Shown piece by piece: positions 1 to 64,000 of a DNA stretch of 64,000 nucleotides (within the stretch, counting starts at the first letter, position 1; every line of letters starts with the position of its first letter). The position numbers and the translations under genes were made by a program. Below the pieces are notes generated by a model. The model did no database searches, had not been told where the DNA came from, and saw only the letters and a program-made list of their open reading frames with translations. The stretch is from assembly GCA_964187785.1 (NCBI GenBank), contig OZ076409.1, positions 23,376,001 through 23,440,000 of the forward strand, in the 5' to 3' direction. This DNA is from Amphiscolops sp. MND2022 (lineage: Eukaryota).

Positions 1-3000
1 TGATAAATTTAAAAGTTCAGATTTTTTTCGTAGTTTTCAGTCTGTTTTCCGCTGATATATTTGAAAGTTCAGATTTTTTTGTGATTTTCAGTCTGTTTTC
101 CGCTGATATGTTTGAAATTTCAGATTTTTTCGTTGTTTTCAGTCTGTTTTCCGCTGATGTATTTGAAAGTTCAGATTTTTTTTGGTTTTCGGTCTAAAAT
201 ATTTGAAAGTTCAGATTTGTTTTCGTGGTTTTCAGTCTGTTTTCCGCTGATATATTTGAAATTTCAGATTTTTTTCGTAGTTTTCAGTCTGTTTTCCGCT
301 GATATAGTTGAAAGTTCAGATTTTCTTGTGGTTTTCGGTCTAATATATTTGAAAGTTCAGATTTGTTTTCGTGGTTTTCAGTCTGTTTTCCGCTGATATA
401 TTTGAAAGTTCAGATTTTTTTCGTAGTTTTCAGTCTGTTTTCCGCTGATATATTTGAAAGTTCAGATTTTTTTGTGATTTTCAGTCTGTTTTCCGCTGAT
501 ATATTTGAAAGTTCAGATTTTTTCCGTAGCTTTCAGTCTGTTTTCGTTGATATATTTGAAAGTTCAGATTTTTTTTGTGGTTTTCGGTCTAATATATTTG
601 AAAGTTCAGATTTTTTTTCGTAGTTTTCAGTCTGTTTTCCGCTGATAAATTTGAAAGTTCAGATTTTTTTCGTAGTTTTCAGTCTGTTTTCCGCTGATAT
701 ATTTGAAAGCTCAGATTTTTTTGTAGTTTTCAGTCTGTTTTCCGCTGATATGTTTGAAAGTTCAAATTTTTTTGTGGTTTTCGGTCTAAAAAATTTGAAA
801 GTTCAGATTTTTTTTCGTAGTTTTCAGTCTGTTTTCCGCTGATATATTTGAAAGTTCAGACTTTTTTTCGTAGTTTTCAGTCTGTTTTCCGCTGATATAT
901 TTGAAAGTTCAGATTTTTTTTGTGGTTTTCGGTCTAATATATTTGAAAGTTCAGATTTTTTTTTCGTAGTTTTCAGTCTGTTTTCCGCTGATAAATTTGA
1001 AAGTTCAGATTTTTTTCGTAGTTTTCAGTCTGTTTTCGGCTGATATATTTGAAAGTTCAGATTTTTTTGTAGTTTTCAGTCTGTTTTCCGCTGATATGTT
1101 TGAAAGTTCAGATTTTTTTTGTGGTTTTCGGTCTAAAAAATTTGAAAGTTCAGATTTTTTTTCGTAGTTTTCAGTCTGTTTTCCGCTGATAAATTTAAAA
1201 GTTCAGATTTTTTTCGTAGTTTTCAGTCTGTTTTCCGCTGATATATTTGAAAGTTCAGATTTTTTTGTGATTTTCAGTCTGTTTTCCGCTGATATGTTTG
1301 AAAGTTCAGATTTTTTTGTGGTTTTCGGTCTAAAAAATTTGAAAGTTCAGATTTTTTTCGTAGTTTTCAGATTATTTTCCGCTAATATATTTGAAAGTTC
1401 AGTTTTTTTTTCGTAGTTTTCAGTCTGTTTTCCGGTGATATATTTGAAAGTTCAGATTTGTTTTTGTGGTTTTCAGTCTGTTTTCCGCTGAAATATTTGA
1501 AAGTTCAGGTTTTTTTGTAGTTTTCAGTCTGTTTTCCGCTGATATGTTTGAAAGTTCAGATTTTTTTGTGGTTTCCGGTCTAAAAAATTTGAAAGTTCAG
1601 ATTTTTTTTCGTAGTTTTCAGTCTGTTTTCCGCTGATAAATTTGAAAGTTCAGATTTTTTTCGTAGTTTTCAGTCTGTTTTCCGCTGATATATTCGAAAG
1701 TTCTGATTTTTTGTGATTTTCAGTCTGTTTTCCGCTGATATGTTGAAAGTTTAGATTTTTTTCGTAGTTTTCAGTCTGTTTTCCGCTGATATATTTGAAA
1801 GTTCAGATTTTTTTGTGGTTTTCGGTCTAATATATTTGAAAGTTCAGATTTGTTTTTGTGGTTTTCAGTCTGTTTTCCGCTGATATATTTGAAAGTTCAG
1901 ATTTTTTTGTGGTTTTCGGTCTAATATGTTTGAAAGTTCAGATTTGTTTTCGTGGTTTTCAGTCTGCTTTCCGCTGATATATTTGAAAATTCAGATTTTT
2001 TTCGTAGTTTTCAGTCTGTTTTCCGCTGATATATTTGAAAGTTCAGATTTTTTTGTGATTTTCAGTCTGTTTTCCGCTGATATATTTGAAAGTTCAGATT
2101 TTTTCCGTAGCTTTCAGTCTCTTTTCCGCTGATATATTTGAAAGTTCAGATTTTTTTTCTTGGTTTTCGGTCTATTATATTTGAAAGTTCAGATTTGTTT
2201 TCGTGGTTTTCAGTCTGTTTTCTGCTGATATATTTGAAAGTTCAGATTTTTTTGTGGTTTTCTGTCGAATATATTTGAAAGTTCAGATTTGTTTTCGTGG
2301 TTTTCAGTCTGCTTTCCGCTGATATATTTGAGTTTAGATTTTTTCGTAGTTTTCAGTCTGTTTTCCGCTGATATATTTGAAAGTTCAGATTTTTTTGTAG
2401 TTTTCGGTCTGTTTTCCGCTGATATGTTTGAAAGTTCAGATTTTTTTGTGGTTTTCGGTCTAAAAAATTTGAAAGTTCAGATTTTTTTCGTAGTTTTCAG
2501 TCTGTTTTCCGCTGATAAATTTAAAAGTTCAGATTTTTTTCGTAGTTTTCAGTCTGTTTTCCGCTGATATATTTGAAAGTTCAGATTTTTTTGTGATTTT
2601 CAGTCTGTTTTCCGCTGATATGTTTGAAAGTTCAGATTTTTTCGTTGTTTTCAGTCTGTTTTCCGCTGATGTATTTGAAAGTTCAGATTTTTTTTTGGTT
2701 TTCGGTCTAAAATATTTGAAAGTTCAGATTTGTTTTCGTGGTTTTCAGTCTGTTTTCCGCTGATATATTTGAAATTTCAGATTTTTTTCGTAGTTTTCAG
2801 TCTGTTTTCCGCTGATATAGTTGAAAGTTCAGATTTTTTTGTGGTTTTCGGTCTAATATATTTGAAAGTTCAGATTTGTTTTCGTGGTTTTCAGTCTGTT
2901 TTCCGCTGATATATTTGAAAGTTCAGATTTTTTTTGTAGTTTTTAGTCTGTTTTCCGCTGATATATTTGAAAGTTCAGATTTTTTTGTGATTTTCAGTCT

Positions 3001-5738
3001 GTTTTCCGCTAATATATTTGAAAGTTCAGATTTTTTCCGTAGCTTTCAGTCTGTTTTCGCTGATATATTTGAAAGTTTAGATTTTTTTTGTGGTTTTCGG
3101 TCTAATATATTTGAAAGTTCAGATTTGTTTTCGTGGTTTTCAGTCTGTTTTCCGCTGATATATTTGAAAGTTCAGATTTTTTTCGTAGTTTTCAGTCTGT
3201 TTTCTGCTGATATATTTGAAAGTTCAGATTTTTTGCGGTTTTCGGTCTAATATATTTGAAAGTTCAGATTTGTTTTCGTGGTTTTCAGTCTGTTTTCCGC
3301 TGATATATTTGAGTTTAGATTTTTTCGTAGTTTTCAGTCTGTTTTCCGCTGATATAGTTGAAAGTTCAGATTTTTTTGTGGTTTTCGGTCTAATATATTT
3401 GAAAGTTCAGATTTGTTTTCGTGGTTTTCAGTCTGTTTTCCGCTGATATATTTGAAAGTTCAGATTTTTTTCGTAGTTTTCAGTCTGTTTTCCGCTGATA
3501 TATTTGAAAGTTCAGATTTTTTTGTGATTTTCAGTCTGTTTTCCGCTGATATATTTGAAAGTTCAGATTTTTTCCGTAGCTTTCAGTCTGTTTTCCGCTG
3601 ATATATTTGAAAGTTTAGATTTTTTTTGTGGTTTTCGGTCTAATATATTTGAAAGTTCAGATTTTTTCCGTAGCTTTCAGTCTGTTTTCCGCTGATATAT
3701 TTGAAAGTTTAGATTTTTTTTGTGGTTTTCGGTCTAATATATTTGAAAGTTCAGATTTGTTTTCGTGGTTTTCAGTCTGTTTTCCGCTGATATATTTGAA
3801 AATTCAGATTTTTTTCGAAGTTTTCAGTCTGTTTTCTGCTGATATATTTGAAAGTTCAGATTTTTTTGTCGCTTCCGGTCTAATATTTTCGAAAGTTCAG
3901 ATCTGTTTTCGTGGTTTTCAGTCTGTTTTCCGCTGATATATTTGAAAGTTCAGATTTTTTTCTTGGTTTTCAGTCTGTTTTCCGCTGATATATTTAAAAG
4001 TTCAGTTTTTTTGTAGTTTTCAGTCTGTTTTCCGCTGACATGTTTGAAAGTTCAGATTTTTTTGTGGTTTTCGGTCTAAAAAATTTGAAAGTTCAGATTT
4101 TTTTCGTAGTTTTCAGATTATTTTCCGCTAATATATTTGAAAGTTCAGTTTTTTTTCGTAGTTTTCAGTCTGTTTTCCGGTGATATATTTGAAAGTTCAG
4201 ATTTGTTTTTGTGGTTTTCAGTCTGTTTTCCGCTGATATATTTGAAAGTTCAGGTTTTTTTGTAGTTTTCAGTCTGTTTTCCGCTGATATGTTTGAAAGT
4301 TCAGATTTTTTTGTGGTTTCCGGTCTAAAAAATTTGAAAGTTCAGATTTTTTTTCGTAGTTTTCAGTCTGTTTTCTGCTGATAAATTTGAAAGTTCAGAT
4401 TTTTTTCGTAGTTTTCAGTCTGTTTTCCGCTGATATATTCGAAAGTTCTGATTTTTTGTGATTTTCAGTCTGTTTTCCGCTGATATGTTTGAAAGTTTAG
4501 ATTTTTTTCGTAGTTTTCAGTCTGTTTTCCGCTGATATATTTGAAAGTTCAGATTTTTTTGTGGTTTTCGGTCTAATATATTTGAAAGTTCAGATTTGTT
4601 TTTGTGGTTTTCAGTCTGTTTTCCGCTGATATATTTGAAAGTTCAGATTTTTTTGTGGTTTTCGGTCTAATATGTTTGAAAGTTCAGATTTGTTTTCGTG
4701 GTTTTCAGTCTGCTTTCCGCTGATATATTTGAAAATTCAGATTTTTTTTCGTAGTTTTCAGTCTGTTTTCCGCTGATATATTTGAAAGTTCAGATTTTTT
4801 TGTGATTTTCAGTCTGTTTTCCACTGATATATTTGAAAGTTCAGATTTTTTCCGTAGCTTTCAGTCTGTTTTCCGCTGATATATTTGAAAGTTCAGATTT
4901 TTTTTCTTGGTTTTCGGTCTATTATATTTGAAAGTTCAGATTTGTTTTCGTGGTTTTCAGTCTGTTTTCCGCTGATATATTTGAAAGTTCAGATTTTTTT
5001 CGTAGTTTTCAGTCTGTTTTCTGCTGATATATTTGAAAGTTCAGATTTTTTTGTGGTTTTCTGTCGAATATATTTGAAAGTTCAGATTTGTTTTCGTGGT
5101 TTTCAGTCTGTTTTCCGCTGATATATTTGAGTTTAGATTTTTTCGTAGTTTTCAGTCTGTTTTCCGCTGATATTTTTGAAAGTTCAGATTTTTTTTGTGG
5201 TTTTCTGTCGAATATATTTGAAAGTTCAGATTTGTTTTCGTGGTTTTCAGTCTGTTTTCCGCTGATATATTTGAGTTTAGATTTTTTCGTAGTTTTCAGT
5301 CTGTTTTCCGCTGATATTTTTGAAAGTTCAGATTTTTTTTGTGGTTTTCTGTCGAATATATTTGAAAGTTCAGATTTGTTTTCGTGGTTTTCAGTCTGTT
5401 TTCCGCTGATATATTTGAGTTTAGATTTTTTCGTAGTTTTCAGTCTGTTTTCCGCTGATATTTTTGAAAGTTCAGATTTTTTTTGTGGTTTTCTGTCGAA
5501 TATATTTGAAAGTTCAGATTTGTTTTCGTGGTTTTCAGTCTGTTTTCCGCTGATATATTTGAAAGTTCAGATTTTTTTCGTAGTTTTCAGTCTGTTTTCC
5601 GCTGATATATTTGAAAGTTCAGATTTGTTTTCGTGGTTTTCAGTCTGTTTTCCGCTGTTATATTTGAATGTTCAGATTTTTTTCGTAGTTTTCACTCTGT
5701 TTGCCGCTGATATATTTGAAAGTTCAGGTTTTTTTCTA
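1..5738. repeat. Tandem satellite of ~52-bp and ~41-bp related monomers (runs off the left edge)
   Basis: Long monomer ATATTTGAAAGTTCAGATTTTTTTCGTAGTTTTCAGTCTGTTTTCCGCTGAT alternates irregularly with a short variant ending GTGGTTTTCGGTCTAAT. All ORFs in this span are repeat translations. Confidence 0.98.
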
Positions 5739-5899
5739 AAAGTTAAAGACTGATTAATCGTCTTCAGTTACCGTGGGTTAATTGGTTCGCGAGTTGCTAC
5801 AGTACGCTATGTAATTCATATGACTTTGGTTTCAAAGTTTCTGTAGCTCGTTCTACGATTCGGATTCCGGAAATGCAATCTCGGTGTACAATATTGCTC

Positions 5900-7200
5900 C
5901 TCTTTTGTCCGGTTGTTTATCTTGCATCCATACTAGTTACAATTTTATTCAAAGGAACTGCTTCTCCTTGTTTTGTTCCGGACGTTTTAATGATCTTTGC
6001 GGTTTGTCATTTGCTGAATCTATCTTCAGCAACTGAAACTTCATGTTCCTCGGAATTTTTTCATGCGTGAAGTTCAATTTTTGGCTTTTCTCATTTTCGT
6101 AGTTTTACCATGTTCAGACCTTGTTACCGCGTAAAAACTACTTAAGTTCATGCTATTTTTATACTCCAATTATCTGCTCGTTTGCGATTTCCGGCCACAG
6201 AGACCATTTGCTTTGGTATCTAATCGAGCTTCTTTTTCTGTCGTAGTCTTGTCAAATTTTTCACCTTGCAACAGTTGAAGAGTTTTTTTCGACGCCCACG
6301 TCAAAGCATTCTTCGTCCATGAACTTTGCAAATGTGTCTCTACCTCATTGTGACGTATGTTAGTGCAGTTACCTCGTGGGCAGTGAATGACACGGATAAT
6401 TGAGAAATCCTCGGCACAAGAATACAACATATGCAAATTTTTCTGTTGCTTGTCGTAGTGTCAGTGCAGCTTGACGTATTCACGGAATTCGCACTTTTTC
6501 TGCGGCTAACTTAATGTCTAACAACGTATCGTCAGTCGGTACTCGAAAAGATTGCTATACTTATGAGTATTTCTATGCTCGATTTGTGAGGATGCTTCAT
6601 GTTCTTCACCATTTAACATGTCACGTCTGTTTCAAAAGGGTATTGAGACATCTGTTTGGACCATGCGTAAATTTCAATGTGCTGTTCAGGTTTCCTGATT
6701 CAAAGTCCAACCTTACTCAGCAGCAAGGAATATAATCTCGGTCCCGTTCTGAATTGATTGGTTGCCCGAAACTTGAGAGCAACAATTTGTTTGTCAAAGT
6801 TTTTTCTTCTTAGACAAACGTTTTGCCAAAGGTTGGGTGTCGTACGGTAGAGGAACGCAAGTTTCTCGTTAACGCCTCTGGTTATAGGCAAGCAAATGCG
6901 TTTTGATGGAATGTGATGCTTGTGTGTATGCTGAATTACAAGTTTTTTGTCTTTTCCCTACATGAGGTCAATAGAAGAACCTTCATTTCAACCAACTGAG
7001 CCGGTACTCCGAATCTATCTTCAAATAGTATGGAGGTTCCCTTAAAAGCGTTTTAGTGTTTCGGAGAAACAGTTGTTTGATGAATAAGTGCCATTTTAGT
7101 AGAAAATGAGTGCCACGAATACAATGGGAAGTTTTTTCTGTTTCTTGTTTTGTCAGATAACAGAATGAATGCTCGTAGTGGGCACGTTTCACAGAACTAA
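5900..7200 (-). mobile_element. Degraded CRE-like (restriction-like endonuclease) non-LTR retrotransposon, C-terminal relic
   Basis: Minus frame reads KCEFRE...HCPRGNCTNIRHNEVE...EKEARLDTKANGL, matching the zinc-knuckle/RHNE and ARLD motifs of CRE/REL elements. Many stops; boundaries approximate. Confidence 0.65.
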
Positions 7201-7314
7201 TAAACTACTATACGGACAAGCAGAAACGCATCTAAGTTAGTGCAAAGGTGCTCCCTTTCATGTACCCTTTCTTTTATTCCATTTCAACGTCAGATACAAA
7301 TCAGGACAAGACTA

Positions 7315-7819
7315 AAGGGTCACCCGTTTGTTTGTTTTGATATTTTGCAACAAATTGGTTGTTGAAAAAGCCCAAAGGGGCCCTTTTTTAGCATTGTGAG
7401 ATTGTTAAAATTGTCCGTTTGTCTGATACTAGGTTTTCTTAATCGAAATTCACCAATATTTTCTCCAATCTTATCCCAATTTTCAAGGCGCAAGTTCAAA
7501 AATACAACAGTATACCCAAATTTTTGAAGTTATATCCGAACTATGGTAAGTTTTACTAAGGATGTGGAGGATCGAAAACAACCGCTCCCATTTGTACCAG
7601 CACGCTATATACGAACTTTGGACGTTATATCCGAAGTAATTTGCGATTCACTGAGTAGGAGCCGTGAGAAAAAAATTGCCCGCATTTGCCACAGCAGGCT
7701 ACATCTGAACTTCAGAAGCGATTTGAATGCTTCGACACCTTCAAGAAAACTACCTGGGCAAATTTTAAAAACTTTTTAGGCCTTAGGTAATCGCCGACTT
7801 TAGACGTTTCCGTCTTGTT
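7315..7819 (+). repeat. Dispersed non-autonomous repeat with 3' hairpin (Helitron/Helentron-like)
   Basis: Ends CGCCGACTT-x-hairpin(AGACG TTTC CGTCT)-TGTT. Related copies at ~42830-43241, 60322-60547 and 61047-61490. Confidence 0.55.
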
Positions 7820-7859
7820 ACGACTTGACATTGTATCGCAAATGATTTTCATGTTTGAT

Positions 7860-8860
7860 GAGTGTTGTTCTTTCTAGATTTTGACTTAAACTTCCCAATA
7901 TGTCAACAGCTAATCCGTCATCGGCGTCCCATTTCTCAGGAACGACATCTCTGTTGCACTTTGGCGATGGGCTACATGCGCCACATGATCGTACTCAGGG
8001 TTTTCTTGCGTGATACTTTCTTTGGACAGCTGCTATTTGGTATTAACGAAGAGGGCTAATAGATTTTTGTATGAGTTCAAAATTGCATTGTGTAGAAAGG
8101 AACAGAGTTAATAGATTTTGGTTTTTTGGATACCTAAGTTGAGGTTTAAGGTGTTGAAGTCGGTACGAAATCATTTCTCAATAGTTTAGCACAGTGAGCG
8201 AAAGGGGTGTTTTCCGCACCAATTCAGCCCGAGACACAGTTGCTGCTTGGCGCTCGATTAAGTTTTGAGAGGCGGCGTCTCTGGAAATCATAAGATTTTT
8301 TCGCTATTTGTTCGCAACAAATCCAAAAGGGCCATGCCTCCCACGATTTTTCAAAGCAGCTAAACGAGTATGGGGAGCATTGATTTGTTTCAAATACTCC
8401 GAATGATTTCAAAGAGTTTGCCGCAGCATTTAGAGATTTAATCGTGGTCAGCTTTTCAGGACGCGGATATTTTTTTTCAGTATAATCTCGACGGTTCTAT
8501 CTTTGATTTGGATTTCCAATTAAAAATCGACAAACAGGTTTTCCGCTGCTGAAACACTGACAATCCCAGTTTTGTAGCTTCTCATCAAGCAATTGTACTG
8601 TTTCAGCTCTTTGTCAGTCGATTTTTCGCCATCTTTGCAGAAGCGATTGACGAAGCTGTGGAAATCTTGGAAAATTAAATCGGGTCATTGAAGAAGGATA
8701 TTTGAAAGATCATTCAGTTGGAGATAGACTCAAAAATTTTATTCTTCTCTGTCTCAGCCTAGCAGCTGTGCTGGACCCGGAATGCATCAATGATTGAAGA
8801 CGAACAAGGACAGCATCTACCCCAATGCATAAAACTACTGAGAAGAAACTTTTTTCATCC
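7860..8860 (+). pseudogene. Highly degraded hAT-like transposase relic
   Basis: Broken frames contain GCFPH (CxxH), TNRFSAAETLTIPVL and LAAVLDP in hAT order. Many stops and frameshifts. Confidence 0.4.
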
Positions 8861-9869
8861 ATTTTGCCTTTGAAAACTTATACAAACACTTTTTGATGAT
8901 TATTTGTTTGATTTGCTGGTTGAAGAAGTCATGTAAATATTTTGAACAATACCTTCGGAATGAATTTGTTTTATACACCACAGAAAGCCCGAATTAGGTT
9001 AAAACTTAAGTCTGTCTCCATAAAAGCCCATCGAATGACTAAATGATTGCATGAATAATACTATTTTCTGAATATGACATCATTAAATGATCATTTGTGC
9101 TAATTACTATGCGTTATTATCCGGCTTGAGCTTCGCCATATACTCGCAACCAAGCGTTTGTTGGATTTGAACTTGCAGATTGATGCCTGACGATTACTCG
9201 TCACTATGCGGATTAACACTATGCGGCACCCTGCGGTTCGACAAGTGACGTATACTCGTCACTATGAGTTTTCAGCCTAAAAACCGATCAAAATGGACGG
9301 TGCCATTATACATTTGAATTATATTTGTAATCACGCTCTATATAGCATTCTGTGCAGTTTTTCCAGAGTTTCTAGGACCTATTCTTCATTTTTGTGCGTA
9401 ATGATGATTCTATTCTATTCTTGTATCCCCGTTTTGCATAACTCCTCTAAAAAAGGAGTGTCATGCTTTTAGTTTTTCAGAAGGAGAGTAACCATAAAAT
9501 AGAGAGTCATTCGAGTCACCTTCATGACAATCAGTTGCTAGAACCACTACTCTGATAACATTGTAAAAACAGTTTCTTTCAAAAATTAGTCTGTTTTATC
9601 AAACATCCCGCTTCAGACCTAAAACATCCCGCTGAACCATTATTCCAAAATGAATCAGACGTAGATGTAACAATACTTTCAAATGAAGAATCCGAAGAAG
9701 AGGATTATCACATGGATTAAGATGAACTTATTATTGTTTGTTTATATTGAACTGATTGTTATAAACAGTTCATTAGTTACCAGTGCTGTCATCTTTTTTC
9801 ATGGAACTGATACCTGACATCAACCTGATCATAAAACCCTACAATATAAACTTTTACAACTACTACTAC

Positions 9870-10347
9870 GGTGGGGTTGTTTCAGATCGAAATTTTGTGT
9901 GATCGAAACGCGAGATCGAAAAAAGATCAAAAATTTTGAGATCGAAATGTTCCGTTTTTGCTAGGTTTTTGCAAGTGCAAAGCGTTTTGAAGCGATTAAA
10001 TTCTTTTAGGTACTTTTCTCACCTAATTGGTGTCATTTACGGTGTATGCACTCTCGCCCTCACCATCGCAAAGATCAACTTCCACTCTTATCACTTCGCG
10101 ATCTCCGTTCCAGCTAGGTCTTTGCTCGTGTTCGACCTCGCTTAGCTAGATGGTAACATAAGCGGCCCCAAGAGGCCGGGCGACTAGAGGAAATGGGGCC
10201 ACATCCGAGGGCCAAAAATATTGGTATTTGAAATTGGTAGTTGTTTGAAATCATTAATTGGATCTCATTTTCTTCGACCATTTTACATCGATCACAGTGA
10301 CAGATTACATACTCGCGCAAAATGATTCGATCCAATTATCAACCGCC
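9870..10347. mobile_element. MITE with GG...CC ends and 8-bp TSD (Merlin-like)
   Basis: Ends GGTGGGGTTG / CAACCGCC, flanked by ACTACTAC on both sides (inside a TAC microsatellite, so the TSD is weaker evidence). Subterminal GATCGAAA arrays; carries the shared core module at ~10020-10210. Confidence 0.6.
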
Positions 10348-10405
10348 ACTACTACTACGTGTCCTGAATATGTTCCCACTTCATTTTGGGCTTTATTTCC
10401 AAAAC

Positions 10406-11072
10406 TGTAGGAATGAAGAACTGAATTGAGATTCATTACTTATGAGCAGACTTGGTTTATGTATTTACAATTGCAATTGAAGGTAGAAATGGTTCAGCAT
10501 CGGGTATATACGAAACCGACCGCGACAGGTACCTGTCAGTCAACAAAAATTGTGACGTATCAAGAGTTGTTTGTTGCATCGCACAAACAAGTACATGATT
10601 GTGCGGAATCAAACGTTTTGTCTGCGCTATCATTTGGCAGGTACTTGAATCTCCATCATTTCGATCAGGTACTCGATCATTTCCGCTTTGCGAGGTGGAT
10701 GGCAAACCTTGACACCCCCGCATTGCCGAAAGCCAAACGAAGTGTTGTTGCGTCTTCGTCTTACCCAGTGATTCCGTGAAAACGTCAGAGCAATTGTCAC
10801 CACTGGCATTGAACTTCAGATCATACGACCGATTCTTTACTGTCTACCGCACAGAAGCCATCCGAGTTGCAAAGTCTTTCATCTTTGCGCTGTTGCATCT
10901 CTGGTTACCAATGCTAAGTACGTTTGACTGTCTGTGAACAAGGTCATCGCTACTGATTCTCCAAGTGTATCCAGAAGCCCCCACAATTGAACCGCTTCTT
11001 TTACGTCTTCGCTCAAGACTTGAAGTTTCGCCTCAGCGATTGAAGAGGACGATAACTGAGCTCTAATGTATA
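10406..11072 (-). mobile_element. Ty1/copia relic: RNase H C-terminus, PPT and 3' LTR
   Basis: Minus frames read SSSIAEAKLQVLSEDVKEAVQLWGLL...LFTDSQ...GDNCSDVFTESLG (copia RNase H). A purine tract GCGGGGG abuts TGTCAAGG at 10714; the putative LTR ends ...CCTACA at 10406. Truncated by the assembly gap. Confidence 0.75.
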
Positions 11073-11272
11073 NNNNNNNNNNNNNNNNNNNNNNNNNNNN
11101 NNNNNNNNNNNNNNNNNNNNNNNNNNNNNNNNNNNNNNNNNNNNNNNNNNNNNNNNNNNNNNNNNNNNNNNNNNNNNNNNNNNNNNNNNNNNNNNNNNNN
11201 NNNNNNNNNNNNNNNNNNNNNNNNNNNNNNNNNNNNNNNNNNNNNNNNNNNNNNNNNNNNNNNNNNNNNNNN
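11073..11272. other. Assembly gap (200 N)
   Basis: Run of N. Confidence 1.
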
Positions 11273-14043
11273 GTTGGATTTCCGTCTGTTTGACGGCGGG
11301 ATTTCTCCCTTCAGTTGAAATTGGCCACAGTCTTTCTGTAGGTGTCACATAATCAGAAAAGCTTCAAGTTCGAATAATATCATCATTGGTGGTTGAGTTG
11401 AATTTTTCTACATTTAGGGAAATACTTTGTTCTTTATAGATGCTGGATATGTAATGTTGATACTCTTCGCCAATAAATTTTTGCTAAAGGGTGCTGAATA
11501 CCAAAAGTTTGATTGCAATGTTTCGCTGGTTACTTTTGGAAGTACAAATTGAATTCCTCTTCTTTTTGCTTTGCTTCAAATTGTCAAACTTTTGCATTTC
11601 TAGATCATATCGACCATCAATTAAGTTTGATAACATCATCAACTCTTGGAGCTCGATAAAATAAGATATGGGTAAAATACTCAGTGATAATTTCTGTTTG
11701 TAGTCGTTTCTTGATATTATCCATCTGGTCACTCTAGAATTAAACGATTTCAATTTCTTCTGTTTTGATTTATTCGGCAACCAACATTCTGAACCATACA
11801 GTAGGGATTCAATGATCATAGCTTTGTATACCTTCGACTGAGTTGATGTATTCGATGCAGAATCTCTTCTTACCATTTGATAGACTAAATGAGCTTTAGA
11901 TATTCGTGTCTCCAGGTGGTTGTTCCATTTAAAGTTGCTAGTTATAACGAGCCCCAAGTGCGTATATACATGGGTTTTTTTTAATTTCTCGTTGTACACT
12001 TCTGGCTCAAAACCTGAAGATCTTTTGAGAATGGGATATTGGCACTTTTTAGCATTGAAAAATAACATATTTCATTCACTCCAAGTTTTAAATTCGCATA
12101 AAGCAGACTTTAAACGATTGTCTAGTTTTTTTAGATCCTGTATACAATAGAAAAACGTTGTTAGCAATTAGTTATGAAGAGAACTCGACAATATCATTTG
12201 TCAAGCCGCCGATAAATAACACAAAACAGGACAAGAAAAGACCGCTGAGGAACTCCTTTCTCAATTAAAACTGGACTCGGATAAGGCATCATCAAATTTG
12301 ATCCTCATGTAGCAATTATATGAAAATGAATCAGGGAGTTTTTAAAATTTGGCAATAGGTCAAGCTTTTGTATTTTTTTCAAAAGAATGTCGTGCCTGAT
12401 CGTATCAAACGCCTTTTGAAAGTCGAATAAGAAGAGTGTAACGCATTTAACATTCTGAATCTTTGAACATATCTCACTTAGCATCATCTCTCAAGTTTGG
12501 TGATCTACCAGATCTAAAACCGTGTTGTAGTTCCTGCAGTAGGGGGTGTAGATGTCCAGTAATCGCTTGAATAAAATCTTCTCGAACGTTTTGCTACCAA
12601 TGTTTAACAAGTTTATTGGGCGATACTTGTCGACTTTGTCTGCGAACCTCTCTTGAATACTGGAATCACTTTTGCTTCCTTCCATTGAAAAGGAATGGTG
12701 AAGTTCGAACAATATTACAACAAACGTTGTAGTGCGAATGAATAAGTGTACCTGTGGTCCTAACAAAGAGTATAGGAGGGATAGCATCGGTATCCGGTCA
12801 AAATCTATAGAAAAGCTTTTTTATAGCAAGTGACTTTCTGGATTTTTCTATAATTTTTAGGTCACTTGCTATAAAAAAATTACAGCAAGTGACCATGTTT
12901 AATTTCCCTAAATTAGAGCAAATGACCTTGTCCTGCTCGTCATAGTCACGTGACCAATCTTTCATTCAATGAGCCAATCTAATTCAAAAAAATGAATACA
13001 GCACAAGCGACGAACTAATTACGATAACGTAGCCAGACATGTTCACATACGTCTTGTGCCCTAAGTGCAGGAGCGAAGCGAAGCCGAGCGACGTGCCACA
13101 TGGCCATGCCTCAATGTTGCTACTCGACGAAGGGAGCGAAGCGACCGAGCCATTCAACAAGCGACCGAGCCAATTCAGCAAACCTCTTCAAATTATAACC
13201 TGAAAATAATCGCTGCTATGGAATTCTTTCGACGCTTTGAATAGCTTTGTTTTTTTTTGACGGTTTGAATAATCTGACCTGTAGCCATAGCATCGGGGCA
13301 TCGCGCTTTAGATGTTACTAGTTTTTTGCAATTTGATTCATTTCAATTTTTTGCTTTTTTGCAATTTGACTTTCCTTACAATTTTTCATGTTGAAGGATC
13401 CTAACTCAGTGTATTCTGGCATTTTTGTTGCGCTGGTTTCTCTATAAATGGTTGCAAAATACACCATTAATAAACTAGCTCGGAATTCAGAACTTCTTGC
13501 AGACTCGTTCTTCCATTCTAGGTGCGGCGAGATGGCAGTGTGCTTTAGCTGTCCGAAGTGTTTAAACAATAATTACACTTTTCTGGTGGCAAAGACATTC
13601 TCTTGATATGTAGCAAGATCCTCAGCAATTGGAATATCATTCTCTTTTTTCTTCAGCTCATAACAATTTCGCTTTGAAACACTGTTTGATTGTTTTTCTT
13701 TCACTTTTTTGATGGTTGAGAGTCTATTCGAGGTGTCAGTTGTAATCCATGGGGGAGACTTCTGTGTTATGTTCCTCTTTGAGCGGTAAAATCCTGTTTT
13801 TAAGAAATCCAAGCGTATAGGTAGACGATACGTTTTTTTATCAGGCGGTTTGTAGATAAAAGCAATACAAATTGTTTTATCATGCGTTTTTATCAATGCT
13901 GCACTCGCACTTGATGTTGGTAATCCAGTGGGTAACGTGACTGGGGAATTTTTTAGGTCTTTGTGAATTGCTATGTGAATTGGTATGTGAATATAGCTGA
14001 CTGTTATCGTAATTAGTTCGTCGCTGTGTAGAACATTTATCAT
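11273..14043 (-). mobile_element. Degraded APE-RT LINE (CR1/L2/Jockey group) ORF2
   Basis: Fragments ICIAFIYKPP (APE), PPWIT, YRPINLLNIGSKTFEKI, DFQKAFDTI, HLGLVITSNFKWNNHL, YKAMIIESLLYGSECW. Frameshifted and interrupted by a MITE. Confidence 0.9.
12789..13286. mobile_element. MITE with GG...CC ends and 8-bp TSD ATAGCATC inserted in the LINE
   Basis: ATAGCATC at 12781-12788 and 13287-13294. Termini GGTATCCGGTCA and (rc) GGCTACAGGTCA; internal GCAAGTGAC motif array. Confidence 0.8.
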
Positions 14044-14229
14044 CGAATGTTATTCATCAAGTATAGAACCAGTTTGTAGAAACTCAGTTTGTAGAAAGTG
14101 AGGTCCAGTTTGTAGATATTTTTTCTGCAAATTGGATTCCACAAACTGGTTTTCTACAAACTGGTTAGGTCTAGTTTATAGAACACCAATTTATGCTCCC
14201 ATTCCCTCAAGTGCCCCGGGTCCGCCTAT

Positions 14230-14979
14230 TGTAACGACCGGCTAGTGACACACATCTAGGAAGAGGGATAATGCCTAGGATGCTGAAACAGGAGACCGTT
14301 GTCTTACTACATCCCTAGACACTAGTTTTTGATCCCAAAATGGTCTCCATTTGATCCCAAGATGTTTTTGATCCCAAGATGGTCTCCTTCTATCGTCTAA
14401 GGAGGCTTCTCTAATTAGAGCTCCGAAGCAGCGTGCCGGCACTCTCAAAGTCCGGACACGCTCCACAAGCCTGTAAAAACATTCCCTAATATTCCTAGCA
14501 CGTTCCTACGACTTCCCACATATTTCCGAGGTCAAAAAAGGTATCTATCTGAAACACATTTTCTTTGGAGAATTAGATCTCAAACGACCTAGAAGGTCAA
14601 ATATCTTCCAAATACAAAAGAAATACCAGTAAAGAAGTAGCGATAATGCACAGGGATAAGCCTCAATTACATTGCAGTTTGTCGTTGATCCTCAACATCT
14701 TCCCTCTGGCACTACTCCGTCTTTTCGTGTGCTCTTCCAGCGAGATGACACAACACTCCGCTCGTCTTGTTTCTCTTTGGCATTTCTCGATTTTTCTTCA
14801 CATTCTTGCTGTTTCTCAATATTCTTCCACGTGCTCTCTTCTTTGCTCTGTCTCCGCGTGGTTCCTTTTTTCGGTCAAGTTCTCGTACCTGCCAGGTCGC
14901 CATTTTTATTGTTCTATTTCGATACCGCACATTTCGAATTTTTCATCGAAATTTTGTCATGCCGATGGCTGACGTTACA
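14230..14979 (-). repeat. 3' LTR of giant Gypsy element
   Basis: TGTAACG...CGTTACA inverted termini; near-identical to 33089-33797 plus 34869-34872. Confidence 0.95.
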
Positions 14980-14986
14980 TCCTCTC
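14980..14986 (-). promoter_or_regulatory. Polypurine tract
   Basis: Minus strand GAGAGGA immediately precedes the TG of the 3' LTR. Confidence 0.6.
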
Positions 14987-15663
14987 AGGCCGTAGTTTGT
15001 CGTCCTCGGCAAACGAGAGGATACTCTTACCCAGAAGGTAATTGCCATGGCAAGAAGTGGCTGAATATTTAGACAAGGTTCCATCGTTCTTTTTTTATTT
15101 TCTTTTGATTCTCTTACTTCTTTCTCATTATTTCCTTTCGCATTAGTGTTGGTATATTTTAGCAAACTCAAAGGTATTTGACAAAACCAAAAATACGACA
15201 GTTGATTTAAAAATCGATTTGCAGTTCTGATAATTTGGATTAAAATCATCTCTTTACTAAAAAGTGCTCCTGCACAGCTCGAGTAACAACAAGTGAATCT
15301 TGGTAGCAACATTGAATTACTAAGTTGGGGAAGGTGGGCACTGGCTCAGGGCCCACCAATGTAATTTGAATGAACTGAAATTTAGGCGAATACTCTTCAC
15401 GTATACTGAGTGTCGCTTCAAAATGTAATCTACGAAGCACCGAACTGAAATGAGCGGAATAGTCTGGATAATCCAGCAAAGCCGTTGAAGGTAAATATTG
15501 TTTTCGCACCTTTGTAAATTGTTAACATGTTTTTTCAGTTTTAGTCTTCACTTGATCAGCGTGAATAGTATCTTCATCCTTCATGCTGGTTTGATTGCAG
15601 GTCACGGATCGACGTCACAGCCGCTGGCTCTAAGTTTGCAGAGTGATCCGCCACCAAGGGAGG

Positions 15664-16227
15664 CTATTGGCCAGAATCGTCAATGGTCAATAAGTTGTTT
15701 AGTTCCGATTCAATGTCAGCCTCGTCCATTTGGGATATGCCCGTATCAGGTTCATCTTGGGCTGGGGTGGCCGCACCAGATAGGGTGAAATTGTCGTCCG
15801 TCATGGATTCGTCGGGAGGACCCACAGCAGTCGATAGGTTTTCCTGGTCTTCCTGCATCCGCGTTTCAGCCCTGTTTAGAGGTGGTACTTCAGGTGGTAA
15901 CTGTTGTGAACTGCCAGGGGCAGTCATACTTATTTGATGGTTTTCGCCGGTTATACTTCCCTGTGGGAGTTCGGGTAGGCTATCAGCCAAATCTGGGTGG
16001 CCATACTGCATAAATAAGTTTTTGAAGATTTGGATACGTCGCGCATAATCTTCGCCAACTGGTTGTCCTCGCTCTTTCTGTCGGCTATGCAGACTCAGGA
16101 ATAATTCCAGCGCAGCGCGCGGATTGCTAGGAACTTCCGTACTTACTGGTAGGGTCTTTCTGTTTGGTTCTCTGGCTACGGAGGATATCATGGCCTTTAC
16201 ACGTTGGCATAGCTGGTGGACTGCCAT
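15664..16227 (-). CDS. Accessory ORF of giant Gypsy, unknown function (187 aa, acidic low-complexity tail)
   Basis: Open, GC-richer frame in element sense orientation within an AT-rich 3' region. No recognised motif. Confidence 0.5.
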   Translation of the reverse strand: MAVHQLCQRVKAMISSVAREPNRKTLPVSTEVPSNPRAALELFLSLHSRQKERGQPVGEDYARRIQIFKNLFMQYGHPDLADSLPELPQGSITGENHQISMTAPGSSQQLPPEVPPLNRAETRMQEDQENLSTAVGPPDESMTDDNFTLSGAATPAQDEPDTGISQMDEADIESELNNLLTIDDSGQ

Positions 16228-17328
16228 GTCGATTAGTTATGGTTTTGACCAGCATGTCGTTGCGTCCAGGATGTGGGCGGGGTGTACACGGGGGTTCAAT
16301 CACCAAGTTGTATCCAGCTTCAAGCTACCGAGAAGTAATTAGACACAATTTGAAAGAGGCCCAATCCGATTATTTGATGTAGTCGTGAACATGATTCTGT
16401 ACTTTGGTAAACTTCAATGAAATTTATTTTCGTGTTCAAATTTTTGACTCAAATTTAAAATAGTTCTAATATTTCTTTTATATTCCTAGTTTAAATGTTT
16501 TTGAAAACTCAAAGAGTGACTCGAAGAGATAATAACAATTAGGATGGTTTAATTCGTTTTCCCGAACCTGTTTCATGTGGCCAAAATCGATGAGGTTTGA
16601 AAGTTCAAAGAGTGACTCGAATTCAATTTCCTTTTGCTTTTGTTGCTCCTGCTGGTTTCAGACAACTGGTTTGTAATAATTCATTGAAAGACTCGATTTC
16701 AATTGAAGTTTTTCCTTTGTTGCTCATGGATTAGAAATATTTAGTAATTCTTTGAAAGACTCGATGTCAATTCAATTTTGCTTTTGTTACTCACGGTTTA
16801 GAAACTTTTGACAAGTAACGAAGTAAAAAGCTAAAACGGAGGTGCTATTGGTTCAGAAAAAAATCTTTGCTGCAAAAAATTGAATTATTCATTCAAAAAA
16901 TCTAGTAAAAGTCTCAATTAAAAAATATTTTAGCACCTTAGAATCTAACTGGTTCAGAACAATTTAACCTGAGCAATCATTGTAAACCTTTATTATAATT
17001 TTAACAATGATTCTTCCGTTAATTTGATGAAAAAAAATTATCAACTGATCAATTAAATTCACTATTGTAACATTTGAATAAGAATTCGGGAAAATTTTCT
17101 AAGAATCCAGACAATTTCCAAGAATCGACAAAAACTTCAAGAATCGACAAAATTTCGAGAATCGACAAACTAATGTTAACACATTATCTCCATGTATTAA
17201 AATTAGTGTCTAGATTCTCGAATCTCTTTTTCTCGATTCTTGAAATTAGTGGAAATACATGCGCACTATTGTTTTCTCAATTCTTGACTTTTATAGGCGG
17301 CATAAACAATTTCTTTGAAGTTCAAATT

Positions 17329-20300
17329 TCAAGAATCGGGAAAAAACTCACTTCGCTGCGTTAAACTACCACTTTTCTTGATTCTTGAAAAATTGAACAT
17401 TTCCCACTTTGGCCTCGTAATGTTGGTTCGATCACAGTACATTCGCGATGTGTCACAAACGTATGGGTAGCGCAACCCGGTGGGTGTTTCGCCCCGCTTT
17501 CTGCCTCCCAGTCTTTGGATAATTCTGGCTAGGACTCTCAGGACTACCTCTGCGTTCCAGCCTGCAAAAGAGTCTGCGGAGCCTGTTTCTGGGTCTACGG
17601 GGATGCGTAGTCATGCGACTGGGTGGAATTCTATTGGCATTGGGAGCGCGCACAGTGCACGTGCTCGAATGATTGACGTGAAGTCGTACTCCACTCGCTT
17701 TTTGTCTTTGATGATCGTATAAGCCATGGGTGGTCGTAGAGATGCGAAATTCCTCACCACTGGTTGGTAAGTAGGACCCCGCTGGGATCCGTCCGAAGTT
17801 ACAAAGTGTAGAATGGATAAGGCAGGGGCACTTGCTGCCACTCGTAGGGCTTGTGTTGAATATCGCAATGCCATGACTGCACCGAAGATTGGCCAAATTA
17901 TGGGGGCGATGAGGGGTATCAGATCTTCTGTCTCTACTAGCACAAGAGTGGCAATCTGGGAGGGGAACAGGAAGCCTGGAATCTGGTTGGGTTCCTTGTT
18001 CACTGCAGGATTGTCATCCAGGGGATGCATGATTCCCGTGACGTTTACCCAGGTGGAGTAAATCCATGCGAGGAGGGCATCAATGTTGAGTTCTAATTGC
18101 TTCTTCATTTGTAGGGGACCCGCTGGGTCAAGGGGTGTAAGGTTGCATGTAGCCAGTTTTTCAGGTTCTGGACGTACACTAGGAAGCTGAAAAGGCACAA
18201 GCTTCCTTTGTCGAATATCAGTTTCTGTAGGAGGCCTGAAGGTCCTTTGTACACTGCGTGTAAACCGACCGCCATCATGTACGCTAAGATTTCGTACATT
18301 GTAGCTCTTTGCATTGCTTCCACATAAAAGCTTGTTTGTTGATCGTCTAAATTGTATTCTGCTTGCACGAAATTAGGAAGTCAGAATGGGGATATATTGT
18401 ATAAGAGTACCGGGAACAGGATTTCTAGCTGCTCTGCGACTTGATTTAATGTCTCGCGCAACGATTGGTGCCATGTTTGGTATGTGTGTCTGGGTTCTGT
18501 TTCATTCTGCTTGGCTAGATTTCGCGCCATCACTACTATCAATGTCAGAGTTGGCGATACTATTCCAGGATGTGCGTCCGTGGCTACTGCTGCCATTGGA
18601 AAAATTGTCGTGTTCGTTCGTTCTGCTTTGATCGCTTCTGTCACCCTGAATAGAGCTAGTAGCTCCTTATTGAATTTTGGGTCATGAGTTTTGTCATCCA
18701 GGGAGGATTTGTCCCTGCGTTCATACCATAAGTTATCCACAAGATGTTCGCGCTCTTGTTCATTGGGATAATATAGTTGGCGCACGCCCTGTTCATCTAA
18801 GGATCTGCATGACATTTGCATTCCATAGTCATAAGCAGTTGCTTCATCAACTAAGAGCTGCGAATTTCCTGCATACCCAGTGTATCCTTGTAAGGCTTTG
18901 GATACTTCTTCGGGGTAGGCAGGGTACGATGCCTCCCAGGGACGCCATGTCGTTGCGTTGATCCTGAGGTTTGACGCTACGATGTAGAAGTTTAAGTCCA
19001 TTGCATATGATGATTCTAGCGTCAGATACAAGAACTGCCGTATTGCTTTCGGAAGGTATATGTACCCAGGGGGTGACACAAACACGGTTCCCGTAGTGGA
19101 TTTTTTGTTTTTCATCATCGTTACGATGTTGGACATTGTCTCTGTATAGACAACGACTTCGTCCGTGAGGAATCCTTCAGTGAATCGGGTGTGTTGTGTA
19201 TCGAAGTATCTCAATGTACCTCGCAGGGTGAGGTGATCGATTACATTCGAGTCTACAAAGAATGGGGGGAAGTGGTATTGTTTCTGCCGCCGCTGGCGTG
19301 AATATTTTGTTGGTGACTTCGGCTTTTTCGCTGAGCGAGGTGCAGGGCATGTTCATTAACCTAACGTCCATCAGGGTATTTCTGGCGTTGTAGGAAGATT
19401 TGATGGTTGAGTCGACGAAGAAAGCAGATTTTGTTTTCTGCAGCAAGTCCTTTCCCATTGAAAGTAGCGTGATGGGGTCTCTTGCATAGTTCTTGGTTTG
19501 TAGACGGTCTTCGGCGAATCTGGCTAGTTGTTGACAAGTAAGTCGGTTCGTCGGTTGCAAAGGCTGGAGGTAGGTAGAGTTGTCTTTCTGCAGATCCCAT
19601 CGCAGGCGTTCGAACCATGGTGGGCATCCACTGGCTGTAAATATCGGTCGTTTAACGGGTCGAGTGCAGGGTACTCCGATAGTGGCTTTTTCTATGGTTC
19701 TTTGAGTTCCCTGATCTCCTTTGCTGATTGCACTTTCGAATTTTTGCCTTAGGGGGTTTTCTTTGTCAGTCGCGGCTGGTATTTCTCGTTGGAGACGCAC
19801 TGCGTCTCTTGCTGTTATGTCTAGTTGCCGCATTTCTGCTGCAGTAAGCCATTCTTTTGTTACTTTTTGTTTTCTGGCTTCTGGTTGGGTGGGGGAAGAA
19901 GCGGGGACTCCTCTATTCGCTTTTGAGCTTGATTGTTCGCCCTGTTCTCTAGCACGCTTCCCAGCGTTGAGTTTGTCTCGTAGATCTACAGGGGCGTTGG
20001 TGGTCTTGTTCTCCACCCGTTGCTGCTGTCGCTGGCGTTCTTTGAGCTTTGGATCTTTCTGGAAGCCTACTAGGCGGCTTGGCTCGTTTCTTGTGGTTCA
20101 CTTCTGGAGGAGGATGGCGTCAACTCATCGTATGAGTCCTGAAAAGTGACTGTTCTAGTCTGGCGATTTTCTCTTGTTTGTTCTTCATTCGTACTCGGGT
20201 TATTTGCAATTGCATTCACTTGTACCCCTCCCCCTGAAAGGTTGAAGGAAGCATGAAACTGGTTGAATGCTGTGTGAGTAAACGTACACCATTAGATGCT

Positions 20301-20850
20301 AAGGGCATGGGTGGGGTCAAAATCGGAGGAGGTACTATAGGCAGGGTGCAACTGAATCTTGGGGGTTTCATTTGTGGAGGAGGAGCCAGATTTTGTGGTT
20401 GCAGAAGCGGCAGTACCTGGATCGGTGGTTGCATGGTCGGTGGAGAAATTCGAAGCGACCGTTCTTGGTCCATGGAGGCCTAGTATGCTCTCCATAGATC
20501 ATGTGGGAGCGAGGGTCAATAAGGTCATGAGTTAGGACATAACCATGCCAAGTTCCATCACGGAAGGTAGCGGAACGCTCGAGAGGCACTATCCTACTAG
20601 TGATTGTCAAGAGGACGTCAGGATAAGCCGCTTGTGCCTGCATTTGAACGATGACAATGGCAAGGCCAGCGATCATTGTGGGGGTGGCCCCATTTTGTAG
20701 TGCATGTTGGACAAGGGCGAGCTGGTCGACTCGACCATTAACTTCGCCGATGGGTGAAGTGGTGCTGGTAGTATTGGAGTTGGGGGCACGCTGTCGAGGA
20801 TTTTGTTGATTAGTGGGTGCTGGCATGCGATTTCGCGAAGAAGAATCCAT
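17329..20850 (-). pseudogene. Large accessory ORF2 of giant Gypsy (~1170 codons) with central SGNH-like fold
   Basis: Consecutive same-strand ORF pieces (20368-21093, 20216-20473, 19177-20016, 18381-19214, 18105-18368, 17611-18198 and read-through to 17329) join through a few frameshifts and stops. No signal peptide or TM anchor seen. Confidence 0.7.
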
Positions 20851-21174
20851 TGATAGTAGGCGGGATAGCACCGGGGGGCAGTTAGATGAAATTGGCATGA
20901 TCGGGTGATGGTGAATTTTGGGATAGCCGCGCAGAGGCGAAGCAACAGAACAAAACTGAAAAACAAGTTGCGGATGAACATAAAAAGATAAATTGTGAAC
21001 AAGCTGAAAGTAAATGGGACAAACACACGGAGGTTTAAAATTAGGAAGTATGACGTTTGCGATTAAAAGTTTTTCAGTACGAGTTTCAATCATTCAAAAT
21101 TTAGAACGCGATCTGTGGTAAGGAATTAATGTCGGAAATAGGTAAGGAGAGGAAAGGGTGAGGCCTCTGGGGGC

Positions 21175-22400
21175 TCAATTAGTGTTTATATTGATTGAGG
21201 TTACCGATGCTATGGAAACGTAAACTCGATTGTGGAAAATTATCTCTGGATTTTGACCCGCAAAGAGATCACGTACCGCAGCATACCAAGTTGATAACAG
21301 GTTGATTGATCGTTCGGGATCGTAAATGGGCAGGTGGAATTGTGTGATGCGATATCAGTGAAGCTGGTGTGAGAAGTATGTAAGACATGTGTGCAGAAGT
21401 TCGTGCAGTAGTGGATGTTTGTTGGAAGCTCTGGTGCACAAGAGAAAGATTTGATTGTTCCAGGGTGCGGTAGGCGAGTGAATCAAGCGTATGGCAGTGC
21501 CGACCGATGGTCTCAGGCGGAATATGTTTTCTTGCCCATATTTGCGAATGACGTAGCGAGCTGTTGCCGAGTATGACAGCAAATCCGCTGGACAACACAA
21601 CACTACGGTGCCAGAGGCCTGTAAGAGATCTGTGTCGGAATAAGTTATCCATGGCACGTAATTTGGTCTGGTTTTCGGTTGTGTAATAAGCCATTTTCCC
21701 GTGGTGTCGTCGTCATCATTCATCAGTTGGGGTGTCAAGTGTTCAAAAATCGCTCTGCGATCCTCCCATATCGTGCGACGTAGAGGGCGGTCGCCCATGT
21801 TGATGCATGACCAGTCGTGTACTATAGAGAGTGCTTCAAGGGCTGTGATAGACGTTTCTGGAGTGTAAGTTAATCGGTCCAAGGTGTGAATTTTTTCTTG
21901 CCGACAGAAGGTGATAGCTATTAGCTGTAACCAATGCTGACCTAAAAACTTTCCACGGAAGATGTCAGCGAGGTGGAAGCAGAGAAAGTCAATGGCTTCT
22001 ACGAGGGTGCGTAAGTTTTCTAGGCACATCAATAATGTGGTGGGGGAGACTAGTGAGGAATCATCAAGGGAAGTTACCAAAAGCCACCATCCTTGGGTAG
22101 GCTGGTACACGTCACCTGGAAGGGAAACAAAGTAGTATTTCTTCCATATCTGGTGTGCAGTAATGCAGCGAATCATCTGTGCGTCGTCGCTCTCTTCGTT
22201 TAATTCACTGAATGTAAGTGAAGAGGTAAAGGGGGTATGACTGCAGATAACGTAAATTCTAGTCCACCGCGATCATAACATGTCCACTCCTTGAAACGAT
22301 AAGTAGGGCAGTCTGAGGGAGAGGAGTCATACATTGCCATTGGTGTGGATTCCCGCGGCGGTACTAGTCCAGATTCTGCGCTGGCATAGGTTTTCTTCAC
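21175..22400 (-). pseudogene. Tandem TARG1/OARD1-like macrodomains at Pol C-terminus
   Basis: ITYSDTDLL...VVLCCPADL...IRKYG...QIFLLCTR...LHTCLTYF...ITQFHLP...WYAAVRDLFAGQNPEIIF parallels TARG1 ITYVKGDLF...AHCISEDC...KKKFG...YIYYLITK...LQKSLEAM...VTDLSMP...IEEVFEATDIKITV. A second, more diverged copy lies upstream (WWLLVTSLD...LMCLENL...IAITF). Confidence 0.65.
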
Positions 22401-23495
22401 GGTCAAGATGATGTGTCGGACAGTTGGTGGGGGTTTGAGTTTTTGTTGCTGAGCTTGTACAGCTAGAATGTTGCGGATGTTCAGACGTTTGTGCTAGTGC
22501 GAGTTCACAAGCGGGGATTGCCTCTCTCCCGAGGCCAATCGGAGATTCGAAGGTTCAGTAGTGATCAGCTGGACGCAACTACAGTTGCAGGAACCGCAGG
22601 TTCAACATCTATATCGTGGAGCTCTATTTGCTCGCAGCTGGTAGCGTGGTGCTCGCGTCGAAGCGTTCTCATGTGAGCCCGATTGATCGGGCAATGGGCT
22701 CGCAGGGATCTCAGGCAAAGTCATGGCTCTATCTTGAGTTCTGGGCGGGGTTATAGTAGAGAATCTCGTTCTTGGGCCTCTTCTAGGCCGCAACATTGGT
22801 TTTCGAGAAGATGAGGTGGTTCTGCTTGAGGAAGTGGTACGCTGATTTCTGCAACCAGGGGGTCTGCCTCGTGGTCGTCCTCGCTTGCTTCCGTTGTTGG
22901 GTTGCATTGGAAGTGGGTGTAGTTCTGGATTTTGGTTTTCCTTTTCGATATGGGTTTCTCGTGACTGTTCCGTCGGGACCAAAGGTCCTGACTCATTGGG
23001 GTTCCTAGCTTGCTGGTTAGACAAAGGGAAATTGCTTAGGGTATCCGTAAGTGATGGGTTGGATAATAATGGGGCTGAGGTCCCTGAGGGTGATGGTATC
23101 AAGCTCCTGGTGAGTGTTCCTGGTTGAATTTCTTCTTGGTCGGAGAACAATGGTTCGAAGTCATCTAGTTCGGGAAATACTACTTGTGGAGCTGAATCTT
23201 GTATCGGTGGTTCGGTTATTTCTGGTTCCGATTCAGAGTCGGATGGATACTTAAGATGGCTGAATCTTCTACGTGGAACTTCCTGCTCGAGGGCAGTTTG
23301 TGTGCGGGTTTGGATGGTTCGCGGGGGAACCGGTCTGGTTGGTTCAATTTCGAACGATGCCTCTGGGAGTTGTTCGGGCAGAAAGGAATCTCGGGAAATG
23401 TCCGAGGTGATTTCTTCGTTACTTTTTTCTACGCATGGATCCGCTATGATGGCTACGTTCTGATCCAGCCAGAAGGGTTGGTGTGTAGCCCAGTC

Positions 23496-24560
23496 TCAAG
23501 GGGCGGGCACGTGTTTCTTCAGTCTCTCATAATGAACTTTTTGACCAGTGTCAAGTACGTAAATGCGTCCATCTTGCAACACATCCGTTACTTTGTGGGG
23601 TCCGCGCCATGCGCGAACTAGTTTGCGGGTACTACCCTTGGGTATTATGTGGCAGAATACCCAAACAGCATCGCCTACAGCGTGCGCTTTCGCCTTGAGG
23701 TGGCGATTGAGTTTCAATTTCTGCCTTAGTTGAGCTTGATGGGTGTTTCTTCTGACCAATTCATGAATTTGTTGTTGCCTGGCTAGTAGATGTTCTACAA
23801 ACTCTTCTTTGGAGTCGAAGCCTCGCGCTGCGCATTCGGGGTTTATGAATGATAGAGGAATGGATTTCTCTGCGCCATGTTGGAGCATGTTCGGTGAAAA
23901 TCCTGTGGTGGCATGTCGGGTCGAGTTGTAGGCACCCAGGACTCCGTCGATATGTTCATCCCAGTCCTGCATTCTGCGTGACGTGTAGACTCGGAGCAAG
24001 GTAGGCAAAGTTCTGTTCTGTCGTTCAACTAGTCCATTACCTCTGGGGTGTGCTGGCGTGGACGTAACCTTGGTGACCTGTGATGCCTTCATGAGTTCTT
24101 GAGCTATTTCAGCTGTGAAGTTTGTGGCGTTGTCGGATTGCATCCTTGCTGGGGTGCCGTGCCTGGCAACCCACTTGTTGAGGATGATCTTAGCCGTGGT
24201 CTACGCGTCGTATTCATCATGGGCGCATAGGACAGCTTCTGCGAACTTGGTAAAATGGTCTATTATGACCAATAGTCCGGTGTTACCTGATTCAGTTTTG
24301 CAAAGCTTCAGGTGGTTGAACTGTACTAGATCATTGAAATTGCTACTGTTTATGATTCGCAAGGGGAAGCAGGGAATTCCTGCGGGGTGTTTTGCTTGCT
24401 GGCATGTCAAGCATTTTTAGATGTGATTCACTACATCTCTCTTGATGTCGGGCCAGGTGTATCGCTCCTGTATTCCCGCTAACACTTTTCCCACGCCTTG
24501 ATATCCTGACTAGCATGTGCCCGATAGAGGATTTCATGTTGGAATAGTTGTGACATGACT
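23496..24560 (-). pseudogene. Gypsy integrase
   Basis: HHCC zinc finger remnants (YRAH...YTWP...CLTC), LVIIDHFTKF, QSDN, LVERQNRTL, AYNSTRHATTG, and GPY/F-like WRGPHKV. Confidence 0.92.
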
Positions 24561-25003
24561 ATCATGCATGGGCGCACGTGCAGTGCGCGTTGTTGTGGGT
24601 CGTATTTGACGCTTAGTATGTCATCAGGGTTCAAAAAGAGTAAATCCTTCTTTTGGTTGTAGTATCGCTTGGCTAAGTCTTGCACTTCGTCTGGAATAAT
24701 TGGATCTTGCAAAGATTCATTCTTCATGAGCTTCTTCAGTGCCAAGAGATGCACATCTCTGTTTTGAGACAAGTGCAGGTCTTTAAGACCATATTTGGTC
24801 AAGTGATGATCGTGTAATTCCGTTCCGATGGTCCTCAGGACGTCCGCTTGCATTTGACATTCAATGGGCAATTCGCCTAAGGTTGGATCAGGCTCGAGGG
24901 TGTCTATTCGTGCGGGAGGCATCCTGGTAGTTATGCTCAAAATGCGGTTTGGTCTTTCGTCTTCTTCAAGAGTCGCTGTGGTCTCCCCTTGGATCTGAGG
25001 ATA

Positions 25004-26650
25004 TCAAGGAGTGTGTCCAGATGGCTCTTCGGGAATTTCGTTTCTCGGTTCTTTTCGAAGGATATACAGTAAGGGTAGCCGAGCTCGAGCTTCCGGAGGA
25101 AACTCCGGGTAGTCTGGAATGAGGCGACTGTGCTTGTCAAAGTACGGCACGGTAGGGAGATTGTCATAGTCTTCTTGCGACATGAAGTTGAATCCCTCAC
25201 TCACTTCTGGCAATTTTTCAAGGATTTGTTCGCGATGGACGTAATCATTGGTTCTTTTGCTGAGTCCATCAACGTTTCGATGCTGCGTGCGGGGTCGGTG
25301 AATTGTTTTGAAGTGATACTGGTCCAGGCGTGCGATCCAACGGCCAATCATGGCTTGGTCCATTGAGTAGGTTTTCAGCCACGAAAAGGCATGGTTGTCC
25401 ACGCGGAGCGTGAATTTTCGACCAGCTAGATATGAGTGGAACTTCTCGACGAAGTAAACAACTACGTACATTTCCAGTTTTAAGGCACCATATTTCAGTT
25501 GGGTTCTTGTTAGCGACTTGCTACTATAAACTATGGGTCTTAGGATGGTTTTGCCGTTGTATTCTTGTTCTTGGTGTAGAATACCAGCTATTGCAAATGT
25601 ACTGGCATCGGTATCTAGCGCAAATCGTCCTTGCTCGTTTGGTGCAGCCAAAGTAGTCGCGTCTGCGAGGGCTTGTTTTACCGAGTCAAAGGCTTCTTGG
25701 TGCCTCTCTTCCCATTGGAAGTGTTGGTTCTTTTTCAACAGCTCTTGCACAGGTTGTACTTTAGCGGCATGGAATGGGACGAAATCACGGTAGTAGTTGG
25801 CAAACCCTAGAAAACTTTGAAGTTCTTCTTTGTTCCCATGGGCAACCACTCCTGGATTTTGGCTACGGCTTCTGGATCCGGTTTGATTCCCTCGGCAGAC
25901 ACTACTTGTCCCAAGTACTTTGTTTCTGGACGCATGAAGTCGCATTTTTCTGCTCGCATTTTGAAACCTGCCTCTCTGAGACACTCGAACACTTCTTTGA
26001 TTCTCACGATGTGATCTTCGATCGTTTCCGTTGCGATTACTATGTCGTCAATATAGGCCATGACGACACTTCCATGTCTTTGCTGGATCTTTTATAGGGC
26101 TTTTGTGATGGATCGTTGGAATGTAGCGGATGCATTGCATAGCCCAAAGGGCATGCGTCGCGATTCGAATAAGTCAATTTGCAGGCGAATGCAGTTTTCC
26201 TTCTGTTGCGTTTTTTTTAGTGGTAACTGCCAGAAGGCCAATGCCAAGTCAATACTCGTGAAGATTTTCGCGTTGCCTATCCTGGATAGACTTTCGTCTA
26301 TTCTGGGTAGAGGGAAAGCATCCTTGACTGTTACGTCGTTTAGCGGTCGAAAGTCGCAACCGAAGCGAAGATCGCCTGTCTTTTTTTTCACCATGACTAT
26401 TCCACTAGCCCATGGCGAGTAGGAAAGTTGGATTAAGCCGAGGGCTAATAAGTTCCTCACTTCTTGATTGGCTTCAGCAGCCTTGTCTGGGGACATACGC
26501 CTCGCACCTTCCCTGTGGGAGATGGCTTCTGGTTCTAGTTCAATGCGATTTTCCGCTATTGTACATCTCCTTATGTCGGCCTTGTGCTTCTTGAAAAGGT
26601 CGTCGTACTCATTCAAAACTTCTTCTAGTTGATCCCTTGCACCCTCCCCC
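25004..26650 (-). pseudogene. Gypsy reverse transcriptase and RNase H
   Basis: SPWASGIVMVKKK, DFRPLN, FPLPRIDE, MPFGL, YIDD, YLG, FLGFANYYR; RNase H TDAS...LE...VDNH...HRNVDGLS. Confidence 0.96.
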
Positions 26651-27169
26651 CAAAACGAAAGGACGGATGAGATGTTTGGACTTGGTATTGGTTTCATTGG
26701 TTGAGGATCAGGTCTTTCACGTTTTTTCACTTTCCGATAGACCTTCTTCTGACATTTCAGTGGAAGATAAAACGTTTTGGGCAAAGGAACTAAATTCTGT
26801 ACTTTTGTCACTCAAATCAACAATATTAATGTCTTTAACATGTTCTACAAAAGGTACAGAAGTTTCGTCAGTTTGGTCGACCACGATTGGTCTAAACATA
26901 AAGGTTGTCAGCTCTGCCTTTCCGAGGACAGTCTTACTTTGGAGTATTAAGTTTTCGCTGGCTGTCCGGTTTCGCACGGCTAAGAATACCGTGCCGTCTT
27001 CTCCTACTGAAGTCATGTGTCTTCTGAAACAATTGGAGTTCGATTGTGCACCCCGCTGGGGTGTATCATTACGTTACGGAATAGGTATTCATTGGGGTTT
27101 TGGGTATTGACTTGGGCCCTAACTAATTTGCGTTCAAATGGACCTAGCACAATTTTTTTTGGTGGAAAC

Positions 27170-28050
27170 TACTGAAGAAGGTTCATGGCCACTAACCTTA
27201 TGGCCTGGTTTGAAATGGCGAGGAGCTTTGGGTCGCGGATGGTTACCCTCATTGCGGTTAGGTCTACGAGGACGTTGTACGTACGCAGAAAATTGCGAAC
27301 AAGTAGGAAATCCTCTGTTCCCAAGTGGTCTGCAATGACTATGAAATTCGTCTTGAGCGTGTGACCACCCAGTTGAAAGTTCACATTTTAGGCGATACCA
27401 ATGGTGTTTATGGTTTTGCCGTTGGCTGCATACAATTGGATGTCCTATGGCAACAGGCTCAAGTCTTGGGCGGATGCGATTTTTTGATATGCAGTGAGTG
27501 AGAGGATAGAGACCCCGGAACCGGTGTCTATCATGCCATACAAAGGGATGGGCTCTTGTAGGGTGTTGGCAAAGGCAACCACCAGTGATGCCTTTCGTCT
27601 ATTCGAGCTTCCACCTGTGCGTCTTGCACACCAATATTGTAGCATCGCAACTCTTGGCGGCCTAAGTATAATCCCTGTGGGAAACGTCCTTCTAGGACTA
27701 CTATTGCGTCAAGTTTCATATCAACGCCATTTATGTTGATAGCGACTGCAACCGGAGATATTGTTTTTACCTTTTGGATGGGCGCAAGTTTAGTTTCATC
27801 TTCTCTGGCGAAGTGCGGTAGCGGTCGAGCGGCGATTATGTATTTAACATTTCTGCACAGTTCTTCTTTCAGTTGAGATAGCGTCAGTTCGGGACGCGAC
27901 TTTTGTTCGGCCGAAAGAAGCAAATGTACGGAAATGAGGGTTTCGGTGCAATTCCATGCAGGTGCTTCTAACGTGGTGAGCACCTGTTTCTCGCCACAAG
28001 TGTCGATAATGGGGCGTGAGGGGCCTCCGGCCTCTGCGACAGAAATCACC
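27170..28050 (-). pseudogene. Aspartic protease (with an upstream degenerate protease-like domain)
   Basis: IDTGSGVSIL and FLLVRNFL, preceded by a retropepsin-like segment ending LYLGRQEL that has no DTG. Confidence 0.8.
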
Positions 28051-28149
28051 TGGACTTGGTGGTCCTGAGTTACGCTATCGAACTGGTTGGTTTGGGGGGC
28101 ATACCATGCCGCTCTAACTTGTTCTTCTTGTCTAGGGTGTTCAGGGGTC

Positions 28150-30814
28150 ATACATTCTGATGCCGAATGTTCGGTGCAGCCACAATTGATGCAAAAGGCG
28201 AGGGTACCCTGGATTGGTAGTGATGCTGGGTAGATCTCAATTTTCATTCCGTGTGGCTGTGATGGACAAGTCCATCCTCCGGTTGGGTTCGTATGGCAGG
28301 AGTTCACTTGCTGTTGCACTGGCTCTCGTGCACGATCTTCCAGCGGGCAGTCTATCACAAAATGTGATGGGTCGCCACAATTTAAACATGCTCTTTGAGG
28401 TGGTTGTCTATAGGGTGCCGGTTGTTTAGGTTGGGGTTGTTGAGCATGTTGTGCTGGTGGGGGAATTGCCGGAGGCAATTTCGGTTGTGGGTTGGGTTGG
28501 GTTTTGGAGCTTGTTGTTGCTTTGGAGGGGCCATCTGGTAATTGTCCGGGCGAGATGAACCACGCATACGCAGATATTGTTGGACAGTGAAGCGGAGCGC
28601 TTTCACCGTTGGAGGTGCCTCTACGTATTGTTCTGGAGCGTACATGAGAGCGAGATTTCGTTTGTTCTTTGAGAGCTCAAAGTTGCGTACTCCCTCTTTG
28701 AACCTTCGCATGATTTCATATCGTCGAACGGTTACTTCTTCTTTGGCGTAACCCTGGATACGTAAACCTTCAAGGGCAACTAGGTATTGCATATAATCTT
28801 CTTCATTGTTTTGGTTGCGGGTTCGAAATTGTTGTTGGATGTGGATCTTGCTTGATCCAGTTCCAAAACGACGTGCCAATGTCGCGAAGACTTTATCGTC
28901 AGTGTCTCTTTCTGCCCCGGACTTGTTGGTGATATAATCTCTTGCTTCGTGTTCTAAGTACTCGATTATTGTCCAGGCTTTGTCAAGGGGGAAGGCTCTG
29001 GCGTGCGTTTTCTCTAGATGGCGTTCCATTAACATCATTCATCCGTCAGCATTGCCGTCTTTCGTTCCTCGATACTCTGTGGGCTTGTTTTTTGATTCTT
29101 TGGCCGCTAGTAGCGGTTCCAGGCCCTTCGACATGGCGGTCGATATGGCTTCTACCTGCGCTTGTCGTTGGCTGGTTCTTGGGGTGTCGGGTATTGCGTT
29201 CGAAGCTTCGAGAGTTTCCTCCGTTTCCCCGTGATCTTGTTCTAAATTTCGTTTGATCGTGAGTTTTCGTTGCGTGCTCGTGGCCTTTGGCCGCGGGACG
29301 ATTTCATATACGTTTGTTTGGGCGGGTTTTGACGCTTGCACTGGTTCGAGCAGTGTAGTAATTTGACTCTCTTGTGGCCATTCCGCTCGCATGTGAATAG
29401 TAGTCTCCCGTGTTCGATGCACCATGGGCGAAAGGATCAAATGAGACACTAGTTATTGGGTCTGTACCAACATCGCGTGACTCGGTTTGGATTACTCTCG
29501 CCATCTTGTTGGTTTTTGGTAGGTCGCTTTTGTATGTTGCAGGCGGTATTAGTTTCAAAAGCTTGACTTGTTGCACACTGGGTTGTGCAACTTTCCGATA
29601 GGTGGCTTGTGTTGGTAATGGAGCTGCACTGGTAGAAGGCAAATCGTTTAGGTGTGGTATCATAGGCGCCACTGGCGCTGCTTTTGCTTGTGCAGGTGCT
29701 GTTTGAGACGCCATGGCTCTCACTCCTAACGTCAAGTCTTTCATTGCAGTCATTATGTCTGTCATGCGGGTGTTTGCATCGGTTTCTTTGCGCTGCATTA
29801 GATCGAACATTAGCCTCATAAGTTCGTCGGCTTGACGATCTCTTTCTTTCCTCACGGCTGACACTTCAGCCATGCGAGTGTCGGCCATGTTTTCTCGCTG
29901 CTTGATTAGATCGTTCAGGGAGGCCATGCATGCTTCGAGTCTTCCTTGGTTTTGGCGTCCTTTTGCTTGTATTTCCAGGATACCCTTTCTCTCATTTTAT
30001 CCATATCTCTCATGATGACTTCGGCTCGCATTGCGTGTTCGCTATTTTCCCGAGCCAATCGTGGGTGCACTTGTGAGAGTTGAGCTAAATTACCTCGAAA
30101 ATCTTCTCTGGCCGCCTGCGATTCTTTTCTGATCTTAGTTGAATCTGGGGCCGTTTCCACGCTTGCTCTGGAGTTAGGCGTGTAAGTTAATCGCTCGGTA
30201 TTTCCTTGGCCAGAGCTCAGGTTTCTTGACGGAGGCGTTCTGAAGACATACCGCAGTGGGTTATATTCCATTTGGGTTGATAGGTTTCCGTTCGGTTTGT
30301 TTGGTGCCTTAGATGTTTCTCCTGGTTGTGTGTATCCGCTAGAAAAGGATTTCGGACTGCGCTATTGGTTAGCGTATGAGAACCCGATGGGTCCCTATGA
30401 ATCGATGGGGTGCGGGGAGCCGCCACCGGAGTTGCGATGTCGCTGTCTTGCGATGCGGCTTCTTCGGTGGTGCTTACTTCGCACAATGGTTTTTTGTTTG
30501 AGTTTGGCCATCCCTCTAAACTATAGTCGGTGACTTCTAGAGGGGGCCACGCATTATTTTGCGTGGTATTTTCAGCACCATCCACTGGAATAGTACTGTC
30601 GGGAAAGCTTGCGACGAACTTGGCTGCTCGGTAGCAGCTGTCATTTCCACATTTTGTTCCGAATTGGAGACATAGCCAGACATGAGTTCTGAAAATATAT
30701 CTACAATGGTGGATTCGAGTAGTTTTTGGTGAGAGTGTCCCACTTGATCACGTTTTCTGTTGCGCTGCCGAATGGATTTGTAGCATGGAAATTTCTGAGT
30801 TCATTCCTGTCCAT
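28150..30814 (-). pseudogene. Long Gag with two CCHC zinc knuckles
   Basis: CLNCGDPSHFVIDC and CINCGCTEHSASEC; capsid-like region LARRFG...QQQFRTRNQ...YLVALEGL; long coiled-coil/low-complexity N-terminus. Start ATG (30814) inferred. Confidence 0.85.
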
Positions 30815-31239
30815 TTTCACTAGTTTTGCTGTGTATGATTTGATTGTGACTCGAGTTCTACCTTTCGTTTGTGGTGGTTACGTCTTCTACCCTTCCCCCT
30901 TCGAAATGGAAGCTGGTGGAGGTAGCAGGAAATTTACCGTTTCTATTAATAACTCAATTTCAGAGGTGACTAAGCCTGTGTGGTGATGGTTAACGTTGGC
31001 AGGCTTAATTTCTCGGGATAGTGATCAAATAAAGAACTTATAAGATTTCTGGTAGTTCTACTAACTAAACTAAAGTAATTCTACGTACTTTGATTAACTG
31101 AAAGTATTGTTTTTTTAATGAGTGGAATGGGTTTGAGTTCAACAAAAAGTTTTTCTTTCGATTACTAGGACAAGAAGTTACGAATTATTGTGCACTGATT
31201 CTTCCTCGGAACGGCCGTGGGCGATACGACCGATTTTTA

Positions 31240-32050
31240 TTGGAAGTTTTGGGTGGCAGTTGAGGTTCGGTTGTTGTCGTTGGGATGATCTTGGCGCAAT
31301 GCGCTTTTTGACCAGTTTTTTACGATACTCACCGCTGAGTTTGAAAGGATTGTCCAGACTGTGAGATAATACCGTTCAGTTATGTGTTCGTTTTTCTTGT
31401 TAGCTTGATCTTTGACTTTCTATCTTCTTGTCTCACAGAGTGTATCCTTGAGGGTCCCTGGTTTTGGAAACGCTTAGGTGGCGGTTCTATCGGTTCAACG
31501 GGAGGCATCGGGGATGCTTCACGTGTAAAAGAGGTGTTTTGAGGTATTTGCAAGCTAGTTTTGAGATCGAAAGTGCGCGATTCTTCGTTCAAAATTCGCA
31601 AAATCAATAATTTTTTCGTCGAATAGTGTGTCTGGAAAGGGGTGAAAATTACTTCCAGCGTTAGTAGCGACCTAAAAATTTCACACCGTTTACTACACTA
31701 GTTGAATCGTGGGGAATTGGACACCGAATGCGCAGAAATTGACTCTATGGGTCTTGCGATCTTCTAACAATGTTCACCGGAACTTTGACTATGTGAGAAA
31801 ATATACAAAAGTGAATCAAACTCGCCTTCTAGGCGCTCTAGCTGCTTGAAATTTTGTGTGCGAGCGTGAATTATGCCCAAGTAGCGGAAAAACACGGCGG
31901 CAAGGCGCCTGGAATAGTATCTGGCGATTCGGTGTGACACTCTCGGAACAGTGTGGAAAACGCTCGTTTTCACCAAGAACTTTGTTTTTCTTGGTGTTCT
32001 AATGTTCCGAATGGTTTTATCAGTAGTGTGTGGACATGTGACAACTTTAT
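31240..32050 (-). pseudogene. Putative ORF0 upstream of gag
   Basis: ORFs 31764-31976 and 31380-31607 are in the same frame, separated by two stops. No recognised motif. Confidence 0.4.
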
Positions 32051-33054
32051 TCAGGGTTTTGGGGTTGTTTCAAGAATTAGTTTGGTTTCAATAACACTCA
32101 GGTCTATTGGGTTCCTCTACTGAGGCCTGTATGTTATAAAAGTAAGGGACTGATAAATGTTTAATTTATAATGGGGAAAGCGAAAAACCGTCTTGACAGC
32201 AGTGTTACTTGCTGCCAAGCTCGACAACAAAATTTATGGGCCCTTCAAAAGGCTTGGGAGCTAACGCGCAAGGCTTTGCTTGTGTCAAATTGGGTCAAAG
32301 TGGCCAAATTTGACTATTTTCTAACAGATTTCGCTTAATTTTTCGATATTTTCGGTAAAGTGGCCCTGTAAAAGTTTTTGTTCCTGACCCAGTGGGTTCG
32401 TTAGAATGTTTTTCTAGTATTTCTACTGGCCGTAATCTGTTTAACAAAAGTTTGATCTTCAAAGTTGAAACTTTCGGTGTTTGAGCTATAAATAGTGCTT
32501 ATTTCGAGGTTTTCGAGCTCAAATTTTTTAACAATTGGTCTGAACACCCTCTGGGTATTTTTTCCAGTTATTTATTATGGGAATAGGCCTGGGAATATTC
32601 TTTTTGGGCCGTTAAAAGCAATAGGAATGAAATAACCCTTCTGGGTTCGTAGATTCGGCAGTTGCAGGTGGTGAGGAGGTCACGACGTGAAGTACCTGAC
32701 GCCTTGTACTCAGCTGGTTGGGGTGTTCACGAATTGTCCTCTCGGTCCCTGTACATTGCCAATTAGCTGAAAGTAAGATGGAAAACCAATTAAAACATGT
32801 TCCAGATAGGCCGGAATTGCTTTTCTATTAAATAAAAGTAGGATTTAAGGGGGTACACCGTTAGAAAGTGTCAATTTCTCTTTATAGACTTCAGAAACAT
32901 GCGGGAAACGCAGGAACAACACTAGTACAAAACCCAGAGGGCCAAACACAGATTCTAAAAATAATCTAGGACCCTTCTTTGAGCTTTTCCTAGATCCAGA
33001 CCTAACAGGGCCGGAAAACAGAAGTTGCTCATACTTGTACGCAAAATGAAAAAT

Positions 33055-33072
33055 ATCCCCCTGTGGTCGCCA
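33055..33072 (-). promoter_or_regulatory. Primer-binding site, probably tRNA-Arg(TCG)
   Basis: Minus strand TGGCGACCACAGGGGGAT is complementary to a tRNA ending ...GTGGTCGCCA, like metazoan tRNA-Arg(TCG). It lies 16 nt inside the 5' LTR end. Confidence 0.7.
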
Positions 33073-33088
33073 TAAAAACTATTCCAGA

Positions 33089-34872
33089 TGTAAGGACCGG
33101 CTAGCGACGCACAGCTAGGAAGAGGGATAATGCCTTAAACAGGAGACCGTTGTCTTACTACATCGCTAGACACTAGTTTTTGATCCCAAAATGGTCTCCA
33201 AGGGTGACTTTTCTATCGTCTAAGGAGGCTTCTCTAATTAGAGCTCCGAAGCAGCGTGCCGGCACTCTCAAAGTCCGGACACGCTCCACAAGCCTGTAAA
33301 AACATTCCCTAATATTCCTAGCACGTTCCTACGACTTCCCACATATTTCCGAGGTCAAAAAAGGTATCTATCTGAAACACATTTTCTTTGGAGAATTAGA
33401 TCTCAAACGACCTAGAAGGTCAAATATCTTCCAAATACACAGAAATACCAGTAAAGAAGTAGCGATAATGCACAGGGATAAGCCTCAATTACATTGCAGT
33501 TTGTCGTTGATCCTCAACATCTTCCCTCTGGCACTACTCCGTCTTTTCGTGTGCTCTTCCAGCGAGATGACACAACACTCCGCTCGTCTTGTTTCTCTTT
33601 GGCATTTCTCGATTTTTCTTCACATTCTTGCTTTTTCTCAATATTCTTCCACGTGCTCTCTTCTTTGCTCTGTCTCCGCGTGGTTTCTTTTTTCGTTCAA
33701 GTTCTCGTACCTGCCAGGTCGCCATTTTTATTGTGCTATTTCGATACCGCACATTTCTAATTTTTCAACGAAATTTTGTCATGCCGGTGGCTGACGTGGT
33801 AAATAGTCAATTGGCTTAATGCCATTTGGCTTAAAGTCATTTGGCTTAATACAATTGGTCACTTGTCCTAATTTTTTAAAGCTAAGTGTCTCGGGTATTG
33901 GTCACTTGGCTTAAAGTCATTTGACTTAAAACCACTTAGTTTAAAACACGTGGCAGATTTTGTCGAATTTATCTTTATAACGTAGTCAGCGTATTATTAT
34001 AACATGCCATTTCAAGTACCCCTCGGATATGTCCCCATTTCCTCTAGTGCCTCGCGGCCCCTTGGGGCCGCTCATATTCCCATCTTGCTAAGCGAGGTCG
34101 AACAGGAGCAAAAACCTAGTGGGAACGGAGATCGCGAAGCGATCGTAGTGGGAGTTGGTCTTTGCGACGGTGAGGGCGAGCGTAGTGTACGCCTTTGTTC
34201 TAATTGCTTGGGTCTAATGGATTTAGATCTAACTGTTAGGTCTAACTTTAAGATCTAATTTTATCTAAAATACTTAGGTCTAACCCCTTTATGATCTAAT
34301 ATGTGTTCTGAAAGCGAAAATATAATGTGGGGCATATGCGATGTATGCACGCTCGCCCTCACTGTCGCAAAGACCAGCTCCCACGATGATCGCTTCGCGA
34401 CCTCCGTTCCCGCTAGGTCTTCGCTCCTGTTCGACCTCGCTTAGCAAGATGGGATTATAAGCGGCCCCAAGGGGCCGCGGGGGACTAGAGGAAATGGGGA
34501 CATATCCGAGGCACAATTTATACTTTATATCACTTTTTAGTTTTTGATCCTAATTGACCTATTTTTTCTCCGAAATTAGATCAAATTAGAAGAGATTTTT
34601 AGACCTGATTATTTAGATCAATTTATTCAGATCTCAGTTTTGCCCCCTCTCTTAGATCTATTTCATTAGACCTGATTCCACGTAGTCAGGGCGAGCGTGC
34701 ATACACCGCATATGCCCACAATTGATATTTACGTGAGTTGACTTTTTCATTCCGTGAGTTGGAATGGAGTTGGCTTAATTTTGTGGTCACTTGGCTGAAA
34801 ATTTTTAAGCCAAATGACAAAAAAATTAAGCCAAATGGTATTAAGCCAAGTGACGTAACCGCTGACGTTACA
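33089..34872 (-). repeat. 5' LTR of giant Gypsy, interrupted near its outer end by a MITE
   Basis: TGTAAGGACCGGCTAG at 33089. The LTR runs to GCTGACGT (33797) and resumes as GCTGACGTTACA at 34861-34872. Confidence 0.93.
33798..34860. mobile_element. MITE/non-autonomous DNA transposon, GG...CC ends, 8-bp TSD GCTGACGT (Merlin-like)
   Basis: TIRs GGTAAATAGTCAATTGGCTTAATGCCATTTGGCTTAA and rc GGTTACGTCACTTGGCTTAATACCATTTGGCTTAA; TTGGCTTAA arrays; inverted pair of core modules at 34021-34183 and 34349-34511. Confidence 0.9.
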
Positions 34873-35073
34873 TATCTTGCTAAGCGAGGTCGAACAGGAG
34901 CAAAGACCTGGCTGGATTGAAGTTCGCAAAGCGATCGTAGTGTGAGGTGACTTGTGCGACTGTGAGGGCGAGTGTGCATATACCGTAAATGACCCCACGT
35001 TTTTCCTTAGACGTCATCTTCATTCATTTTAGACCTTAGTTACAGTGCATGCTTTTAAATGCTTGGTCAAAAT

Positions 35074-35590
35074 GGAAACGACGTTTCGGCAAAAAAATTC
35101 GAGACGTTTTTGCAAATTTTCATGCCGAAACGTCCCGTATTATCTTGGTTTTGTTTTTGGTTTTCTACAAACTGGACCTAACCAGTAAGATAATATACCA
35201 GTTTGTAGAATTCTGAAATTTAAGAAAACCGATAAGACCATTAATGTAGGAATGATGCAAAGCATAAAGCGTGTCTCTGATATGTCCCCATTTCCTCTAG
35301 TGCCCCGAGGCCCCTTGGGGCCGCTTATATTCTCATCTTGCTAAGCGAGGTCGAACAGGAGCAAAGACCTAGCGGGAACGGAGATCGCGAAGCTATCGTA
35401 GTGGGAGCTGGTCTTTGCGACGGTGAGGGCTAGCGTGCATAAACTGGATATGCCCCACATATCATACGAAACGTTTCGGCAAATTTTTTTAGCCTGAGAC
35501 GTTTCGGCATATTTTTTTTGCCGAAACGTCCGCCGCCATGTTTTTGCCGAAACGTCCGCCGCCATGTTTTTGCCGAAACGTCCGGAATCC
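35074..35590. mobile_element. MITE, GG...CC ends, 8-bp TSD GTCAAAAT (Merlin-like)
   Basis: GTCAAAAT at 35066-35073 and 35591-35598. TIRs GGAAACGACGTTTCGGCAAAAA and rc GGATTCCGGACGTTTCGGCAAAAA; core module at ~35278-35440. Confidence 0.88.
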
Positions 35591-36171
35591 GTCAAAATGA
35601 GGTTTTAAAAAGTTCTGCAAATTGGGTAATTGTCATAATGGGATATACAACCTGGTCAGATTTGCTGAACCATTCAAGAAGGAACTGTTTTGGGGAAATC
35701 GTTCAGGAAAATTTTGACAATTACAGCAAGATGAACAAGTGGTCATGGAAATTAACATGCGATCTACTATAGACTTTTTTGATAGATTCCAGTGGATGCC
35801 AGAAATCCTCTCTGCGGGGAAGAGGATAACACATTGCCTGACGTTGTGTAGTAAGCATACTGAGACTATTTGAATAAATTCAGGACAACTATTTATGTCA
35901 TCTGAAAGTAGGCAAAAAAATCCGAGTAGAAACTCCTTACAGTGGTCTCGGAAACTCGCTTGTGGTATACACACTCGCCGTCGAAAAGACTCGTTTCCTC
36001 GTGATCGCTGCAAGGTCTTTCCCGCTGTATCTTTTCCTTCTGCTCGCGTAACAAGACAACCAGGCGTCTAGTAAACGTGTGACGAGGTTCAAAATACTGT
36101 GTATTTGAAAAGTTGCTTGTGGTTACTCTTGGTAATGGAAATAAAAGGTTCTGGTCCACACTAGTTTGACT

Positions 36172-36375
36172 CTCTCACATGAAATAGATCGTCATTAAAA
36201 ACTTGGTGCCATGTAGGGGGGTTGGGAGTTGAGACACTCCCGTGGTCTGCAAACTAGTTAGAATTATCGTTCTTTTCGTTTCAATTTGTCTGCAGACCAC
36301 GGGTGTGTGTCATCTCCCCCACATGATGGCTTACGCGGCACTAGATTAATGACAACGGTCTATGTCATCTGAGAG
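36172..36375. repeat. Foldback / small MITE-like inverted repeat
   Basis: CTCTCACATGAAATAGATCGTCATTAA...CCCGTGGTCTGCA pairs imperfectly with TGCAGACCACGGG...TTAATGAC...CTATGTCATCTGAGAG. Confidence 0.6.
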
Positions 36376-37194
36376 TGGAGAAAAAAGTCATGCTCTATTC
36401 CATTTTAAGAGGCGATTGTCAAGTGAATGGCAAAAATGAAAAAGTAAAAGAATCATGAAGAGAAAAAAGTTGAATAAAATATCGCGGAACTCTGTTCCTG
36501 AATCATCTACTAGAAACGAAGATGTTACCTCGCAATTATGAATCTATCGGTGAAAATGAGACGAAAAAGTTAATCCTAAAACGAAGATCCATGATATCTG
36601 ATAGAGGAAAAGAAAAAAATCCTAAAATTTGAAAACAAAATGAATTGCGGACGTCTGGCAGACGTAGTCTTTTGCTGATGCCCCTGTGTTTGGAGGGTCC
36701 CCTCCCCTGTTTAGGATAGGAATACTTTTGGAGGGTCCCCCCTGGTGCTGTGTGTTTATTTAGTTGTTTTGAATGTTCTTTTGTATACGTTCATTTATAT
36801 ACATACGCATCAGAGAAATTCGAATTCTCCTTTTGAGAGTGTCGGATTGGGTCCTACCTAATAAGGTTCTTATCGGGTTCCTACTACTTGAGAAATACCG
36901 ATCTACTTTATAGGAGTCCGAGGTTGTTTGCCGGCCGGTTCTCCAAGACGTGATTTTTAAATGCACCATGGCCTTCACTTCATGCTTACCAGAACGTTTT
37001 ATTTCGTGAAAATCATCCAAAGTTGTTTTTCGATAGTACCATGGTTGCTCAGACACATTCTGCTGTTAGTGCGTTAGCCGGCTTCGTTGGAAGTATCGGA
37101 TAGTCATTTCACGCTACATTCCTCATCCACCCTCCTTCGTATTGAATCTATTAAATAAAATAATTATTAATTGCGAACAAACATTCTTGTGGAA

Positions 37195-38010
37195 ATGATG
37201 TCTCTTGCGAAAAGAAGAGCTATCGAAGGCCCTCATGTTGGTAGCGGCAAAAAATACTGCAAAGATGAAGGAGCTATTGCAGAATCCTCTCAACGATTGG
37301 CACAACTCCGTGAATCATCCTTATTGTGGGATGATTTCAACAAGTCAGCTTTGGATTTGGCACAGTTCCTCTTGAGCAAATTGTTGGTGCGCGTTGTTGA
37401 TGGTTACATTCTCTCTGGAAAAATCGTTGAAACAGAAGCATACTCCGGTCACCCGGACGTTGCATCACACTCTTTCAAGGGTAAAACTGAGAGAAATAAA
37501 GCTATGTTCATGGCGGCGGGGACATGTTATGTCTATTATATTTACGGACGCCAAAACTGCATTAACGTATCCAGTCAAGAAGATGGAGGAGCTGTTTTAA
37601 TTCGAGCAGTTGAACCTATTGATGGCATTGATTCCATGGTCGCCAATAGAGGGAATTCTTTCCGCGAGGCTCCTGAAAGTACGAAAAAGAAATCATCGTT
37701 TTTAAGAAATTTAACGAATGGACCTGCTAAATTGTGTCAGGCAATGAGTATTACTAAAGACGATTTTAATTGCACCCACTTCGCGCCTAATTCAGTTTCC
37801 AACGACGGCAACGATTTCCTTGCAACCGAAAACGTAACTTTAAATCTTGAACTTTTGATTGCGAATCCTGACTGTGTGGAGAACCTACCGTTGGAGGACA
37901 TTGTTACTGCAACGAGAATAGGAATTGACGGAGCTGGAAAAGAAGCTGCAGCGCAGCCATTCCGGTTTTATATCAAAGACAATCCTTTCGTGAGTCACAT
38001 CAAGAAATAA
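37195..38010 (+). CDS. MPG: DNA-3-methyladenine glycosylase (AAG/MPG), apparently intronless
   Basis: Motifs GKIVETEAY, ASHSFKG, MFMAAGTCYVYYIYG, CINVSS, AVLIRAVEP, TNGPAKLCQAM, TRIGI. First ATG at 37195. Confidence 0.93.
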   Translation: MMSLAKRRAIEGPHVGSGKKYCKDEGAIAESSQRLAQLRESSLLWDDFNKSALDLAQFLLSKLLVRVVDGYILSGKIVETEAYSGHPDVASHSFKGKTERNKAMFMAAGTCYVYYIYGRQNCINVSSQEDGGAVLIRAVEPIDGIDSMVANRGNSFREAPESTKKKSSFLRNLTNGPAKLCQAMSITKDDFNCTHFAPNSVSNDGNDFLATENVTLNLELLIANPDCVENLPLEDIVTATRIGIDGAGKEAAAQPFRFYIKDNPFVSHIKK

Positions 38011-38436
38011 AGATTTTATGCATAAGCTTTCTAAAAGCTTGAGTTTTGTATATATGGTTCCGATAAGCGCTTGGAGATCTGTCAAACCGCCTACAGGTCT
38101 ACGATGAATCGACCCTGTGATGGTTGACAAATTGGACTCAGTTACAATGCCTGCTCCGCTAATCTCATTCCCCTATAAAATTGCTCCTACCATATCGCTA
38201 AATTCATTGTCATAGATATTCAATGAAACTCAATCAATGGCTTCGCTTATTAACAGCTAATTGCCAGAGTCCGCTATTAAAACGTTTTCAATCAGTAGCT
38301 GAAAACGTATTACTTAGAACTCTGTAATCTGAAGTTTGCAATTTCATTTTTCAACAAAAAAGCTTCCTCAAGTTTCTCATCCAGTTTTTTTCAGGCTGTT
38401 TTAATTCCACTAAATTGCAATCAAGATCAATGAAAC

Positions 38437-41400
38437 ATGCCTGATGACCGCAGGAGTCATCTCACCACATCCAACCATGGTGGTGACCGTGATAATGATG
38501 ACAACCAGACTTTCCAGAGCATTCTAGATATTCTTCCGCGAGGGGACGACGGAGGCGTGCAAGCTGCTCCTAAAACAGCATCTGGCGCTGGAAGACGGCG
38601 CTCAACTAAAGCTCGGAACAAGCGTCTGTCTGCATTGGCTCCCCTCATTTTCGTCGTTTTGGTCGCATTGCTTTTGATCATTTTCATTATTTTAGGTTAA
38701 GAAATCAATCGAACCTAGTAGTAAACCAGTATTTACCGGTCAAACCCAAGAGATCAATCCCCATAATTTCCGGTTCTGAAAATTTGCCTCTTGGCTGCAG
38801 TTAGTTGAAGTGTACGATTAAAGTTGTAAGTAAAGTTGAAACAAGACGAACATCTAAATACGACGTCTCTTTTTTATGGCTCAAAAAACAGTTGTGGATC
38901 TTACGGAAAAATTCGGAAATTATTCAGAAGGCCTCGAAAAAATGCTCTCAGCTCCCCTATAGATAACATCAGAAAAAGTGGTGAAAAAAGTGTAAAAGTC
39001 GGACACCTTAAAGAGGGGACCCTCTAACCTTGCGAACAGGCTGTTTTTAACTTGAAAACCTCGAAACGGGAACCTTTTTGCCTTGTCTATCTTTGCAAGC
39101 GTAAAATACTTTAGAACAGCGTGGGATTCGAACAAATGATTCGTGTGTCCCAGCTACTGATTCGTCTGTCCGCCATTTCAAAAAATCACGAAATAATTGC
39201 CCAGGGCTTGAAAATAGTTCACTTTCAGCTGCTGGACCTCTGCATGCCCGTTGTACCGTTAGCATCGTTGTCAAGAGGAGTTGTAAAGTAGCTAAGAAGA
39301 CTTTGGAAAAACTGTTGGAGGCTTTAGAATCAGCGTGTTACGACGATTTGTCCGACTGCGAGTACAGACTTTTTCGAACGTTAGTTTAGGCTTTCTTTGA
39401 GCATCCTTTTCAAGATTTACTCTCTAAGCTGATTAGAAGCAAAACTAGAAGTAGAGATTGTTTGCGAAGTCTTGTTAGTTTACCTTTACAATTCTGAACT
39501 GAATTATAATTTTCTGAATAAACCGAGATGAAACTATGCAACTTATATATGCTTGGCATTATTTTTTGGGGCTGTTCAAGAAACGATAAACTGCTGTTTG
39601 AGGAATTTTAGCTTTCTGTTAAATGCATGCTTTAGGAAAATGAATAACCGGCCTTTTAGCAGATTTCTCGGTAGCTAGTTTTTCATATTTTGGTCCTTTT
39701 CGCTTTTCTCTTTGTACATGCCTTTGATGAGCTAGGAGTGATGAGCAATATAATGGTTGCCTTCGATACTATTTCAATGAATATATGAACTTTAGCTGAT
39801 TTAACGTTGAATTTCTGTTTGAACATTAAGTTGGTCGTCACTGCATTAGTGTAATTTAGCAATTACATTCTATTTCAAAAAGATGTGCATGTTTTTGACA
39901 TCGCTCTCTTAGGTCTCTCGTCTTATACACAAAACTACAGTATACAGAAAGCGTTTCAGATTTGTTGAATGTTCTTTGTTCTGCTAATTTTAACATTTTT
40001 GGCCTGCAATCAATCGCATGAATCTTTGTTTCGTCTAGAAATTTCCTGTTTAAAATTCCATCCGAGTTTGTTCCTTTCCCATCGTAGAAAAAAGCCAATA
40101 TAGGTATTGTAGATACAGATGTGAACTGTGTTGAACTGGACATTAAAGTTTCGTATTGCACTCTTATACTATGAATCATGTGTCTTACATAAGGTTTTAT
40201 GACCTAGAACCGTTATATTTTCAAGTTTTGTTTCCAAAGCTAAAGTTTTCAAGTTTTTATGAACATTGAATAACTGAAAATATATAGACAATTACTTATG
40301 GAAGTGATGATGGTTCAGAATTTTCAAACGTTTAGTGAATCGAGCCATTGACACGAGAGATGTGCTGAGTTTTTGTTGTCAGTTGGAAGACTTGGATCTC
40401 CATATAACAGGATTGTATTGGATACAAGACTTTTTTTGCTTCGTATGATGTCGTTTATCAATATTGCTGCATAAGCCATGTCACGCCGAAAAATTTTGAA
40501 ATTTTCGATGTGGAAAGATTTTTAATCATCAACGAACCTTTTCAACGCAGTCATAATCAGATCTAAATTTATTCTGTTAATAGAAAGCTGGAGGGTGTTG
40601 ACTAATTAATCCTTCGCGGACATTTGACTACATTCAAATGAGCGAATGCAAAAAGTCAATAACACTTTATAGTAGTATTTTTTTTCGTTTGGGGGTTTCT
40701 TCTCCTTTAATCAATAAACAAAGCTTATAGTGCAAGAGTTGAATGCTTTCAGCAAAACTTATACTATTTTAAGGGACTATTTTTGTCTTTTTTGGTTATT
40801 TCATTTCCATGTGCCTTCAATACCCTAGTTGAGACTGCAGTAACTTTTTACATGCTGCAGGCCTGCATGCAGGGTAATTTTTTATGAAACCTAGAAAATT
40901 CAGTGACATTTCAGGCGGTAAATCTTGGAGAATTACACTGCATTTTCCACTACTGCAATTAAATTTGAAAATAAATACAACATCATCACCGACACGACTT
41001 TGTATTTACACTTTGTTTTCTCAACAACTGATGTGATCACCGCGTCTCAAATAGGACGCTAAACATGACGCTACTTTGCAGTTTATTACGTGACTGAAGT
41101 TATTTTGCATTAAAATGGCTGTTGAACTGTTGAAGCTTTTAAAATAAACAGCTTCTTTAAGAAACCTGCAAAACTTCAAAGACTAAAATTGCCGCCAAAA
41201 CTTTGATGAATCTTTCAAGCAGCTTGATAAAAGTCGAATACAACAGGTAAATATTTTCGCATTAAAGTTTCCGTAAGAGTTTTAGAAAATCATAATAAAA
41301 GTTGCTGGCAACATTAAAGTACATGCAAAAAGTTCAAGGAGTTTCAACCAGGGTATTTATCCCTCTATCATGTTTTTGATTAAGACGCTCCTTCCTATGT

Positions 41401-42462
41401 TTTCTCATTCAGTGAATGCAAACAGGCAGGCATTTTAAAACCATGTTCGTGTAAAACTAGCGGCCCTCGATTGAAAGCTTCCGTCAACGAAAGCAAATTT
41501 GACCAAAATATTGTAACCAATTAGCTGTCAGTTGAACACTCGACTTCAAATATTTATTCCCGCTATGTTCGATCAGAATTTTTGCAGTCTATATTTTGAG
41601 CCGGTGATACGGGAAATGGAAAACGCCCTCAATGAAGCGCTGAACTATACAGCGGCAAGAATCGTGAGAGTTGCAATGAGAGAGTAGTAAGTATCTCGTC
41701 AAAACTTTGTTTTAAAAATGGTTTATTTTTGCCAGGAGTGACAACAACATACAAGCTTATGGCTATAATCAAAAGAAAGCCACTAAGTACTGCATCGACC
41801 TGGCGTTCGCCGAGAGCTCAGGCGCTACATGCAAGATCGAAGCCCACTCTTACGCATGTCTCTTTTACATGATGCGTGACCAGGGACAGTGTTACATTGC
41901 TTAAAAAAGTTTACAAATAGTCCAGCCATTGGAGGTTTCAAACCAATTTGGTTAAACCGATAAATGATTAGAAGTCAACACATTTTTGGTGGTACTGAAA
42001 TCAAGTCATAATTCTCAATTCATAAGTGATTTTTAGGTAGTTTCAACAAGGCACAAACATATAGGTTAGGAAAGATTTTTGGACTAGTGTTTTTTTCTCT
42101 GAATACCAGTTTCAAAAATGGTTTAACCATGTAATTGTGAAAAGCGCTTAACCAATGATCTTTTTAGCCAATTTTTTTGGCATTTGGTTCAGCAATTTAT
42201 TTGAGCATGTAATTCTGATCAGGGATACAACCTGTGTATTCTGCACAATCTCTTTGCCGAAGCCACTGTTCGTGCCAGTTTGGATGTGGCGAGTTCTGAA
42301 ACCACAGAAGACCAATGTTCTGAATATCACCAATCAAAGTGTGCTAACTTCCAAGAAGTCTTGTCTGGTTTTCAAGCCTCAGTCGCTGAAGAAGCAGAGA
42401 CAACTAAAACTAGTCGCCAATCTGCATCTTCGACTACAACAGCCCCAACCACCTCGGCATAG
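38437..42462 (+). CDS. Multi-exon gene for uncharacterised type-II membrane protein with Cys-containing ectodomain (exons ~38437-38695, 39115-39379, 41736-41883, 42223-42462)
   Basis: The TM segment ends at a GTTAAG donor. Phase-compatible GT-AG joins give IIL-EQRG and RT-SDNN. Ectodomain reads HARCTVSIVVKRSC...KYCIDLAF...CKIEAHS...DQGYNLCILHNLF. The last junction is non-canonical, and extra exons (e.g. 41588-41686) are possible. Confidence 0.6.
41887..42217. mobile_element. hAT-type MITE inserted in coding sequence
   Basis: ~25-bp imperfect TIRs CAGTGTTACATTGCTTAAA and rc CAGAATTACATGCTCAAA; 8-bp TSD ACCAGGGA (41879-41886) / ATCAGGGA (42218-42225). Confidence 0.72.
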
Positions 42463-42829
42463 GAAGCTCAGTTTTGACTGTATTAGACGTTCAGTTGTTG
42501 CGTAAAAGGGTGCTGATCAGTGATTTACACGTTTACAGTGCAGGTGTGAAAATGCGCGTAAAGAATGTCATTCTCTTGAAAGCGTCACCGTATTGAAATT
42601 TTGCTGTTTCTCTGATTAGCTACGGATTCCAGTACAATTTACAAATAGAAGCGAGAAAAACTAAATTTACTTAGGTTCTACCGTGAAATCTCTTTGCTGG
42701 ATACAGAAGATCGCAAAACCTTGAAAGCAGCTTTATGTAAAAGGGTTTTTAGCGACCTTGTTCTTCTTGGTTCATCAAAGCGAAACTTTCCGGGATTCAT
42801 TTTTAGTCAGCGCTTTTCTTGGGGAAAGA

Positions 42830-43241
42830 GTCGACTATAGTCATGGCTTTTCGTCAGTGTTTTTTTTTCGATACACCTGAAGTGACCAAAATAGTTCTAC
42901 CAAAAGTTCTACAAAATTTTAAATTGTACCTGTTGGCCCATCGAACAACCAAAAAGGTTTTCCCTTTTTCCGCGTAACATACAACACCGGGCGAGACTAA
43001 ATGGTCTCCCTCTCGAGTTTTTCGGCATTGTGGGACTTCTCCTCTTCATTTTTTTTGGATTTTGCGTAAGAATGGATGTTGAAAAATCCCAAAGGGTCCG
43101 CCCTTTCAGTTTTTTTACCGACATTGTGAGACTTTTTTTCATCAAAGTGTCCCCAATTCACCAATACTTTGGCACTTTGAAGTCCTTTTGCTATTTTTGA
43201 GCCTTGGATATGGCGCCGACTTGGGCCGGTCCCGGCTTGTT
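42830..43241 (+). repeat. Dispersed Helitron/Helentron-like repeat copy
   Basis: Ends GGCGCCGACTTGG-GCCGG TC CCGGC-TTGTT. Its 5' part recurs at ~44030-44280 and, inverted, at ~61300-61490. Confidence 0.55.
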
Positions 43242-44287
43242 TATAATCGACGCGGTTTAAGCGATAAGCTGAATGATGTTGACGGTTGCAAGAAATACGA
43301 TGCAAAGTTTCAAGCGTTTAAATCACTTGTTGCGATGACTTTTCAAATCACGATTTGATGCGTGACAATGAAGTACCTGAATATTACTGAACTTGTAAAT
43401 GTTGCTCAATGTTTTTGACGTTGGATCTGGAGATACTTTTGTTTTTTTTTATGCTCGGCTGGCAAGAATTTCGAATCCTTGGCGAAGCCTGGAATGTTCA
43501 GATCAGTCGCCAGATACTGAATTCATAAGACCACATTTTCATGAACGTGAATTAAGCACGCTTCGTGACAAGTTGATTTAATTTCATTCGAAACTGATTG
43601 TTTATACATCTATGGAACCTTCAGTTGCATATACTTCACATTAAACCATGCCGTATGTGAACTAATAGTGCTCATTGGCCTCGTTGTTGGGTTGCTTGAC
43701 CAATATCCATGGTTAAGAGTTCTTGATTTATTGACTACCAATAAATTCCAAACTAAATATATACCATCAAATCTTTCATCAGTAGTAGCACGAAGAAATT
43801 ACCATCGCCTCACAACCAAGAGAGTTCTAGCTATTGTTAGAGTCAACATTCCTTGCGCATAGTTCCTCTTTTCTTACTCTCGTCTGTTATTCTCTTTGAT
43901 CGGATTTTGAATCAATCGAGTTAGTAAATCTTTTTGGTACCGCTTCAAATTTTATTCTAATACATTGTAGGCAGAAACCTAAAATTGAAACTTGATGCAA
44001 TAATTTTTAGTCGGCGCTTCAGTCGGCGTGAAACGCGACTAATATAGTGATTTTTTTCAATCCACACGAACTGACCAAAATAGTTCTTGAAAGTTCTACA
44101 AAATTTTATGGTCCCAAATTGAATCATTTGGCCTAGCGAACTGAACCAAAAAGGTTGTTCCTCTTTTTCCGCGTAACATACAACACCGGGTCCCCTCTTT
44201 CAGTTTTTTCGGCATTGAGACTTTTTTCGGAATTTTTTTTCCACCAAAGGGTCCCTCTTCAACTTTTTTAATGTTTTGCGAGTCTTC

Positions 44288-44357
44288 GGCGCTTTGGTTC
44301 AGTGGACTAGTGTCACGGGATACCGGACAGGCCGTTGGTACGAATCCCGCGCAGGAT
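44288..44357 (+). pseudogene. tRNA-derived head (SINE-like / tRNA pseudogene)
   Basis: A-box TGGTTCAGTGG (44295-44305) and B-box-like GGTACGAATCC (44337-44347) at tRNA-like spacing. No clean cloverleaf. Confidence 0.45.
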
Positions 44358-44788
44358 TGAAAATTTTTTGCAATTGACTAAGTCAATGCTCTTCGGCATT
44401 TTGCTACTTTTCGGGAGGAAAAATTGAGTTTTCAATGTTTACAGTAATGGAAAGTGTGTTTTTTCAAGAGTGCTTCATTGGGGGTATTTTCTGGAACTAT
44501 GAGATTGATAAGAGTTTTTGCATCATTCTCCTCGATCATACTTGGAAAACTTAAAAAAAAATACTTGGAAAACAATTAAAGTGGTCAAATTGTAAACTTC
44601 CAATCATATCGAGTGTTGGTTGAACTTATGTAGGCTTCATTTGCTTACCCAGAGTATTTTGTGACCGTGCATGTTAATCCATTGCTTCTACACCTTAAAT
44701 GGAAGTAATTTTCCGTTAAATCTCTACAGCTTTCACTCGAATCCTAGATCAGTGGTATCTGACGTGGTGACTCATTTTCAGCTTAGTT

Positions 44789-46432
44789 ATGGGCGACATC
44801 TCCGATGACGAGAAGAAGGAGTTGATACACGAACTCCTGCTTCAGACTCCTCCGGGTGAGTTCAGCTCCACGTTCAATGACGTCAGGAGAATCGTGGACA
44901 ACGATGCCTTAATGAAACAGTGTGCCAGGTCTTACATGGAGTACTGGGTAGAACAACAGACCCCTGTCACAGTCGAAGGCGAGTCTGTGTGTCTCTCGAG
45001 AGAAGCCCGCCAGCCAGACGGTTCCTTCTTAGCTCCCGACTCCAAGAAATTATTCACTCTAGACCCTATGCGCAAGGAGACAGCTGTGGTTGGGGATTCC
45101 ACCAGCACCGACCACGAAGCTTTCCGCTCCTCACTTGCCGAAAAAGTGAAGAATTACGTGAAAGATCACTATACCAACGGATCTGTCAGCGTGCTGGCTA
45201 AAACCAATGCTCAAGATTTGCCCGAATTGTGTATCGCTATTGAATCTCACCAGGCATGTGCAAGATATAACCTGGCTTTTGCTCAACTGCTTGCCATAAT
45301 TGCAAATCAGGGTATCTTATTTTTGATTTCGATGTACTTGTTTTGGTATGTCGAAATGAGCTAGTAGTTCAGCTATTTGCGACTTGAACAGTTCCAAAAC
45401 AAGGGTACCAAAATATGACGACAGTTGATTCTGGTGGCGAAAAACTGCCAGGCGCGTGATCTCTGTTTTGCATATGAATTACAAATATTACAAGGGCCAG
45501 AATTGCCAAGATTCCTTTACTTCGGAAACTAGTGAAAGTTGTAAAGTCCATATCACCGTCACGTGCAAGTCGCAAGATCTGGGAACTTGCTTGCGGGGAT
45601 ATGTATCGTAATGGTAGTTTCGAGAAATTCGAAAAACCACTTTGATTTTTAAAAAATTCAAAGCAAGTTTGTAGCGTTGACTGTTTTCACATTTTTTCAA
45701 TTCTAAAAACTTCGTGAAACAACGGCAAGTTGCCTCTGAGGCCCTGATTTTGAATGAAGTAAAATGTTATCTCTCGCCAACCAATGGTAATGAAGTGTCT
45801 AAATATATTATTATTCAAGTTTCTTTGACAATATTCATCAGTTAACCGAAAGGATTAGCAAGGTCAAAGAGGATCCGGAACGACACATTCAGTGTCAATA
45901 ATGTTCGATCCTTTAGAAAAAGGTAAAAACCTACGTTTTGTTTCGAAAAACAGGAAAAAACTTCAATTTAAAAGAGAATTTTTAGGGGCTTCTTGGTATG
46001 TATGGTCTAAGTAATACCGTGTATCATTCTCACATGCCTGGGTGTGTTTAGTACATGCTCAACAATTTTTACACAGCCAACTGGCGCGAGCTGTGGAATG
46101 TGGTGGTGGATCAATCTAGCGGATCTGCTGAACTGAAGGGCGTGATCAAAGTGCAGGTCCATTACTACGAGGAGGGCAACGTGCAAAAGATGTCGAGAAA
46201 GCAGTTTTCTTCCACAGTGTCTTTTACCAGCGAGGAGTCGTTAGCGGCTAACGTTGCAGACAGAATACAGGAAATGACGAATGAATATCAACGATGTATC
46301 GTGAGGATATACGACACGTTCCAGTCGGGCACTTTCAAGCAACTTCGAAGGGCTCTGCCCATCACACATTCCAAAATAAACTGGGATCAAATGGCTTCCT
46401 ACAAAATTGGAGCCGAGTTGAAAAACCAGTGA
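44789..46432 (+). CDS. CAPZA: F-actin capping protein subunit alpha; exons 44789-45253 and 46052-46432
   Basis: PPGEF...FNDVR, YVKDHY, IESHQ|YMLNNFYTANWR, VQVHYYEEGNVQ, FKQLRRALPIT..KINW...YKIG. Confidence 0.95.
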
Positions 46433-47940
46433 CACAGTTGAAATTGTGACATGAAATATAATAGATTTGTTATATGAGTTGAATACAATTAATTCGAATA
46501 ATCGACCCAGTTTTTACCATCTTGGTACAAACATTTTGCCTTGGTACAAACAAAAATATTTCCATCTCATCCAGGAAAAGTTTCGACCATGACTAAGAAC
46601 GATATCATGCTATCAAGATGGTAATAGTTGCTGTGATGATTAATTATGGTATTACGTCAAATTGCTTTTGGGTTTGAAAAAAGTTGGATTGATCAGGGAT
46701 TGTGTTCAGCAATTTGAGAATGCTTGCGATTTACGAGGTCAATCATGTTACCCTTAAAAGGTGCTTCTACTGCAACTATACTGGAGCGTGTTGGGATCGA
46801 TCAGGTCAACTTGGTTGACTCAAATTGAGCCAAACCGATGATATGTAATTTTTGATATTGCAAAATCTTGGAAACTTTCCTGTTGACTTGACCGCGAACC
46901 TTGTATAATTTCGGAATTCATTGCTTTTCTTGATAATTTTTCGCGATGCACACTTTTGCCTAATATATTTCCTTTATCTTGTTCAACAATAAGATCGTAT
47001 TCCATAAAAGATCACGGTAAACAAACAAATAATGCTGCTTCTTTTCCTTCTCCTGTGCCCCTAGAACTACTCTTTCCAAAGTGGGCCATTTGAATTGTCA
47101 GTATCCTTGTTTTATGTAATTTTTGATTATTAGATATTTTCCGGGATATTGCTTTATGACTGTTAACCCATCCACTTCAAAAAGCAAGTTTTCGGCTCAT
47201 TTTTTTGGTACGTTCAGCCGGAATGTTTGAGAAGAAATTCCAAAAAATCCCAAACCTGTTTCAAATGCCAAATCATATTTCAAACGATCGATATTTTGAT
47301 TTTGAGGGAAAGATTTTTTTCCAATCTTCGATAGTGTTTTTTAGCATTTCTCAGTTCAAAGTCGCCCGCTTGAAAATCTCCATTTAAGCCCCTGTTCCCA
47401 TAGCCCCTCTCAACCTCAAAATCCTGCGAATTTAGATTGTGTTGATTAAACAAATCGATTATTTCTACGTATGGCTTTGCAAAATTTGTTACGCAACTGA
47501 TGCATTTATTACGTGATGTGTTCTTCTAGCTATTACAACATCTAAACGAAATGGTGTTCAGCAATCAACTGTGTTGATAAATTACCTGTCGTTAAGTCTT
47601 CTTATGCTTGTTGTAAAATAATGATTTAAAATCAACTAGAATTGAATTCTATTTCCGTTATTGCTTTTTGATTCTAGACAACCACCACATAGTTATCACA
47701 TCGTTTTCAAACGAGCATGCAATTTTTGCATTTTTTCAATATTCCGACAAATCGTGCGTTGAATCTACTAATCGAGAAGCTGGTAGAATTATTTTTCCAT
47801 TGTTAAAAAATTTTCGAGTTAATGTTTACTCGAGCCTGACAAGGTTTTAATTTGCGAATCATTTGTAGATAAAACTTCTGGACGAGATTTCTTTTCATAA
47901 TGAGAGTTGCTATTTAATCTTCAAATTGACGTGGAATGTC

Positions 47941-50900
47941 TGCACCAGTGTAATGAGATACCATAGTATTTCATAAGGGATGTGCAAAAATCATTTCGCT
48001 GCTCCAGGAAGGTATATTGTCTTCGTTGGAAAGTGGTACACTGCTAATCACAAGACAAGATACATCGCATTTGGGTCTTTCGAGCATCGAAAACTCTGGT
48101 ATCTTTCTTGCCAGTAAAAGAATCTTTTTAGCTATTTCGTTTAATTTCCATTAACATGTGCACTAGTGTAATGAGATACCCTAGTATTTCATAAGGGATG
48201 TGCAAAAATCATTTCGCTGACCCTCGAAGGTGATCGTCTTCGTTGGAAGGTGGTACATTGCTAATCACAAGATAACATTTACCCTCGCATTTGGGTCTTT
48301 CAAGTAATGAATACTCTTGTAGAGATTTTATTTTCTTTAGATAAATTTTTTTTGGCTGCTTCCATTAGCTTCCGTTGACTTATGCACTAGTGTAATGAGA
48401 TACCTTAGTATTTCATAAGGGATGTGCAAAAATCATTTCGCTGCTCCAGGAAGGTATATTGTCTTCGTTGGAAAGTGGTACACTGCTAATCACAAGTTAA
48501 CATACCTCGCATTTGAGTCTTTCAAGCATTGAATACTCGGGTATCTTTTTTCCATTAAAAGAATCTTTTTGGCTAGTTCGTTTAATTTCCATTAACATGT
48601 TCACTAGTGTAATGAGATACCTTAGTATTTCATAAGGGATGTGCAAAAATCATTTCGCTGCTCCAGGAAGGTATATTGTCTTCGTTGGAAAGTGGTACAC
48701 TGCTAATCACAAGACAAGATACATTGCATTTGGGTCTTCCGAGCATCGAAAACTCTGGTATCTTTCTTGCCAGTAAAAGAATCTTTTTAGCTATTTCGTT
48801 TAATTTCCATTAACATGTGCACTAGTGTAATGAGATACCTTAGTATTTCATGAGGGATGTGCAAAAATCATTTCGCTGCTCCAGGAAGGTATATTGTCTT
48901 CGTTGGAAAGTGCTATACTGCTAATCAGAAGATAACATACATCGCATCTGGGTCTTTCGAGCATTGAATACTCTGGTATCTTTCTTGCCAGTAAAAGAAT
49001 CTTTTTAGCTATTTCGTTTAATTTCCAGTAACATGTGCACTAGTGTAATGAGATACCCTAGTATTTCATAAGGGATGTGCAAAAATCATTTCGCTGCTCC
49101 AGGAAGGTATATTGTCTTCGTTGGAAAGTGCTATACTGCTAATCACAAGATAACATACATCGCATTTGGGTCTTTCGAGCATTGAATACTCTGGTATCTT
49201 TCTTGCCAGTAAAAGAATCTTTTTGGCTATTTCGGTTAATTTCCAGTAACATGTTCACTAGTGCAATGAGATACCTTGGTATTTCATAAGGGATGTGCAA
49301 AAATCAATTCGCTGCTCCAGGAAGGTATATTGTTTTCGTTGGAAAAAGGTACACTGCTAATCACAAGATAACATACATCGCATTTGGGTCTTTCAAGCAT
49401 TGAATACTCTGGTATCTTTTTTCCATTAAAAGAATTTTTTGGCTATTCCGTTTGATTTCCAGTAACATGTGCACTAGTGTAATGAGATACCTTAGTATTT
49501 CATAAGGGATGTGCAAAAGTCTTTTCGCTGCTCCAGGAAGGTATATTGTCTTCGTTGGAAAGTGCTATACTGCTAATCACAAGATAACATACATCGCATC
49601 TGGGTCTTTCGAGCATTGAATACTCTGGTATCTTTCTTGCCAGTAAAAGAATCTTTTTAGCTATTTCGTTTAATTTCCAGTAACATGTGCACTAGTGTAA
49701 TGAGATACCCTAGTTTTTCATAAGGGATGTGCAAAAATCATTTCGCTGCTCCAGGAAGGTATATTGTCTTCGTTGGAAAGTGCTATACTGCTAATCACAA
49801 GATAACATACATCGCATCTGGGTCTTTCGAGCATTGAATACTCTGGTATCTTTCTTGCCAGTAAAAGAATCTTTTTAGCTATTTCGTTTAATTTCCAGTA
49901 ACATGTGCACTAGTGTAATGAGATACCCTAGTATTTCATAAGGGATGTGCAAATATCATTTCGCTGCTCCAGGAAGGTATATTGTCTTCGTTGGAAAGTG
50001 CTATACTGCTAATCACAAGATAACATACATCGCATTTGGGTCTTTCGAGCATTGAATACTCTGGTATCTTTCTTGCCAGTAAAAGAATCTTTTTGGCTAT
50101 TTCGGTTAATTTCCAGTAACATGTTCACTAGTGCAATGAGATACCTTGGTATTTCATAAGGGATGTGCAAAAATCAATTCGCTGCTCCAGGAAGGTATAT
50201 TGTTTTCGTTGGAAAAAGGTACACTGCTAATCACAAGATAACATACATCGCATTTGGGTCTTTCAAGCATTGAATACTCTGGTATCTTTTTTCCATTAAA
50301 AGAATTTTTTGGCTATTCCGTTTGATTTCCAGTAACATGTGCACTAGTGTAATGAGATACCTTTGTATTTCATAAGGGATGTGCAAAAATCTTTTCGCTG
50401 CTCCAGGAAGGTATATTGTATTCGTTGGAAAGTGCTATACTGCTAATCACAAGATAACATACATCGCATTTGGGTCTTTCGACCATTGAATACTCTGGTA
50501 TCTTTCTTGCCAGTAAAAGAATATTTCTGGCTATTTCGTTTAGTTTCCAGTAACATGTTCACTAGTGTAATGAGATACCTTGGTATTTCATAAGGGATGT
50601 GCAAAAATCAATTCGCTGCTCCAGGATGGTATATTGTTTTCGTTGGAAAAAGGTACACTGCTAATCACAAGATAACATACATCGCATTTGGGTCTTTCAA
50701 GCATTGAATACTCTGGTATCTTTTTTCCATTAAAAGAATCTTTTTGGCTATTCCGTTTGATTTCCAGTAACATGTGCACTAGTGTAATGAGATACCTTAG
50801 TAATTCATAAGGGATGTGCAAAAATCATTTCGCTGCTCCAGGAAGGTATATTGTCTTCGTTGGAAAGTGGTACACTGCTAATCACAAGTTAACATACCTC

Positions 50901-51460
50901 GCATTTGAGTCTTTCAAGCATTGATTACTCTGGTATCTTTTTTCCATCAAAAGAATCTTTTTGGCTTGTTCGTTTAATTTCCATTAACATGTTCACTAGT
51001 GTAATGAGATACTTTAGTGTTTCATAAGGAATGTGCAAAAATCGCATTTGGGTATTTCAAGCATTGAATACTCTGGTATCTTTTTTTCCATTAAAAGAAT
51101 CTTTTCGGCTGCTTCGATTAGTTTCCGTTGACTTACGCACTAGTGTAATGAGATACCTTAGTATTTCATAAGGGATGTGCAAAAATCATTTCGCTGATCC
51201 TCGAATATGATCGTCTTCGTTGGAAGGTGATACATTGCTAATCACAAGATAACATACCTCGCATTTGAGTGTTTCAAGCATTGAATTTTTTGGTATCTTT
51301 TTTCCATTAAAAAAATCTTTTTGGCTATTTCGTTTAATTTCCAGTAACATGCTCACTAGTGTAATGAGATACCTTAGTATTTCATAAGGGATGTGCATAA
51401 AAGATTTTCCTTCTCCGAAGGTTTCTCATCTTCACTGGAAGGTGGTTCATTGCACATCGG
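47941..51460. repeat. Tandem satellite, ~218-bp unit, ~16 copies
   Basis: CACTAGTGTAATGAGATACC anchor recurs at 48161, 48385, 48602, 48820, 49038, 49256, 49472, 49690, 49908, 50126, 50342, 50560, 50777, 50994, 51138 and 51353. Confidence 0.97.
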
Positions 51461-51838
51461 CCAACAACCTTACGATAAGTTGGCAAAACATAGCCCACTT
51501 TCTCATTTGGAATTAGAAGTTCGGGCACAGTAATCAATGCTGAGAAACGTTTAGTCTAAAAAGTTCAAATTCAATAACTAAAATTTGTTGTTGAGTTTTA
51601 TTTTAATTTAATTTAATATTCCATGATTTGACGCATGAACACTTTTATAAATACTGATGAAAACTTTTCATGATTATTGAATGACTTTTAGCGCGAAATA
51701 CTTTGACTCATTGTTTTTCTTGAAATCTTTGATATTAGTCACTTTGATCAAAAAGAGATTAATTCCGTCCAAGAATTTTTGCTATCAAGCTATAGCGTAA
51801 ACAAAGAGCAACTGCCAGTGCAGCAGAATTCTACATTT

Positions 51839-51859
51839 TGGTGACCCTCTCGACGTGAT
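51839..51859 (+). promoter_or_regulatory. PBS, tRNA-Trp type with 3-nt insertion
   Basis: TGGTGACCC-TCT-CGACGTGAT versus the tRNA-Trp complement TGGTGACCCCGACGTGAT. Confidence 0.8.
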
Positions 51860-51888
51860 ATTGGTTAGATCGTTCCTAATTCTTTCAT

Positions 51889-52494
51889 ATGGTACGAAAA
51901 AGTATTTACCTGAAGAACAGCTCAAAGTTTTTGATTCTGTCAGATTCACTTCTGAAAATGTTCAAAACAATTTCATTTGACGTTTTGTCTGTACCTGGAG
52001 CTCGCCCTCAAGATCTTTGGGATTTTCTACCACCCTTCAATAGGTTTGAGAAGATCATATTATTTGTGGGGGGTAACGCTTTAGAGAATTTTCAATCAAA
52101 AAACGGCACTTTTCGATCAGCTCAAGAACCAATTGAAGTTGCAACAGAAATATTTGAACTAGCTCGAGCACTTCTTTTGCGCACCTTAACAGTTTTCATT
52201 GTTGGAGTACCACCTCGAGGTACTGAAGAATTACAGCATAAAGTTTTGCAACTGAACGCTGAGCTTAACGCTTTTTGCAACTCACAGAAGCAACCCATAG
52301 TTTTTGTTGGCATCTCGCATTACCTTTACGACTTGAAGCATATATCCAAAGATCTCTGTCACTTTGAAAAAGGAGCTTTCGCAAAAATTCACAAATTACT
52401 TAACGAAAAGATATTGAGAAAGAAATTCCAAAAACCTTGTCACTGCAAAACAGTTCATACTTTTTGGAAGGAGTATACTACATATCCTTTCTAA
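51889..52494 (+). CDS. SGNH/GDSL esterase-fold protein, stand-alone ORF inside the BEL element upstream of gag
   Basis: Block I LILSDSL, block II VPGAR, block III LFVGGN, VFIVGVPPR, block V DLCH; C-terminal CHCxxxH. Confidence 0.8.
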   Translation: MVRKSIYLKNSSKFLILSDSLLKMFKTISFDVLSVPGARPQDLWDFLPPFNRFEKIILFVGGNALENFQSKNGTFRSAQEPIEVATEIFELARALLLRTLTVFIVGVPPRGTEELQHKVLQLNAELNAFCNSQKQPIVFVGISHYLYDLKHISKDLCHFEKGAFAKIHKLLNEKILRKKFQKPCHCKTVHTFWKEYTTYPF

Positions 52495-52677
52495 CCAGAT
52501 ATTCCCTCATTTGTCTTCCACTAATTTAAGTGTCCTGCCTGCAAGGGGCTGTGCTCACTTAAATTCAATCGCCTTTTTTGTCGTTCCTTTTCGTTGACCT
52601 GCCTGCAAGGGGCTGTGCTCAATCGGAAAAACGATAATAGCTTCCTCCTCATTTGAATAACATAGAACAGGACTACA

Positions 52678-55600
52678 ATGTCCGATGAAACACGAAGACT
52701 CCTAGCCTCTCGAAAGGCTCATATGGGCGTTGTTACTCGAAAGGGCAACGAGTTCGACAAAATTAAAACGAAGCCCATTGAAGAAATTACAGCGGATGAT
52801 AGATTACTAGCAGAAACGCTTTTAGAATCACTGACTGAAAAAATAGCTAAAATTGGAGAAATCAATCTTAAAGTTCTGGATGCTACTGAAACTTCTGACG
52901 AGGCCTTAGAAACGGAAATTTTCAAACAAGATGAAATTGAAACTGAGGTAAAATCGTTGATGAAAAGCATCCAAAAGTGGATTACAGAACATACATCTGA
53001 TGTTGACGAAACATCATCCCTTGGCTCAAACCACCGTGACAATGTTCGTCTTCCTCGAATTGAACTTCCCTCCTTTGATGGTCAGTATAAAGATTGGAAA
53101 ACATTCTTTGATATGTTTAAAGGAACTGTGCACGAACAGCAATCTTTACCCAAAGTACAAAAGCTTTACTATCTCAAAGGTGCTTTGAAAGGAGACGCTA
53201 AACGTGTTCTTTCTCATTTGCCTACAACTGAAGCAAATTATGATGCAGCCATTCAACTCTTGAAAGATCGATATGATAATGAGTTTCTGATCACGAAAGC
53301 GCATTTAAATAACATTTTCAAAATTGATTCGATGAAGAAAGACAGTGCAGACAGCTTGAGGAAACTCATTGGTATTTTTAATGAGAATGAGATGGCTCTT
53401 AGTGCCTTGGGAATTGACACAAAAAGTTGTGACTTCGTTTGGGTGCATATACTCTCCGAAAAACTGGATTCTGAAACTGCTCGTGAGTGGCAGTTGAGTA
53501 ATGCTGATGGAAAATTGCAATCAATGGAGCAATTGAGAAAGTTTCTCGAACGTCGTGCTCGTGCATTAGAGGCATCTGGCCGATCTTTAGAAACCACTCG
53601 TGAGTTGACGCGAGAAAAAAGGGCTGAAAGAGAAACCTGTCAAAGTTATCAGTCCAATTCAATGTCTTGTCCTGTGTGTAAAAAGGCACATCGGATATAC
53701 GCCTGTCCAGCTTTCTTGTCTTTATCACTTAATGAAAGACATCAAAGGATTAAAGAACTTAGACTTTGCTTCAACTGTCTGAAAGAAGGTCATAGTATCA
53801 AGAGTTGTTCCTCGAAAAAGTTATGCCAAACCTGTAACAAAAAACACAACACATTGTTACATCGGGTTGATACTGCCTCAGTTCACTTTACTGAAAATGC
53901 CCATACCACAAATGACGATCCTCAATTTACAGGACATCAGCAGGAGTCAAGTTACACGACAGTTCTTCCTACTGCTATTGTTTCTGTAATTGATTCACAA
54001 AATAAACTTGTACAATGCCGGGCTTTATTGGATAGTGGCTCGCAACTTAGCTTTATCACTGAAAAATTGGCTGATGCATTGAATCTAAACAAAGATGATG
54101 TAAACTTGAACCTGAGTGGTATCGGCGGCAAGGCAAAAGATGTTAAAGCTGGTCGTGTCAAACTTGTTTTGAAATCTGGATCGAAACAAGTCAATGTGTC
54201 TGCATACATTTTGAAACAACTAACAAATTGCATACCGAGTAAACTTCTGAACGTTCCTACAACACCTACGAATATCTCTTTGGCTGATCCCAATTTCAAT
54301 GTCTCCAAACCAGTGGACATGATATTAGGTGCGGATGTCTTCGAAAAATTGATGGAAAATCAACGCCGGGAAATTTCTCCTGGTTTGTTTTTACGTAAAA
54401 CGATTTTTGGATGGGTGTTGATTGGAAAACAGAACGAATCAACAAATTCTTTCATCTCTTGTCATGCCTCCATTGACGAAACTTTGAGAAAGTTTTGGGA
54501 AGTTGAGACTCTACCTCAAAGAAAGTTGCCAACTGAAGAAGAATTGCTATGTGAGAAAATCTTTCAAGAAACCACAAGGGTTGTCGACAATCGTTTCGTA
54601 GTCAAGTTGCCTTTCAAAAAAGATGCGATTTTAGGTGAAAGCTTAACTCAAGCTCAACGCAGATTCAGTTCATTGGAACGTCGGTTGGACACTAATCCCG
54701 AATTGAGAAAACGGTATGGTGATTTTGTTGATGAATTTGTTTCACTTGACCACATGGAAGTCGTTCCTGAAAATGAAATCAACAAACCTGATAGTGATGT
54801 TTACTATCTACCTCATCATTGTGTCTTCAAAGAAGACTCAACAACAACGAAGTTACGTGTAGTCTTCGATGGTTCTGCGAAGACTTCGAATGGACTTTCA
54901 CTGAACGAAAGTCTCATGGTTGGACCAGTCGTTCAGAATGATCTGTTTACTATTCTGAATCAATTCCGTTGCAAGCCTATAGCGCTATCAGCGGACATTG
55001 CCAAAATGTACCGTCAAGTCGAACTAGATGCACCTGACAAAGACTTTCATCGTCTTCTGTGGCGCAGCAAAAAAGATGAAAAAGTGAAACATATGCGAAT
55101 GAAGCGAGTTACCTACGGAATTGCTTCTGCTTTCCACTCCACTCGCTGCCTAAAGGAAGTTGCTAATCGGACAAATAACCATACAGTCGCTGACGCACTC
55201 AATAATTCATTTTACGTTGATGACTTTCTCGGTGGTGCTAACACCATCACAGAAGCGCGTAATTTGATGAAAGACTTATGTACTGAGCTTTCCGCCTTCG
55301 GGTTTGAGCTCAGAAAGTGGACTTCAAGTCACCCGGAATTAACAATGGAGCTACCCCTTGAACTCCGAGAAACATCAGATGAACTTGCGCTTTTTTCAGA
55401 AGAATACAAAATAAAAGCACTTGGCATCTGTTGGAAACCCAACACTGACGAGTTTGCGTTTTCAATAGACTTATTTCCTGTCGAACAGCTGACAAAAAGA
55501 ACGCTTCTCGCCGACTCTTCAAAAGTTTTTGACCCTATTGGCTGGATCGCACCAGTCATTATCGCCTTCAAGTGCCTTATCCAACAAACATGGATTGAAG

Positions 55601-57744
55601 GACTTTCATGGGACGAGAAACTACCGGTTCATATTGCAAATGATTGGATGGAACTACGCACAGGTTTAGATAAACTTAACGAATTTCGGATTCCTCGCTG
55701 TGTTGTCCCGAGTCAAATGCATACAAAACAACTTCACGTTTTCTGCGATGCATCGGAGAAGGCCTATGCAGCAGTTGTGTATTTACGCACAGAAGATGCA
55801 GACCAAATTATCCGAGTATCGCTTCTGACTGCCAAAACTAGAGTATCACCTGTAAAACAATTATCAATGCCGCGGTTAGAACTTTGCGCCGCGCAACTTG
55901 GTGCAACATTACTGAATACCATGAGGCATATACTTGATATACACGATGTTTTCGCTTGGAGTGACAGCACCATCGTTCTCAATTGGCTCTCAAAGCTACC
56001 TCGAACTTGGAATACCTTCGTTGCAAATCGAGTAGCAAATATTCAAGAGATTCTGCCTCGAAATCATTGGGGTCATGTACCGACCGAGGATAACCCTGCA
56101 GATATTGCTTCGCGAGGTGCAACAGCTTCCCAACTATTTGAGAACAAACTTTGGTGGACAGGGCCGAATTGGCTAGAAAGTAATACAACACATTGGCCTC
56201 ATTATAGGCCCACTAATGAAGAAAATCAAGAGAAACGAGAACCAAAAAGCGTTCTCACTCTCACTATTACTCCTCATTTCATGGACGTGGATCGTTTTTC
56301 TAAATTGAAAACATTAGTTCGAGTTTTTGCATTCATACAAAGATTCATCAACATTCTGAAAAAGGATCGCAGCAATTTCGGAACACCTCTAACAGCTACT
56401 GATTTATCTAACGCCAACTTTCGAATGATTTCCTTTGAACAAAAGAGATATTTCTCTGAAGAATTCAATTTGTTGAAAAACCAAGAAGAGCTTCCAAAAT
56501 CTTCGAACATGCGGAATTTGACACCTTTTTATGATGCCGAGTTTGATGTTCTGCGAGTATGAGGTCGAATGGGCAATTCTAACTTCAACGAGTTGAAGAA
56601 GTTTCCACTGCTTATCCCAAAAGGCTCACCTCTTGTTCCTCTCATAATTAGACACTTCCATGAAGAGACTCTTCATGGTGGGGGCCTTTTGACAAATGCT
56701 GCTATCAGAGAGCAGTACTGGATCATTGGTGCTAAACCGCAAATCAATAAAGTAATAAAAAATTGTGTCAAATGCTGTCGTTACTCTTTGAAACCACCGT
56801 TCCAGCTAATGGCTGATCTACCAGCCGAACGAGTCACACAGGCCAGACCCTTCTCTCAATGTGGTCTCGATTTTGCTGGACCAATAATGACTAAATTACC
56901 TGATTCTGCATGTCAAAAAAGATATGTCGCTTTGTTTGTGTGCTTTATAACTAAAGCTATACATCTTGAATTAGTCTCAAATTTGACGAAAGAAGCCTGT
57001 ATTCTTGCATTGAAACGATTTTCGGCTAGGCGCGGTACACCAACAAAACTTTTTAGTGACAATGGATCCAATTTCATTGGAGCTAGAAATGACTTAATCA
57101 AACTTCAAGAAATCCTCTCAAGCAAGGAAGAGAATTCTTTGTTTGTGTATGCTAATCAAAAAGGTTCTCAGTGGATAACTATTCCCAGCAGATCTCCACA
57201 TTTCGGTGGCTTATGGGAAGCGGGTGTGAAAAGCATGAAGCGACACTTACGCCGGATTGTTGGTCAGCAGAAATTAAGCAATGAAGAATTATTGACAGTT
57301 CTGACACTGATTGAAGCCATTTTGAATTCCAGACCATTAACTCCCCTCTCCAATGACCCTAATGACTTAGCACCGCTGACTCCTGCACATTTTTTAATTG
57401 GTAGTTCTTTCAATCCCGTACCAACATCCAATCTTCAGTTGCCGCTGAACACTAGATTTCGTCTTATACAACAAATTCAGAAGGACTTCTGGGATGCTTG
57501 GAAACGAGACTATCTTGTAACTTTACAAGTACGGAAAAAATGGTTCACTAACGGGCCAGAAATTAATCGTGACGATTTGGTCCTGATAGCTGATGATGAC
57601 CTCAAACCGCTCCAATGGAAAACTGGTCGTGTAGTGGAACTTTACTCCGGAAACGACGATATTACAAGAGTTGTTAAGCTGAAAACTTCCACCGGAGAAA
57701 TGATTAGACCAGTTATAAAACTGAGAAAACTTCCAATTGAATAA
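52678..57744 (+). CDS. BEL/Pao Gag-Pol polyprotein with one in-frame nonsense codon (56560-56562)
   Basis: LPRIELPSFDG Gag; three Cys/His knuckles; LLDSGS protease; RT YLPHH, KLRVVFD, ADIAKMY, YVDD; RNase H FCDAS, PRLEL, WSDS, NPAD; integrase LDFAGP, SDNGSNF, WEAGVK. LRV*GRM corresponds to the usual LRVGGRL. Confidence 0.96.
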
Positions 57745-60200
57745 CTTTGAATTCTTTCCATAATTGATGTTGATCAAGGGGTGCGGTATGTTGAGTTTTA
57801 TTTTAATTTAATTTAATATTCCATGATTTGACGCATGAACACTTTTATAAATACTGATGAAAACTTTTCATGATTATTGAATGACTTTTAGCGCGAAATA
57901 CTTTGACTCATTGTTTTTCTTGAAATCTTTGATATTAGTCACTTTGATCAAAAAGAGATTAATTCCGTCCAAGAATTTTTGCTATCAAGCTATAGCGTAA
58001 ACAAAGAGCAACTGCCAGTGCAGCAGAATTCTACATTTGTTTCTTTCTGCTTTTGGTCGACGATGTTACTTTTTCAACAAGAGGAAGCAACGTCGAAATA
58101 GGAATGACTCTCGTATCAACCTTTATCGAATAGTGATTCTCATTTAGCAAACTTGAAAATGCCCCCCGGCTAAAGCTCAGAAGACGCGAAAATCCTTCAA
58201 AAGTTTGTTTTCAAAAATCATTACTATTGTAAAGAAAAAGTCGGAACTCTCCCGACCGGAACAAGGCGAAAGCTGATTTCTGAGTAATTTGCAAAGGGCA
58301 CTCTTCTGGAAAATAGTTTTTGCGAAATGAAGTCGACGAGACGTCGACAGTGCAGAAAAACTTTATGAGCGAACTCGTAAGTTGAAACTTAGGAAACTAT
58401 ATTTTTATATTGAAGTGCGACTCAAATGTGCTACAGATGACGCTACAAGTAGACATTAGTGAAAAATAAATGAAACTAGGCTGTCGCGCCCTCACTGCTA
58501 TGACGAATTGATCTCGCTTAACGATGCTTGTCACGTGCGTGAATTATTGTAAGTTCCAAATTCATAGTCACTTATTCTTCCAAAAGTTCTTCATAATCTC
58601 AGGAATATTACTGAGCCCCGAAGGTTTTAAAGTCTAATGATGTTTTAGTTTTCGCTGCAAACCTTAAATGAACTTAAACGACCCGACTTTTTCTGCTTTC
58701 TGAAATGTTTTCAGAAAAAAGTCAAGAACCACCTTTGAATAACTAAATTTGCCTAAAGTTGTCAATGAAAGAACATTGTTTTATTATTGACTTGGCAAGG
58801 CTAAGCAACCCATCTTGAATCTGTCGTATTTGGCTTTAATTGAACAGACAGATTGTCTTGTCAAGGTATTCACCGTCTTGTTGGTGGTATACTCTCTAAC
58901 TCCCTTCACCAGTTCATAGATGTCTCGCCCTATTCGTAGTAGCTTGTGATAGCCTGCAATTTCAGCAGTCCAGGTAACTGGCCTTGTAAATTCTTGTATA
59001 AGTAGTTTGTAATGACGATTTTTTGTCAAAGCGTTTTGCATAGTGTTTCGGGGCATTTGTTTTTTTGATGATTTTTCTGCATGTTTCGTACTCTATTATA
59101 TCCACTGTTTGTTTCTCGTCCTGCATCGGGTTTACATTTCTTTCGACAAAACATTTGAGGCTGTTAGCTTTGATTGGTCGTTTCCGGTTTTTTGTTTTCT
59201 CTCCGCCTTACCGTTTGTTTCTTTGTTGATGTTCCCATAGCCAGAGCTGATAAGATCTTCCGTTCAGTGTTTTCTTCCACCTTAATCTATGAGCAAATGG
59301 ATTCAGTATGTTGTGAGGGATAGACAAGCTTCTCTACCTAGCTTGCTCAAAAAATGTTCTTTTCGTTCTACCGACGTTCTTATGTTTTAGGTCTTGAATT
59401 CAGAAATGGCCGTTTTTGAGGTTAATTCTGTGGTCATGGTCAATTCTTTAAAGGGTTATTGTTTCAATTTTCCAATATGTCGAATTTACTTCGTTTCGAA
59501 TTCGAATGTCCTGCATGTTGATTATTCATTTTATGTAATGTTTTCAGTGCTGCGTCGCATTTCTGGCTCCATGTGTCCGCAGACTTTGTCTATCCAGCTT
59601 TGAAAGGACTCAATATCGCTATTCTTCCATGGTTTCGTCGTGGCCTGCTTCGACAACTTTACAATTATTGCCTGTTGTCGTTTACTGAAGATGGTGATTT
59701 TTACTTGGTCTGATCTTCCCCCATAACTTTCCTGCTCGTTTTTGTCTTGGTCGCCTTGTCATGATCCGAGCTAAGATCAGTAAGATAGAAAGAATAAGTG
59801 AGAAAAAACTGCAGCAAGCGGAGGACATTTTGAGAGGAATGTTTTTTGGAAAAGGTCATCAAATGTTCGCAAAAATGATTGTCGTGTAATGAGATGCTTT
59901 TAAAGGTTATGGAAAAAAGTTCTCAAATGAGAGTCCTCACTCTAATTAGACCACTGTTTGCAAATTTTACGTGTAAAATCTACTGAGTATTCGAATGTAC
60001 CACAAAGTTTGACGTTTAAGTTAAAAAAAACTGGAGCCAGAGGGGGCTTTGGGTCTTTCGGCACTTTGCGACTGACGCTTTTCAGTCGAAAAGGCAGAAT
60101 TGTCCCACTTTTTTGCTGTTTTCAATTACGGAAAAGCTTTTTTAAGAGCCTAATGGTGCGTATGTCGACAACAACATCAAAAAAATTTGAAAGTCACAGA

Positions 60201-60320
60201 GGAACTATTGTTTCGAACAAATCCTAAATGGTATAATAAATATTATGACATATTTCGTGTATACACGAAATATGTCATAATATTTATTATACCATTTAGG
60301 ATATTCGAAACAATAGTTCC
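60201..60320. repeat. Long palindrome (82-bp perfect, loopless core 60221-60302)
   Basis: Centre GTA|TAC at 60261/60262; outer arms GGAACTATTGTTTCGAA / TTCGAAACAATAGTTCC. Confidence 0.95.
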
Positions 60321-60321
60321 G

Positions 60322-61274
60322 CTTTTTTGAAAATTTTTAAATGTCACCAAAGGGCCCCCCTTCATTTTTTTGATATTTTGCAACAAATGCATGTTAAAGA
60401 ATCCCAAATGGTCTCTCCTTTACCGCGCAATTCCGTCCCTTTCGGGTTGGATTTTCGGGTACTGTAGAAGGGAATACTTGACACTTTGGAATCCTTTTGC
60501 TATTTTTGAGCCTTAAGCGGGGCGCCGACTTATGCCGTTCCCGGCTTTTTAATCTAATCTTATCATCTTGAGTAGCAATAAGCTATAGAATTATTTTGAA
60601 TTATCAGGGTAACAGAAACATTTTTGAGGTCATATCCGAAGTAAATTGCGTTTTACTCAGGAGGTGGATGTTCGAAAATATTGAGCTGTACCCAAATTTT
60701 TAACGTTATATCCGAAGTAAATTGTGCTTTACTAAGGAAGAGGGGGAGGTTTGGACTTAATGCGCTATATTCAAGTTTTCGACGTTATATCCGAAGTAAT
60801 TTAAACTTAAACTTTACGTTCTTTGGGTTTTCTGGGTACTGTGGAAAAGAGTACTCGACGCTTTGGTCAAAGACAATATTCGATTCTAGGAGAATCTCAC
60901 ACATTGAAAAAAAATGAAAAAAGTCGCACCGTGTCGAAAAAATTTTTAAGGGGAGACCCTTTGATACCATATTTTTGAGATACAGTAAATACTTTAAAAA
61001 GCTCAAAGAGAGTGGCCTTTAGCCTCTTTGGAATTCGTCCATAGAAAACAAGCCGGGAATGGCCCAAGTCGGCGCCCCGCTTAAGGTTCAAAAATAGCAA
61101 AAGGATTCCAAAGTGTCAAGTATTCCCTTCTACAGTACCCGAAAATCCAACCCGAAAGGGACGGAATGGCGCGGTAAAAGAGAGACTCTTAGGGATTCTT
61201 TGACATCCATTTGTTGCAAAATATCAAAAAAATGAAGGGGGCCCTTTGGAGACATTTAAAAATTTTCAAAAAAG
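60322..61274. repeat. Inverted pair of ~225-bp Helitron-like repeat 3' ends (60322-60547 and 61050-61274)
   Basis: The arms are near reverse complements, each ending in GGCGCCGACTT..GCC hairpin CGGCTT. Confidence 0.8.
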
Positions 61275-64000
61275 TCACAGTGCTGGAAAAAAGTGAAAAT
61301 GGGACCCTTTAGTCTCGTCCGGTTACGCTGAAAAGAAAGAACTATTTTAAAGTTCAGTTCTCTGAGCCAAATTGTACATTTTGGCCCCTTCAAATTTTGT
61401 AAAACTTGTAGAACCATTTTGGTCAGTTTGTGTGGATTGATTTATTTTAAAAATCACTATTAAAGTCGCGTTTCACTTCAAGGAGCGCCGAATAAAAATT
61501 AACTGGATGAAAGTAATAAATAAAAGTTCAATTGACACGAGGTTGAAATGTTTGTGGGAAAAAATGAAATTTGATTCAAATAGAATAAAATCTGAAGTTT
61601 TGCGAGAAATGCTAATCAAAGCTTGTTTTTGATGCAAGTTTTTGTTACAACTGTGTTCCAGTTTGACTGCATAAAACTCACTACGAATATCTCAATCTAT
61701 TGCGAATTGAAAATTGTTGGAATAAACCCAGTGCGAAAATTCCTATAAATCGTGCTAGGAATCTTGCTTTTTCACGGAACCCTTGGTAAGAATCTTAACA
61801 AGATTCTTATCAAGAGCGCCAGGGATATGTACGATCTTGCAAAATCTTACGAAGAGTTTCCGAACAAAAGCTAACAAAAGTGAATGAAAACAAAAACCGT
61901 GGCCAACTGTGGCGTGCCTTATATGCCACCCTATATGCCACAGTCGTTGACGCTACCAACCAAGCTGTCACGTCCGGAGTTTTAATGCTTTGTGTTGCCC
62001 TAGTAACAAAACTTCAAAGAATGACAGTGTATTTGGTAGTGCGAACAAAAGCGAAATTATTGTAAACAACATTGTTTTCGCACGTTACTTATTTTCTTGA
62101 CACTGTAACTAAGATTTCTATCAAGAAATTGGTGTCACGACATTTCGTCCTATGCAATTTCAACCGTTGCCTTTTCAACCACTCAAAATTATACCATTTT
62201 TGGCTAATTGATCCCAATTATACACTTATTTTAGGTTGCTTCGATTCCCATACATTGAAAAAAAAACGTTAATGATTGATTTCCAAATACGGTAACTTTT
62301 ACGGTAGTTTTGATACGTTTTGGCTTCTTCATGGATTATTACCATTAATTAAGCCTGTTTGATTCATTTTTAACTTTTGTAATGAAATAATATCTCAACT
62401 GAATTAGCAAGAATTAGTTTGTTAATATTGCAGAAAGTTAAAAATGCATTAGATTGAAATTGTCAACGGTTGAAATGGCAATGGTTGAACAACTTGCAAA
62501 AGACGAAATGTCGTGTCCAAAAAATTGAAGAGGTTTGTGTGAAGCAAGAATAAACAAATGGTCATCAAGGCTTTCAGGAGTAAACGGAAAGAGTACGCAA
62601 GAGCTTGGTAAGAGTTTAAAGACAATTTCAGGCAAGAGCTTAAAGGCACTGGGAAAGCTTTTGGAATTGGATCTAATTTACAAGTTCCTTTGTTTGAAAA
62701 TTCTCTGACCATAATCACGGAAGTTAGAGATCTTTTTTTAAAGCCTAACTATCCAAAAATTAGTTTTTTTAAGACTTTCAGTAAAATGAATGATTTTTTT
62801 TTCAAATGAGTGAATGAGGTTTGTGCTCAAACGAAACACCAATCTCCAGAAACCAGATATACCATTTGGTTTGAACAATAAAATCTGAATGGATTTGAAC
62901 ATTTTGAAACTTTTTTTACCAGCTTACATTTACAAGTTTCAAAAATGGTAGAAATTTTTGGAAAATCGTACGCGCTGGTTTTGTACATTAATAGCGTTGC
63001 AGATTTTGAAATCAAATAAAGCCATATATATCATTCATTGTCTGAGAAGCGTCTCTTGACGCTTTTGAACTTCGTTCTTTAAAAACCCTTTTCTATGTCA
63101 AATAGAGTATGAATTCTATTCGGAAGGCTCGTGAAGTGTCCCAAAAATGTTTTCGGTTTTAATTTTTGACGGGGAGCTGGAGAAAACAGCCGATTTTGAA
63201 TATATGACTAAACAGCTGGTTGTTTTTCTACACATCAAGTGTGTGCATTAATCAAAGATAATTAGCACAAATAAGATAGTATTAATTACGCAGTTATAAT
63301 GTTTTGAAAATACCGCATCTTTAATATCGGATATCTTCCGATACTGTTTTAAATTTTTTTTCGTCTCAGTTTCAAAATATATATTTCAAACGCATCAATC
63401 AGCTGACTCGTGATTAGCTTCTGATCAACATCGGCTATTGTTGCGTGATAATTATGAAGGCTACGTTTTACCTTTTCATTTTCCTACCGAATCTGTTGTT
63501 TTTTCCCGCATCCGTCTGATGGTCCCATATTCTGTTAAAATGGGAAACTTATAATAAGTGTTTTCGCAATAAAAAAAGCAAAAGGGAAGCGCGACAAAAC
63601 ATCCATTCTTTAAATGTCCCTATTTTTGGCTGCTAACATTTTCCTAATTAGTGGAACCTAATTGGTTTTGTTTAGTTTTGATAAAAGCGCGCATTCGAAC
63701 TCCCTAGAGAAATAACTGTGGATACAAAACGCCGTTTTACGTCGTTTTATATATCAGCTGTTATATCCCGCTGTGCAAAATCGACTGTTTCATCCTTTTT
63801 TTTAAAAAAAATGAACCTCCGGTTTTGCACGGCGTCTAAATTTCTAGCTCTAGTTCATAGGTATTGACTAAATTTGCGCAAGTTCAGCTTTGAATGTTTT
63901 TGGTGTACCCGAATTCCTAATAAAAGAATGTCCTTGCTACGAACTTGAACGACCCTTTAGTCTCGTCCGGTTTTGTAGGTTACGTTAAAAAAATTTCCGC

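Follow-up and report, generated by a model that had tools for sequence, protein, structure and literature searches.

What does a Gypsy element do with a second long reading frame whose middle reads like an SGNH hydrolase without its histidine, and is this segment a counterpart of the SGNH ORF in a BEL/Pao element nearby? Both elements lie in a 64,000-nucleotide stretch of Amphiscolops sp. MND2022 DNA (the window). A preliminary description proposed that the Gypsy segment is an inactive SGNH-like domain comparable to the RNA-binding OSK domain of Oskar, and that the two superfamilies recruited SGNH folds in parallel, to a shared host-specific benefit. We examined the ORF, its relatives, its predicted fold and its resemblance to the BEL protein, and weighed what the domain may do.

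A Gypsy and a BEL/Pao element in the window

The Gypsy element covers 19.5 kb of the minus strand and is contained in the window from LTR to LTR:

33089..33797, minus strand: 5′ LTR, identical to the other LTR at 694 of 709 aligned bases (97.9%), with a diverged outer end
23499..29996, minus strand: gag-pol in several broken frames, with RT, RNase H and integrase
15580..20850, minus strand: second long ORF (ORF2), which reads in the direction of pol and lies after integrase and before the 3′ LTR, mapped with intact relatives
14230..14979, minus strand: 3′ LTR, with TG...CA ends

The LTR pair and the order gag, RT, RNase H, integrase are those of a Gypsy LTR retrotransposon. Pfam matches in pol were to RVT_1 (E = 5e-11), RT_RNaseH_2 (E = 8e-27) and rve_3 (E = 7e-5), and the gag region gave PNMA and zinc-knuckle matches, both weak. 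A further ORF piece (21355-22272, minus strand) lies between integrase and ORF2. By eye, we take its last third to resemble a degenerate macro domain of the Poa1p/TARG1 type; searches of Pfam, PDB and PHROGs lent this likeness no support.

The BEL/Pao element is on the opposite strand:

51589..58035, plus strand: whole element, whose LTRs are identical and which is flanked by a target duplication of 5 bases
51889..52494, plus strand: stand-alone SGNH ORF of 201 aa upstream of gag-pol, basic, with Ser, Gly, Asn, Asp and His present
52666-57744, plus strand: gag-pol, with a single stop codon within

Its SGNH ORF sits between the 5′ LTR and gag, and the identical LTRs mark the element as very recent. 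Elsewhere in the window, satellite arrays occupy positions 1 to ~6000 (periods of 52, 94, and 146 bases, with a strong strand skew) and 47941-51402 (about 14 copies of a 218-base unit, ending beside the BEL LTR). Long, MITE-like pairs of inverted repeats lie at 60324-61273 (227 bases) and 34021-35460 (~200 bases), with dispersed partial copies of such repeats at 10024-10178 and 43169-43252. An assembly gap of 200 N is present at 11073-11272.

The split segment is the middle domain of ORF2

ORF2 is a frame of ~1,360 aa, and its intact relatives are 1,277-1,429 aa long. The window copy carries several frameshifts, stops, and one insertion and would yield no intact protein. The features that concern us are:

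19270..19482, minus strand: piece 1 of the SGNH-like domain, with the Ser of block I retained in V-D-S-T and with a block II that has its Pro but another residue for Gly
19255..19271, minus strand: frameshift splitting the domain, where relatives switch frame yet are continuous
18870..19259, minus strand: piece 2 of the domain, with block III (N-V-I-D-H), an S-P-P-G loop, the last strand, block V and the final helix
16294..17421, no strand assigned: A+T-rich insertion of ~1.1 kb (31% G+C) that interrupts ORF2; residues 1133 and 1134 of the relative P0011 map to 17422 and 16293

The insertion holds internal direct and inverted repeats and has no second copy within the window. The six motifs that the preliminary description had read on either side of one frameshift are all where it placed them, between 19425 and 18915 on the minus strand. 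Frame 1 encodes AFFVDSTIK (19425-19399) and NMPCTSLSE (19353-19327); frame 2 encodes VDSNVIDHL (19256-19230), TVFVSPPGY (19088-19062), LNFYIV (18995-18978), and TTWRPWEASYPAY (18953-18915). Block V of the window domain is W-R-P, with neither Asp nor His.

Two intact relatives, P0011 and P0017, align with both sides of the frameshift and continue across it without interruption. Using the second piece of the domain as query, we recovered 27 long relatives with 55-77% identity. With a profile, we searched 1.84 billion representatives and obtained 139 matches at E ≤ 0.001, down to ~22-30% identity, of which at least one (P0136) was rejected as a false match by its Pfam domains. Since relatives are continuous across the break, and since the searches recovered the 27 long proteins and the 139 representatives, the two pieces belong to one real domain. 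The split segment is thus the middle domain of the long second ORF. No relatives were found in JGI metagenome contigs, IMG/VR, or phage records. One cluster member, the acoel worm protein P0294, has no SGNH-type domain and by eye is a piece of a LINE-type endonuclease.

ORF2 itself gave no Pfam match. In a crude Kyte-Doolittle scan for an env-like signature, we saw no N-terminal hydrophobic segment and no clear C-terminal anchor; in four intact ORF2s, mild hydrophobicity (Kyte-Doolittle 1.6-2.1) was confined to one or two internal stretches, and the more distant P0192, described below, has none. The most conserved part of ORF2 is residues 901-1000, which are 53% identical to the distant P0188, compared to ~30% for the SGNH-like domain. 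This part, within a region examined as P0011 residues 800-1100 (window 17422-18132, minus strand), contains one hydrophobic segment and constitutes an uncharacterised domain. It had no match in Pfam, and the window piece had none in PHROGs.

Related Gypsy ORFs carry complete and degenerate domains in tandem

A weak match, P0172 (E = 4e-5), pointed to P0192, which contains a Pfam-detectable SGNH domain at ~306-478 (Lipase_GDSL_2, E = 1.2e-7) and, at ~776-962, a domain matching that of the window. We refer to the complete domain as D1 and the degenerate one as D2. A search with the degenerate region of P0192 returned 87 proteins. With P0192 included, 65 of these 88 hold both domains, 4 hold only D1, 18 hold only D2, and one holds neither. 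D1 has the full set of SGNH residues (Ser 63/64, Gly 64/64, Asn 63/65, Asp 65/67, and His 65/67). D2 keeps the Ser (77/78) and a block III of the form G-x-N-D-H, whose four specified residues are present in 79, 76, 81, and 81 of 81 proteins; in one subfamily, P-G-A is also present at the expected place and spacing. At the position of the block V His, D2 has Arg (42/77) or Tyr (35/77) and never His (0/77). The residue that follows the block III Asp is His in all 81 D2 domains and Val or Ile in 62 of 65 D1 domains. The net charge of D2 is slightly acidic, at -3.

Comparison of the window family with D2 shows homology across 180 columns (99.4%, E = 2.6e-21, with none of 40 shuffles as good), and the two types of ORF2 are homologous for ~370 residues from the domain onward. 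As the homology with D2 fixes the register, N-V-I-D-H in the window corresponds to G-x-N-D-H, and the oxyanion Asn has been replaced in the window family. This register does not agree with the earlier pairing of block III in the Gypsy and BEL proteins: N-V-I-D falls on G-x-N-D, and the Asn on which that pairing relied sits at the Gly position.

In gene calls, D2-side sequence is joined with an integrase that has 50% identity to that of the window Gypsy element, or with a piece of RT, which suggests that the tandem ORFs belong to a related Gypsy lineage. D1 was present in none of 23 long window-family proteins, one of which is the false match P0136. An origin of D2 by duplication of D1 is unproven, as the two have no profile similarity. 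P0236 (1647 aa) contains one complete SGNH domain and two identical-scoring degenerate copies (846-977 and 1190-1321), which read as a recent internal duplication. The succession of a complete SGNH domain and a degenerate one within related Gypsy ORFs is new here.

The catalytic histidine is missing throughout the family

We examined conservation in a local alignment of 167 rows, which is redundant and takes in four rows of the D2 type as well as at least one false match. In block I, the window family keeps Asp (64/71), Ser (65/71), and Thr (65/71). The block II Gly of the oxyanion hole is kept in only 3 of 96 rows, most of which have Cys or Leu after a conserved Pro. Block III has the form Asn-x-hydrophobic-Asp-His (Asp 85/99, His 82/97), and the oxyanion Asn is found in 5 of 99 rows, four of them D2-type. 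At the block V His position, 63 of 80 rows have Arg and 2 have His. Among 38 rows under 80% identity, Asp, Ser, and Thr of block I are each present in 20/22, Asp82 in 35/38, His83 in 33/38, and Arg180 in 22/25. Ser25, Asp82-His83, and Arg180, all at former active-site positions, are among the most conserved columns, and Arg18 is conserved as well. Of the features of an active hydrolase, the family has the block I Ser and is without the block II Gly, the block III Asn, and the block V Asp-x-x-His. Given our block assignment, the catalytic His is indeed missing from the Gypsy domain, as had been proposed.

A tree of the 38 rows contains many deep subfamilies; it was made from match columns only, with long-branch warnings and a midpoint root, and does not give the direction of gain or loss. 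Because Arg occupies the His position across many deep subfamilies, the loss of the His is old and family-wide. We considered decay of a single copy and rejected it, since the absence is common to the whole tree. High-copy families, with clusters of 118-342 member sequences, have retained the degenerate domain. In 25 near-full rows, the net charge, a crude proxy for the surface, has a median of +2 and ranges from -3 to +8.

The Gypsy domain is likely to have an SGNH fold

We folded the domain of an unaltered relative (P0004, residues 109-312) with a 15-row alignment. The model is poor (pLDDT 39, pTM 0.36). Its elements are ordered strand-helix-strand-helix-helix-strand-helix-strand-helix, which is the SGNH order. 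The best structural Z against 48,161 chains was 6.5 (3rjt, rmsd 4.8, 153 aligned), and a second structural search gave Z up to 7.2, both under the tool's caution level of 8. Twenty of the top 30 VIA neighbours are titled esterase, GDSL, SGNH, acetylhydrolase, or O-acetyltransferase, two are GTPases, and the other eight we take to be mostly SGNH. Among these eight, 6PFX and 3PT5 are counted as SGNH in a table of PMC10792757. With Foldseek, the best rows were CE2 and CE3 esterases (E = 0.014-0.046), and no row reached E ≤ 0.001. GTPase and SDR folds were also present among the structural neighbours, and neither OSK (5A4A) nor ZfL2-1 (4C1B) was among the best 50 rows listed for this poor model. 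In the ESM Atlas, the nearest cluster is SGNH-named (0.88), which we treat as a lead only; a D2 domain had no usable match there. In BFVD, no match reached E ≤ 0.001; the weak rows include several SGNH proteins from phages.

Profile comparisons of sequence were uniformly blank. Neither the window pieces nor 46 relatives in the Gypsy family nor the 18 members of A4 had an SGNH match in Pfam, and PDB sequence searches with three profiles gave none either. NCBIfam and PHROGs held nothing useful for the family, and with hhalign neither the window family nor D2 matched D1 or the BEL ORF. A designed PPR protein and P-Rex1, both returned by PDB sequence searches, were rejected as repeat or chance matches. 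The proposed SGNH-like fold of the Gypsy segment is therefore favoured by the predicted structure and its neighbours and not by any sequence-profile comparison with SGNH sets. On balance we regard an SGNH fold as likely, though not firm.

The BEL ORF is a firmer SGNH case and does not match the Gypsy domain

The BEL ORF has 18 relatives, in which Ser (16/16), Gly (17/17), Asn (17/18), Asp (15/15), and His (14/16) are conserved. Its block motifs lie at 51937-52380, and the median net charge of the family is +10. The model has a pLDDT of 66, with Foldseek matches to SGNH esterases at E = 8e-4, a further match to 4C1B (E = 0.0098), and a structural Z of 8.3 (rmsd 4.2, 136 aligned). Compared to D1, a canonical SGNH set, the profile match was 52.9%, and none of 40 and none of 60 shuffles scored as well. 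The model and these residues point to an SGNH fold with an intact triad that is likely active, a firmer case than that of the Gypsy domain.

The block-by-block parallel drawn earlier between the Gypsy and BEL proteins is apparent to the eye but has no statistical backing. BLASTP gave E values of 2.8 and 0.32. The HMM-HMM comparison of the Gypsy domain with the 51889-52494 protein, which the preliminary description had put forward as a check, returned probabilities of 0.6% and 0.3%. As many as 25 of 40 shuffles in local and 59 of 60 in global alignment scored as well as the real pair. From the proposal of parallel recruitment, what survives is that both proteins are predicted SGNH folds, the BEL one more firmly; a detectable parallel between them does not. 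As there is no detectable similarity and the domains occupy different places in their elements, it is plausible that Gypsy and BEL acquired them separately. The two domains also differ in position, size, charge (+2 versus +10), and catalytic status, and thus give no support for one shared function. The suggested host-specific benefit fares no better, since SGNH cargo has been reported in several retroelement classes across phyla.

A possible ligand-holding role for the degenerate domain

The reading we prefer, and put forward tentatively, is that the Gypsy domain is a non-catalytic pocket for a lipid or other anionic ester that helps dock the element's particles on membranes. Keeping the Ser and lacking the catalytic Asp-His, the domain would not hydrolyse esters; to go by the SGNH mechanism (PMC10792757), hydrolysis is unlikely because there is no block V base and because the window family is also without the oxyanion Gly and Asn. 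The former active site (Ser25, Asp82-His83, and Arg180) may hold the ligand, as the conserved Ser, the Arg at the His site, and the gained His together suggest a pocket for something anionic. The retention of the degenerate domain in high-copy families and many deep subfamilies suggests that binding rather than catalysis is under selection. Docking on membranes would follow the analogy of the ZfL2-1 esterase, which binds anionic phospholipids and liposomes and not oligo-A RNA, and whose active-site mutants still bind liposomes; positive surface charge drives its membrane binding (PMC3905857). The window family, by contrast, has a charge close to neutral (+2), and that of D2 is slightly acidic (-3), which weighs against simple electrostatic membrane binding and RNA binding alike.

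Other roles would account for parts of the same evidence. The domain could be a protein-interaction or structural scaffold that packs on the conserved helical region that comes next in ORF2, self-associates, or contacts a host protein, with no small ligand. We consider this unlikely, as it does not explain two pocket residues, the conserved Arg and the His that was gained. In its favour, conservation runs past the domain into residues 901-1000, which exceed it in conservation, the two ORF2 types remain homologous for ~370 residues from the domain on, and the block I Asp-Ser and block III Asp have a structural part in the fold (PMC10792757, on the Asx motif). Somewhat less probable is a serine hydrolase or acyltransferase that is still active after rewiring, its lost block V base replaced by the His that follows block III Asp or by the Asp-His of a partner chain. 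Two-chain chimeric triads have been described for AlinE4 and ZfL2-1 (PMC10792757, section 2.2). Such an enzyme would explain why the Ser is kept in 65/71 window-family and 77/78 D2 domains, why D2 keeps the oxyanion Asn, and why His follows the block III Asp in 81/81 D2 and 82/97 window-family domains when D1 has Val or Ile (62/65). Against it, the window family has lost the oxyanion Asn (5/99) and mostly the block II Gly (3/96), and a complete partner domain is absent from all 23 long proteins of the family. In SGNH geometry, moreover, the residue following this Asp of block III forms part of the acyl pocket wall and is not at the base site. Slightly more doubtful again is a new SGNH active site, in which the block V Asp-His has been discarded and either the His after block III serves the Ser or the tandem D1 completes the half-site. 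If true, ORF2, placed where env would be, would handle lipids with two modules and could take over from an envelope in movement between cells.

An Oskar-like module that binds RNA and packages or localises the element's RNA, the analogy of the preliminary description, is improbable. OSK, which is recovered together with RNA on purification, has an SGNH fold lacking the triad (PMC8662646, PMC10792757), and the conserved Arg18 and Arg180 would suit such a role. However, the Gypsy family keeps the Ser that OSK lacks, its charge is near neutral (or acidic in D2), its conservation is centred on the pocket, and the element already has a gag with zinc-knuckle-like motifs, to judge from the weak Pfam match. 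The retroelement esterase that has been assayed, ZfL2-1, bound lipids and failed to bind oligo-A RNA (PMC3905857). The least probable reading, by a little, is that the domain does not derive from SGNH at all and has another three-layer alpha/beta fold, its motifs being like SGNH blocks by chance and the poor model having drifted to a common fold. The blank profile tests against SGNH sets, the Z scores under 8, and the GTPase and SDR folds in the lists would all agree with this. It has to contend with SGNH proteins being strongly enriched among the best rows of the structural comparisons, with the ESM Atlas features, and with D2, in which G-x-N-D, the Ser, and the P-G-A of one subfamily stand at the expected places and spacings. 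We retain the ligand-holding pocket as our preferred, if tentative, reading.

Comparison with known SGNH-bearing elements

SGNH cargo in retroelements, dead copies included, is already known. SGNH ORFs occur in the Vesta LTR elements of bdelloid rotifers, in Athena/Penelope-like elements, and in CR1, L2, and RTEX LINEs; Athena-L elements hold GDSL derivatives that lack catalytic residues, and such domains are shared across retroelement classes (PMC5408684). Ngaro-like YR retrotransposons carry an additional SGNH ORF (PMC9210276). In the literature we searched, which stands apart from repeat databases such as Repbase and Dfam, from supplements, and from subscription journals, we found, going by titles and the openings of abstracts, no description of the Gypsy ORF2 family, of an active-plus-degenerate tandem, or of an SGNH ORF in BEL elements. 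Why retroelements keep gaining SGNH esterases is left open by both PMC5408684 and PMC3905857. The ORF2s with a complete and a degenerate domain, those with a degenerate domain only, and the BEL element with a complete one form a natural test set.

Vesta ORF3 resembles Gypsy ORF2, with its predicted SGNH domain, in being an additional frame with SGNH cargo in an LTR element of the retrovirus-like kind. Vesta ORF3s are short and keep all catalytic residues, whereas the Gypsy domain lies in the middle of an ORF of ~1,360 aa and has Arg at the His position (PMC5408684). The Gypsy relatives with complete and degenerate domains in tandem are set apart from Vesta ORF3 by its published description rather than by sequence. 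The Ngaro SGNH ORF is likewise an additional ORF after the core genes, of unproven function, but it belongs to a different retroelement order and, unlike the Gypsy domain, can be recognised by a standard domain search (PMC9210276).

ZfL2-1 (PDB 4C1B) also carries its SGNH domain on a retroelement, and is the one retroelement SGNH domain known to have been tested (PMC3905857). Weak catalysis and membrane binding independent of the active site are its own features. In contrast to the Gypsy domain, it is catalytically complete, has a basic surface, and occupies a gag-like position in a LINE ORF1p (PMC3905857). Among the 30 SGNH structures surveyed in PMC10792757, Oskar alone is described as without a triad. 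OSK (PDB 5A4A) has the SGNH fold that is predicted for the Gypsy domain and shares with it the absence of the block V His and the replacement of the oxyanion Asn; OSK, the product of a host gene, has Asp in place of Ser and a basic RNA-binding surface, whereas the Gypsy family keeps Asp-Ser-Thr and is near neutral (PMC10792757, PMC8662646). The Gypsy family would add to the SGNH variants a class that retains the Ser and has lost the His.

Follow-up and report, generated by a model that had tools for sequence, protein, structure and literature searches.

Human TARG1 (OARD1, C6orf130; PDB 4J5Q, 4J5R, 4J5S, 2L8R and 2LGR), a minimal fold of the ALC1-like class of macrodomains, has a catalytic dyad composed of Lys84 and residue 125, which is given as Glu125 in PMC7050489 but is Asp in the TARG1 PDB sequence. 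The substitutions G123E, G43E and I44E abolish both binding and hydrolysis of ADP-ribose by TARG1, and G123E and G43E retain RNA binding (PMC5928194). DarG (5M3I, 5M3E), BT1257 (2AFC), SCO6735 (5E3B) and Poa1p (6LFQ) are single catalytic domains, bacterial or from yeast. DarG keeps the dyad Lys, and SCO6735 hydrolyses ADP-ribose with neither of the TARG1 catalytic residues (PMC7050489), so that loss of the dyad alone is no proof of inactivity. Among mobile elements, chromoviruses of the Ty3/Gypsy type carry an extra domain of reader type at the integrase end, and these chromodomains at the Pol C-terminus steer integration (PMC12440569; 10.64898/2026.05.21.726589). Macrodomains have also been described in LTR retroelements: epsilon-like endogenous retroviruses of fish are reported to carry macro-domain ORFs (Basta et al. 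2009, as cited in PMC4977317). Finally, SUD-N and SUD-M of coronavirus nsp3 are tandem macrodomains within the polyprotein of a selfish element and do not bind ADP-ribose (PMC2674928).

The window analysed here, a stretch of 64,000 nucleotides from Amphiscolops sp. MND2022 (contig OZ076409.1, positions 23,376,001 to 23,440,000), contains on its minus strand a decayed Gypsy LTR retrotransposon of 19.6 kb with a predicted pair of TARG1-type macrodomains. Unlike TARG1, the pair is tandem and fused to Pol, its Lys84 is changed to Arg and both glycine loops are replaced. The arrangement differs from that of chromoviruses in that the tail has a macro fold about 420 aa beyond the integrase and no chromodomain. 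The fish elements are Retroviridae with macrodomains in additional ORFs, whereas here the host is a Gypsy element and the pair is tandem, integrase-fused and apparently remodelled. SUD gives a much weaker fold match (Z 6-7.6), and its likeness to the pair would be a functional analogy only. Listed from the 5' end of the element, the features are:

33089..33797, minus strand: 5' LTR, matching 14230-14975 (588 nt at 98.5% identity, a further 120 nt at 89%)
28300..30814 (lower limit approximate), minus strand: gag with a PNMA-like capsid region, a CCHC knuckle and frame changes, located by tblastn with the intact P0292 and P0376
25300..27700 (limits approximate), minus strand: protease, reverse transcriptase and RNase H, with stops and frame changes (Pfam RVT_1 E 5e-11, RT_RNaseH_2 E 8e-27; PR-RT-RH-IN order in P0292)
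23514..24509, minus strand: integrase (Pfam rve/rve_3), 88% identical to the P0292 integrase
22887..23495, minus strand: acidic, poorly conserved Pro/Ser-rich linker (pI about 4.2-4.9 in relatives)
22860..22886, minus strand: AT-hook-like RGRP motif inside a basic stretch, recognised by sequence in 4 of 5 family representatives
22566..22625, minus strand: Cys cluster C-x2-C-x4-C-x-C, a predicted zinc site, 55-80% identical across families and absent from P0384
22227..22421, minus strand: conserved 65-residue alpha/beta segment before macrodomain 1, which the model predicts as folded (block-wise pLDDT 78-94)
22224..22233, minus strand: frame change parting the macrodomains from the integrase frame, where tblastn with P0022, P0012, P0028 and P0292 switches frame
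about 21874..22230, minus strand: predicted macrodomain 1, TARG1-type, with a shortened first loop and without the catalytic Lys (P0030 model, Foldseek, VIA, profile)
21736..21870, minus strand: two conserved helices separating the macrodomains (model helices 197-209 and 221-232; 31-40% identity across families)
about 21226..21663, minus strand: predicted macrodomain 2, TARG1-type, with a stop at 21357-21355 (P0032 model, Foldseek, VIA, profile, residue counts)
17453..21093, minus strand: several more interrupted reading frames that follow the macrodomains within the element (ORFs of 241, 306, 323, 253 and 186 aa)
14230..14975, minus strand: 3' LTR, starting TGTAAC behind a purine run and terminating GTTACA

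The element is flanked by direct repeats, as expected of a Ty3/Gypsy LTR retrotransposon, and TG...CA ends are visible on the 3' LTR. The start of the 5' LTR is damaged, and no target-site duplication is apparent by eye; a stretch beginning TGG, a possible primer-binding site, follows this LTR. The Gag-PR-RT-RH-IN order typical of Ty3/Gypsy is found in P0292, P0384 and others, and the window is collinear with it. In the gag region the Pfam PNMA match is weak (E 0.005), and zf-CCHC is present in the relative P0292. At 23612-23589 the integrase carries a WRGP (GPY/F-like) motif. About 250 aa with no Pfam match separate RNase H from integrase in this family (P0292 1818-2074; the 24970-24515 region of the window). 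The copy in the window is dead. Its LTRs diverge by only 1.5%, yet roughly ten frame changes have accumulated in its coding region, which shares 76-92% identity with the closest intact relatives; such low LTR divergence in a decayed copy may reflect movement in trans after decay, or assembly indel errors. The frames at 21093-17453 possibly constitute a third ORF of the Gypsy element; they have no Pfam match under E 0.06, and the 323-aa frame has no PDB sequence match. The same stretch of about 3.6 kb holds a Cys/His cluster at 20442-20395 and a hydrophobic segment in the 18372-17614 frame (hydropathy 2.2).

The sequence-only reading of this DNA had placed a Pro/Ser linker and a Cys cluster behind the integrase, and had let the integrase frame run on through single stops, one of them at 21355, into the macrodomains. 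The linker and the cluster are indeed located there, at 23495-22887 and 22625-22566, and a TGA is observed at 21357-21355. The run-on of the integrase frame through single stops, in contrast, did not hold. The integrase frame has stops at 24419 and 24203 within the integrase, at 23498, at 22604 (22604-22602, interrupting the Cys cluster) and at 22496, and it terminates at the TAA 22202-22200. The macrodomains lie in another frame, which is open from 22272 to 21358, is interrupted by the TGA at 21357-21355 and ends at the TGA 21177-21175.

Relatives were collected with the window protein, carrying X at its stop, as the query, which gave 24 longer proteins and 118 of similar length. One of the relatives, P0292, joins a CCHC knuckle, protease, RT, RNase H, integrase and the C-terminal macrodomain region in a single natural frame of 3178 aa. 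When long proteins were searched with the P0292 integrase, 76 were listed. The clade comprises 66 of them, and 54 of these 66 polyproteins read from the integrase to the end of macrodomain 2 in one frame. Thus, the check that the sequence-only reading had suggested, whether intact copies keep the macrodomains in frame with the integrase, gave a positive answer. Three of the 66 stop inside the module and nine end 8-311 aa past the integrase, where the tail normally measures 718-780 aa; the 10 listed long proteins outside the clade showed no match. The tail is also present in families whose integrases are 66-67% (P0377, P0378) and 48% (P0384) identical to that of P0292. A tree of 27 integrase rows unites the tail-bearing families with support 100/99, and since its label test scores truncated rows as tail-less, a single origin is not shown by the tree alone. 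In the family of P0382, P0383 and P0385 the ORFs are cut short, and for that reason no macrodomain was seen. Visual inspection suggested a likeness between the end of P0382 and P0279, for which BLAST gave no confirmation.

Integrases 96-98% identical to that of P0292 occur in 55 of the 76 listed proteins, and clusters reach 1094 members; the macrodomain-bearing clade is abundant and apparently recently active. A metagenome scan with the family profile returned no locus, and one with P0311 returned a single 1-kb fragment (L001) without integrase context. Divergent members on short contigs, one of them from JGI/IMG, hint at more than one host. No match to the Chromo domain was found in P0292, P0291, P0284, P0285, P0377, P0378, P0382 or P0384, and those relatives that do have a chromodomain (P0391, P0393 and P0395) group in a different branch; judged by the chromodomain, the macrodomain-bearing elements are not chromoviruses. 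Other fusions were encountered among Gypsy polyproteins: P0386, of 3697 aa and from the sister branch of this clade, has an SF1 (AAA_11/AAA_12) helicase fused behind the integrase, and P0393 is listed with a SET domain (PF00856) plus a chromodomain (PF00385).

Conservation along the tail is uneven. The macrodomains are 35-45% identical across families, versus 66-69% for the integrase, and the alpha/beta segment at 22421-22227, which is separate from the TARG1 match, reaches 34-39%. Between families with this integrase identity, the Cys cluster retains 55-65%, whereas the two linkers fall to 20-26% and 4-10%, the Pro/Ser linker itself being 22-26% identical. This pattern is protein-level evidence for purifying selection. 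The stretch from RGRP to the Cys cluster is basic (pI 10.3-11.9) in four representatives and missing in P0384; AT_hook in Pfam was reached at E 3.1 only, in one relative. The macrodomains themselves are neutral to acidic, with a pI of 5.0-8.2 in five representatives. Since the most distant member, P0384, has neither the AT-hook-like motif nor the Cys cluster, these two elements are not required alongside the macrodomain pair.

Because the window's own macrodomain sequence matched nothing in Pfam or among PDB sequences, structure models were made from natural relatives, about 70-75% identical to the window copy and not derived from it. For macrodomain 2 the model was that of P0032, which shares 75% identity with P0027, the protein of the window itself; the mean pLDDT of the model is 69 overall and 70-94 by block across macrodomain 2. 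Residues 172-317 of this model match human TARG1 in Foldseek with E 1.2e-8, TARG1 occupying the top 7 ranks, and TARG1 is again the top match in VIA (Z 16.8, rmsd 2.8, 140 aligned). It is followed there by DarG (Z 15.6), then by BT1257 and Poa1p, all of the same fold class (Z 12-16); SCO6735 matched macrodomain 2 in Foldseek only. For macrodomain 1, a 236-aa stretch of P0030 spanning the domain was modelled with a pLDDT of 91. Its residues 68-186 match TARG1 in Foldseek (E 2.5e-4, the top 8 all TARG1) and in VIA, where TARG1 is also the top match (Z 10.9, rmsd 3.2, 116 aligned). Identity to TARG1 in the structure matches is about 15%. The sequence-only reading had proposed two macrodomains of the TARG1/DarG type with the second copy clearer; both models of relatives match TARG1 first, and the VIA scores reproduce the order of the two copies.

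Sequence comparison points in the same direction. For macrodomain 2, a 56-member divergent profile compared with PDB sequences gave TARG1 as the only matches under E 0.9 (E 0.002). A macrodomain 1 alignment also matched TARG1, but through its macrodomain 2 columns; its macrodomain 1 part gave no such match. The tail of P0384 matches TARG1 by sequence alone (E 2e-6), and a profile comparison aligns macrodomains 1 and 2 over 69 columns (probability 89%, E 2.4e-6). The reversed window protein found nothing under E 1.6 against three distant relatives, versus E 2e-77 to 1.5e-10 for the forward protein. Neither the window sequence alone nor a close-relative profile found TARG1 among PDB sequences, and the Pfam Macro family gave no match in the window frames or in 36 close relatives or long polyproteins; it was reached, at E 0.3, by one of the 56 divergent members. 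A protein-atlas search with macrodomain 2 reached a Macro cluster at only 0.89. The pair is invisible to Pfam and is therefore missed in annotation. A JmjC/cupin fold, proposed by the protein atlas for the 305-aa frame, was rejected, since its recognition was below threshold and both models are macro folds. Collectively, the models, with sequence matches in support, argue firmly that the two TARG1-type macrodomains are real, and that TARG1/OARD1 is their closest structural and sequence kin within the ALC1-like class.

To compare the ADP-ribose pockets, TARG1 numbering was taken from ungapped loop alignments (divergent profile, P0384). Residues were counted in 302 of 318 proteins aligned to the window protein, the denominators below being the proteins that cover each site. 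In the window, macrodomain 2 keeps Asp20, which we take to be the adenine-binding residue, and carries Lys84 to Arg (21432), Gly121 to Asp (21321), Gly123 to Glu (21315) and Leu124 to Arg (21312). The same state prevails among relatives: Asp20 is retained in 163/176 and Asp37 in 162/178 proteins, as are the Thr83 and Pro118 positions, the Gly43 position is Ala in 158/173, Lys84 is Arg in 147/159, Gly121 is Asp in 131/136, Gly123 is Glu in 124/136 and Leu124 is Arg in 131/136. Near-copies weigh heavily in such raw counts. Of 392 proteins, the 162 in which both loops are covered were therefore clustered at 60% identity, which gave 18 groups. Lys84 is Arg in 15 of them and Lys in one (P0176); Gly121 is Asp in 17, and Leu124 is Arg in 16. 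At Gly123, 14 groups have Glu and one more has Asp, so that the position is acidic in 15/18, and Gly is kept by P0279. Residue 125 is mostly Ser, Pro or Gly, Asp125 occurring in a single group of the 18; P0384 retains Asp125 together with two glycines in the first loop. The two catalytic residues never occur together in any of the 18 groups. Macrodomain 1 has Ser or Ala at the Lys position in addition to its shortened first loop.

These alignments agree with the earlier statement that the loops corresponding to GAGIA and GCGLD in TARG1 are diverged. The substitute residues are conserved to about 29% identity, whereas the surrounding linkers fall to 4-26%, and the pocket is, on this evidence, remodelled and not decaying. 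It is likely blocked for ADP-ribose. ADP-ribose binding is doubtful given the acidic Gly123 position in 15 of the 18 groups and the loss of binding caused by G123E in TARG1; we infer that both binding and catalysis have been lost. The sequence-only reading had envisaged an anti-ADP-ribosylation module, which as an active eraser is unlikely when no group keeps both catalytic residues, or else a binder or an inactive domain. Of this second suggestion, binding of ADP-ribose is thus doubtful, and the word inactive does not fit the conserved substitutes. With neither the dyad nor the glycine loops, the pair would stand outside the TARG1 hydrolases.

We consider it somewhat more probable than its opposite that the two domains form a tandem pseudo-macrodomain without catalytic activity, through which the integrase docks on a chromatin partner of the host, at the position where chromoviruses have their chromodomain. 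Chromatin targeting, which the sequence-only reading had also raised, is here our best guess, drawn from position and analogy, and the pair would by the same analogy work like an integrase C-terminal accessory domain built from TARG1-class folds. According to this scheme, an ancestor would have captured a TARG1-like gene, the second diphosphate loop would have been remodelled to D-x-x-R, and the domain would then have been duplicated; the Asp and Arg shared by both copies in the second loop suggest that duplication followed the loop change. A flexible linker would keep the tail joined to the integrase, DNA would be held in most families by the basic AT-hook-like segment and the Cys segment, and the rebuilt groove would bind either a protein of the host or some ligand that is not free ADP-ribose. 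Such docking could bias the insertion site in a chromodomain-like manner. A more specific version, which we put forward only tentatively, is that an entire clade of animal Gypsy elements turned a captured TARG1 into a tandem reader of altered specificity, the conserved groove of which, lined by Asp, Glu and Arg, would recognise either a chromatin protein of the host or a mark related to ADP-ribose. If true, this would be a second type of integrase-targeting reader beside the chromodomain, and it would link retrotransposon insertion to PARP-controlled chromatin.

The features of the remodelled pocket also fit a non-catalytic counter-defence, in which the pair would bind or decoy a host restriction or ADP-ribose-signalling protein independently of target choice, an explanation that we judge unlikely. 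A precedent is provided by the two SUD macrodomains, which fail to bind ADP-ribose (PMC2674928) and have acquired other partners. The SUD-Paip1 structure is among the fold matches of macrodomain 2, and the SF1 helicase of P0386 occupies the same position as the pair, implying that the site accepts non-chromatin cargo. Host-facing parts often diverge fast, and the macrodomains diverge faster than the integrase (35-45% versus 66-69% identity). However, production of the pair would not exceed that of Pol, and it is fused beside DNA-binding-like motifs in 4 of 5 families. That macrodomain 2 might still be an atypical ADP-ribose binder or hydrolase, acting against PARPs on protein or cDNA ends, appears improbable: acidic residues occupy both glycine positions of the second loop (Gly121 Asp in 17/18, Gly123 Glu or Asp in 15/18 groups), G123E removes both binding and activity of TARG1 (PMC5928194), and both catalytic residues are kept in 0/18 groups. 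Such an activity would nonetheless be compatible with the nearest folds (TARG1, DarG, BT1257 and Poa1p), with the retained Asp20 and Asp37 positions, with the strong, active-site-like conservation of the substitutes, and with the ability of SCO6735 and DarG to function without the full dyad (PMC7050489).

Binding of the element's own RNA or cDNA in the particle, in aid of packaging or reverse transcription, would find parallels in the RNA binding of TARG1 G123E (PMC5928194) and in the binding of G-quadruplexes by SUD (PMC2674928). We regard it as very improbable; RNA binding by TARG1 is ascribed to positive surface patches (PMC5928194), whereas the pI here is 5.0-8.2, although a local positive patch is compatible with a neutral-to-acidic net charge. 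Finally, the window copy is broken, as would be allowed if the captured gene had no function and simply travelled with the element, but the tail is in frame in 54/66 long proteins and across families 48-67% identical in integrase, and its pocket residues are fixed while the linkers decay, which makes a mere passenger scarcely credible.

Domains fixed beside the integrase indicate which host systems retrotransposons exploit or evade. If the pair is a targeting module, as we prefer, it represents a new integrase tether; if it is a decoy, it would suggest that ADP-ribose signalling acts against retrotransposons. The Gly-to-Glu substitution with which biochemists abolish the binding of ADP-ribose by TARG1 has been fixed here by nature, and the pair could serve as a natural test case for the role of the TARG1 fold without ADP-ribose. 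Among viral structures, numerous macrodomains were matched with 8-18% identity, none of them named as a retroelement and many of the rows nameless. Our literature search found no Gypsy integrase or Pol with macrodomains, an architecture that Repbase reports, subscription papers or supplements may list; under the relevant terms, no Gypsy Pol macrodomain appears in PMC5408684, PMC12440569, PMC4120745, PMC11673190, PMC6001957, PMC9289625, PMC6431247 and two preprints.

Elsewhere in the window, two host genes are recognised on the plus strand, a methylpurine-DNA glycosylase at 37171-38010 (E 2e-52) and an F-actin capping protein alpha at 44771-45364 (E 9e-27). Satellite repeats in tandem (unit length about 52/146 nt and 218 nt) occupy 1-6000 and 47887-51416, and a gap of 200 N lies at 11073-11272. 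A young BEL/Pao element is present on the plus strand at 51589-58038, with identical LTRs of 250 nt and frames of 1298 aa and 393 aa separated by one stop.

Follow-up and report, generated by a model that had tools for sequence, protein, structure and literature searches.

The capture of an SGNH esterase by a mobile element is in itself known, from LINEs, Penelope-like elements and the Gypsy elements of rotifers. The esterase of the LINE ZfL2-1 is active and slow, with a low turnover, and it binds anionic lipids, according to the relevant passages of PMC3905857. In the Gypsy elements of rotifers, SGNH ORFs lie 3' of pol, and they are also found in Penelope-like elements (passages of PMC5408684 and PMC6431247), the rotifer ORF3s being, it is said, typically expressed from spliced RNA (PMC5408684), and an SGNH ORF is described in a Helitron of fish (PMC4021074). 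Belpaovirids contain gag, pol and at times env, with LTRs of 0.2-1.2 kb, a total length of 4.2-10 kb and a primer site of 18 nt complementary to tRNA-Arg or tRNA-Gly (ICTV profile, PMC8742986). An env-gag-pol order is described in two mites (PMC13524379). In the literature searched, mainly open-access main texts, we did not find a BEL element with an esterase, though Repbase or Dfam may contain such an entry; the word esterase is absent from the accessible text of the BEL/Pao survey PMC3118150 and from that of PMC2774666, and the accessible text of PMC12451622 contains a species renaming only. In rice tungro bacilliform virus, a stretch of about 895 nt without other AUGs lets scanning reach the third ORF (PMC3542737).

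The window analysed here, the whole of a 64-kb stretch of DNA, contains a complete BEL/Pao LTR retrotransposon at 51589-58035 with a separate ORF for a predicted SGNH esterase ahead of gag. Against the literature searched, the BEL/Pao case and the 5' layout with its scanning signature appear to be new; the original prediction likewise knew of no description of an SGNH ORF upstream of gag in a BEL element. We propose, with a probability of roughly 0.62, that the element represents a young BEL/Pao lineage keeping a predicted SGNH esterase 5' of gag, that it is bicistronic by way of leaky scanning, and that the esterase is likely cytoplasmic.

The element measures 6,447 bp (Table 1), and its insertion is recent because the two LTRs are identical at 247/247 nt. 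Together with the 5-bp target duplication and the Pao-type Pfam families, this bears out the earlier view of a young BEL/Pao element. The 5' LTR contains a TATA-like motif at 51646 and five ATGs, which would weigh against scanning if they lie in the leader. The primer-site-like motif may be of the tRNA-Trp type, and no tRNA gene was found within the 64-kb window. In gag-pol, DUF1759 (E 4e-38), Peptidase_A17 (E 7.6e-51), DUF5641 (E 6e-30) and DUF1758 were above their Pfam cut-offs, RVT_1 and rve were further families, and the motifs of protease, RT and integrase were identified along with three zinc knuckles. Of the Gag relatives listed, most have PF05380, and each has at least one of PF03564 and PF05380. 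The LTR length of 247 bp and the element length fall within the ranges of the Belpaoviridae, the Pao-type domains accompany protease, RT and RNase H followed by integrase, in that order, and a purine tract precedes the 3' LTR. Only 44 nt separate the end of pol from the 3' LTR, too short for an env gene, and neither ORFs nor Pfam revealed env in the element. Gag-pol is interrupted where its RNase H region gives way to integrase, by an in-frame stop (56560-56562), and the copy in the window, as assembled, therefore cannot make the full Gag-Pol; the stop may be a genuine mutation or an assembly error.

Table 1. Features of the BEL/Pao element, in coordinates of the 64-kb window
Feature	Position	Strand	Remarks
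Target-site duplication, left copy	51584..51588	.	5 bp; the same 5 bases stand beside both LTRs
5' LTR	51589..51835	+	247 bp, TG...CA, identical to the 3' LTR
Primer-binding-site-like motif	51839..51859	+	starts with TGG, 3 nt past the 5' LTR
ORF of predicted SGNH-fold hydrolase, stand-alone	51889..52494	+	201 aa; first ATG past the primer site, pyrimidine at -3
AUG-depleted stretch, ORF body and spacer	51892..52677	+	one ATG, in frame, at 51958
Spacer hairpin 1 (predicted)	52523..52565	+	-14.2 kcal/mol; duplicated apical motif, core at 52534
Spacer hairpin 2 (predicted)	52579..52636	+	-18.7 kcal/mol; shares the apical motif (core at 52598) but not the basal stem
BEL/Pao gag-pol, single frame	52678..57744	+	ATG with a purine at -3; contains three zinc knuckles plus protease, RT, RNase H, integrase
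Purine-rich tract ahead of the 3' LTR	57776..57788	+	read from sequence
3' LTR	57789..58035	+	identical to the 5' LTR
Target-site duplication, right copy	58036..58040	.	matches the left copy

The rest of the window is rich in repeats. A tandem array of a 218-bp unit (47887-51416) stops some 170 nt short of the BEL element, and another, with a 146-bp unit made of 51-52-bp subunits, extends from 1 to about 6000. A Gypsy-type LTR element of about 19.5 kb occupies 14230 to about 33800 on the minus strand; its LTRs are 98% alike over 588 nt, its gag-pol is broken, and six ORFs of 165-273 aa past the integrase have no Pfam match. Along its 5' leader, roughly 3 kb long, AUGs are scarce on the coding strand, with two ATGs between 32756 and 30814. 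Long inverted repeats at 60324-61273 and 34021-35460 (227 and 208 nt, 89% complementary), of which dispersed copies were seen at 10024-10178 and 43169-43252, look like small non-coding DNA transposons. Two host genes were recognized on the plus strand, a methylpurine-DNA glycosylase in one ORF (37195-38010) and an F-actin capping protein alpha with at least two exons (44789-46432). No second SGNH ORF was found in the window, and the ORF at 18381-19136, considered as a relative of the esterase, showed no detectable kinship (hhalign probability 0.2).

As had been claimed, the 201-aa ORF is intact and separate from gag-pol: it is open in its own frame, stops 183 nt upstream of gag, and has its ATG 50 nt from the start of the primer-site-like motif and about 30 nt from its end. 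The protein carries S18-D19-S20, G37, G61-G62-N63 and D155-x-x-H158, which places Ser20, Gly37, Asn63, Asp155 and His158 in blocks I, II, III, V and V as tabulated, with the GDS and GGND patterns, in a section of PMC10792757. The original prediction of a full set of SGNH blocks holds for these five residues; block I departs from GDS in starting with Ser rather than Gly, and in block III an Ala follows the Asn, the usual Asp being missing. Sequence searches with the ORF identified no family: the best Pfam match had an E of 0.038, to an unrelated family, and phmmer and hmmsearch against the PDB gave no matches. A first structure model, built from a 14-sequence alignment, had a pLDDT below 50 at residues 143-201 and was superseded by one built from 44 sequences, with a pLDDT of 92. 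With this predicted model, VIA-align gave a Z of 18.0 to a sialic-acid esterase (rmsd 2.5 over 164 residues), all matches listed being SGNH-type proteins by title, and the best Foldseek match was a PAF acetylhydrolase (E 4.5e-7). ESM features had a similarity of 0.94 to GDSL clusters, with families on 22-56% of the cluster members. The ORF is thus predicted to encode an SGNH-fold protein, the structural check that the earlier claim called for. Sialate O-acetylesterase, PAF acetylhydrolase and bacterial GDSL proteins were tied as fold matches at 13-18% identity, and the fold therefore points to no particular substrate. The ZfL2-1 esterase (4C1B) was absent from the fold matches listed, which excludes nothing. 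The model is a single soluble alpha/beta domain with no membrane anchor; the sole hydrophobic peak, at residues 88-106, is borderline (Kyte-Doolittle 1.65) and lies inside a helix and a strand of the predicted fold.

A protein search of ENA and Logan sources returned 18 clusters with 102 records at 57-99% identity to the window esterase, in line with the expectation of a BEL lineage with a conserved 5' SGNH accessory gene. We aligned 70 relatives, of which 50 span all five catalytic positions, and these residues are intact in 42 of the 50; the eight exceptions include short forms that stop just past the Asp as well as single substitutions. In 44 sequences, down to 22% identity, G37, N63, D155 and H158 are at least 90% conserved. 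The designation 'catalytically complete' therefore stands for the residues only, and on this pattern the protein is probably an active enzyme. A role that needs no catalysis seems unlikely to us, whether as a scaffold that binds RNA or membranes in the manner of the OSK domain of Oskar or mainly as an upstream ORF that dampens Gag-Pol output. Such a role would fit a basic protein (pI 9.5, with 9.3-9.8 in five near relatives), the presence of OSK among the fold matches (Z 13.9), the non-canonical residues in blocks I and III and the low turnover of the LINE esterase (PMC3905857), but the S, G, N, D and H are retained over 57-99% identity, four of them far beyond it, and OSK has lost its serine, in the account given by PMC10792757, whereas the window esterase retains Ser20.

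The link between the esterase and BEL elements extends beyond the window. Of 14 distinct contigs listed for the 59%-identity esterase cluster (15 of its 20 members), six recur, matched by size, among the 13 of the BEL Gag-Pol cluster P0069 (15 of 53 members), a matching that shows a contig shared by esterase and Gag-Pol, not adjacency. Among the contigs listed, three other esterase clusters had none in common with P0069, and an unrelated BEL cluster used as control, P0102, had none in common with any esterase cluster. In the same 59%-identity subfamily, three proteins (P0060, P0063 and P0064) have a 20-residue N-terminal read-through over the leader, aligning to the window from 51862 onward, and in the 67%-identity subfamily two (P0049 and P0135) read through at the C-terminus into the spacer. 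The window family and the 59%-identity family are 62% identical in the esterase, compared with 53% in Gag, 52% in the protease, 70% in RT, 59% in RNase H and 61% in the integrase, so the esterase is constrained as much as the pol domains. A separate 5' SGNH gene appears to be a trait of this BEL lineage. No relatives were found in viral contigs; in metagenome contigs, P0153 had no match and a profile alignment of relatives had one locus. An esterase-Gag fusion was sought among relatives and longer proteins and none was found, which is weak evidence.

The strongest new evidence concerns the translation of gag-pol behind a 201-codon ORF, on which, as on the stop at 56560-56562, the original prediction was silent. 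From the esterase start to the gag start (786 nt), 1 ATG is observed against 9.3 expected from dinucleotide shuffles, and only 4 of 20,000 shuffles had one ATG or none. The density in gag-pol is 20 ATGs per kb. Within the ORF there are no out-of-frame ATGs where 5.4 are expected, a result reached in 3 of 20,000 random synonymous recodings, and the opposite strand has 13, these counts covering the window copy only. Selection on the protein does not explain this loss since it cannot remove out-of-frame ATGs. The spacer of 183 nt has none either. The single ATG, at codon 24, is not common to the sister copies listed: residue 24, which is Arg in 18 of the 70 aligned relatives, is almost always one of Arg, Lys, Glu, Asn and Ser, and internal Met occurs twice in the 12,368 residues of these relatives. 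In an unfiltered sliding control over the whole window, 153 of 2,468 segments had at most one ATG, the longest ATG-free stretches being in the satellite array at 1-6 kb. In the non-satellite control, the number was 2 of 132, and both fall within the neighbouring Gypsy-type element's 5' leader, on its coding strand, which would also be a region that ribosomes scan. At the esterase start, position -3 is C and position +4 is G, and the gag start has A at -3; how the two contexts rank would depend on the preference of the host.

These observations suggest, with good confidence on our part, that Gag-Pol is translated by leaky scanning. The full-length RNA would likely be bicistronic: some ribosomes would skip the start codon of the esterase and scan about 790 nt further to the gag ATG, and both proteins would be made from one RNA in a set ratio. 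A simple motif scan gave no GT[AG]AG donor upstream of the ORF and only a single donor-like site (52218) and a single acceptor-like site (52043); splicing may nonetheless occur. Alternatively, the esterase could be translated and ribosomes come to gag without linear scanning, whether they reinitiate once past the esterase stop, shunt, or enter internally at the spacer hairpins. The ATG-free spacer fits such non-linear routes, as do the two predicted hairpins with a duplicated apex just upstream of gag, whose motif seems to be kept in the 67%-identity subfamily. We nevertheless consider these routes improbable, as they need no AUG loss in the 603-nt ORF body, yet all three frames are depleted there in the window copy, the relatives are nearly devoid of internal Met, and Rfam gave nothing at its gathering score. 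Splicing, reinitiation and internal entry need no cleared ORF body and leaky scanning would, which is why leaky scanning is favoured.

The spacer hairpins have an apical motif in common and differ in their basal stems. Folding over the whole spacer is no more stable than that of shuffled sequences (z -0.77), and the Rfam scan gave two matches only, both under the gathering score. The tails that P0049 and P0135 gain by read-through each contain twice a motif matching the duplicated one, which is absent from the other proteins collected. Both predicted hairpins sit in the path of scanning ribosomes, which counts against scanning. As a guess, they could serve as an RNA signal in cis, most likely for packaging and otherwise for translation.

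The scarcity of Met extends to a larger group of SGNH proteins. A profile search gave 186 matches in all, and Met content was taken from the 150 listed: internal Met makes up 0.36% of residues in 15 near relatives, while the share is 0.26% for the 109 members of a wider family of stand-alone proteins and 1.68% for the 26 remaining matches (Fisher P 2e-18, a value overstated by the relatedness of the sequences and the many fragments). The wider family, P0143-P0284, is large and Met-poor; its proteins stand alone at 190-215 aa, often start with MRYH or MRFH and have a Cys-rich tail, and several are multicopy (clusters of 11, 24 and 62 members). Six related stand-alone SGNH proteins (P0172, P0176, P0177, P0183, P0198 and P0200) have a normal Met content (1.55%), three of them with clusters of 2-4 members; they are predicted not to be in a scanned position. 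It is conceivable, if rather doubtful, that the more than 100 Met-poor SGNH representatives (at 50% identity, many being fragments or frameshifted) all precede a leaky-scanned capsid gene and that the esterase is a required membrane-acting replication enzyme. If this were true, the window element would belong to a radiation of bicistronic retroelements that has so far gone undescribed, and would be the simplest system in which to ask why unrelated retroelements repeatedly gain the SGNH fold.

In a 44-row tree (midpoint root, some long branches), the near family forms one clade (98/95), to which the metagenome relative L001 is sister (96/93). The wider Met-poor family makes up a clade of its own (99/99) whose tie to the near family is weak (85/62), and multidomain ORF1-like esterases branch apart. 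L001 (85-633, 34% identity) has a GT-AG intron at 213-277, and another donor-like site stands at 631. Its 161 residues include three internal Met, and its frame appears to break in a run of A; it is possibly a cellular donor or a domesticated copy. A cellular donor of the esterase gene is plausible from these relationships. The position of the intron-bearing L001 would also suit a host gene that was captured once and carried along neutrally. This we regard as extremely unlikely, since the ORF is still open with its catalytic residues retained, the esterase is as conserved between families as the pol domains, and AUGs are depleted. The apparent near-complete removal of AUGs over about 790 nt argues that the esterase gene is worth keeping ahead of gag.

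As to what the kept gene does, the esterase would likely act in the cytoplasm, at the site of particle assembly. By analogy with the ZfL2-1 esterase and given the basic surface (pI 9.5), we tentatively propose, with less than even confidence, that this small basic protein is an esterase for acetyl or short-acyl groups, binding anionic membranes and aiding the placement, assembly or trafficking of particles in the cell. The original prediction had envisaged membrane targeting, for which the same analogy and basic surface speak, or cell-to-cell spread without Env; the latter found no support in a single soluble domain with its borderline hydrophobic peak inside the fold. That the esterase stands in for Env, letting particles exit or enter cells, has some attraction in an element without env: an Env-like function was raised for the rotifer GDSL ORF3s (PMC5408684, PMC6431247), and in MDG1 elements accessory ORFs upstream of gag drive cell-to-cell spread (bioRxiv 10.1101/2025.03.14.642691, in the part consulted). 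We find it very unlikely here, as the predicted model has no membrane anchor and no Gag fusion was found among the proteins searched, the MDG1 factor, unlike the esterase, has about 70 aa and a hydrophobic domain at its centre (bioRxiv 10.1101/2025.03.14.642691), and the rotifer paper itself, in its discussion of GDSL ORFs without such domains, disfavours an Env-like role (PMC5408684).

BEL/Pao elements become the fourth carrier of SGNH esterases, after LINEs, Penelope-like elements and rotifer Gypsy elements. The finding alters no general principle. Its form in the window is convenient to study: the domain is single, small and unfused, a full Gag accompanies it, and young copies are many. The loss of internal Met also offers an inexpensive marker, readable from sequence, by which to find further accessory genes placed upstream in retroelements.

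Compared with the Belpaoviridae, the window element is typical in LTR size, length, single gag-pol, domain order, Pao-specific Pfam families and purine tract, and differs in having a non-env enzyme gene ahead of gag and no env. The ORF1p esterases of CR1/L2/RTEX and Penelope-like elements, such as that of ZfL2-1, are likewise SGNH proteins with an intact active site and a basic surface, encoded upstream of RT. The ZfL2-1 esterase, however, is one domain of a coiled-coil ORF1p that replaces Gag (PMC3905857), whereas the window esterase is a single 201-aa domain, inside LTRs and beside a full Gag. Multidomain esterases are distant from it (E 3e-7 and weaker, one at 7e-10), and a search of longer proteins for multidomain relatives gave one match at 25% identity, which is weak evidence. 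The sORF1 and sORF2 of the MDG1 group resemble the window ORF in lying before gag in an env-less LTR element, on an RNA that is unspliced and full-length in MDG1 and would be so in the window element; they belong to a Gypsy group, are very short and include one FAST-like membrane protein and no enzyme, as reported in the part of bioRxiv 10.1101/2025.03.14.642691 consulted. In place of the 70-110 aa or so and the membrane-spanning segment of sORF2/FAST-like proteins, the window ORF has 201 aa and a soluble predicted fold. The GDSL ORF3s of the rotifer elements Vesta (Gypsy) and Athena/Terminon (Penelope-like) are, like the window ORF, separate SGNH ORFs with intact catalytic residues (PMC5408684). 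Vesta is also an LTR element without env; its ORF3 is 3' of pol in a Gypsy element, whereas the window ORF, in a BEL element, is placed 5' of gag and bears a scanning signature (PMC5408684, passages on ORF3). For translation the closest parallel is rice tungro bacilliform virus, which has in common with the window element a long AUG-poor stretch, here one in-frame ATG in 786 nt that listed sister copies do not share, and a capsid/RT polyprotein downstream; the weak upstream start of the virus may have a counterpart in the esterase start, with its C at -3 but G at +4. The virus is a pararetrovirus of plants that has a shunt leader and, upstream, two ORFs of unrelated kind, and leaky scanning has been shown there (PMC3542737), whereas for the window element we infer it.
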